Shown one piece after another: positions 1 to 64,000 of a DNA stretch of 64,000 nucleotides. The stretch lies in assembly GCA_030704615.1 (NCBI GenBank), contig CM060733.1, positions 28,396,001 to 28,460,000 of the forward strand, written 5' to 3'. The notes beneath the pieces were generated by a model that saw only the letters and a list, made by a program, of their open reading frames with translations, was not told the origin of the DNA and ran no database searches. A program made the translations under genes and the position numbers. The number at the start of each line of letters is the position of its first letter. The stretch's first letter is position 1. Source of the stretch: Takakia lepidozioides (taxonomy: Eukaryota > Plantae > Bryophyta).

Positions 1-1300
1 GACCCTCTGTAACCTCTGTAACACCGCAGAGTGTCACCCTCACCCATATGTAACCCTCATTCCATGTAACCCTCTCTGACCCTCTGTAACCCTCTATAAT
101 CCATGTAACCCTCTGTGACCCTCTATATCCCTCACCATGTGTAACCCTTACCACCACGTAACTCTCTGTAACACTGCAGAGTGTCACCCTCGCCACCATG
201 TAACCCTCCGTAACCCTCACAAACCCTCTGTGACACCGCAGAGTGTTACCCTCATCGCCATGTAACCCTCACTCCATGTAACCCTCTGTGACCCTCTGTG
301 GCTCTGTAACCCATGTAACCCTCTGTAACACCGCAGAGTGTCACCCTCACCCCTTATGTAACCCTCACTCCATGTAACCCTCTGTAACCCTTTGTAACCC
401 TCACCACCATGTAACCCTCTATAACACCGCAGAGTGTCATCCTCACCCCTATGTACATGTAACCCTCTGTGACCCTCTATAACCCTCACCAGGTGTAACC
501 CTCACCACCATGTAACCCTCTGTAACCCATGTAACGCAGAGTGTCACCCCCATCCCTATGCATCCCTCACTCCTTGTAACCCTTTGTAACCCTCTGTGAC
601 CCTCTGTAACCCGTGTAACCCTCTGTGACCCTCTGTAACCCATATAACCCTCTATAACCCTCACCAGGTATAACCCTCACTCCATATAACCCTCTCTGAC
701 CCTCTGTAACCCATGTAACCCTCTGTGACCCTCTATAACCCTCACTAGGTGTAACCTTCATCACCATGTAACCCTCTGTAACACCGCAGAGTGTCACCCT
801 CACCCCTATGTAACCTCACTCCATGTAACCCTCTGTGACCCTCTGTAACCCATGTAACCCTCTCTGACCCTCTGTAACCCTCACCACCATGTAACCCTCC
901 CATGTAACCCTCTGTCACCCTCTGTAACCCATGTAACCCCATGACCCTCTGTAACCTTTTGTAACCCATGTAACCATCTGTTACTCCGCGGGGTGTAACC
1001 CTCACTCCATGTTATCCTGCATCGTGTAACCCCAATGCAAGCTTGTATCATGTTATCCCATGTACCCCTCTCCGTGTAACTCCAGTTCCTCGTGTAACCC
1101 CATCATCCTTGTAACCCTTTGCACGTCAGCCCTTGTAGCTCCGCCTCGTGTAACCCTCATTGTGTAACTCTCACATTGTAACCCCACTATGTAACCCCGA
1201 TACTGTATCAATCCCCTCCGTGTAACCCCCGATTATGTCACTCCTAGCTTGTGTCACCCCGGATCCTTTATCCCCAACGCATGTCACCCCTGTTCGTGTA
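1..1300 (-). repeat. Left inverted arm: GGGTTAC(A)/GGTGACAC minisatellite
   Basis: Dense gtaaccc/gtcaccc units (tgtaaccctc, catgtaaccc, caccgcagagtgtcaccctc) that degrade towards ~1300. Confidence 0.95.
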
Positions 1301-2071
1301 GCCCCTTGGTGCCCAACAAAAATTGGCGGGCTCCAAGAGGTGTTAGATATTTTGAATTCAAACCTGGGTTACACGATTCGGTGACATCAAAACCCACGTG
1401 TAATTCCATCATCGCTCGTCATTTTCACCAAGTGCATAGACGTCGTGCAGTCCCGAGGGCTCCGCTGCATTGCCTGCGTGTGTTCTGCGATTTGTACTGT
1501 ACTGGTGGTACTGTTGCCGCTAATGGCATGTGCTGCCGCGAAGGTGCTAGACGAGGAACGCAAAGCAGCATTGGAATCAAATGGTTTGAAAGATGAGGCG
1601 GGAGAACTCTGTCATTTGCAGCATTTGGTATCTCATTTGAAATGTATCCTACAGCTGCCCATAGACGGGCTTTTCAATCACACAAACCTCCGTTGGATAC
1701 GCCACGTTTCCCAGGGAAAAGGGAAACGGATATCCATCGAAGTAGCTGTCGTTCCATGGTCTCGCATTCCTGATTTTCTGGAGGGAGAAAGGAGTAGAGT
1801 GGATGAGAAGACCCAATTTTATGTTCAAGATCGAAGGTACCGTGAGTTGCTAGATCTGACAACACCGGGTGCAAACAGTTATCGTCAGTGGCATAAGTAA
1901 GTCACTTACGAGGGTTGCATAACATTCCCAGCCCCACTTCTTTCTGCTGGCCTAGTTAAGAGAAAACAAATATTCGACACTTCACTGCCGGATCAGCCTG
2001 CCGACTACGGTAGATAGACTTGATATTACAGTCTTAAAATTTGCAAAGCGAACATAGTTACCATCATATTG

Positions 2072-2705
2072 GGAAGATAATAGGAATAATGTAAGAACTT
2101 AATGCACACGTGCAACCTCTGACAGGATGGTATGCCAGTTTCCGGCATGTCAATTCTTCCCCGCCTTCTCTTGAGAATGACATGGAACTGAAGGAGTGTA
2201 AACTCCACTTGGGGTTACATTGGATTACACGACGAGGTGTATAACTCCACTTGGGGTTACATTGGGTTACACAACAAGGTGTGTAACTCCACTTGGGGTT
2301 ACACAAAATGGAGTGTAACTCCACTCGGTGTAACTCACACTTGGTCTCGAAATTTGACCAAGTCCAAATTTGGTTAAGTATAAAATGGACTAACCAGAGT
2401 TACATGAAGAGCCAGGGTTACAAAAGGTTACACCAACCGGGGTCACACTACAAGAGTGTCCCATCAAGAATCAAACCTCGATCCTCACCGCTTGCATTGC
2501 TATCACCTTACCCTCACGCTACCCACCACAATTTGCAACCTACTTGGATTCTTAAGTTTTTATAATAGTGAAACCAAGGTAAGAGGGGGTGGGGCGGATT
2601 TGACAGGGGCCCCGCCGGAGGAGCCCAGGCTGCCGGAATCCGCGGCGAAAGTACCGTCAGATCACACGCGTCCATTAAGTTCTTACTTTATTCCTATTGT
2701 CTTCC
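2072..2705 (+). mobile_element. MULE-type MITE with 33-bp TIRs and 9-bp TSD
   Basis: TIR GGAAGATAATAGGAATAATGTAAGAACTTAATG at 2072, with a near reverse complement ending at 2705. Flanks are ATCATATTG (2063-2071) and ATTATATTG (2706-2714). Internal GGGTTAC repeats. Confidence 0.9.
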
Positions 2706-3139
2706 ATTATATTGTCGGGGACTGTTTATTATATTTAGTTCCCTTCAAGTTTATCCCTACAATTCTATTATATTCAGTTCCTTCAGATTTATCCTTCAAT
2801 TCTATTATATTCGTTTCTCTCATTTTTATCATAATGATCGACTTCCATTATATTCATTTCCTTTCAGTTTTATCACTTTAAATTCCATTATATTCAGTTC
2901 TCTTTAGACTCTTTATCCTCTAGTTCCACATTCAATTTATCTTTTCGCATTTGTTCCTTGCATTCAATTCATATCAGGACAGCCATCACTAGCATTAGGG
3001 TGGAGCCAGTACTCGACTAGCTACTTGTTAATTTCAAGAGCAACATGGCTTCCATCCCCTTTCATTTAAAAATAAAATAAAATAAAAATAAAAATATATT
3101 CCTAAGAGGAGTTACATAAGACGCAGACCCAAGCCTACA

Positions 3140-3382
3140 TTAGCCACCCATGAAGAATCAAACCTGGTACCTTGCCACCTACACACCTTACGAGTTCACA
3201 ATCTGCAACATTATGAAGAAGTATTTAATAGCGATCCGTGGTAAAAGGGTAAGAGGGGGTGGAGAGGATTTGGAATGCGGGACCTGCCGAAACTGCTAAT
3301 GCTACATGAATCCGGCAAAATGACCATTGGATCGCAAGCAAGCCGAGTGCATTAAGTTCTTACATTATTCCTATTGTTTTCC
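3140..3382 (+). mobile_element. Diverged right end of a related MITE
   Basis: Right TIR cattaagttcttacattattcctattgttttcc at 3350-3382, preceded by sequence resembling 2460-2670. No matching left TIR. Confidence 0.7.
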
Positions 3383-6300
3383 ATAAATAATTGATTTCCA
3401 ACCTCTAAGGCGTTTTACATACGATACCATTGGAAAAGATGGAAAAAAATAACCTCTTGAAGCCATGAAGCGAAGGGGCCACTACCTACCCGGACTCTCC
3501 GGACTCTCCACACACTAAAAAGGTCCAAGGTGGAAGAACAGCCACAAGTAAAAGTAAGGAACGAGCAAAGAGTGTTGCTTCGAACATCCCCACCCTACAG
3601 TGAACCCAACACGCCAACGGAACTTTCAGGGTATGTGGGCGGGAAAACGTCCACACCCTTGCACTGAACCCTATATCCCACAAAAATTCGGGCACTGAAT
3701 ATCTCTCCGTGCCCCCTGTGAAGCCTTAAAACAAGCCTGAAGCATATACTCATTGTCTCTCAAGAAACAAGAAGCAATGCAACATTTGGGACCAACGAAA
3801 ATAAGGTATTCGTGTCACGCTTTACCTTTCATTGCATTCTGAAATGTGAGTGCCATGCAATTGTTGCCAATATTATAACACTCACCTTTATTCATTTTGT
3901 ACCATTGCGACATTGCAGTTCCCAATGTATACCATGATGGTGTTCGACGAATGGCTCAACGGCATACCTGTTGCTTATATTATATCAGCGAGAAACAAAA
4001 CGACTGACCTGAGCCCCTGGATGAAACGTCTTCGCGACCGACTTCTTCAGAGCAAACCAGATTGGAGGCCAAATGCTTTTATTGTCGACGATGCAGACGC
4101 ATAAATCAATGCTATCAGGTACATGGCTAGAAGTTACAATGTTCTGAGTCACACAATAATTTACACTACAAGTTGCATGCATGAGGGGTTTCATGGATCG
4201 GGCTACACTGCTGCTAGTTACACTGAGAATCACAGTAAGAGTTAAACTGCCAGTTACACGAGGGGGTGCATTGCTGCCTGTAACACTTGGAGTTACACTG
4301 TCAGTTGCTTGAGGGGTTACATGGATTGGGTTGCAGTGCTGTCTGTTACACTGAGGGTTACACTATCAGTTAGACAGATGGTTATACTGCCTTGAGTTGG
4401 ACGGAGGGTTACACTGCTGTGAGTTAGACCGAGGGTTACATTGCTATGAGGTAGACAGAGGGTTACACTGCGAGTTACATTGGGAGTTACACGGCGTGTC
4501 ATCCGCAGTCCTGCATGGATTAGGTTGCACTGCTATAGCCTGTGAGTTACACTGGGAGCATCGCAGAGGGTTGTATGGGTTGGGTCGCTCTGAGAGTTAC
4601 ACGGTGTAACATGGATTGCGTTACAGCACTGCGAGAGGTTATATGTGTTGGGTTACACTGATAGTTACATGACCAGATGCACGAGGGGTTACATGAGTCA
4701 CACTACTAAGAGTGACACTTTGAAGAGTTACACTGCGAAGAGTTACACTTCTAGGAGTTACACTGACAAGAGTTACATTGATGGATTGGGTGGCATTTGA
4801 TGTGTGTGCGTGCAGGGAATCGTTTGGGGACGTAGCGATATTTCTATGCCTTTGGCATGTTCGCGCGCGCTTGGCTGAAACATTCGTGGCGTAAGATGCC
4901 CGATCCATACACTCGCAATGCTGTTTTGAAACAGCTTGGCGACGTAATGTACGGCATTAACGCCTGTGTGGGAGTCACCCCAGAAGAGTGGGCGCTGGAG
5001 CGACTGGAAGATTTGAATTATTTCTATCCGCTTGCGCGTGACTTCCTACATTACATCAGAATGGAATGGGTCCCAAAACTGAGCATGTGGATCACGGGGG
5101 CTCGTTATATTCCCCACGCAAGTCAGGATACTAATGCCGCAATTGAATCTTGGCACGGAAATTTGAAGGCTCGTTTACGCTCGGGAAAGCAAAGGCTTGA
5201 TGGCAGGAGAATCGATTGGCTGATCAGCGAACTCGTGGGTCCTGTTCTAACCCACTATTGGTATAGAGATAACTTGAAATCGAAAGGCTTCAAAAGGAAT
5301 GTACGACAGGAGGAATTTATCAGTAATGTTGTTTGGACTGCAAGGGAGATCCCTGATGTCAATGTTCATTTGCCCACTGTTCCTGGTCATCCGGCGATTG
5401 TGGATAGTGTTCAAACGGCCGGTCGAAGCTACACAATCTATGCACCTGCGACCACCTGGGCTTGTTGCGATTGTCCATGGGCTTTGAAGGGTAACTTGTG
5501 CAAACATCAAATCCGCGTTCTTCAATTGATGAAGCCAAATCTGAAGGAAGGGCTTATTGTGAAGCTCTGTGGCACAAAGCTCGGGACCATTCATGGAGGT
5601 CTTCACATATTGATGAAATCGGAACTTCAGATATTGATGCAGAGGAGGAAGTTGTGAATCTAGCAGAGCCTACGGAGTGCTCAGCATCATCCCAGCGTGG
5701 TCGGCAGGAGCCATCGGATGTTTCATCAATTGAATCTGAGATGAAGTCCCTGTCGCTTCTTGGCAATGAGAGTGAAACAATGCGCAAACATCTGCTTGCC
5801 GAGCTTCGTTGTGTTCGTGGGAGGCTGTCCACTTTTACAAGTCAGAATCGACAAAGGTCTGTTGCACCCTCTTCAGGCAGTTCCATTCATAAAAAATGAT
5901 GATGGAAACAACATGTCCCTTGCCAGGAAAGTAGATTTTGAGACCGGGTTCCGTAGTAAGTGACATTGAGTCCATTGGCAATGACACTTATTTTGTGATC
6001 ACCAGGTTTAATATGAAGTACATGTCTGTTCATGGGTTGTTATTCACTTTGCCATTCCATCCACATTCAAGACCTATGTAACCCACTCAATGGGACACCC
6101 ATGGGCCGGGGTGACACACCGCAGGGTTACACGTCTGGGTTTTCATAACGTAACATAGCTCTACTTAGTGTAACTCGCATCTGTGGTACTCCACACAGTG
6201 TAACACAGATGAGTGTGAACCTCTTCAGTGTAACTCATTGTGGTGTAACTCCAAGTGTAACTGCAATGTAACTATCAACAGTGTAACCCAGTATGTAACC

Positions 6301-7360
6301 CCATAGAATATTGCTGTCAGTGGTGTAACTCTGAGAATTTAAAGTCGATGACTACAATGTGACTACAGGTCTGGGTTAGTCTGCCGGGTTACATGACCCT
6401 TCAATACAGAGTGGGAAGATGAAGTCGAGCACCTTTAGTCACCAACACTAGCCCCTATATGTGTAACCCCTCTATGTAACCCAATTTGTGTGTACCCATG
6501 TAACCCAATTTGTGTAACCCATGGACGTGTAATCCATGAGATAGATAATCATTCCGTTCAACCTATGTTATGGACCAGTGTAGCCCTCCGGAGTGTAACT
6601 TGTTGTTGTGTAACCCCAAGAAGTATGTATCCCGACCACATGTAACCCCCACTGATGTCACCCCATTGCATGTAACCCATTGTACAAATTGGGGTGCACG
6701 CTATAAACCCCGATGCTACATCACCCCATCCTATGTATCCCCACGACACATAGCCCTTGTATAGGCAACCCTGCCCACTTTCACTGTGCACAGTGTAACT
6801 TAGAACTGTGTAACCCTCTTGAGTGAGTGTAACCCAGAGTGTTGTAACTCCAAGAAGTATGTAGTCCGACCAGATGTTACCCCACACTATTGTGACCCCA
6901 TCGTATTTAACCCATTGTACATAGCCCTCATGTATGTAACCCCATGTAGTATAAATCTGAGAACTTCAGTGCACAAACACTTCAGTGCGAAAAAAAAAAA
7001 ATAAAAAAAAAAAATACAAATGCTTATAGTCAAGGTGGGGTTACATGCCACGAAACTATACTGTTTCAGCAACGTGACCCTGACATAGCCAGGAAGGCCC
7101 AACCATGTAACCCTGAGAGGCCCATTGCATGTAACCCCACGTTGTGAGACCCGGCACGGTGTAACCCATCACTTATGTGTGAACCCACAGAGTGTAAGCC
7201 CATTGCCCCAGGGCCCAAAGGTGTACCCAAGTACTTGTCTATGACTCCACTTCATGTAACCTTATAAGGTGTAACCCCATGTAAGCCCATTGCATGAAAC
7301 CCAAACTGTGAAGTGTACGAACAAACCACATAGAAGCAAAAATGCATCAAGAGACGCTAT

Positions 7361-10300
7361 TTATTTTTTTGGCCATCTGACCAAGTCTTTGTCCATCTCG
7401 TCACACAGCCAACTAATCATATGAGTACGGGAAGCTATCATGGTTGACTCGTTGAACCAACTTGCAGTAAACGCCCGCCTATGACGGTTCGATCTTCTGT
7501 GGTTTTCACATTGAACTTCCACTCCAAGTAAAATTGCACAAAACAAAGTGCATAAGCCGCACTCCCAACAGCTCCGTTGCTGGGGGACACTGGCCTCAAA
7601 CCATTCCATCCTCCATGACGTAACTGAAGTCATCAGATCCAGGCATGAAATCAAAGAACGCTATGGCAAAATTTTGCAAAATTCCTTCAATGAGTTTGGG
7701 TCGGGCAATGGTTTTATGGGAGTCCAAATGTACTATCCGACCTCGCGCTCTAAAAACAACAACACTCCAGTGATCACTGCAACACAAACAAACCGTTACG
7801 TCAGAATAGAAAAAAAATCTCCAATGAAACCCATTGTGGTGTAACCCTTTGTACTGTAACTCTAAACGGTGTACACAACTAGTCAGCAGTCACTAGTGCA
7901 ACTCAGTCTAGAATAGAGGAGTGTAACCCAACATGCTCAGTCAACGCTGAAATTACTTACTCGAAGACAATAGGGATGACAACCACGTCCACAAGATCTC
8001 GATTCTTTGTGAACACCATCCCTCGGCATCCTGAGTGTACCATTCTTGCACCAACCCGAATAGCGTCTGCAGATCGTTACCATTGGTACGCATGACATGC
8101 CATTGAAAAGGAGCACAGATGACAAACTCAGGTGCGATAGCCTTAACAATTTGGCCTCCAGAAGTTTGTTGTAACCCGAGAGCAATGCATCTGTGACAGT
8201 TGCTCTTATTTTATACATCGGCTCAAAATCTGTCTCTTCCAAGTAAAACTGTAACGGGCTAGAAGCCAGGAAGGCATCGCCATAATAAAACTTCACTTCG
8301 GGCGCCCCAGGAGGGTCCGACACCATTCTGAACTTTTCAAGTACCGTTGTTTTAGTCTGCACAACAAACCGCACATTACGAACATTACGATGCATCATAC
8401 AAGAGTTATAATCAATATTCAAAATCAAAGAGGATCAAAGTACAATGAGGTACCTCGAACGCTCCCGCAAGTGCTTGGCAAGGACCTCTTGCTGCTGGAC
8501 AACGTCAACCTCCGAGACCCCTGCACTTTTGCCTTTCGATTTGGTTCGCTGTTTTTTGGGTGCGACAAGAACATGTACTTCTTTGTCAGCGCTAGGGGGT
8601 TCAGCCAACCGCTTTCTTTGAGCAGGCGGCCGTTTTGACCTCCTGGGATTCTTGCAACCTTGACAATGCCGCCGGTAGGGGGAATTTCTGAGCCAGAGGT
8701 GCCTTGTTCTGAGTTTGCTGCAAGTGCTGAAGACTGACTGCACTCCCTCGTCTGAGACGTGCTGGGGAGGTGATGACCAAGGGCAGAAGTCACAGCTCAC
8801 CTCCTCGGTGCTACCCCTGTCAGTGTCACCCTTCTCTTCAGCTTCCTGCTCAGTGTCACTCTTCTCAGTGTCACCCTTCTCTTCGGCTACCTCCTTAGTG
8901 TCACGCATCTCAGTGTCACCCTTCTCTCTGGCTATCTTCTCAGTGTTTCTGGTCTCAGTGTCACCTTTCTCTTTGGCCGCATTATCAGTGTCACTCTTCG
9001 CAGTGTCACCCTTCTCATCGGGTTCCTTCCCAGTGTCACTCTGCTGAGTAACAATCTTATGTGTGTCACCCTTGGCAGTGTCACTCTTCTCAGTGTCACG
9101 ATGCTCCGCAACATCCTTCTCTTCGTGACTCTCCACAGTGAAACGCTTCTCAGTGTGACCCTGCTCTGTGTCACCCTTCCAACTGACAACCTCCTCGGTG
9201 ACACCCTTCCCCGTGTCACCCATGTCGATGTCACTCTTCTTTGCATCAAGTGCCATCCTTGATTGTGTCGCCCTTCTCCGCACCCTCCAAGACCATGTTG
9301 ACTAGCGGAAGAGTGTCATCCGTCGCGACTAGTGGCCGTGGCAAAAGAGTGTCACCTTCCACGACTAGTGGTAGTGGAATGTCATCTATGGCAGTGTTAC
9401 ACTCACGGACATCTGCCATGTGGGTTGGCTGTGGGGTGTCACCCCTATCAGTGTAACCCATGTCAATGTCACTCTCAACAGAAGTTGCAGTGTTCACGGT
9501 CAATGGTGTGTCACCCACGACAATGTCCTTCACGGCACTGTCAGCCACACCGGTATCCGCAGTGTCACCCTGAGGTGCAGTGTAACCCTCCTTCCCTGTT
9601 GCTCCTCTCTGCGCAGTGTCACCCTCAGGTGCAATGTAACCCTCGGTTTCAGGGCATCCTCCCCTTGCAGTGTCACCCTGCGCATCAATGTGACCCACGA
9701 AGGCCGGGTCATTCTGAGAGAGGTTGACCACATGATCCTGACAAATACTTACATTGCTGCATGGAGGTTTCAACCCAGCATCTCCAGATTCAAAGTCATA
9801 CACAGACTCTGGGTCAAGCGGGTCCCCAATTCTTCGATTAAGACCTCCAAAAGAAATGACTGGGGCTAAGGACAAAGAGGTTCGCACTTGGGTGTTCCAC
9901 CTTGATGTATCATCTTCAGTATCAGTATCAGAATTCACGGGCAAATCCCGCGTCAAGTCTGCTAGGTTCACCCCTAAATGCAGCTGGGTTGAGTACAATT
10001 TACCAACCTGCGACAAAGATACAACGGCAGATTGACTTGGAATGATGTCCTCGTCATGTACATCGTCGCTCTGCGGGGCGGAAATTGGCCCATCGCTCGT
10101 CTGCGCGCCCCCTGCGCCCTCTGTATCACATTGTGGAGGGGCCCCATACACAACTTCGTGAAGCTCACGTTGAGCCTCAAAAGGTTTTTGAACACATTGG
10201 CGACTTGATTGGTCATGAGCTCGGACTCATCTGCATCGGGGAAAAGACAAAGGTTTTTAGTCGTGGAACGAGGTTTTTGAAAGTGCAAGGGTTACACTGA

Positions 10301-12560
10301 CTAGGACAAGACAGTGGTTTGATGTGGGTTACACCACCCTGTTAGAGACAGTAGTTTGCAATGGGTTACACTACTGAGATTACACAACGAGAGGGTAACA
10401 AATCTAGGGTAGCACAGCGAGGGGTACCATTAGGGGTACACTGATTACATGGTTACATACTCCGAGGGTTACACTGATTACAGGGTTACACACAGCGAGG
10501 GTTACACTGAGTACAAGGTTCCACATAGCGAGGGTTACACTGATTACAGGATTACACACAAAGGGATTACACGACGAGAGGGGTGACAGTGGATGGAGTA
10601 ACACTTACAGAGATACCAAGGCACTACAGACCCAAGGTCTCTCATATACTGGATGCCCAAACGCGCATTGAAGTCCATTTCTGTTGGTGATTCGCTGAAG
10701 AGGCCACAACACCAAAGCTGGATAAACGATTCTCTCTGTTGGATCGCAAAGTGATGGGCGGCGCGACGACGGCTTGCCTTGCAAAACTGTATAGCTCCGT
10801 TGATCTTAATTGACCGGTCACCCCACTCTTCTGTACTCAAACTCGATCTTAAGTCCTCGAGCTCAGAATCCAAGGTCGCAATTCCGTCACCAGGTTGTGC
10901 AAAGTACATCAGACTAAAGCCGTAATACTCATCGACTAGGTCCTTCACCTTTGAGGCCGTAAGAGCACTTTCCAGAAGTTCAGTCGTGAACCCCAACCTG
11001 GGATGCGTTTGGGAAACTGACCTGCCATGATTTCTTACATCGTTGTGGGCCAGAATTCTCAAAAGGAGTGGTGGCGGTCCAATGTGCGGTTTGGTGAGAT
11101 TCTCCATTTGACTGATCAATCCTTCGGCAAAACCACGAGTGAATTCCAACGGATTTGGAACAACCAAACCTTTGATTCCATCTCCAGTAATAGTGATGAC
11201 AAGAGGATTTGAAGTTCTGGCATCGTCAAGGTCGGTATTGCCAACAGCTAGTTCGTCCATCCTGTCATCATCATGTGAGGCTTGGCTCTCTCGATGGACT
11301 CGTGTAAGTCTCCCACCTTTTTTCTTTTTCTGCTTTGGCATGTCAGGATGCCCAATGCTCTCTAAATACTCCTTCACCCGATTCAATTCCTCTATCATTA
11401 ACGGACCATGATCCGGCTGGGCTGTAAACGCCTTGTGGGCAGCAACAACACTGTCTATATCATCGCTTCTAAGATGATGTCGAGCTCCCTGTGCAATACA
11501 ACGTGAGGGGTTACACCAGAGAAAAGGGTTACAGCACGAGGGGTTACACATGAAAATGGGTTACAAAGAAGGTGGGCTACATGGAGTTACACAGAGGTGG
11601 TTTACACACCATAGGGATTTTTAAAAGGGGTCCTCTGTAGGTGGGTTACACTCTGGGTTACACGCCACAGGAGAGACAGGGGGGGTAACACAAAGGGTTA
11701 CACGGATAGACAACAACCCGAAATTTGAAAAACAGAGAAATGGCAGGGAATCCAACTTGATTGTCCCTCGATAGAACCCAACTTGATTTTGCAGCTGTCG
11801 CATGGACTGTGCCCTCGCCTCGCGCAACAAATTCTTGGAATGCTGGCCAAAACCCCTTCTCATTGACATTCAAAAATGGGAAATGAGGAATAAGGCCATG
11901 TGATAGCAGAAGGATTGAGCCTGGAGTTCGCTTTCGCAAGATGAACCTTGAGCTCTGGGTTCCCCGGTTTCCAATGTTGATTTTCTTTGCAATAAGGACA
12001 GGTAGAGGCGGGCTCAATCGCCGCTTATCTCTCTCGTTAGAAACCTGCCGAATAGAAGGACCAGGGACAGAAACAATAGGAGCACCAGAAGATGTAACCT
12101 CTGTAGCAGAAATAGCCGAAGAAGATACAACAGCAGGCACTTAAATAGGATCTGCAATCTCACCCAAAGCCACCATATTTTGCAGAATCCATGCATGATA
12201 TGCATCAACAGAAGAAGCTGGAACATAATTCATCACATTTTCAACAGCCATGGCATGCTTGAGCTCCGCATCAAGAAACGGTTTTGTTCCTTTCGGTCTG
12301 GCCATACATGCGGCCGTTCCATCAACAATATGCCGATTCAATCCGCTCTTATCTACCTTTACTGCCCCACAATAAGGACATTCGAACTTAGGCCGGCCCT
12401 TTGCTCCCTCCACCTTGGCCTCTCTACATCTGGTGTGGTAGTATGCGATCATTGTAGCATGCTCATGCTCAGTGTACCAGAAGCGAACTCGTTCGCCATC
12501 CCTTTTCAAGTGATCAAATGGAATAGTAGCCTCTCCAGGGAACAGATAACAATCAGCCAT
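7361..12560 (-). pseudogene. Transposon accessory gene: C2HC zinc finger + unknown domain + (K/E)GDT repeats + Ulp1/C48 SUMO-protease domain
   Basis: ATG at 12560 leads to FECPYCG...LNRHIVDGTAAC, with an in-frame TAA at 12141. Further exons at ~11490-10620, ~10290-8435 (frameshifted, GDT repeats), ~8357-7950 and ~7790-7361. The last carries HWSVVVF...HLDS and VPQQRSCWECG, the His/Asp/Gln/Cys motifs of C48 proteases, split by a frameshift. Confidence 0.75.
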
Positions 12561-13399
12561 GGCAAAAGAAAAAGCTGACAGAAGAGAAGAGAAGACCAAG
12601 ACCAAGACAAGACAAGACAAGACCAAGACCAAGACCAAGTGAATTCCGAAGAACGCACAACAGGGAGTACGCACAGCAAGGAGTGCAAAAAGAATAGGAA
12701 AGGCTGCGAGAAGGGAAAAACTGAACAATGATCAAAGAACGGAGAACGAAGCTAGCTAGATGTCACCCGTAAGGCATGTCGGTTAAGCGAAAGACGGCTG
12801 TTCATTAAAATCTGGCGGCTTGCAATCAATTATATCCGCACTGAATCACACGTGTATGAGTTGCAATCCCAGTGTCACCCGGAATAGCGGAGTGTAACCC
12901 GTAACCCTACACTTGTGAGCGCGACAAACCGGCCGTTACCCGCATGCCAGGCACGTCGAGTGTAACCCTCCGTCAGGTACCCACATATGATGTAACCCTC
13001 GTCACAACCTCATGTACCCCTAGTCTATGCGACTCCCAAACACAACATCGATGTAACCCTGTCATATCAAACCATTAGTATACAACCTCCAGGTAAACAT
13101 GGTCAATGTAACGCCCCACCCATGTAACCCTAGCCTATGTGGCTCCGCGAGCGCAACATCCACGTAACCCATCAAACATGTCAACCCCATCTAAACCTCC
13201 ATTGCTAAACCGTCTACCAAGCCACCATGTATTGAGAAAGAAAACACCGTGTAACCCCCTGTGTGTAACCATAGCACACGTGACGCAGTCATATAAACCA
13301 TCAGACATGTAACCGGTTGACAGTGCTTGCAAAACACGCATGATTCGATATATATTGCATCCATAATAGCGATGAGTAGGCTGCCCTGGCTGGTGTGTG

Positions 13400-13530
13400 A
13401 ACAAAAGATACACGAGAGGAGAGTGAATGGGCACCCCGTCAAATGAGCGGCTGCTTGCATGGCTAGACCGAAAGAAACAAAACCCTTTCCTAATGCGGAT
13501 CTCAGGAATACCATAGCCATCGGGGACGGT
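13400..13530 (+). pseudogene. Inverted degenerate copy of part of the zinc-finger exon
   Basis: Translates as VNGHPVK*AAACMARPKETKPFPNADLRNTIAI, compared with LNRHIVDGTAACMARPKGTKPFLDAELKHAMAV at ~12240-12345(-). Confidence 0.8.
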
Positions 13531-13849
13531 GACAAAACAACAAGAATGACATTGAGAAAGAAAAAAGAATAGAGACAACCGTATCAATCGTAGAGAAAAC
13601 CGTAGTAATAGATTTGACGGATCGCTGCGCGGAAAGCGTCGTCTTGTATGTTGCTGGGAGGACGATACTGAACTGAATGAACTACAAATCTTTCGCATTG
13701 ATGTGTGAAGCCGATTGGGCGCCATGGGAATTGCAGAAAGCTGATGCCCCAAAGTAAAAAAACGAGCGAGCTAGGAATTTGAAAAACGGATGGAGAGAGC
13801 AAATTAGGGTTTCGGCCTCTATCTCAACCTCCATTCGGCCGTCGGATAG

Positions 13850-15630
13850 TTTACATGTGTATGATGTACACGAGGCGGTGTTACAGAGGGTTACGTGGGT
13901 TACAGAGGGTCACAGAGGGTTACATGGGTTAAAGAGGGTCACAGAGGGTTACATGGAGTGAGGCTCACATATGGATGAGGGTGACACTCTGCGGTGTTAC
14001 AGAGGGTTACATGGTGGTGAGGGTTACACCTGGTGAGGGTTATAGAGGGTCACAGAGGGTTATATGTACATAGGGGTGAGGGTGACACTCTGCGGTGTTA
14101 CAGAGGGTTACATGGTGGTGAGGGTTACAAAAGGTCACAGAGGGTTACATGGTTTACAGAGGATCACAGAGGGTTACATGGATTACAAAGGGTTACATGG
14201 AGTGAGGGTTACATAAGGGGTGAGGGTGACACTCTGCGGTGTTATAAAGGGTTACATGGCTTACAGAGGGTTACAGTGGGTTACATGGGTTACAAAGGGT
14301 CACAGATGGTTACATGGGGATGAGGGTGAAACTCTGCACTGTCACAGAGGGTTACATGGAGTGAGGGTAACATGGGATGGGGGTGAAACTATGCGGTGTC
14401 GCAGAGGGTTACATGGGTTACGGAGGGTTACATGGTGGTGAGGGTGACACTCTGCGGTGTTACAGAGGGTTACATGGTGGTAATGGTTACACCTGGTGAG
14501 GGTTACATGGGTTACAGAGGGTCACAGAGGGTTATATGGAGTGAGGATTACATGGGGGTGAGGGTGACACTCTGCGGTGTTACAGAGGGTTACATGGTGG
14601 TGAGGGTTACAGAGGGTCAGAGAGGGTTACATGGAGTGAGGGTTACATAGGGGTGAGGGTGACACTCTGCGGTGTTACAGGGGGTTACATGGTGGTGAGG
14701 GTTACAAAGGGTCACAGAGGGTCACATGGAGTGAGGGTTACATGGAGTGAGGGTTACATGGAGTGAGGGTTACATAAGGGGTGAGGGTGACACTCTGTGT
14801 TGTTACAGAGGGTTACATGGGTTACAGAGCCACAGAGGATAACATAGCGTTACATGGAGTGAGGGTTACATGGGGATGAGGGTGACACTCTGCGGTGTCA
14901 TAGAGGGTTTGTAAGGGTTACAAAGGGTTACATGGTGGCGAGGGTGACACTCTGCGGTGTTACAGAGGGTTACATGGTGGTAAGGGTTACACCTGGTGAG
15001 GGATATAGAGGGTCACAGAGGGTTACATGGGTTACAGAGGGTTACATGGTGGTGAGGGTTACAGAGGGTCAGAGAGGGTTACATGGAGTGAGGGTTACAT
15101 ATGGGTGAGGGTGACACTCTGCGGTGTTACAGAGGGTTACATGGTGGTGAGGGTTACAAAGGGTCACAGAGGGTTACATGGGTTACAGAGGGTCACAGAG
15201 GATTACATGGGTTACAAAGGGTTACAGAGGGTTACATGGAGTGAGGGTTACACTCTGCGGTGTTACAGAGGGTTACATGGGTTACTGAGGGTTACATAGG
15301 GTTACATGGGTTGCAAAGTGTTACAGAGGGTTACATGTAGTGAGGGTTACATAGGGGTGGGGGTGACACTTTGCGGTGTTATAGAGGGTTATATGGGTTA
15401 CATGGAGTGAGGCTTACATAGGGGTGAGGGTGACACTCTGCGGTGTTACAGAGGGTTACATGGTGGTGAGGGTTACAGAGGGTCATGGGGTTTCATGGGG
15501 TTACATGGGTTACAGAGGGTTACATGGTGGTGTGGGTTACACTCGGCGGAGTTACAGAGCGTTACATGGGGGTGAGGGTTGAACCCGGGGCGGGGGTTAC
15601 ACGGGCTGACGTGCAGGGGGTTACAGGGAA
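13850..15630 (+). repeat. Right inverted arm: GGGTTAC(A)/GGTGACAC minisatellite
   Basis: Dense gggttacagagggttacatgg and gagggtgacactctgcggtgttac units; reverse complement of the 1-1300 array. Confidence 0.95.
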
Positions 15631-16060
15631 TTGGCGGACTGGTGTCGCAGAACGACGATGCAGGGGGCGACGACGCCGATGGGATGAGGGCGGGGGTGGG
15701 GAGAGATTGACCGAGCCCAGCCGGCTGCCTTTCGATGTCTGCCGGAGGCGAAGATCCGGCGGTACGGGGGATAGTGCCGGGGCTGCCTCGCCTCCCGCGC
15801 ACAAGTCCTCCTGCGGACCACCATGCTGCTCGGCCCTATGCGCCACGCGGGCACAAGTAGGGCCACACTCCTTGCTGGGACACTAGGGCCTTTGCTGCGG
15901 GACCGGTGCCCCATACACTCTGTCACAAGTATATGGCTCAATCTGAGGCCAACTTATTAGAATATATGACGCTTTTGCCATTCAGTGACGTCACTATATC
16001 ACGAGCGTACAAGTGTTTATTTTTCTGGTTTTACACGTGCGTATTAATATCGTTGATATA

Positions 16061-16830
16061 GGAAGATAATAGGAATAATGCAAGAACTTATTGTACGTGC
16101 AACCTCTCACATGATGGTACCCCGGTTTTGGGCATGTCAAATCTTCCCCACCCTCTGTTGAGGGTGACATGGAAATTGAAGGAGTGACAACTCCAATCGG
16201 GGTTACACTGGGTTACACGACGAGGTGTGTAACTCCACTTGGGGTTACATCGGGTTACACGACGAGGTGTGTAACTCCACTTGGGGTTACATCGGGTTAC
16301 ACATCGAGGTGTGTAACTCCACTTGGGGTTACACAGAATGGAGTGTAACTCCAGTCAGTGTAACCCACACTTGGTCTCAAAATTTGACTAAGTCCAAATG
16401 TGGCTAAGTATAAAATGGACCAACTAGAGTTACATGAGAAATCGAGGTTACAGAGGGTTACCCCAAGTGGAGGGTTACATCGACCGGGGTTATACCGAGT
16501 GGAGGGTTACATCGACCGGGGTTACACCGAGTGGAGGGTTACATCCATCGGGGTTACAGCAAGTGTAGGGGTTACACTGCCAAAACCTCCCATCAGAAAC
16601 TGAACCCAGAACATCGCCACCTACATTGCTATCACCTTACCATCACACTACCCACCACAACCTGCATCTCCCTCAGATTCATAAGTATTTAATAGTGAAA
16701 CCGAGATAATATGGGGTGAGGAGGATTTGACAGGAGCCCTGCCGGAGGAGCCCAGGTTGCCGGAGTCCGGCGAAAGTACTGTCAGATCACACGCGTCCAT
16801 TAAGTTCTTACATTATTCCTATTATCTTCC
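16061..16830 (+). mobile_element. 33-bp-TIR unit of the same MITE family, without TSD
   Basis: TIRs at 16061 and ending at 16830; collinear with 2072-2705. Flanks GTTGATATA and TCTTGGGCG do not match. Confidence 0.85.
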
Positions 16831-16939
16831 TCTTGGGCGCTCCCAGGTTTCCTTTCTGATTATTTAAAAAAAAACATCATATATTCTTTAAAACCATTAA
16901 ATTATATATTAATAGAAATAACTATCCATACCCGGAAAC

Positions 16940-16972
16940 GGAAGATAATAGGAATAATGTAAGAACTTAATG
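16940..16972 (+). mobile_element. Solo 33-bp TIR upstream of the UGT gene
   Basis: Exact GGAAGATAATAGGAATAATGTAAGAACTTAATG followed by unrelated sequence. Confidence 0.8.
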
Positions 16973-17690
16973 CGAGCGCGTCAGGACTGTCCAGCCCTGA
17001 CACCTCCCTGTCTGCCATAACTTAGTGCCGAGGCCGGGCGGGCGCTCGCACGCGCGGGTTGAAGACATAATGGACGTGCCCCCAAAATAGACATAATAGA
17101 CAGATGGCTTGTATAACGTGGAGCCACCACAGCCATCCCGCGAAGCTTCTTCATGGCCCAGTGTAAAGTGGTGAAGTTCACGCGATACGTGAGTAAGCTT
17201 AACGGCCGTGAGCAGATTGCAGTAGGGGTGTCACTGTTCTCCACCACAACTTTTTGTCTGTTACGCACTCACATTTCTGTCGTCAGTGTACGTGGTCAAG
17301 CCTTCCTCAGAAGTTGTTTGAAATCACTATTTGTCTTCAAGCGACCGCAAGCTTCAAGCTGATCTTCTTACAGATAAACTGCATCAAGCTAGCTTCTTGC
17401 CTTCTCGCAATGTCTTGGTTGAATTTTGTCATATAGTAGGCTAGACATTCGAATCCTGGAGTTTTATTTTTATTTTTTTGCCTGGAGTTTGAGTGTGAGG
17501 TTGAGCCTATCATCTCCCTCACGTCATTGGACGTTGTTAACATCTCTCTCAAAATTCCCTCTCTTCCTGGGCTCCGTCTCTCAAAATTAGGCCCCGAATG
17601 ATAGTCAGCAGTCACTGTTTCTAGATTCAACTTGTTTGCACGGCGTATTGTTTGAGGACGCGTAAACTCCATCCCATCAGGTTCACACTA

Positions 17691-20600
17691 ATGGCCAATA
17701 CGTCGGCTCCGCATGGCAAGTCCCGCCCACATGTAGTCATAGTCCCTAGCCCCGGCTCTGGACACTCTACTCCCTTCGTACAATTTGCGAAGCTGCTATG
17801 CACATCCGGAATTACGCCCAGCTTCGTGAGCACAGACAATCATATTGCAAACCTCATTCAGGACAACCATGGAACTGCAGACTCCACATTTGACGACCTA
17901 GACCTGCGATTTGTGAGCCTGCAAGACGGCATAACTGGTCCAATGGCCTCCATATTTTCTGGGGAAGGGAAGGTGGTGGAGGAAGCAACACTGGCAAAGC
18001 TCCTGGAAGCTGTGATAGTGAATATGATGGAAACCACCACAGCGAGCTTCAAGAAAAATCAGCGATCGGTACCACCAGGTGGCAAGCCTTGCTGCATTCT
18101 GTCAGATATGTTCGTTTTGGGTTGGACTTCAAAGGTAGCCGAAAAGCTCGACATTCCAAGTCATGTCCTACTTACCTCGCCAGCGGCATTTTTATCCTTT
18201 CTGCTACAGGTGTGAATTCGCTTCTAGCTCTCTCGAATCTAACTATCTCGATCTGAATGATCCAAATCGGGAGTAGACATCTGCTCGAGCTGAAAACTTG
18301 ACAGACGTGGTGCCAGCAACTTTTGCATGATGAAGAAATGGTCATGGCAATGCGGGGTCTTATCATGTTCTCACGTTGATCTGAGAATGACCGCTTCAAT
18401 TCCAGTAACCTGAAATTCGGAAAGGAGAAGGAAACTTAGCGGGACAGGGGTATATCCTTGTCAATTACTAGAAATTTGACATTTTCTTGTGAAAGGAATT
18501 GTTAGCGGGGATGAGAGCGAAGGAGGGAGAAGAAACAAAACCAACTCATCTCTTGTATTGTCCATGGGTAAACAGCTCAAGTACAAAGAGAGAGATCTCG
18601 AGATAGGGAGGAACTCTACCGATTACTGTGCCATAATATTGCAAACATGTCCGTAGCTATCAGCAACTCTCTAGATAGGCTCTTCACCGGCAGTGCATGG
18701 AGTATATAAGGATGTTTAGCATGCAGGATACAACGTTTTCCTTTTCAGTAGCTGACATAAGTGTGAATGTGATGGCAGCTCAGAAGGCTCGTAGCCGAAG
18801 GGCTATTGCCTCCCAGCAATCAGTCGCCCATTTCGTGCATTCCTGGCCTGCCACCACTGAGCCCTGCAGATGTTCCGCAGGGTTTGGATAGAGGAAACGA
18901 TGACCCCATATTCATCTTTCTTCATCGCCATTATTTAGCTCTCACAGAGGCTTCAGTGTTTCTAATCAACTCTTTTCATGAGCTCGAAGCTAGGGTGTTT
19001 GATGCCCTGCAGACCCAAGTCATTGGCACCACGAGTGTGAAGGTCAGTCACTTTCCTTGGTTGTTGATTTTGGCTTTTCAAAATTGATGCTTGCACATGA
19101 TTGTGATTGCACGCAGGGTTATATTTCAAAATAAGTTTGTTCACATCTGGAGAATTGGATTGTCGGTGTTCATGTTTCTAGCTGGAGCAAATTCTGAGAA
19201 AAGTATTTCATGGGTGCCCGTCATTTCTAGCCAAACATGCCACATTGGCCAATTGGGTTTAGCTGCAATGCTGCAGTGGACTCACATACATTAATTACAT
19301 TTTGGTCCCAAGATCAACTCTTCCCAAAAAAAAGTAACTCTTGAAACAAGGGCATTCATATATCCCCTTCCCTTATTCACTAATCCTGATCATGTAAGCA
19401 TGTGAAGCTGCCCCTGTTAGCGGGGTTGAATTGTGGTTTAGGTCATTGTATCTGGTTTAGGAGGCACAGGGATGTCTCTCCAAAAGGGATTGCCAGGAAT
19501 TATTTGATACTCTCTCCGTTAATTGAGTTGACTTTGATAGGACTGCCTGGAGATGACTGAATATCACCACTTCCAGGAAGTTCCTGTGTTGGTAAGAACA
19601 AATACATTTCACAATGTTCGGTTGTCATTGCTTGGTACCTGGAATGAAAGGTTCAAATTCTTCTCATGTTGGATGCTCCATCCCAGGAGACAGGCTACAT
19701 TGTTTACTAGTTCTAAGTTGCAGGTGCTATTTGCAGGCTCGATCTATTTTGCCCATTGGTCCATTGCTTCTAACAGAACGGCAAGCCTTCGAAAGCCACA
19801 AAAAGTTCGCTCAAGACATTGTACAAGGAGAAGAAACTCAGAGTGACCCATGTTTGTTATGGTTAAACACCCAGGTTCCTTTTTCAGTTCTGTTCATTTC
19901 GTTTGGAAGTAAGCCAGAAAGGATGGCAGGACTGCAAATCCTTGAGCTGGCACAGGGGCTTGAGGCTAGCGAGCAACCTTTCTTGTGGGTACTACGGCAA
20001 CTTAATGTAGCACCACCCTCAGCTTCAGAGTTGCTGCCATCGGTATCTGAATTGCTCCCTCCAGGTGAGAATTGGCCCATAATCCTGGAGAGCGACTTAG
20101 AATGTTACATCTGATAAAGTCCTGAATAGCGACACAGGTTGATTATCAACCATGACGTGAAAGCATTGGTTGATGAGATGGGAGTCTATTGTACCATATG
20201 TATATTCTGATGCATGGCAGGTTTGTTATCCAGGATTTATGTGGCATCAAGGTTTTTTAGTAGGGCATGGATTAGCTCAGGAGGGATTGGCCTGAAATAA
20301 TGCCTCCAGGTTTTGAGGAGCGGGTGAAGGGCCGGGGTTTAATCTACACTGGTTGGGCACCCCAGCAGCAAATTCTTAGTCACCCAGCCACTGGTGGCTT
20401 CCTTACACACTGTGGCTGGAATTCTACACTGGAAAGTATCTGTGCAGGTGTCCCAATGCTCACGTGGCCAATGTGGGCAGAGCAGCATATGAATTCCAGG
20501 TTAGATTCATGTGCCTCTTGGCCAAAGCTTCAAAACTTCTGGTTTGTTTCAGTAACTGAGGAATGCACATTACCTTCCACCCTGTCCAGACAGAAAGATC

Positions 20601-23600
20601 ACGAGAAATCTAATGCATCCAAGGGACACCCAGAGGGCCCTGTGACAATAACTTTGGATCCTATGCCTGAAAACCTACAAGAGAGTGGAGAGAGAGTGGG
20701 AAGAGGGTGGCTGGGTATAGCACATTAGGTCAGTGTGGATTGCGAACTTATAGAGAGCAGCAGAAAGAAAGAAATGCTTGTTATTTATCTGCAACCCTTT
20801 CCGACTTGGTCTCCAAGTAACATCGGACAGTCACATTGCTATTGAGTGAGGATACAAGCTTGCTATCGCCTTTTTCATTCCTGTTACTTAGTGTGCAATG
20901 GAAGTTAAGAAGAAGCAGGTAAGCAGAGGTACAGAGAGTGAAGTCCTACACCTTCAACGCTTGAGGTACTGTTGCCTAAAGACAATGTGAGTATCCAGTT
21001 GTGCAGGAGAAAGCAACTGCAAGGCAAAGGGTGAATGATTCTCCCTGCTCTCGGCTCTTTGTACTTCAGGACCCAATCCGTCTCCATAGCCTTGAGCTTT
21101 GCTGTTCATAAAGGCAGAGCTGCGCGTAACAGCGGCCAGCCTAGCTTCAAAACTCCAATGAGTAACGACCCTGTTTTACCCGACAGCTTCACGTGGCTCT
21201 ATTCTCCCTTTGGCATCTCCCTATATTAAAGTATTATACACTTAGGGTTATTAGTCATTACTAACCCTAATTAGTGCACTGCTTAGGTTTAAATCTACCT
21301 CTTTAAAAGGGCCTTTTCCACGTCATGCTCTTTAAAAAAAATCTTAGTCCCTTAGCAGTTTACCTTATAATTGCTGCATCTTAGGGATGGCTAGGTTATG
21401 TCCTTTCTAATTATCTTAAAAGATATCTAGGACAAACCATACCAAAGGTTGTAGAGAGAGAATGTACTCATAAGACGTTGATTGCCGCAGCCTTGTGGCC
21501 ATTGACCCCGCGCCCAGTTTGAGCAGAAACCAAAGGGACAGAACCTACCTCTGTCAGGGGCTGACGTTGGTAGTAAGACTTACCTTTATACATAACCGAT
21601 TTTTAGAGCAGACTCGCTGACGTGGCGTGTTTCTACTGGATTTGAGGAGGGGTGCTGTATGTGGTATTCTACGACCTACTAGATTTTAATTACCTACGCG
21701 GCTCGGTAGGTCCTGGCTCCCTGCTAGCAGGGGCTCCTCTCGAATGCTACCTAAGTCCATAGAATTGATCCCGCTTTTCCAGATATCCTCTAGAAATCCC
21801 TTCACACAAGCATCGATCTGCTCTGTGTGATTTGCCCAAAAACTAGGCCTCAGAAGGTTGGTAAACAAAGGTATAGGCACAATTCCCTTGATAGATTTGA
21901 AGAGAGCGTCACTTTGGTGAGAGAACCCCGGACAGTGTATCAGAAAATGAATACTGTCTTCAGGTTGCCCACACAACGGGCAATTGCACTCTCCCTTTCC
22001 TCTCTGCTTCTGTTTGCTGTTCAAAGGTAGGCTTCCTGCCGTGAGTTTAAATTTCAGTCTAGTTCCGAGAGTGGGTAGTCCCTTGAGGTCATCCAAGATG
22101 TCCTCCCCCCATGTCACAGACTGGAAACAAGTTCAGGGAAGTGTTCTGCCTAACTTCATTTTCATCAGACAATTTCATGGCAACAGACATGGCTTTGGAG
22201 CCTCTAAGTCAGATTTATCCAGCAGGGTCAAGACTTGCGGATCCAGATCCAGGTTCTTGAGAATCTCTTCTACGCTCTTCTGCCAGGACTTCGCCTGTTT
22301 GACAGGGCAGTCCTGTTTCCAAGATATAGAGTCGATTAACTTAGGATATCTGGTGTTGGACATATGTTGCAGCTGACCCCACCATCTGACCTTGAATTCA
22401 TCTCGTCGGGAGCTGAAGGACGGAATGCCAAACTCACCCCGAACAGCCACATTGGCTGTTTTGGAGCATACTGACATACACTCCTTAGGCACCCCCACTT
22501 GAATGGATTCTAGAGACTTAGCCTGGTTGGAGTTAACAACCCATATTGCAGATCCGTACTCCAAGGCAGGTCTAATAACGCGACAAAGCATGGCTTTCTT
22601 AACCTCAGAGTTGACCCCTCTGCAGTGGAAAAATTTAGTGAGCCCCAGAACTTTGCCCTTGCCAGTTTGAACAACTTTCCGGATATGGGATGGCCCAGGT
22701 AAGTATAGAAAGGGAGGACCAGGATCTCTTGGCACTGCCACTTAAGATAACTCCTCTGTCGTTGAATGCTACCACTGCACATTTGCTGACGTTAGCCTCT
22801 AGCCCCCAAAGATCAAAGTGTCTCTTCGCGCAATCAAGCAACTCTTGGAGATTGGTTGGAGTCTTCCCTAAGCCTGCGAAGTCATCCGAGAGAGAGGGTG
22901 GCCAGGGTAAGTTATAGCACATTAGGTCAACTGAGGCCTGCGAACGTAAGAGGAAAGCAGCAGAAAGAAAGAAATGTTTGTTATAATGCTTCCCCTACCA
23001 CTTGTAGCCTTCCATGATGAAAACAGGTAATACAGAGTTCACCGACATTTAGTGGATGGAGAGGAAGGGGGCAGAACTGACCTCCCAAAGATTTTGGTCA
23101 ACCCACTGAAGGCAAAGGTTTGAACTTGTGGGTGTCCCTTCTGTTGACATGGTCCGAATGGAAAGCCTGGGCTTTGTTAGGGACTAGCAAATTCCTACAA
23201 GTATACTGTAGTGTTATTATTGACAGCTTATTCTGAACTCAAAATTGGTTTGGGTGAGCAAAAATGAACTCCAGATTTAATAAGGGAGAGAGAGAGTCAT
23301 GCCCCACTTGCTGCTGGGCTAATGTAGGTGGGATGTGATGTGACATGATTGGGGAATGAACGTTGGCTGGAGTGTTTGCTATTTAACAAAATTTTACCAA
23401 CTACTCATGTCATCAGAGTAAATGCACATACCCTATTCGCAGAGGGGAGCAGATATGAACTTCAAGCAGGAATGCAATTTTGGGATAGGAATGACGGTGT
23501 GAAGAAAGTAGACCTTTGTCAATTATGAAACCCAGTGTTGCATTGAAAGAACAAAACTGGAACTTTTTGACTGGTTTGATAATGCGCTTTCCTGTGCTGC

Positions 23601-23843
23601 AGATTTCTTGTGGAAACAGCAAAATTGGGAATGGGGATGCAACAGGGAGAGAGTGGATTGTATGAGAAGGCAGAAATTACGAGGGCAGTGAGGGCTCTGA
23701 TGAGAGAGGATCAAGGAGTGGGAATCAGAAGCAGGATGAAAGCTATGGGAGACCTGGCACGGACAGCTTTTGCCGATGGAGGATCCTCCAACAGGAATTT
23801 GGAGGCATATGTGAATGAACTCAAGTCGCTCATCCCCATCTAA
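17691..23843 (+). CDS. Family-1 UDP-glycosyltransferase, 5 exons
   Basis: Exons 17691-18209, 18779-19042, 19737-20064, 20310-20499 and 23603-23843 with GT-AG borders. N-terminal [17 protein letters not shown]; PSPG box [44 protein letters not shown]; C-terminal [12 protein letters not shown]. Confidence 0.93.
21480..22887 (-). mobile_element. 5'-truncated non-LTR retrotransposon (RT C-terminus + CCHC finger; RTEX/L2-like) in UGT intron 4
   Basis: Frameshifted peptides DDFAGLG...LQELLD...[35 protein letters not shown] and [18 protein letters not shown]. Clade assignment is tentative. Confidence 0.8.
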
Positions 23844-25521
23844 CATCTCTTCGGAAGCAGAGTACTAGTATAAGGTATCAGTAGCTGCAATTGTTTGTAT
23901 GTGTGCTTAATTGTGAATTGTAGTGCGAAAATAGGTTCCCATGCATTTTTTAAGGTAGAGCCTGCAAAATCCAAGTTTGGATGAATTATCTGGTTTTATA
24001 GGACTTTTGAGTGCATCTGGAGATGTCACTGCAGGCAGGACATCCGGATGACATGTGGTGGATGGGGTGAGTGTCCAGGAAGGCTATGCTATGATCTGCA
24101 GGAGGGATACTGAGTGGTCTGTCACCTTGCCACCGCCATTGACAGAATCAGGAGCTGGATTTCTGCAAGCATGTCCCTGGTGAAGTGCGCGCACTTGGAA
24201 TGTTAGGCACTCAGTGAGCTTGGCTGTTTAGGCATGGGTGTATGTGTGGTGTGACTCAGAAAGCTGTTTCGGTTGAAGAGATGTTAGGCTAGGGTGAATT
24301 CTGCTTTTCTGATTCTAAGCTCAAGTATCTCAGTTGAGCATAGGTGGCACTTCGCCTGACACACTAGTTGGTTTACATCAATGCTGACAGCCAGCAAGCT
24401 TCTACTATGGAGGCTGACCCATGCTTGGGGCGCCTTAACTCGAAAGTTTGGTGTCAGGGCATGATAATTTGGCCCTTGGCACGATTCAGTTTGGAGGTTA
24501 GGGTAGGAGGCTGGTTCTTGGGCATTCTGTTTTTTGGGAGAAAGTAGAAGTGAACAGAGCTGTTAAGATGTTCAAGAAGATGAGATTGCAATTTGGAAAG
24601 TGAAATATAGGGGAATTGGAAGCAGTTGCGAACAATTGGTGAGCTGAGTGAATGGGAGGGATGGTTGGTTGTGGCAATGCTGGGCAACCTGTCTAGACTG
24701 AGGGATGGGATGCAGTATGAGACAATAGAAGGAGGAGTTGGTCTGTGATGTTTGCATGATGATAGGAAGGAAACACATCTCTGAGTTGAAGTAGCAGGGT
24801 CATACACTGTTGGAGGCTGGTCTGATGCATCTGGCTGAATAGAGTTAAGAGACAATGCGCTGCAGTCATTGAAACAGGTCTTGTACATGAGTAACTGAAG
24901 GGTAGCTTGCAGTAGCATTCCACTACTGAAGTTTAGTTACTTTGGGAGCAGGGATTGGCTGCATTTACAACTGAGTATGCTGCATCTGGAGAGGAAGAGG
25001 TTATAAGGTATGATGACCAATCTAATGTCTCCCTTTGTTATAGGATTATACTTGTGTAAATGATGGGAGCTTTGCAAGCAGATAACACAAATGTTTAGTC
25101 TTACCTCTGGGGCGCCACAGTAGGATTGCTTCTGTTGAGAGGGACTTATACTTTAAAGGTAAACTTGACATTGCAATAGCCTGCACTTTCAAGTTATGCA
25201 TACATTGCCAAGGCAGTACGACTGCAACACACAGCATCTCTTTGACACAAAAACTCATCCCTCAACAGTGCAAAATAGTTTCCCCCGATATATTATGCTA
25301 GCACATTAAAAATTGTTGCAACCATGCAACCTTTCCGAACTACTACTTCTCAATTATCACGAGTAGGAGAGCCAATCAGTCTATCCATTGTAAAGCCAAA
25401 ATTTCAATCATTATGAAAGAAGAATGTCTGTAACTACTGTCTCGTGAATCCTGACAACTGATTTCTGCTCTCTACATCACAATGATGAGTATAAATTCTC
25501 CATAGATTTATTCCTTGTCCA

Positions 25522-29599
<4,078 letters not shown>

Positions 29600-30257
29600 C
29601 ACTCCCCTCTCCCTCAAGCAAGAACACAACAGAAACCGAGGGAGGCAGGGGCTAACAACTCGATATGAAAGATGAATCGAAATGTTGAAAATAATGCGGG
29701 CAATGCAAAGAAAGAGACTGATCCAGAGCAGTACGTGTGCAGAAACTTGGGAATGATCGATGCCTGCAAACCCTCGCAACAGACACACACACACACGGAA
29801 AGCAGCAGACGGACGAACAGCGCCGATGGTGAAGCGCAGCTCTCCCTCAGCTTCTCCGCCATGGCAACTCCTATTCCTCCAATTATGGCGACCGATATTC
29901 ACAATTATTTTAATTGTGGCGATTTGTCCTCAAAGCTGAAATGCTAATTACTTACAAATGATTGTGAATATGGCGATTTCCATTTTTGAGCGGCGTCGAC
30001 GACGAGAATCTCGATGCCACTCGGCTCGCTTGCGACGTTGGTCGAGACGTAGGACGGGAACTGCAAAGAGGTCCAGCCAGAACTTTCTCGTTCGTAAGAG
30101 AACTGGCTCAAGTACGACGGGACGTTAGAGGGGCAACTTCACGCATTCATCGTCTGACGATTTGTTTCATTCGTTCCGTCACGTTAAATGTTTTTTTAAT
30201 AGGTAATTAATTAATTTTATTACGTGTGCAAAAAACCTGCAGACATGAGGCCTAAGA

Positions 30258-30355
30258 TTTTTTCTTTTTACGGAACAAGGGGATTGTAGCCCTGTAAAAT
30301 TTATTGAAGAGGAGTAAGGAAAAAATAACCTTACAAAAGCCATGAGGCAGAAAAT
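30258..30355 (-). mobile_element. L1-like LINE 3' tail
   Basis: The reverse complement reads gtaaggttatttttt...aataaa...gggctacaatcccc...A-tail, matching 50740-50760 plus 51563-51612. Confidence 0.65.
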
Positions 30356-30379
30356 CGAGGTTCCTGAACTATTTTAGGC

Positions 30380-33300
30380 TTAGATGGGCCTCGACATAGG
30401 AGACGCACTTGGACACATAGGAAATTGCACTTGGTCTTAGGTTTCAATTCTTCACACATAGGCCAACGGCATAGGCTACACTAGAGGTCGCACTTGGGCC
30501 TCAACATAGGAGACGCACTGGGATACATAGGAGATCTTACACTTGGGCTTAGATGAAACTTGACACTTGGGCCAATGACACAGGCTACCCTAGAGGTCGC
30601 ATTTGGGCATCAACATAGGAGATGCACAAGTTTGGATACATAAGGGATTGCACTTGGACTTAGATGACACTCGACACTTGGGCCAACGGCACAACCTACA
30701 TGGAGGTCATACTTGGGCCTAGACATAGGAGACGCACTTGAATGCATAGGAGATTGCACTTGGGCTTACATGATCGTAGACACTTGGGCCAACGGCACAA
30801 GCTACCATAGTCAATATATGAAGCGAGACGTTTGTTTTGTTTTGTTTGTTTTGTTTGTAGCGTCGTTGAGATCTCCCAAACCGCGGGGCTCGAGCCCCAG
30901 TGCTTGGTGCTGTTGGAAAGCCCTCGATGAGGAGGGGTGCACCGGCTTGGTCTCGTGATTTTTGGACCCGCAGTGTGGGAGATGTGGAATTCGGAGTACT
31001 TTTGGTCGCTGGAAATTCGAGAAAAATAGCAAAACTGACGAAGTGGGCAATCCTAGGACAATGGTTGGATCCTCGAAGAGATATCAAGGGAAAGGTCTCC
31101 GGTTCAAATCTGGTCTTAGGCTTTGTGGAAAAAAACTGATTAGACTTGAATGACTTAGATGACGTTGGACACTTGGGCCAACGGCACAGGCTATCCTAGG
31201 GCCTAGACGTTGCACTTGGGCCTCGACATAGGAGACTCACTTGGATACATAGGAAATTATACTAAATACATAGGAGATTGGACTTGGGCTTAGATGACAG
31301 TGGACTATTGGGGATCTACATGGGATGCACTTGGATACATGAATAAAAGATTGCACTTGGATACATAGGAAATTACACTTGGTCTTAGATTTCAATTCTT
31401 CACATATGGGGCAAACGGCATAGGCTACACTAGAGGTCGCACTTGGGCCTCGACATAGGAGACACGCACTGGGATACATAGAAGATGTTACACTTGGGCT
31501 TCAATGACATTGGACACTTGGGCCAATAGCATAGGCTACCCTAGAGGTCGCATTTGGGCCTCGACATAGGAGACGCACTTGGATACATATGGGATTGCAC
31601 TTGGACTTAGATGACATTGGACACTTGGGCCAATGGCATAGGCTACCCTAGTCAATATATGAAGCGAGACGTTTGTTTTGTTTGTAGCGTCGTTGAGATC
31701 TCCCAAACCGCGAGGCCCCAGCCCTGGTGCTTGGTACCGTTGGAAAGCCCTCAATGAGGAGGGGTGCACGGGCTTGGTCTCATGATTTTCAGACCTGCGG
31801 TGTGGGAGATGTGGAATTTCAAGTACTTTGGGTCGCTGGAAATTCACGAAAAATAGCAAAGTGGGCTTTCCTGGCACAATGATCGGAGCCTCAAGGGGAG
31901 AGATATCAAAAAAAATGTCTCTGATTCAAATCAGGTCGTAGATTTAGTGGAAAAAAAATGATTAGACTTGGATGACTTCGATGACATTGGACACTTGGGC
32001 CAACGGCACAGGCTACCCTGGAGGTCATACTTGGGCCTAGACGTAGGAGACGCACTTGAATGCATAGGAGATTGCACTTGGGCTTACATGACCCTGGACA
32101 CTTGGGGCCAACAACACATGCTACCCTAGTCAATATATGAAGCGAGACGTTTGTTTTGTTTTGTTTTGTTTTGTCACGTTGAGATGTCCCAAACCGCAAG
32201 GCCCCAGCCCTGGTGCTTGGTACCATTGGAAAGCCCTTGACGAGGAGGGGTGCACGGGCTTGGTCTTATAATTTTTTGACCGGCGGTGTGGGAGATGTGG
32301 AATTCCAAGTACTTTGGGTTGCTGGAAGTTCACAAAAAATAGCAAAAATGGTAAAGTGGGCATTCCTGGGACAATGGTTGGAGCCTCGATGGGAGAGAAT
32401 ACAAGGGAAAGGTCTCCGGTTCAAATTTGGTCGTAGGCTTTGTGGAAAAAAACTTACTTAGATGACAATGGACACTTGGGCCAACAGCAAAGGTTACCCT
32501 AGAGGTTGCATTTGGGCCTCCACATAGGAGACGCACTTTGATACATAGGGGATTGCACTAGGACTTATATGACACTGGACACTTGGGCCAACGGCACATG
32601 CTACCATAGAGACGGATACATAGAAGATTGCACTTGGGCTTAGATGGGCCTCGACATAGGAGACGCACTGGGATACAATATAGGAAATTACACTTGGTCT
32701 TAAATTTCAATTCTTCACACATGGGCCAATGCCACAGGCCACCCTGGAGGTCACACTTGGGCCTCCACATAGGAGATGTTTGGATACATAGGAGATTGCA
32801 CTTGGGCTTAGATGACATTGGACACTTGGGCCAACGGCACATGCTACCCCAAGTACTTTTGGTCGCTGAAAATTCCAGAAAAAATAGCAAGGTGGGAATT
32901 CCTGGACAAGGGTTGGAGCTTCGACATGAGAGATATCAAGGGAAAGATCTCCGGTTCAAATCTGGTCGTAGGCTCTGTGGAAAAAAAATGATTAGATATG
33001 ACTTGCTTCATATCAATACTAGGGTAGCCTGTGTCGTTGGCCCAAGTGTCCAGTGTCATCTAAGTCCAAGTGCAATCCCCTATGTATCAAAGTGTCTCCT
33101 ATGTTGAGGCCCAAATGCAACCTCCAGGGTAGCATGTGCCATTGGCCCAAGTGTCCAAGTCCAAGTGCATCATTATATGAAGCAAGCCATATCCATTCAT
33201 TTTTTTTCCACAGAGCCTACTATCAGATTTGAACCGGAGATCTTCCCCTTGATATCTCCAAGTGCTATCCCCTATATATCCAAGTGCGTCTCCTATGTCG

Positions 33301-33460
33301 AGGCTCAAATGCGACCTCTAGGGTAGCTTGTGCCGTTGGCCCAAATGGCCAATGTCATCTAACCCCAAGTGCAAGATCTCATATGTATCCCAGTGCGTCT
33401 CCTAAGTGAGGCCCAAGTACGACCTCTAGGGTAGGCTGTGCCGTTGGCCCAAGTGTCCAC
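30380..33460. repeat. Tandem/inverted array of a non-autonomous Helitron-like family
   Basis: ~100-110-bp units containing gacacttgggccaacggcacaggctaccctag, interleaved with a ~330-bp module starting TCAATATATGAAG (~30811, ~31652, ~32130). Orientation flips at ~33015. Confidence 0.7.
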
Positions 33461-33830
33461 TGTGGTGGGCTCCGCAGGCGCAGGGCCCCAAAAAAAAACA
33501 TAAACACGAACCATAGGTATATTAATTAATAAGGACAGCATAGTAAGCTGAATAACCCAAGAGGATTCCCAAAACACCCATGTGATGGTGACATTTGTGT
33601 AATATAGTCCACCTTTGGATTGGTCAGTTGGGGTTTTCGGGGATTTCCATTCTGGCACGTGTGTGACTTGAATGAGCTCGTGGGAGTCTGTAGAGTAGGT
33701 GGATGCTGCAACTAGGTGCCACTGTGTAGTTTCCCTAATCCAAAAGTCCACATGGGTTGGGCTCGATCCTCATTTAGTCACCATGACAGTGCAAGCAGGT
33801 AGGCCACCAGCCAAGTGTTAGCTCGATACC

Positions 33831-34291
33831 TGTATATTTGTTATTCTTCAAACTTAATCGTTGGGTAGATGACCAAATCGCCTTCCGTTGCTCGAGCTTG
33901 TGCTACAGGGATGCCCGAGTGTAGCTGATGGTATCCGATGTCATGCGGTCCTCCATTCCGGAATCGCATGAAGCATAACAGGACTGGTCCTTGCCCATGC
34001 ATAAATTCGTCCAACCTGTTAATTTTGTGGTGCTGGCCAGTGTGGGTAGTGGCTCCATCATGTTCTTTGAAACATAAGTCTTTGGAGAGGCCAAGCTTTC
34101 TCCAAAAGAGGTGCTCTCATCCTAGCAATTTTCTCATGACTTCCCTTGGAGCTAACTTGTGTGAATAAGAAGAGCTTGGATGGGGAATAACATCTTGCTG
34201 TGTCCTATGGTTGGGTGGAGGGCTCTCAGTAATTCATTTCATCTTTCATCCCTATTTTCTGTCAAATTCCAATACCTAGTCTAATGGTAAC
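33831..34291 (-). mobile_element. Possible LTR followed by a degenerate tRNA-Met PBS
   Basis: The minus strand reads TGTTACC...TATACA and then GGTATCGAGC (compare TGGTATCAGAGC). No second LTR or clear gag. Confidence 0.3.
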
Positions 34292-34949
34292 ACACTAGTA
34301 GTATGTTGGAGCAGGAGTTTTGGTTTCAAAGGGAAAAAGCAGGAGTTAGTTTCACATATATGAATATTGGGCACATCGAGAAGAGGAATTCTCTTTTTTT
34401 ATCTTTTTTATCTTTTTTTAAAAAAATAACGGGAAGTGGCACTTCTCGCTCACAAATCATGCCCCTTAACTGAGTGAGAGGAGAAAATAACCTCTTTCAC
34501 AGTGAACTCGAGGCTTGCTCACATGGAACACCGCTCAAGGGAGTTCCCTTTTGAGAGTAGGAATTCTCTTTCTCCGGCACCCTAGCTTTCAATTTAATTC
34601 ACATCGGTCCAACCATACTCATGAGCGTGTTTTCATGAAAGGGGTGTCACAACCTTGCAACATGATTCCCTTCATTCCCACAGCCAACCCCGGATACGAG
34701 GTGCCTTATACCGTTGGAAATTGCACAAATGGAAAACAAATCACTCACCAACCACAATTGATCAAATCTGTGGATGAGACAGTTTAGGATACACACTTTG
34801 ACATTCACACTCACAACTGGTTACTAAGCTAAGGAATAAGAGAGCCTGGAGTAAGTGGGCCTGAAGACTATCAAACCATGACATCAACCTATCTTTAAAT
34901 GTTGTTCCTTTAGGAACAATTGTACAAGTGGGTTCAGTTGATGGCCCAT

Positions 34950-39396
<4,447 letters not shown>

Positions 39397-40919
39397 GATG
39401 ATGGTCCTTCCTTCTCAGCTACTATCTCTTCCGGATCTTACAGATACTCTTAAAAGCAGTCAGAAACGTTCAACATTCAGCAAGAAACTCCCTCCTCGAT
39501 TTCTCTGATTTTCACCGATGATAAGTGGAACTCCAACCACAATTCGACGTCATGAACAGAAATCTCCTGACTACAAGCCTCCCAACCGTCACAAATTTCC
39601 TGCATCCCACAGACATAAACGCATATGAGAGCATTGTATCAGATCAAATTCCAAAACACCAAAGCAGCCACAAATGCACGTCAAATCATACGGACTTCAT
39701 CGCCACTCTGAGCAGCGAGAAAATCCTGGAATCCAGACCAAGACTCGGAGGACGCAAGGCAGAAGGAAACAAGACTCTTACAAAGACAAATTCAGCTGAA
39801 ATTCCCCTCCCTCTCCACCAGCGGTGAGCTAGCCGAACTCCTCTACAAACGTCGGTGCTGATTCCTCCCTTCCCGGAGGATCACGGGCAGCGGCGCAGAG
39901 AGAGAGTGTGGGAGAAGATCACGTCGGAAGTTGAAGGAGAGCGCTGGCTGCTCCAGGTCCGCAACCATAGGCCAACGGAGCACACGTGCATGGACCATTG
40001 AATTGGATGGCAGGGGCGATGCATGTACATGGTCCTTGTGGATGACATTCTTATGGTCTGGGTTCCCTTGGAATACCCATTGGCCCCACACCTGCCATCG
40101 GATGAATGAAAATGCTTTATGATAGGGCTAGTCATCCGGTACACCGCTACTTTTGGTTCGGCTTTGGATGGACAGAATAATCCCTTGGTTAATTTGCGAA
40201 ACCTTATCCACAACTTCACTCATCCCATGTGTTAATTCATTTAAGGTCCCCCCCTCACGGGAATATGCCTCGAAATGCTCCAGCTCAAATCCGCAGAATG
40301 TTTTTGCCTCGAAATACTCCCTCTCAAATTGGAGGAACATTCTGCAGATTGGACCATTCTGGAGGGGCCTTCCCCTACAGGTAACCGGTTTTGGTGTTAT
40401 TAAGGTTTTTTCCTAAACGTTATGAGCTGGTTCTGTCATATCGACGGCCCATATTCAGTAGATTGTAGCCGTTTGTAGTAATGTTGATAATCGGTGGGGA
40501 GACACCGGTTACGCTCTGGAACGGGTCCGGTGGAGCCCATTCCACCCTACCGGAATGCAGGCTCGCCCCTACGGGCTCACCACGTTCCTAGGTGGAACGG
40601 TTCCATAATACGTAATACAATTCCACCCAAATCCTTTCCGAAACGCTCGGATAAAAGCACCGTGGGAGTTGACAGTCGAGAAAACATTATGAAAAATTTA
40701 AAAGTTGAATCTGAGGTTTGCAGTTTTGCACGATTGATTCAAGGGCCCATATCACTATTTGTGTTTTTTAAAAGAAGAATTTTTATTTTTATTTTTTATT
40801 TCGGAGCCTTGGTCATGAAATTGTAAATCAAGGAAAAATAATTTTTTGCGGGGAACCACCCCCTACCTTCCATACCTCTAAAGGCAGGAGAGAGAGAGAG
40901 AGGTGTTTTCAACCACCCA

Positions 40920-41135
40920 CTAGGGTAGCATGTACCGTTGGCCCAAGTGTCTAGTGTCATCTAAGCCCAAGTGCAATCTCCTATGCATCCAAGTGCGACC
41001 TCTGGGGTAGCCTATGCCATTGCACCAAGTGTATAGTGTCATCTAAGCCCATGGACAATCTCCTATGTATCCAAGTGTGTCTCCTATGTCGAGGCCCAAG
41101 TGTGACCTCTAAGGTAGCCTGTGTGCTGTTGGCTC
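40920..41135 (-). repeat. Helitron-like 3' end and repeat units
   Basis: The minus strand ends ...gggccaacggtacatgctaccCTAG|T; same unit as 30380-33460. Confidence 0.65.
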
Positions 41136-41479
41136 AATTTTCGGAAGGCTCTTGGGAGAGAACTTTCCACGGCGTAAATACCGAGGAATGCCTATGTGTC
41201 AATTTTCCTGTGGTCTTATCTTCCATAGGGCATATTCTTGGATAGCTCGTGTTCTTCGATAGCTCGTTCATTGCAGATGGTGAATGAAGGTAGCCTTAGT
41301 GATAACCTTTCTCATGAGGCCCATTACAGTCCATCATTTGACCTTGGTGTATCTCAATTTTGTACATCAACGATGGTTGGAGATAATCTTGTGCCCTTAC
41401 CTTTCGGAACACCTCATTTGTCGGAGAAAGCAACATTGTCATGTCACATACGTGATCAGGTTATCTCTGCAAGCGTTCT

Positions 41480-42830
41480 TCAAACTCAAAAGCAAACGTC
41501 CTAGATCTGCTGAGGAACCTATTATTACAAAAGATAAGAAACCAAGGTTCAGAGATCTGGACATCACTGAGGTGAGCAATGTGGAGAATGGTGGAAGACG
41601 CCTGAGTAAGCACAGTGAAAGCCGGGCACGGAAAGCTTTCAATGATTGGAGGATATGTGCAGGATATTCTACAAAAGAAACAATCGATGAGCTTTCAGAA
41701 CATGATGACGTCAAACCATTTGTTAATATGCTCACAAATTTTGATGTTACTGCAAGTTGCTTAAGAAAGACATATCTTTATATCCACCAACTAGGTACGT
41801 ACATTACAATGGATCCAGTACATCATTAGATGAAATGATTTGTTTTATGATTAGTAGTTGTCTTTCCTCCTAAATAGTTTGTCATGTAGGATCTATTTTT
41901 TAACAGTATCCAAGTTATGATGCGAGCAATTGGGAGGATAATCAGATCAAGACAGGCACAAAAGATTGTTGAGACACATGGTATTCACACTCTCTTTCAA
42001 CATTTTCACAGATGCTCGATAAATAATAGAGAAGAGTGACGTGTTTTCAAATGTAGAAGAGGCCACTATGTTAAGCCTTCCAGAGTGTCAGATCAATATT
42101 CCTGAATGATGTAATCATAGGTTCTCTTATTTCGCAACATGAAAATTTTTCGTGCGTGGGGGCATTGAACTCCGAGCTCTTAATGATCAAGATTTTGATC
42201 TCCTTATGGATATCAATGGCGAGTTATTGAGGTACTTCCACTATATGAAATTGATCTTTAAGCGGTTCTAGATAAATAACATAATCTCCGGATCTGTCAG
42301 AGTAGATGTTTCATTTGAGGCTAGTTGTCACTTCCCTTTTGTGTCAACTGCTGTTATTTTTTATAATTACTCTAGGTCACTTCTAATTACTATGTGCAAT
42401 GGCTTAATGTGCTAATTCCTCATTCAATGTGCACTTTGTGTCGTGCATATCTTTCTACTCGTGTGTAGGTTTTCTCAAAACGTCATCAAAGAACTGGAAA
42501 CTTGATGTTCAAAGATGCTCAACAGACTGCAACCATAGACCACCTGTCGTGTGTCATATTCCGGATGTAATGATCACCTACAAAGCTCTAGTTATGGAAC
42601 ATAGACCTCGTTGGACAGCATCTGAGCCCGGTCCTCACGCTCTTTTCTTAACTTCTCTCAACAAATGGAGACGTAAGGATGCGGTTTGGTTCAGCAAAGC
42701 AAGATTGATATGCTTCAAAGCTACTTTGATGGCAGCTTCTGGGAAAGTGCTGATGGTCATGAGGTGTTTTCAGATGCCATGGAAGTTCAAGTTACTAATT
42801 ATGTTAGTTCTTCGTATCATGTGGGGCACA
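41480..42830 (+). pseudogene. Crypton-like (DUF3504-type) tyrosine recombinase relic
   Basis: Peptides RFRDL...RARKAFNDW...IDEL...MLTNF, LYPPT (~41780), FFVRGGIELRALNDQDF (~42147-42197), SSKNWK and DAVWFSK appear in the order expected for Crypton/DUF3504 proteins. Broken by introns and frameshifts. Confidence 0.6.
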
Positions 42831-43504
42831 ATTTTCTAATCTACAAAACTACCACATTACTTTGAATATTACATATCCAGGTGCTGCAAGAGAAATTTTG
42901 AAGAATGTGGGAAACGGATGGATTCACTATAGTTACTATGTAAACAATTTGTTGACATACTTTACTGATATGTGGGATTCATTGGATTTTTACATAGATA
43001 CTATTTTCCCATTTTTGGGAATTTACTTGATATTACTATTTGAGCCTTTCAAGGGAATTTACTTCACACTATCTGCCTTTTCAGTGGTCCAAATGTAAAT
43101 TGACTTTGGATTGATTTTATTAGTTTTTACATTGTAAGATTGAAATTTATGATCAGGGTGCCACGTCTTTATTCACACTACGCAGGTATTTACAACGTAA
43201 AGAACTGTCCAGAATTTTCCTATATGATTCAAAGTCCCTTCTTGATGGGAATATGCCTCGAAATACTCCCGCCCAAATTGGAGGAACGTTCTACAGATTG
43301 GACGATTCTCCAGGGGCCTTCCCCTACACATAAAACACTTTGAGATTTTTCTCGTTGGTATTATATGCTCTTTCCAGAGCATATTGGCGCGCTTGGCCAG
43401 GGCGGTGCAATCCACACCGGTGGAATGCCCTGGTACGCGAAGGCGATGTATTTCACTCCGATGGAATGCATTGCCATACTTTTTTTTTTGTTGCACGTGT
43501 TCTG

Positions 43505-45802
43505 CACCTAAGCATCGTGCCACAATATACATCGTTGTCCACCATACAATCTAAGTACACAATCCTAGAAAACTATATCACAATCATAATGAAAGTGAAC
43601 ATAATGGAAACCCTCCACTCATGAATCCACCCAATCACATAAACTAAGTCAAGCCAAGGGCACCCTTGCTAAGGGAATCCCCCCTACAAAGCCCTCACCA
43701 CACTCCTTTTCAATACCTAGAGTTATGGAGGTGAGAGAGGCTATGGAGGCTCAACTACAAGAAGATGAGCCTCCTCCATCCTCACAAGGGGAAAACCTAT
43801 CCACATGTCCCAAGTGAGGCTCGACACCTCACTTGGCATGTGAGACCAAATGAAGTCCCAACACACAAAATACAAATATAAATATCCAAAATGTCCTAGT
43901 TAACTAGAAGTAGGTAATTCTAGTTAACCATGACTAAAACCATGACAGCTGTCGTGCACCTAAGCATTGTGCCACAACATACATCGCTGTCCACCATACA
44001 ATCTAATCACACAATCTTAGAAAGCTATACCACAATCCGCCCCCTAGCTGGTGATTAGGTCCCTCTAACACCGGATAGCTGACAAATATCCATCCCAATA
44101 AGATTATCGCTTAGTCATCAATCGCCCAAGTCTCAGTATCTGAATGCAATAGATCAAGAGGTCAGGTGCAAAAGTAGCCACATCGTTACTCGTCTTCCTG
44201 CAATCCATGGCTTCAATTGGGTGTCCATGGCAATGAACTCCCGTTAGCTAGACCTTGGATCATTTGTCAACCTCACCATTGTCATGTCCCACTACCTCTA
44301 TCCAAAAACAAGAAAAAATCATTCGGATGGGTGAACAATGATGGTCTGACTGGTCATTACCCCAGCCTCACCACCGATAGCACGCTCTAGGATTGATCGG
44401 TGATCAAATCCGGACCAACCTCCTATGAAAACAAGCGCACACACAAAACTAACATGACGCACAGTCAAGCATGCAGGTGTGGAGGGGATCCAAGCACAAG
44501 AAAATCAAAACAGTAACTCCTCCACACCAAAAACATTCCACAGTGTCGCTCCTGCAAGACATCCCAGCCCAAACCCGGACTGACTCTTGCCTCTACCTAC
44601 GGAAAGTTTTGGCCTATAGAGAGGGTGGAAAACTATAAGGAAGAGAAAATAAAGCAATTCCTATCACAACATGCTCTCATCCAGAAGATTTAAGTCCCTT
44701 CACTTGCTAGCTCAAGAGTCGTGCTCTCATCAAGCTTAAGGTTGAAACCCCAACTCAAACATGTGCTCTACAAATGCTTTTCCTTCACCCAAGTGGAAAC
44801 CAGCCATTTTCTTTTCTTCTTGCTCTCTAAGGCTTGAAAATAGAAGCCTCAATGGGCTGAAAACATGCTCCACATAAGCATCATCTCATACATAAAGGAA
44901 TGAACTTGTTCCCTTCACATTCTAGCTCTTCTCAAGCTTGAAGTTGGAAGCCGCACTTGGAAAGCATGCTTCACACATGCGCCACTTACTTGGTCAACCA
45001 CTTGCTTCTCCAAGAGCAATCAAAGAACTCATAGAATTAGGAAAACCACTCCTTTCTAGCGCCTTAGCTTGCTTGTTTGTCAACCAAATGAAACCCCACT
45101 TGGCTTCATTTCACCATGGATAAAACAAAAACTTCTTAGCTTCTCTTGAGCTACTCAATGCTCTTCAACCTATCATTGTTGTACTCCTTCTATGGTGTTT
45201 CTAACACAAGCATGTGCCGCTCTTTAGCTTCTCTTTCACACCATGAACAACTAGAGCTTGCTCTTGAAACCCTAGTGTCTATCTTCTCCACACACAAGAC
45301 GTTTCTCTTGTGATGCAAGAGCTCTTTTCCAAGCTCTCAAACCCTTGGTGCACAATAATGCTTTTACAAACACTCAATGCATTTTTTTCACCATAGAAGC
45401 CACTTCCTTGGCAAATGGTTGTCACAACACTTGAGATACAAGAGATGACGCTCATTCTTCTCAAACTTTCAAATCTTTTGCTTCCACACACACAAGACTT
45501 TCTCCCTGCAATACTTGCAAAGTTTTGTAACTCAAGAGCTCTCTCCTTGAGCTCTCCACCTCCTTGATGCAATGCGAACACACTCTCCCTTGCAACACCT
45601 TGTAAGCTTTGTGAGATACTTGAGCTTTTCCTAGCTCCCTCACTCCTTGGTGTACACCACACCAACACAAGTGCAAAACTATCCTTACACTCCGCACTCA
45701 TAAGCATAAGGTCATCTTCTTGTAGTGATAATGAAAGTGAACATAATGGAAACCCTCCACTCATGAATCCACTCAATCACATAAACTAAGTCAAGCCAAG
45801 GG
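43505..45802 (-). mobile_element. Non-coding LTR retroelement with self-complementary PBS
   Basis: 3' LTR at 43584-44034 (minus strand starts TGTGG), preceded by the PPT AGGGGGCGGA. A truncated 5' LTR at 45726-45802 is near-identical to 43584-43660, and an extra LTR piece lies at 43505-43582. No gag/pol ORF in the ~1.7-kb interior. Confidence 0.8.
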
Positions 45803-46083
45803 TTTTGCCTTGATTTTCGGGCATTCCCATGGGCTCCTGCCCTCGGGCCAGTGCCCTTATATTGAGGAATGCCCGACACGAGGGGCCTTCCCCTATACGT
45901 AAAACAATTCCACCCAATCCTTTCCGAACCGCTCGGGTAAAAGCACCGTGGGAGGTGATAATCAAGAAAACATTATGAAAAATTTAAAATTTGAAGGTGA
46001 GGTTTGCAGTTACCATTGATTCAAAGGCCCATATCACTATTAGTGTTTTTCTTAAATAAGAAATTTTATGTTTATTTTTTTAT

Positions 46084-46720
46084 GGAAGACAATAGGAATA
46101 ATGTAAGAACTTAATGGACACGTGTGATCTGCCGGTACTTTTGCCGGCAGCCTGGGCTCCTCTGACGGGCCCCCTGTCAAATCCTCCCCACCCCCTCTTA
46201 CCTTAGTTTCACTATTAAATACTTAAGAATCCAAGTGGGTTGCAAGTTGTGGTGGGTAGCATGATGGTAAGGTGATAGCGTTGTAGGTGACAAGGTTCAA
46301 GTTCGATTCTTGATGGGAGGCGCCTGTAGTATAACTTGGTAGTGTAACCCTCCAATCAGTGTAACCCTCTGTAACCCCGGTTTCTCATGTAACTCTAGTT
46401 ACTCCATTTTATACTTAACCAAATTTGGACTTAGTCAAATTTCAAGACCATATGTGAGTTACACCGAGAGGAGTTACACGCCTCGTCGTGTAACCCAATG
46501 TGACCCCAAGTGGAGTTACACACGTCGTCGTGTAACCCGATGTAACCCCAAGTGGAGTTACACACCTCGTCGTGTAACCTTGACTCGAGTTTACTCTCCT
46601 TCAGTTCCATGTCACCCTCAAGAGAGGGTGGGGAAGATTTGACATGCCGGAAACCGGCGTACCATCCTGTCAGAGTTTGCACGTGTGCATTAAGTTTTTA
46701 CATTATTCCTATTATCTTCT
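46084..46720 (-). mobile_element. 33-bp-TIR MITE, third copy (inverted)
   Basis: TIRs at 46084 and ending at 46720; reverse complement of 2072-2705. An empty-site paralogue lies at ~40770-40810. Confidence 0.88.
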
Positions 46721-46847
46721 TCATTTATTTATTTCGAAGCCCTGGTCATGAAATTTTAAATCAAGGAAAAATAATGTTTTGCGGGGAACCCCCCTACCTT
46801 CCATACCTCTAAAGGCAAGAGAGAGAGAGGGTATTTTCAACTACCCA

Positions 46848-49115
46848 CTAGGGTAAGCCTGTGCCGTTGGCCCAAGTGTCCAATGTCATCTACGCCCAAA
46901 TGCAATCTCCTATGTATCCAAGTGGGACCTCTAGGGTAGCCTATGCCATTGCACCAAGTGTACAATGTCATCTAAGCCCAAGTACAACCTCCTATGTAAT
47001 CTAAGTGCCTCTTCTATGTCGAGCCCAAGTGCGACCTCTAAGGCAGCATGTGCCGTTGGCTCATATGTGAAGAATGTAAATCTAAGCCCAAGTGTGTCTC
47101 CTATGTCGAGGCCCATCTAAGCCCAAGTGCAATACCCTATATATCCAAGTGCGTCTCCCATATCGAGGCCCAAGTCTCGGACTGTAAGTCCAAATTTTAT
47201 GAAACCAAGTCGGTGCACCCCTACTCATCGAGGGCTTTCCAATGACACCAAAATTGTGGCGAGAGGCCCTGCGGTTTGGGAGATCTGAACGACACTACAA
47301 CCAATATTGTGAACGCCAATATTTAAAAAGCCCATCAATATATGAAGGGAGACGGTTGTTTTGTTTTGTTTTGTCACGTTGAGATGTCCCAAACCGCGAG
47401 GCCGTAGCGCTGGTGCTTGGTACCATTGGAAAGTCCTTGAGGAGGAGGGGTGCACTAGCTTGGTCTCATCATTTTTGGACCTGCGGTGTGGGAGATGTGG
47501 AATTTCAAGTACTTTTGGTCGCTGGAAATTCACGAAAAATAGCAAAGTGGGCAATTCCAGGGACAATGGTTGGAGCTCAACAAGAGAGTATCAAGGGAAA
47601 GGTCTCCGGTTCAAATCTGGTCGTAGGCTATGTGGCAAAAAAATGATTAGATATGGCTTGCTTTATATATTGATGCACTTGGACTTAGATGACATTGGAT
47701 ACTTGGGCCAGCGGCACAGAGTACCCAACATGCACAGAGTACCCAACATGATTGGAGCCTCGATGGGAGATATATCAATAATGACTGGATATATTATTAC
47801 TCAATTCATGGAAAAAAATAAATTGGGTCTTGACATCAGAGACGTACTTGGGTACATAGGAGATTGTACTTGGGCTTCTACGTGGGAGATGCACTTTTGG
47901 TCCTTGGAAATTCGGGAAAAATAGCAAAGTGGGCTTCACGTGGGAGATTTGGAATTTCAAGTACTTTTGGTCGCTGGAAATTCGTGAAAAATAGTAAAGT
48001 GTATATATCAATATGTGAAGCCTCGACAAGGGAGATTGCAAAAATAGCAAAGTGGGCAATGACATGGAGATCTCCCAAACTGTAGGTCTTTGGATACATA
48101 GGGGATTGCACTTGGACTTAGATGCAGTGGACATTGGAGGTCACACTTGGGTATCTACATTGGAGAAGCACTTGGATACATAGGAGATTGCATTTGGGCT
48201 TAGATTTCAATTCTTCACATATGGGCCACTGGCACAGGCTACCCTAAATCTCCCAAATTGTAGGGTCTCTCGATACATAGGGGATTGCACTTGGACTTAG
48301 ATGACACTTGGGACACTTGGGCCAACGGCACATGCTACCCTAGTGTACATTTAAGTCCATGTCCACAAAAGACAAATGAACGGCCAATCATTGTTCCAGG
48401 AAAGCCCACTTTGTTATTTTTCGCGAATTCTAGGATAGCCTGTAATGTCATCTAAGTCTAAGTGCCATCCCGGATATATCCAAGTGCGTCTTCTATGTCG
48501 ACGCCCAAATGTGACCTCTAGGGTAGCCTGTGCCGTTGGCCCAAGTGTCCAATGTCATCTAAGCCCAAATGTAAGATCTTTTTATGTATCCTAGTGCCTC
48601 ATATGTGGAGGTCCAAGTGCAACCTCTAGTGTAGCCTATGTCGTTGGCCCATGTGTGAAGAATTGAAATCTAAGACCAGGTGCACAAGTGCAATCTTCTA
48701 TTCATGTATCCAAGTGCATCTCCCATGTAGAGGCCCAAGTGTCCAATGTCATCTAAGCCCAAGTGCAATCTCCTATGTATCCACGTACGTCTCCCATCTC
48801 AAGGCCCCATCTATATTTTCCATGAATTCATTGAGTAGTAATATATCTAATCATTATTGATATATCTCCGGTTGAGGCTCCAATCATTGTCCGAAGAAAG
48901 CCCACTTTGCTATTTTTTGTGAATTTCCAGCAACCAAAAGTACTTGAAATTCCATATCTCCCACACCACAGGTCCAAACATTATGAGACCAAGTCGGTGC
49001 ACCCCCTACACATCGAGGGCTTTCTCCAATGGTACCAAGCACCAGGGCTGGAGCCCCGCGGTTCGAGACATCTCAACATGACAAAACAAACAAATTGTCT
49101 CACTTCACATATTGA
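46848..49115. repeat. Helitron-like repeat cluster in mixed orientation
   Basis: Same units as 30380-33460. A|TCAATATATGAAG start at ~47336; CTAG|T ends at ~46848(-) and ~48343(+). Confidence 0.7.
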
Positions 49116-49849
49116 CTCATTGGATCTGGGTATTGATGTTTTCCTTATACCCACCGACTCCGGGTCCAGGCTGCCGGCTGTCAATAGAGTTAAATATTTT
49201 GTAATGCCCATCAAGGGTTAAATTTGTCGTGTTTTCAATATCAGTACATTATGTTGCAAGTGTACACACTATACACTGCAATCTTATTTTTGTGAAATTC
49301 GACATGCCCAATTGCTGCGATAAAGCTTACCATCTATATAATAATAATGTTGTATATAATATATATAACTTAATAATATTGTTATCTACATATGATCAGC
49401 ACCCATGTACCAATGTGTACAGGGTATTAGTGGACATTATTCATACGACATTCTTAAACAACGGAAGGGCCTCATCAGCTGCCCTTCACATATACGAAAT
49501 CAAATATCTGCTGGAATGATAAGGCTATAAGGCAGTTTTTTTTACTTTTGTACCCAAGGGGTGTCTATATTGACAACAGCTGGAGGAGGTAGGTTGATAG
49601 GTCATACTTCCTGCTGGGTCCACCATTCAAAAGCTCATGTGCATAACTTCATCTGTTTTGCCTCTTCCCTCACACCAGTCATCAATGGCACATGAACGAG
49701 TGGACTGCGAAGACAATGGAGGAACAACAAGGCATGAGATACACGGAGGCCCTGCCATTGTTTTATTCAGATGTAATTTTAGGGAATTAAGTTATGGCTA
49801 ATGATAATGTATCTTACTGCGATGGGCTCTCTTGCTTTGGCACAACATA

Positions 49850-51612
49850 AGAAAAAGGTGAGAGTGAGGGGCATGACTAAGCATAACACACCAATCATAG
49901 CTTTGGCACTATGGAAGGTCCTTTGACCACATTTTCTCCATTGATTTGAACATGTTGCAAAGTCTCTGATTTATACAAGAAAGCCAATAAAGAAATGAGT
50001 GGGCTGTTTGGAGGAAAGCTTTTACCTTGAACTCCTTTTGGAACCCCAATCTTACTTACTCATCTTTTGCTCTTTTGCTTAATGTTAAAGAGGGAAGCAC
50101 CTTCAGCTCCTGTCATGTGTGGGAATCGTTAAGAGGGATCATTCTGTGGAATATATGGAAGATGAGATGTGCTATTGTCTTCCAAAATGTGAGGCCATGT
50201 TTGCAGCGATTGTTGTATTGGGCTCATTCAGACCTAGTGTCTGGCAAAGTTAACAGACAGCTTCCCTTCTTGCTCGTAGCAATATTAGCCCGAAGCATTC
50301 TCCTCTGGATGCAGATGACTCGGAGATCAACTGGAGGCTTATACGCAACTCTAGGAAAGGCAAATCGAAGACTCAACTATCATTTGATGCTCCGAAGCGT
50401 AAAAAAGGTAGTATGTAGTTTCTTTTGCTATCTAGCTAGGTGCTAGTGCTTTTGGTTTCCCTTCCCTTTCTCTTTGGCTCCTTGTTGCCAAATCCTTCTT
50501 GCTGCAGTGCCTTCCAGCACTGGCTTAGCTCATCTTTTTAGTTTAGTTTTTATGGGCAGTCCGTGCCCTGTGGCTCCTCTTGTTTGCTGGTCCGTCCGCA
50601 GCATGCAGTGCCTTCTGGCAGTTGCTTGGCTCTTCCTCTAGTTTAGATTTAGAGGGCAATCCTTGCCCTACGACTCCTTTATTCCCCCTGGTGTTTTAGT
50701 CTCAGAGTGGCCCATCTTTACTCCGCCTTATGGCTCTCTGTAAGGTTATTTTTTCCATACTTTTAACCCTTAATGGATGAGGTGACCCGTTTCGGGTCAC
50801 ATCAGGGTCGCGTCAATGAAAAACTTTTTGAACGAACGTTGTGCACCTTGATGTCATGCACCTGCCCGTCTTTATGGCACCCTAAAATAATGAAAGCCCT
50901 GCCGTCAATAATTTTTTTAGTGTGCAGGGGTGCCCAAAATTAGTTGTCCAACAGCTTTGACTTAGTGACGTGGCAGGCTGAAGGGTGACAACAAGACAAA
51001 AGTATAAATAGAAACAAATGCAAATCTCTGCCTGAATTTTTGTTAGAATTCTGAATTTCTTTTTGGAGGTAGTAGTTCATCATTCAAGGAACACTTTCAC
51101 CGCAGCAATTGTGATTCCAATGAAATTTCGACCCCCTAAGCCGGAATTACATGTCATTTGAGCTTCATGGTGTGTTTTGACCCCCGTGTTTTCCATACAA
51201 AGCAACCTTATCAAGATTTTGGAATTCTGCTTTGAAATTTTGGGGCAACATGCTTTAGGTGCCACATAATTGGAATCTGGATGGGGCCTTGCAAGGAAAA
51301 AATATTTTGTCAATCCAATTTCCTGGTCAAACCATTTTTCCACACTAAATTTGGAGTGTACCCAAATTTTGGGCTTGCAAATTTCTTATAATCTTCCAAA
51401 CGACACGGTGGAATGAGCTGAAATTTTTCGCAGAAGCTGGATGAAGTAGGTAGCCTCCCATTCATATGGTTCATCCCTGTGGATGTTAGTTTCCTGGAGA
51501 TATACCCTCATCAGTGAGTTTTGGATGGGGCCCACCAAAAACTGCCTCGTCCATTAGGGGTTAATAAAGTTTTAAAGGGCTACAATCCCCCTGTTCTCTA
51601 AATTAAAAAAAA
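49850..51612 (+). mobile_element. Degenerate L1-like LINE 3' portion, interrupted by a TTAA element
   Basis: Peptide WESLRGIILWNIWKMRCAIVFQN is typical of the plant L1 ORF2 C-terminus. A pyrimidine-rich 3' UTR, AATAAA and an A-tail at ~51605 follow. A second similar tail lies at ~51780-51875. Confidence 0.65.
50767..51560. mobile_element. piggyBac-like non-autonomous element (794 bp)
   Basis: TTAA at 50763-50766 and 51561-51564. TIRs CCCTTAATGGATGAGG and CCTCGTCCATTAGGGG match 14/16. Removing the element restores the LINE tail seen intact at 30258-30355. Confidence 0.8.
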
Positions 51613-52939
51613 ACTCTTTGTTAAAAGTCTTGGGTTCGTCCCTCACCTTTAGGTGTGTATACCTGATGGCCCCATTGGGTTTATTTTTTCCCCAGCAATA
51701 AAATATCGGGGCTTCATCCCCTTTATCTCTCAGATTTGGCCTTTGTCTCCTTTATCATCCTTATGGTTGTTTTTTCCCTGAGGTTATTTTTTCCTCAGTT
51801 TTATTAATAAAATTTGTTAGGGCTCCCCTGTTCAACCAAAAACAAAGAAAAAAAAGAAAAAAGAAAAGAAAAGAAGAAGAGTGTAACATGTGCCCAACTG
51901 GGAACTAAAAACTTTCATGTTCCCATTAAGTCTCATGGGAACAACCCCTGATATAAGGTTAAGGGCACTTTGGCCAACGTGATGTGTAGTCCCTACCCTG
52001 TTGGGCAGGGCCAATAAATGACTTGAATGCCCAACATTGATAGAATGACCTGGCCTTCCCTGAATGGCAGTGAGTGACAACCCGTTCTACTACAAGTGTG
52101 ATCAGAGGTTTGCTAGCTTAACTTTGCTGCGAAGGAAGAGAGGACATGTTGGAATCAAGACAGGACACACAAATTTTTGTGGGAGCAATGGTCCACCCAG
52201 CAGTAGCACAAGAAGAAATACTCAATACTCTAGTAGGATAAAGTCTTGTTCAGGATAGCTGCCTTTCCACATGGATAAATAGAAAGGCTTTTCTTAAACA
52301 CACACATGAGCATGAGCAGGCGTGTGTACTGCTCAATGGAGCTTGGAGCCAGTCATGACAAAATCTGCAGCAACCACAGAATATTTATCCAATCACTAGA
52401 GTCCATGTGAGAGAGAAGAGAAGATCAAGTCACACAACTCTACATTCCAAAGGCACGTTTGCCTGTTCTAGAGGCAGTTAATATAAAAGTGAGAAATACA
52501 TAGATGTCCTTAGTCAACCTACCTCAACCCAGGAGGTCTTAAATGTTGTCTTCAGCTTGCTTGATGATCAGGTGTTGCTTTTACTTATTATTTGTTGACT
52601 AACCTGTGATCCCTTTGAAGATCTGATAGTGCACACCTTTCACATTTTTATACAAGCCCAGCAACAGCCTGAGGAACCACTAGCCCCATGTTCACCAATG
52701 CATAGACACTACCATTCCCCCAACTAACATACAAGACCAAAAGCTTGATAACATTTCAGGAGCCAGATGAAGTTTCAAGAAAGTGTAGTCCTGCATTGAC
52801 TGAGCTAAGAATTGCCAACTCTGACGTGAGAGTAACATGACCAAATGGAATCAATACAGAAAGATATACCTATTCAATGTACAAGATGCTGCTACCACCT
52901 TGTTGGAGTTTCAAATGACAGAGCCTCCACAAGTTCTGT

Positions 52940-54626
52940 CAAGAAATTTCTGTGCAAACTTGTCTTCTGATAGGCTCATGATTGTTGAAAGAGGATAGTC
53001 CCGCTCTAGCAGGCCCTCAGATATTAGCCTTAAAAGAACTTGGTGTCTTTTCTACAATATGTTCTTCACTGAGATGCAAAACAGTGAGCTGCTGTGTAAC
53101 AATCTTATGCACAGCATCATGTGAGAGACCAAGGCTTTTGAGTTTATGATACTTCGTCTCCAGCCAGACATCTCCCTGGAATGCAAATGCAATGAGAGCC
53201 CTCGCCATGGCATTGGACTGGGGGGTAATGCCCATCTGTGTGAAAAACTTGAGCTTGTTTGAGAGGCTTCCTTTAATGGCTCTTCCCAGTACTGATCACT
53301 GCAGCATTAGTGGCTTTGAAAGTTACTTGCCCTTCACAACATTGTCCTCAAAGAATTCCACCTTTAAGTTCAAGTTGTTTTCCACACTGAGGCCAGGAAT
53401 CGATCCTTAGTCTGTCTCTCTCCATACCAATGCACTCTAAAAACGTGTCTGTGGGCCCAAGTTTTCTTCCATTCTGTAGCCCAGGATTGCTGGGACGACT
53501 GTAATTATATGGCCCACCTTCTTCCTCTCCACACCAGACTCTCCAGAAACTTGACCGTTGGCGTCATGATTTCCTCTTGAAACGCTGTGGCCAAAACTCC
53601 AGTGAACTTCAAAAGAATCTGAACCATGTTCTTTCTTGCCACCCCCACGCCCTCCAGATATGCAATCTTCGGTAGCAAGTTTCTCTTGATATTATAGCTA
53701 AGGATTTGTGGAGATCCGAGGATAACTTGGCCAATTTGTTGTTGCTTTAATCCAATTTTTCTCAGAAATTCATAATTTTGTTCTGACATGATGATCCAAG
53801 CTTAATGTAAGCAGTTGTGGAAACACTCTTAAGGCTCTAAGAACCCTTTCCCTCGTAGACAACATTCAAGCAGAACTTGCATCTTCCCTCCAAAGTCTGT
53901 CACACGTGCCTGAATCACCTTCTGTAGATTGTGATCCAACAGTCGACCAAAAAAACATTTGTCTATCCCTAGTTCTTCCATGTACCTCAGCACTTGTCTC
54001 ATGGTCTCCTCCATGTTGATGTGCAGCACTAGAGGGCATGCTTGCACTGCCATAGCCTTCTTGTAGACCCCCAGGGTCTCCAAATCATGGATACTTGCTT
54101 TTAGATTTTCTGGAGTGCAGTTCAAGAGCTCCTTGTGGCGTTGAAACAACTTCCATATCTTCTTCCTGGGAATGCCAACGCTCTGAAGCACCTCCGTGAT
54201 GGCAATAAGGCCCATCTCTCCCATGAGATTTGGCTGCATTGATGCTAAAACTCATCAAGAAAACCAGTACCATCCCTCCCTATGGATTCAAACTACGGCT
54301 CGATCACATTTATACCTTCCTTCTCCAAGAAAACCTCCAATTGCGCGCTGAGGTGTCCTCATGATCTATCGCTAACACCTCACCCACGCCAGAACAAATT
54401 ACCTCCCCGCTCTGGTACACGACCTCAGGTCGATGTTAGACTCCTTGCACACCAGAAATCCCACAGGAAGCATCGGCGAGTTGCAGAACACAAACGCTGC
54501 TCCCATGCGCTCAAGAGTTTCCTCTCCTCCTCCGCCCTTTGGAGGGAGAGAGACAGTAAACGGATGAAAGACATCCACATCGACGGATGCGAAACATGGA
54601 CAACCAAGCCAATAGATGGAGGCCAT
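52940..54626 (-). pseudogene. mTERF-family protein, multiply frameshifted
   Basis: mTERF-like repeats PLVLHINMEETMRQVLRYMEELG, PQILSYNIKRNLLPKIAYLEGVG, PAILGYRMEENLGP and GLSVENNLNLKVEFF are scattered across frames. Confidence 0.75.
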
Positions 54627-55244
54627 TACTATGGATGGCGTCATTCACAATAAATAAGTATAATTCATCCGAAAATGATTAGGTCTGGTTTTCCTCATCC
54701 AAAGCTGTTTCCTCATGTTGTGTGTAACATGGGAGAGAGACTCATCGGAGAGACAGAGACATAGAGAGATCGGAAATGCAGACAAGAGCGTGGGGAGGCA
54801 CGGCAGCGTGAATCGGGAGGAAAGGTAGCTGAGGAGGAAGGGGAAGTATTAGCAAGACATGATGCGAACGGGAAGCAGAAGAATTGGGAGCTCTTGGTGG
54901 TTTTGAAGGAGCTGGAAGGTTAAGGGACGGAAGTTTGCAAGCATGTTCAGGTGGGGTCTGGAGAATTTGGTGCTGTATTGAAGAAATAACATCCCTGTGC
55001 TCAGCATTTCAGAAATTTGAAGAGGTGAGGCGGTGAGCTCTGGGGTGTATGCGGTACCATGTAGCCTGGCTGCGTCGGTAATCATTGTGAACATAAGGCA
55101 GGGTGGTAAGAGTTTGGATATGAGTTTTTTGAAGAGCTGGAAAACAGCGGGAAACTTTCAGGCTGATGTCCATCACGTAGGGTAGTGGTGATTTACTGCG
55201 CGGTCTTTGATTCGCCAGATTTGAAGAGAGGTTGCTGTTGAACT

Positions 55245-57416
55245 ATGGTGAAACGCTCAGTTATGGTGGAGGGTAGGAGGACTTACGTTGAAGACTACGA
55301 CACGGACGAGTACGAGAGGTTGACCTGCGAGTGTCACCACGAAGCGAGGTGCCCTGATGAACGTGGGTTGGGCAGGAAACCCTTCTGTTGTGTTTATTGT
55401 AAAGCAATTTACAAGAACAAAAACAAACTTAATATGCACAGGATAGATGGGTGCAAGGCTGTCACAGGCGAGGGGAGAACTGTGCTAAAAATGTACCCGG
55501 TGTTTGGGAAAGGCCAGAAAGCCGATATGGAAGACATATTAATCAAACATGGGTACATGAAACCGCGGAAGTATCCTTTTCGTTCCAAGAGCAAGAGGAA
55601 GCACGATGACAGGTTGCCAAAGGCGATAGATGCAGAATTTGAGCGCAATTTTCGGACTGAGAATGATATCGAACATCCGAGACCTGCTAAATCCAGGATT
55701 CGGTCCGACAGGAATTTGAATGTCCAACGCAAGGCCAAGAAAAAGCCAGTTGTGGTGCGTTATTCAGATGACAGTAAAGATGATGAAGTACATATAGCAA
55801 ATGCCAAGAAGCATGCCCGGCTCCTGGGGTTTGCCAGGAAGCTCAAGATCAAGTCACGGGCTAAAATGGAGCAGTGTAAGGACGAGGGACATGAGGCACG
55901 TGAGCACGAGGAAGAAAATGCCGCCGACATAAAAATTCATGACCCAGGTTTATCAGAACATGAGATTTTCCTATACAAGATAGGAGGATTTGAGTGTTGC
56001 ACCAGGGAGGAGGTTGAAGCTGAAGCATCCAGGATTGCTGCAGCAATGACCTCAGATATGCTTGCTGGGCCTAGTCCAGAACCCAAACCTTGTCCAGGCC
56101 TTTGGTACTTGCTAAAATTTAATTTGCTTCCTGCCGAATTTCCAAAGCTGGATAATGACTTCTTCTTTCCCCATTTCCAGAATTTTGTGCACAGTGGAAG
56201 CATTGATGTTGCGTTGCGGAGTGCCTATGGAGCATGGTACATGGAACGAGAGTCTGAGGCAGATGTAACTGAGAAGCGGGCTGTTCAGCTTGCCATGAAG
56301 AGATTCAAGCTTAAGGATGGTGCTCCTGACGCTACGGAGCGGTACAAGGAGGTTGATGCCCTTAGCATTTACATGGAGTACTCGCGAGAACTTCAGACTT
56401 ATGAAGAACGGAAGGCTGTGGCAGAACAGGACTTGCTTGTAAAAAGGGAGAATTTTGTCAAGGAGAAGCTCCGAGCATTTGATGAGCATGAGCATTCACG
56501 CATTGAGCGTTCCCAATGGCAGTGGTCTCCATTGTACATGAGCTTAATGGTTGATGCAGTGGAAGGATTGCCACCGGGTCCATGGACACATTCAGACACC
56601 GAGTTCCACCAACTAGCAGACACCATCAAGATGAACAGGATGTTGATATTTGGGGTCGCACCTACGTGCCCCTTAATCCTGCGCATCTTCAGGATTGTGT
56701 TTTCGTATTTTTTTGACAAAAGCACATGTCTGGCCTGTCCGTCTGAAGGTCTGACGCATGACACGATGCTTGGATATGTTGCTGAAACAGGTGCACCTAG
56801 AGTTCTGCGGAATGCAGCCCGGTCACTACTGGAGGAGGGCTACTTCATATTTGGAAACATGCCGGATCACACTGATGCACAATTTGAGGTGCAGCAGGAC
56901 ATGGACTCCTTACTTGTAGGGACAGAGGGTTCGCGCAGTGAAGTGCTCACCAAAGTACAGCGCTTCCTGACTTCTGTGCGCCAACGAGCCCTTGGGGACA
57001 TGGCCCAACAATATCCAAGGCTTTTTCAAGTCCTTTGGTGTGGTGGTGAAGAGTCCTCAATCCACAAAGCAATCAGCCAATTCATGGATATTCTGAAGTA
57101 TCGGGAGGATTTGGACCTTGGATGGGTGTCTTTTCCTCCAGGGCATGTTGTCTATAAGAGCATTCATGTGTCACAAGCAAGGGAGGCCGCAAGGGATGCT
57201 GTGGAGGAGTTGCACCACCAACTTGTCAAGGCTGATAGCGGGGGAATGGGATCAGGGATCGCTTCACCTGGCCATGGTGGCATTGTTGAGAACGTAGGAA
57301 GAGAGATAGAGACAGAGACAGAGAAGAGAGAAGACATTGACAGTATTGAGAATATGGAGATAGAGAGAGAAAGACAGAAGGCCCTGGCAGGCGGGAACCT
57401 TGATTTAAGTTTTTAG
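55245..57416 (+). CDS. 723-aa uncharacterised protein with N-terminal C2HC zinc finger; homologue of the MULE accessory gene without Ulp1
   Basis: Uninterrupted ORF containing FCCVYCKAIYKNKNKLNMHRIDGC and basic NLS-like tracts. Internal blocks are collinear with 11620-11950(-) and 10620-11100(-). Confidence 0.75.
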   Translation: MVKRSVMVEGRRTYVEDYDTDEYERLTCECHHEARCPDERGLGRKPFCCVYCKAIYKNKNKLNMHRIDGCKAVTGEGRTVLKMYPVFGKGQKADMEDILIKHGYMKPRKYPFRSKSKRKHDDRLPKAIDAEFERNFRTENDIEHPRPAKSRIRSDRNLNVQRKAKKKPVVVRYSDDSKDDEVHIANAKKHARLLGFARKLKIKSRAKMEQCKDEGHEAREHEEENAADIKIHDPGLSEHEIFLYKIGGFECCTREEVEAEASRIAAAMTSDMLAGPSPEPKPCPGLWYLLKFNLLPAEFPKLDNDFFFPHFQNFVHSGSIDVALRSAYGAWYMERESEADVTEKRAVQLAMKRFKLKDGAPDATERYKEVDALSIYMEYSRELQTYEERKAVAEQDLLVKRENFVKEKLRAFDEHEHSRIERSQWQWSPLYMSLMVDAVEGLPPGPWTHSDTEFHQLADTIKMNRMLIFGVAPTCPLILRIFRIVFSYFFDKSTCLACPSEGLTHDTMLGYVAETGAPRVLRNAARSLLEEGYFIFGNMPDHTDAQFEVQQDMDSLLVGTEGSRSEVLTKVQRFLTSVRQRALGDMAQQYPRLFQVLWCGGEESSIHKAISQFMDILKYREDLDLGWVSFPPGHVVYKSIHVSQAREAARDAVEELHHQLVKADSGGMGSGIASPGHGGIVENVGREIETETEKREDIDSIENMEIERERQKALAGGNLDLSF

Positions 57417-59150
57417 GAGGGTCGGGTACCTGACTTTTGTGGGGACTGCTGTGCATTATTCACTGGCCTGGTTGGTTCAATTCGTATTGGGGCTCATGAA
57501 GGACTGAAAGATCCACCTTTCTTTCCTTGTGTCAGGATACTTTTCCTCATTAGCATGTGATCCAAGCAGCTTCATGGCAGAGCCTTGTACTTCATGTTAT
57601 TTCCCTTTCGGGCTTGGGATCTGCAGGGAGGTCGCAATTGAAGATAGAAGCTTGGTTCCAAGGGCTTTGGGCCTTTGGCTCTACTCACGCAAAAAAAAAA
57701 ACGAAACTATCTGAAAACCATGCTAAGGTGAAAAAACTTGGGAAATTAATCGTCAAAAGCTTAACTCACGTGAGCACAAAGACCCACAAATATATCTGCT
57801 AGAGCTCAAAGGTCAGCGAACTTACATAATGTGGCATTTGGTAAAACAGAGTGTGTATAATAACCCCAAGAACCACCGAAAAAAAATGGATTTCGCAGGC
57901 GAACTGCATACGTATTTTCGGATTTTGCAAGCGAAACTTGGATTTCCGAGTTTCTTTTCGTTTTTTAGAAGGTTTATCCCTTTCAAGCTTCTTCTATATG
58001 TTTAAAATTATATATTGACACCATGTATTAACGCAGAAAGGCTTCTCATTGAAAGGTAATAGCGTCTTCAATGTGCGAGTGTGCCTACGGTGGGCCCCCG
58101 TGTAGCTGAAGGGGCCGCGAAGGGTGGGAGCTCCCTACCCATCGCACTCAGTATGTGGGGTCTGTTGGGCAAACCAGTCTACTGGCCCACAAAACATATA
58201 AAATATGCACATAAAACATTAGTTATTTTGAAAATTTCTAGAAAGTAGCGGATAGTGTGGTGGTTAAGAATGACAAATAATAAGCACATTGATGAAAGGA
58301 TTCCCTATCTAGGAAACATATTGTATTATAACTACATGACCTAACTTACATGCAGCAACCTACTTCCAGGAGTACTCTAGAAATACTTCATTGGACGAGC
58401 GCAAATGTCTAGTAAAACAACAAACAAATTTCTGAAATTGTAAATTGGCCCGGAATCATGATTTGTCATATTCAACGTTTTATGAGTTGTCAACTTTCAT
58501 AGTGTGCAATATAGCAATACATTAAATTGAGTGCGCTACCACATGAGCAGCAATGGAAGCAAATGCGACTAGTTGATTGGTTGGTGAATCGTAAATTGAG
58601 ACCCTCACCTACAGTACAAACAGCAACAAGAAGGCAATGTGACTTGGTGCTTATGTGGAGCCTCTCCACATAAGTCGGATTTCGAGGGACTACTTCCTGG
58701 AAACACGAAATGTTAGGAAATTTCTTTGTCGTGGTATGCTCCTCGCCGTGGAGCTCATCTCCTCGTTCGTCTCGCTTCTCAGCTATCTATTTCCGTGCCC
58801 AACTGTTGCTCGTGTGGTGGCGTTTTTTGGTTTTTGTTGATTTTGGCCTACTCTCCAGACCATCACTATTGCTGCAATCCTAGCCAAGGACTTCCACATC
58901 ACTGCAGCTCACTGCTGCTCGTGTGATAAGGCTCTGGAACACAAGTGTGTGCCTTGGCACAAATGGACAACAAGCTACTCTGACCCTCTTTCCTTGCGCC
59001 CGACAGCCTTGTCCCTTGCCTCTCTTCTTTTTGCCCACAACCAGCTTCATCACCACTAATGTGTGACCAGAGCATCTGCCATGGTACACGCCAACAATCG
59101 TCATCAACAGATAACATTCGATAGACATTACACTCACACGTGATTTTGGT

Positions 59151-59865
59151 TGTAGAGAACTCATCAAGATTACACTGGAGTCATCCTTCTTGACACTGTA
59201 GTTACTAGTAACTATAATGCTAGTTACTTAAACATTGAGAGCAATGGGCTCTGCTCTCTTTTAGTCCTCATGTGTTTGTACGCTGTTGTAGGTGGGTGAG
59301 GCCAGTACATACCTTGGTCCTAAGGTTTACTGTTGTAGTGACACTGTAATGAAGCTGAGTGTGTGGGTCACTAGATTAGCATGAGCAAGCTGTGTCAGCC
59401 AGTGTATCTTTTCCCATGGTCACTAATATTATTCTAGTCTTTATGATACTCTACTTGTAAGGTGCTGACACAAGTCTTTGTGTCTAGTAGATGTGTAGCT
59501 TTCTTGAGCTTGCATGTGGAAAGTGTTGCTAACTACTTCTCACAAACAATAGGTTATGGGCCCACGTTTCGTATCCCTGTGTGTTTAGCTATCTTTAGAC
59601 GTCATCTTAAAGCTTAGTCTCAGTTCTTTTGTGTTGTTTCTAGTTGGGAAGAGAGAGATCCGATGGATCAGGGGAAGGAGCTTAGTAACATTGAGTGTTT
59701 CAATGGTGAGGGTTTTGCCATGTGGAAATACCAAATGAGAGCCATTTTTCGTGGCAAAGAGTTGTGGGATATAGTGGAGGGGACGGTAGTTTGAGAGCCA
59801 GTTGGGGATAACATAGTACCAGCCACTCCTGCTGAGATAGCTGCCTGGGACAAGAAAGATAGTCA
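59151..59865 (+). mobile_element. Ty1/Copia 5' fragment: probable LTR, PBS, gag start
   Basis: Probable LTR TGTAG(59151)...AACA(59548), left edge uncertain. PBS GGTTATGGGCCC at 59552. Gag start MDQGKELSNIECFNGEGFAMWKYQMRAIFRGKELWDIVEG from 59663, then a stop and truncation. Confidence 0.8.
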
Positions 59866-61317
59866 GACGCTATGCGCGAAGGCGGCGCCTTGTCTCTTTA
59901 GCAGCGGGAAACACTGCTGTGAATGTAGTGGCATCTTCCCTTCTCTCGCTTTTAATTTTAGCAATGACATTTGTGCTGGGAAGTCTCTCTCCCTACCTTC
60001 TATTACCTTGCGAGTTTGCCTGTCTTGCTTTATTGCTCATGTGCTTTGTGGAGGCGACTTGCTGCGGGTGGTGATGGCACATAACCCTCTTCCCCAATCG
60101 CGTAAGGTGCCTTTGGAGTTTAGGGATCCTTGTGTTCTTATCTTCTTCTGTGAGGGTCTGTGATTCACCTGGGGTTCCACAATCCTCACTAATCTGTTGA
60201 TTTTGTGGGGGCTTGTGATGAGACCAGGTGAGGATCCTCACTTGCTTTGAAATTTCTTGATGGGGTTTTCTTTTTCTTTTTCTTTTTCTTTTATTGTTCT
60301 TTCTTGTTTTCTTCTTTCTTCTTTGTTGTTTGTTGTTTTGAAAGCTGAAGTAGAGGATTGGCGTAGATTGTACCAAATCCCATGTGCAGGGGGATGAGGA
60401 TCTGTAACTATAGTAGCTTTCGCATATTAAACTTCAGCCTCAACTTCATGTTTGTTTTTTCATATTACTTACCTTGCTAGATTGACATGTAAACATCTGT
60501 GTGTTGTAGAATTGAATATGGTTGCATATCGAGTAGCTGAATATGATTGATGGAGTTTGCAGAGTCCAAAATGGTTGTATACCGGCCAGCTCATAATGCA
60601 TGCACTTATATGGATTTCTTTTTGACCTAACATGGTGTTTTACTCGTCCTACACAACGGTCTCTTCTCATGTTCCCTGCCCCTGCAGTTTTGGTCCCCTT
60701 TCTCTCATGAGTTGACTCCCTCCCTCAATCCCTCACTTGCAAAACCCCAAACATCCAATCCCTCCCGAGTTTCTGCTCCCCCACTGTCTAGTCCCCCCCA
60801 CCGCTCCCCCTGTCTTCGCTACCCACTTGTTACCTCCCTGACCACGAATCGCCACATCTAGTACTCTCTGCACATGTTTGCTCCCCTCTACTAACATCCT
60901 CCCACGTATCTGGTCCCCCTACTTTGATCCCCATGTTCTAACATTGCCTAGGGGTTCGCTCCCCCTTCACATCTCCCCGTGCCTACTCCCCTTTATGACC
61001 GCCCAAATCTCCCACGTGTCGACATCAGTGATCCCCATTCTCGTGCTGTCGCCACGTGTCCATTTGACTGATCCCCTGGCCCCCCACGTGCTCGTTCCTC
61101 TAGGTACACTGCACGTGCGGAATGTCTTCCTCGCAAAGCGACTCTTCGGTGGCGGCTCTTCGTTGTGGTTTTTCAGCTGCTCTACTCATATCCTCTTTGC
61201 TGTTTATGCATTGTGTTTTCCTTTGTTCGTTGCAATCCGTGTGCTCTTCCTTGTTTTCTCTGGCTTCTGTTCCTTGCTTTTTCTTTTGTGTATTTCGACG
61301 TCGTGTGCTCGTTGCCG

Positions 61318-61707
61318 ATGGCGAAGACTAGGCCTAAGGTTGTTCCGCCGGAGGATGGTATGCTGGTTTTTTGGCACAAGCCTAAGAAAGGGGATGAGGT
61401 TCCTTTCTGGTATACGCCAACTGAGTGGGATGAGATGATAGTGGAGGCAGAGGCGGACCTCAGAGTTCGTGATGGTGCGAAACAAAGGTATCCCTATAAG
61501 TGCAAGTTTTGTGGGCGGCCCATGAAGGATAAGGTGAGGTTGAATAGGCATATCGTTGATGGGGAGGGTTGTCCTTGGTTGAACATGGTGGATGGTTGGG
61601 ACGAGGCCGAGTTCCCGACAGGAGTCCACGAAACTGTGGAAAAGGTGGGCCCTACACGCACTTGTCGCAGCGCCATTGGCCCGATTAAAAAATTTAACTC
61701 AAAATGA
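61318..61707 (+). CDS. 129-aa protein of the same C2HC zinc-finger family
   Basis: VPFWYTPTEWDEMI...YKCKFCG...DKVRLNRHIVDGEGC aligns with VRFWYTEHEHATMI...FECPYCG...DKSGLNRHIVDGTAAC in the 12560(-) gene. Confidence 0.65.
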   Translation: MAKTRPKVVPPEDGMLVFWHKPKKGDEVPFWYTPTEWDEMIVEAEADLRVRDGAKQRYPYKCKFCGRPMKDKVRLNRHIVDGEGCPWLNMVDGWDEAEFPTGVHETVEKVGPTRTCRSAIGPIKKFNSK

Positions 61708-62249
61708 GTTCCCGCGCGTAGCAAGATGACGGGTTGAAAACCGCCGGCTGGCGGTTTCAGCCAATCGCGTCAAATAGGAGTGGCATGCGTGACTGGCGCC
61801 ACCGCTTGCCCTGGCCAGACGTATTCCCGCCTCCTCTGTTTGTTATTGCACCTGACTTCCCCACACTTTTGGGCAAAGATCTGTGCTATCTGTGAAGACA
61901 GAGATGTTGCTGATTGCATGTGAAATGATAGACCAGTTTTTTCAAATCCCTGATGCTCATGTGCAGTTGCAGTGATAAGATAAAGTAGCTTCAGTACTAT
62001 TGTAAGAGTGTACACTGCACGTCGAATGATCGTTGCTGGTTTATAATGTATTTAAGTTGGACATTATTGGGCATAGAGGAATATGTCTACAAATACCTCA
62101 ATGCGGAGTGGCCATTCTTCTGAGAAGACATTCATCTTGAATGCAGGTCAACAGTCTGGTGAGAAAGTAGCGATAAAACGACTAGTGAAGATAGAGCCAT
62201 GTATTAAGATACAGACTCAGTACGCTGCACCTGTGCATGCAACACCGCC

Positions 62250-63660
62250 TGACATTATTTTTGATGAAAAGAGTGTCGTGAGTTGTTTGCAAAGAAGTAT
62301 GGTCTGTGCAATGAAGGCATCCCTCCAAGAGGTTTGAAGGTAGATAGGGATTGTACAGAGGATGAAGTTTACAAGCTCTTTGGACCGTTAGTGAATAAAA
62401 ACGGGTACAACTATTTACACAATCCGGATGACGTAGAGCTTATAAGGAGGTTTGAGGAACTATACATGATAACCCACTAAAGGGGAGTTGTGCGAGCTTA
62501 TCGTCTTGCTAACAAAGCGATAGGAATTGTATGTGAGAGGAAAAATAGGAAAGTGAATTGGGCTGTGTTTGAGAGATTACAAACAAGGTGGCCTTGCGCA
62601 AAATACAGACCCAAGAGGCACTCGGAGCCAGAAAACGTAGCTTGTCTCTTGGTGAACATTGGAGGAAGGCGACATTGAACCTGCATAGCTTCCACCACTA
62701 TCAACCGTCCATGCAACAAAGGACAGAGCCACTACATTTCAGTTGAGACGAGACGTCCCTTCCAAAATGGAAGACTTCGTCAGAGGGAATGTCGAGGGCA
62801 CTGAGCAATGGCGAGATCTTCTATCTTCTTTGGACACAGAGCTAAAACTGTCCTGGGAGTCTCTTGAAAGGTTCAAAATGGCAAGAGAGAAGTCTCAAGA
62901 AGATTTGATCAGAGTCAACTCTAAAATGCATGTCAACTCTAAAATGCATGATCGTGAAGAGTTACTTTCGAATGCAAACTTGAAGCTCGACTTGCTACTT
63001 AAGGAGCATGAGGCTGAAACCCTGAAGACGAGCGCATTTCCTTGTACAGACATTGAGACAGAAGAACAAGTTTCACGTCGTAGTACGGTGGAAAACCTGC
63101 ATCGAAGGATTGAGTCCTAGACGGGTATAGTTGAACACTTAAGGAACTCATGGGGGAGCGGGAAACTGAGCATGTCAGCATCTTGGAGAGGGCCCAGTTA
63201 GATGAAGAAGCGTGGTGCACAGCTGATGCTCGCTACCAAGTTTGCCAGAGACAGAAAGCGGCCGTTGCTCATCAGCTTCATGCTATGGAGCGTGGCCACA
63301 ATCGGCCTTCATTCAAACCCTCCCCAGTGTCGAACTCATTGTTCAATCTCTTGACTTGAAAACTTCAGAATTTCTAACGATTTCGAGTTGTGTTTTCTGT
63401 GGTAAAGGGTTTCAGCCTGTATGGGACTGTATGGTGGTTTCGTGCACTTATGCGTACCACGCATGGTGTGCTGTAGCTCATTTCTCCTCATCAACGACCT
63501 GTTTACACAAAGATTGCGGGCAGGAGATGCATAATGATTGGTGGACGAGTGTTGGCATCAAAAAACCATCAACTCGAACCTGTGATGCAGTTCATGCTGC
63601 TGGCCATTCGGAATATGAAACTCCCAACAAACATGAGGAGCAGGGCCAAGCGTTCAAAGG
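62250..63660 (+). pseudogene. Degenerate coiled-coil + RING-like protein
   Basis: Successive frameshifted ORFs, an E/K/L-rich helical stretch (62743-63300) and CVFC...SCTYAYHAWC...CLHKDC, which has RING-H2-like spacing with one His replaced. Confidence 0.55.
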
Positions 63661-64000
63661 CAAGCCCAAAACCATCCTTATTCATTTCACTCCATTTTCT
63701 GCCTTTGTACTGAGCCCAGAATCTTCGCTCGTTTTCTCGAGATAAGTCCCATCGTCTTCCTTAACAATATGGGGTTCCAATGATGTAGTCTTTGGCTCCA
63801 AGGCTCTGCATCCATATGCACCCCATTTGTCCAATGTCATCCATAGAATCAATTGGAATTTCACCATAGTACTTGAGCTCCCCAACGTTACACATGTAGT
63901 GTTCAATGCATGACAGATGGAGTCCTTTGTCAACCCTTCACTTCATTTTGTTTCCTGAAATGCACATTTTCTCTCCATGTCTCTTCTATCAGTCTTCCCA

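Follow-up and report, generated by a model that had tools for sequence, protein, structure and literature searches.

A decayed foldback Mutator element of the moss Takakia lepidozioides carries a body-wide short motif and a zinc-finger accessory gene, a possible anti-silencing pair

The VANDAL elements of Arabidopsis and their VANC proteins form a known anti-silencing system (PMC5735166, PMC10398659). VANC genes bearing a Ulp1 domain (KIU/Kaonashi) have already been described (review, PMC13317346), so a Ulp1 fusion is not the novel part of the locus reported here. VANC is dicot-specific, and the moss element lies outside that range. An unrelated non-autonomous element, AT9TSD1, shares its motif with VANC6 and is the counterpart of a moss MITE described below. 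Transposases can also bind motifs of this kind: binding by the Muta1 transposase rises with the number of subterminal repeats (PMC5499845), and the AtMu1c transposase by itself binds its TIR motif as well as related MITEs, and demethylates them (bioRxiv 10.64898/2026.08.24.746577).

We analysed a window of 64,000 nucleotides of Takakia lepidozioides (contig CM060733.1, positions 28,396,001 to 28,460,000). The element enters the window from its left side and probably ends at ~15.9–16.05 kb. It is a decayed member of a foldback Mutator family that has multiple copies and belongs to an old moss clade, in which the transposase gene faces an accessory gene encoding a zinc finger and a helical domain X (ZnF-X). 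The features are as follows.

1–1320, minus strand: left foldback arm, a tandem array with outward-reading motif, truncated by the window start
1505–1896, plus strand: transposase exon 1, start approximate, matching relatives
2072–2703, plus strand: MITE copy 1, with motif and a 9-bp TSD (1 mismatch), inserted in the transposase gene
2704–3774, no strand: foreign DNA that contains half of an older MITE at ~3135–3385
3775–3805 and 3919–4118, plus strand: transposase exon pieces with the MULE domain and an in-frame stop
4119–4815, plus strand: transposase intron, motif-dense
4816–5960, plus strand: last transposase exon, with SWIM finger, frameshifted
5961–7360, minus strand: spacer between the convergent genes, motif-dense
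7361–7776, minus strand: accessory exon 5, frameshifted, with the His, Asp, Gln and Cys motifs of C48
7961–8356, minus strand: accessory exon 4, putative N-terminal part of the protease domain
8454–10230, minus strand: accessory exon 3, a low-complexity linker with Gly-Asp-Thr repeats from GGTGACAC at 8811–9700
10609–11488, minus strand: accessory exon 2, helical domain X
11757–12560, minus strand: accessory exon 1, encoding the ~120-aa C2HC zinc-finger module and the first part of domain X
12561–13860, minus strand: upstream region, motif-bearing, with part of the finger exon duplicated in inverted orientation at 13404–13521
13861–15630, plus strand: right foldback arm, a tandem array with outward-reading motif
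15631–15912, no strand: GC-rich motif-free block, candidate part of the terminal TIR, its end placed by analogy
16061–16830, plus strand: MITE copy 2, a separate element with the same motif and no matching target duplication
46084–46720: further MITE copy, motif-bearing, with 6 GGGTTACA

The sequence-only reading had let the element run from 1 to 16830, a span that had to be redrawn at both sides. Position 16830 is the end of a MITE and was rejected as the end of the element, and the left end falls outside the window. Since 16061–16830 and 2072–2703 are separate MITE copies, the element probably ends at ~15.9–16.05 kb, its start lying to the left of the window. Its arms are kilobase-scale inverted arrays. 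In Ceratodon, a relative has GC-rich TIRs of 300 bp, and two copies show an exact 9-bp TSD with the 300-bp TIR. The copy had been called broken, and it is: the transposase gene has an in-frame stop and a frameshift, the accessory gene a frameshift and a premature stop (12141–12143, in exon 1; the majority of reads lack this stop). Many Sphagnum copies of the family are heavily decayed. A comparison of methylation-type mutations gave 3, 3 and 3 changes, which are tiny counts, and a search of viral contigs gave no match.

Our analysis confirmed the convergent pair, a SWIM-type MULE transposase against an accessory gene with C2HC finger and C48 domain. By its predicted MULE DDE transposase and SWIM finger, the element belongs to the Mutator/MULE superfamily. 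The SWIM finger of the window ORF scores just below the curated cut-off, and the MULE domain (PF10551) is above cut-off in the relative L014, whose transposase is 49% identical to that of the window; the last exon is intact in another copy, P0009 (99%). In the relatives, the transposase N-terminus contains a conserved CxC..H..CH zinc module, for which we found no PDB or meaningful Pfam match and no known DNA-binding fold; the middle exon or exons carrying it were not found in the window copy.

The accessory protein is predicted to run from zinc finger through domain X and a repeat linker to a C48/Ulp1-type protease. That a zinc finger is joined to Ulp1 had been proposed from the letters; both parts were recovered piecewise, but the fusion itself is a splice model, searched exon by exon and not joined. 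Sequencing reads yielded no splice joints of this gene, and the sole RNA-like run examined was of a diverged relative. The 3' donor of exon 3 lies at 8454 or 8444. The C48 motifs (His-Asp-Cys triad and oxyanion Gln) were found as two pieces across the frameshift (E 0.011 and E 2e-5), and exon 4 searched alone gave no significant match. A profile of the relatives' protease matches SENP2 (E 3e-6) and, more weakly, NEDD8 and ubiquitin proteases, and Pfam C48 is above cut-off in the relative P0055. We thus predict a C48 (Ulp1/SENP) protease with its catalytic residues. In profile comparison the finger resembles DNA-binding C2H2 fingers (PRDM9, E 8e-10), and it is predicted to be of DNA-binding type. 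A single zinc finger recognises few bases, a point against the finger as the motif's binder.

Exon 2 gave no hit in a word-index search, and the ZnF-X family was reached only via a profile search. In an Atlas search domain X had no usable match and the finger retrieved only unnamed or C2H2 clusters. A first fold of the accessory protein (9 sequences) was poor. A second, of the relative P0015, was confident, from an alignment with some misplaced X fragments, and fold searches with it gave no match to known folds.

The 8-letter motif GGGTTACA occurs at 33 per kb in the left arm and 37 per kb in the right arm, 10 per kb in the transposase intron (where GTTACA reaches 34 per kb), 14 per kb in the spacer, 19 and 27 per kb in the accessory-gene introns and 4.6 per kb in the upstream region, against 0 copies in the 46.5 kb of remaining window DNA. 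Only 6 copies lie outside the element region, all inside the MITE at 46084–46720. These counts agree with the densities read by eye, and support a motif that is element-specific and spread over the entire element body. In internal non-coding DNA (arms and MITEs excluded) GTTACA occurs 83 times, versus a shuffle mean of 5.2 and maximum of 14; the ordinary exons of the element hold 3. The motif had been described as a pair of words, dense in non-coding DNA and sparse in most exons and host genes. This stands for GGGTTACA and GTTACA, but the GGTGACAC variant behaves differently: in internal non-coding DNA GTGACA shows no excess (8 versus 5.5 expected), and it is dense in the coding stretch 8811–9700 (23 versus 2.4 expected), where GGTGACAC spells the Gly-Asp-Thr repeats.

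Internal clusters are tandem arrays, and the window copy's ordinary exons are nearly motif-free. Both features would fit a neutral origin, in which function is confined to the arm copies or absent altogether, and internal copies are slippage or gene-conversion spill-over from the minisatellite arms. The clusters lie in both orientations, however, with unrelated repeat units, and in intact relatives a related motif of their own lies all over the body, not at the ends alone. The coating also extends over the whole body in relatives without long arm arrays, synonymous codon positions included. Motifs defined in non-coding DNA exceed synonymous shuffles in the transposase codons of L005, L007 and L094 (P 0.001–0.004, taking the better of two hexamers per relative), which slippage does not explain; L014, in the same comparison, shows no such enrichment. 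The core is also retained across very divergent families. We consider neutral spill-over quite unlikely, and body-wide motifs, transposase codons included, point to selected, putative binding sites.

Which protein would read them is a closer question. ZnF-X faces the transposase in Ceratodon, in Sphagnum samples and in other mosses, and the X and transposase trees are broadly congruent. These comparisons support a long-standing and constant association of the accessory gene with this transposase clade, and a recent capture was rejected. Relative to the transposase, ZnF-X has evolved ~3-fold faster (branch 2.9 versus 0.96), and it contains tandem peptide repeats.

The transposase itself could be the reader: arrays in the arms would load an oligomeric transposase, inward sites would activate the element, and the accessory protein would do other work (SUMO/NEDD8/ubiquitin processing or assistance in transposition). 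We regard this as a serious possibility, if short of even odds. Like classic transposase sites, the arm motifs all read outward, at 10-bp and 15–20-bp spacing, and the Muta1 and AtMu1c precedents (PMC5499845; bioRxiv 10.64898/2026.08.24.746577) show transposases binding motifs of their own elements. Motif class follows the transposase tree (GT[T/G]ACA clade, support 100/99), and elements sharing the GTTACA core have transposases 49% identical, while their ZnF modules are 19–24% identical (ZnF and X 11–24%). The conserved zinc module of the relatives speaks for the transposase, and its lack of a match to any known DNA-binding fold speaks against. Against the transposase, the Ceratodon TIRs hold few motif copies, which instead run through the body (2 per kb over the outermost 500 bp versus 3.1 in the body), and the MITE termini are unrelated to the presumed end of the window element. 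Since the X tree is broadly congruent with the transposase tree, motif tracking cannot separate the two proteins. An Arg at +3 of the finger helix is present in three GTTACA families and not in GTGACA or GGACAG families, with n tiny; L004, a ZnF-X-Ulp1 element with Arg at +3, lacks a clear motif on a contig that is mostly coding.

A host factor could bind instead, either telomere-repeat-binding proteins or a domesticated host ZnF-X acting as silencer. The arm consensus includes a telomere-like AGGGTTA, and conserved host ZnF-X genes exist in Takakia lepidozioides, Ceratodon, Physcomitrium and Sphagnum. Yet the words of related families (GTGACACTG of L007-type, ATGTTACA, and GGACAGG in Ceratodon) are non-telomeric, and the motif is absent from the window's host DNA, which leaves a host reader very improbable. 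Host-gene ZnF-X copies and a third finger ORF are located in motif-free DNA, so the finger is not always accompanied by sites, a point against the accessory finger as reader. A separate third ORF in the Ceratodon element is possibly a 2OG-Fe(II) dioxygenase-like gene, its motif seen by eye only; as it has no match in Pfam, PDB, PHROGs, NCBIfam or phages, this is a lead only.

The best explanation, to which we give a probability of roughly 0.4, is that the accessory zinc finger reads the body-wide motif and counteracts silencing in trans. The short motif would be a self-recognition site that multiplies through local tandem duplication and that selection maintains over the full length of the element. 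The accessory protein would be its most likely reader at body-wide sites: the zinc-finger module would bind clustered motifs, domain X would act to scaffold or recruit, and a C-terminal enzyme, where present, would alter local chromatin (a C48 protease in the window copy, a NIF phosphatase together with C48 in one relative, no such enzyme in others). Family members would thereby be kept open or transcribed in trans, VANC-like, with intact copies elsewhere supplying the protein and motif-bearing MITEs riding along. Motif enrichment was computed and gene anatomy observed; we infer the binding and all further steps. The proposal of an independent VANC analogue keeps its element-specific body-wide motif, its old and fast-evolving partner with a DNA-binding-type finger and its motif MITE, but loses deSUMOylase delivery as its core: the motif-coated L014, L094 and Ceratodon L005 have no detectable Ulp1, and we rejected Ulp1 as an essential component.

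If the accessory protein is the reader, VANC-style anti-silencing would have a convergent second origin beyond flowering plants, in a different protein family. The broader view, that mosses have their own VANC-unrelated, sequence-specific anti-silencing, in which ZnF-X accompanies one MULE clade across deep moss lineages, reads a slowly drifting xxxACA motif, works with swappable effectors (C48, NIF and possibly the Ceratodon dioxygenase-like gene) and appears to have entered host genes by domestication more than once, we put forward as doubtful but worth stating. If the transposase is the reader, the finding of transposases as activators extends to sites over the whole element. Under either reader, ZnF-X represents a domain family that has no name and whose host copies are conserved in mosses. 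Near-identical copies in Ceratodon purpureus make a tractable moss model, and families differing in motif and finger helix form a natural series from which a recognition code, and possibly a tool for epigenome editing, could be worked out.

Among known systems, Ulp1-carrying MULEs of Arabidopsis, melon, rice and grape likewise have a C48 protease domain as cargo, whereas the moss C48 is a very diverged, optional tail of the ZnF-X protein. The AtMu1 transposase and Spm TnpA, both sequence-specific activators (bioRxiv 10.64898/2026.08.24.746577), resemble our case in pairing an element-encoded protein with dispersed cognate motifs common to MITEs; AtMu1 sites, however, are TIR-confined and come with no accessory gene, and TnpA is transposase-derived, a link that ZnF-X does not show. 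Foldback MULEs such as Muta1 of Aedes (PMC5499845) share TIR arms of outward short tandem repeats and the 9-bp TSD seen in moss relatives, but the moss repeats continue into introns, spacer and coding linker, and a second large gene is present. From VANDALs, which are non-TIR, the moss element differs in its kilobase inverted arms (and its relatives in their TIRs), in a motif that also enters codons, and in an accessory protein made of a C2HC finger and an unclassified helical domain instead of DUF1985/DUF287. None of DUF1985, DUF287 and PMD was found by Pfam in 106 family members or in the window pieces, and fold searches gave no significant match; we rejected VANC homology of ZnF-X on these Pfam and general fold searches, whose comparisons held no VANC model. 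VANC binds its motif and causes sequence-specific hypomethylation; for the moss accessory protein both activities are putative. The likeness to VANDAL/VANC is nonetheless broad: a MULE transposase with a fast-evolving accessory protein bearing tandem peptide repeats, a short family-specific motif tandem-amplified in introns and other non-coding DNA, an optional Ulp1 domain on the accessory protein, and a motif common to unrelated non-autonomous elements with 9-bp TSDs.

We counted 182 copies of the main 8-letter motif, GGGTTACA (core GTTACA), in 1-16830; the rest of the window has 6, all of which fall within a separate short motif-bearing element (MITE) at 46084-46720. With arms and MITEs left out, introns, spacer and upstream regions together make up 4.3 kb and contain 83 GTTACA cores, against a shuffle mean of 5.2; the 5.1 kb of ordinary exons of the large Mutator (MULE) element hold 3. 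The motif is real, its enrichment greatly exceeds chance, and the density that the sequence-only reading had described in arms, introns, spacer and upstream DNA is borne out by counting. That reading had paired the motif with a variant, GGTGACAC (core GTGACA), and this half of the pair fell away: the variant shows no enrichment across the element's internal non-coding DNA and is dense within coding exon 8811-9700; of the 15 runs of codons for Gly-Asp-Thr there, 14 read as this variant. Motif copies in the arms are oriented outward throughout, and orientation alternates in the internal clusters. A second repeat family, of CACTTGG-rich 107-110 bp units (30374-33463, 40305-41137 and 45895-49117), is unrelated to the GTTACA motif.

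The stretch 1-16830 had also been taken for one element. Its last part, 16061-16830, proved to be a MITE, and the motif is the sole feature common to MITE and large element. Members of this MITE family in the window are:
2072-2703, copy with a 9-bp target duplication
3135-3385, older half MITE
16061-16830, copy with its own short TIRs (family length 630-770 bp)
16940-16973, solo terminus
46084-46720, copy inside an unrelated repeat
The left end of the large element is upstream of the window and its right end probably lies between about 15900 and 16060. Block 15631-15912, GC-rich and without the motif, resembles the 300-bp TIRs of a Ceratodon relative and, by this analogy, may be an end of the element. 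Other sequences of the window, at 17652-20728, 21686-22741 and 53829-54239, were recognised by eye as UDP-glycosyltransferase-like gene pieces and as LINE-like remnants, and by Pfam as an mTERF fragment.

The plus-strand gene encodes a SWIM-type MULE transposase. As had been read, this copy is broken (insertions, one stop, frameshifts, middle exons apparently lost); a second, 99% identical copy has an intact last exon. The minus-strand accessory gene has five exons, all bounded by GT-AG, with phases that are compatible on condition that the exon 3 donor is 8444. Searched individually, they encode, in order, a module with a C2HC finger, the helical domain X (together ZnF-X), a linker of low complexity and a protease of C48 type that has the His, Asp, Gln and Cys motifs. 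Zinc finger and Ulp1 motifs are both present, as proposed; their fusion is a splice model, because no splice joint or RNA run for this gene was found in the reads searched, and is backed by relatives with single ORFs spanning X and C48. One such ORF (P0049, L003 1727-4465) encodes a NIF (FCP1-like) phosphatase domain in addition to domain X and the C48 protease. Majority contigs of the accessory gene from a DNA run reach a depth of ~2,400 versus ~55 for rare contigs, which suggests tens of near-identical copies, read depth not being equal to copy number; majority contigs lack the stop at 12141-12143 and also differ at several frameshift positions. In a possible RNA run there were contigs from a relative of the accessory gene that has diverged (about 86%); they match 12176-12544 and 11327-11386 and hint at transcription of some ZnF-X family. 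Upstream of the gene, 13404-13521 is an inverted partial duplicate of the finger exon's tail (74% identity), which in a read-through transcript could form a hairpin.

A profile search yielded 157 relatives. Elsewhere in the window we found two homologues, the second followed by a further ORF:
55245-57416, intact intronless 723-aa ORF, surrounding DNA without the motif
61318-61707, third short ZnF-module ORF, no motifs nearby
63242-63745, PHD/RING-like ORF
The first, 40-49% identical to homologues including those of Ceratodon and Physcomitrium, belongs to a gene family conserved in mosses (Ceratodon, Physcomitrium, Sphagnum), and the other two ORFs are probably another element's remnant. Relatives with no transposase or motif nearby (L001, L009 and L010) look like host genes, and apparently share one intron position with the element's accessory gene. 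Others lie inside transposons with the same convergent gene layout, a linkage found across the clade:
Ceratodon element (L005), two copies, 14.8 kb, TIRs and exact 9-bp TSDs
L007, 11 kb element
L014 and L094, transposons
many decayed loci in Sphagnum-type samples
The tree of X broadly agrees with that of the transposase, so the partnership is old; in a quick, unrooted X tree, transposase-free copies are scattered over several positions, suggesting repeated domestication. For one relative, a confident structure model shows an all-helical domain in addition to the finger module, and a fold search with the model returned no match. The family and its moss clade appear undescribed.

The proposal that deSUMOylase activity is the core of the system did not survive this comparison. 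Ulp1 is undetectable in L014, L094 and the Ceratodon element, all of them motif-coated, and the protease is thus optional cargo. The Ceratodon element carries a third ORF (L005 13193-14887, minus strand; 565 codons, intronless, AT-rich at 31% GC), with one stop in the second copy. By eye it has an HxD..GG..H pattern resembling 2OG-Fe(II) dioxygenases, and it has no match in Pfam, PDB, PHROGs, NCBIfam or phages; fungal transposons carry TET/JBP cargo (PMC12730594).

Intact relatives have their own over-represented words spread over the element body: ATGTTACA (L012-L018, L094), CAGTGTTACA (L003), GTGACACTG (L007, L019), GGACAGG (Ceratodon, where its density is no higher at the ends than in the interior) and ATAACAC (L092). 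ACA is common to all, and the GT[T/G]ACA families form one clade (support 100/99) in a transposase tree of families with full transposase sequence. When words are defined in non-coding DNA alone, the transposase codons of three of the four relatives whose transposases are near-complete still contain more of them than synonymous shuffles do (P 0.001-0.004, better of two hexamers). This selection signal is the best evidence that the words are selected sites and not slippage debris; neutral spread of the motif fits less well than a reader encoded by the element and is unlikely. A host factor as reader, also a poorer fit, is slightly more doubtful still.

Motif enrichment, the selection signal in relatives, the anatomy of the genes and their linkage across the clade are observed; we infer that a protein binds the motif, which protein does so and with what consequences. 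Our favoured reading, with a probability of roughly 0.4, is that the accessory protein would bind sites across the element body and act in a VANC-like way. We favour it because intronic sites occur body-wide, because this protein evolves fast and has peptide repeats, because its finger is of a DNA-binding type (the profile match is to DNA-binding C2H2 fingers) and because a 9-bp-TSD MITE hitch-hikes, as AT9TSD1 does. Nearly as likely, the transposase reads the motif: the arms are typical subterminal arrays, the AtMu1c transposase alone binds and demethylates its own TIR and MITE motifs (bioRxiv 10.64898/2026.08.24.746577), and the GTTACA core is kept where transposases are 49% identical, fingers 19-24% and X domains 11-13%. 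Both proteins could bind.

The earlier suggestion of an independent VANC analogue stands in part. Judged by its layout, the large element would work like VANDAL/VANC elements in Arabidopsis, and the moss MITE shares its motif with a large element as AT9TSD1 does. However, the moss element is not a VANDAL/VANC member, because it has TIRs and no VANC domains (DUF1985 and DUF287 were in none of 106 family members). Nor is a targeting domain fused to Ulp1 a new idea, since it is described for KIU-type VANCs (reviewed in PMC13317346). What the present analysis newly contributes is the survey across mosses, the enrichment at codon level, the finding that Ulp1 is dispensable and the correction concerning the MITE.
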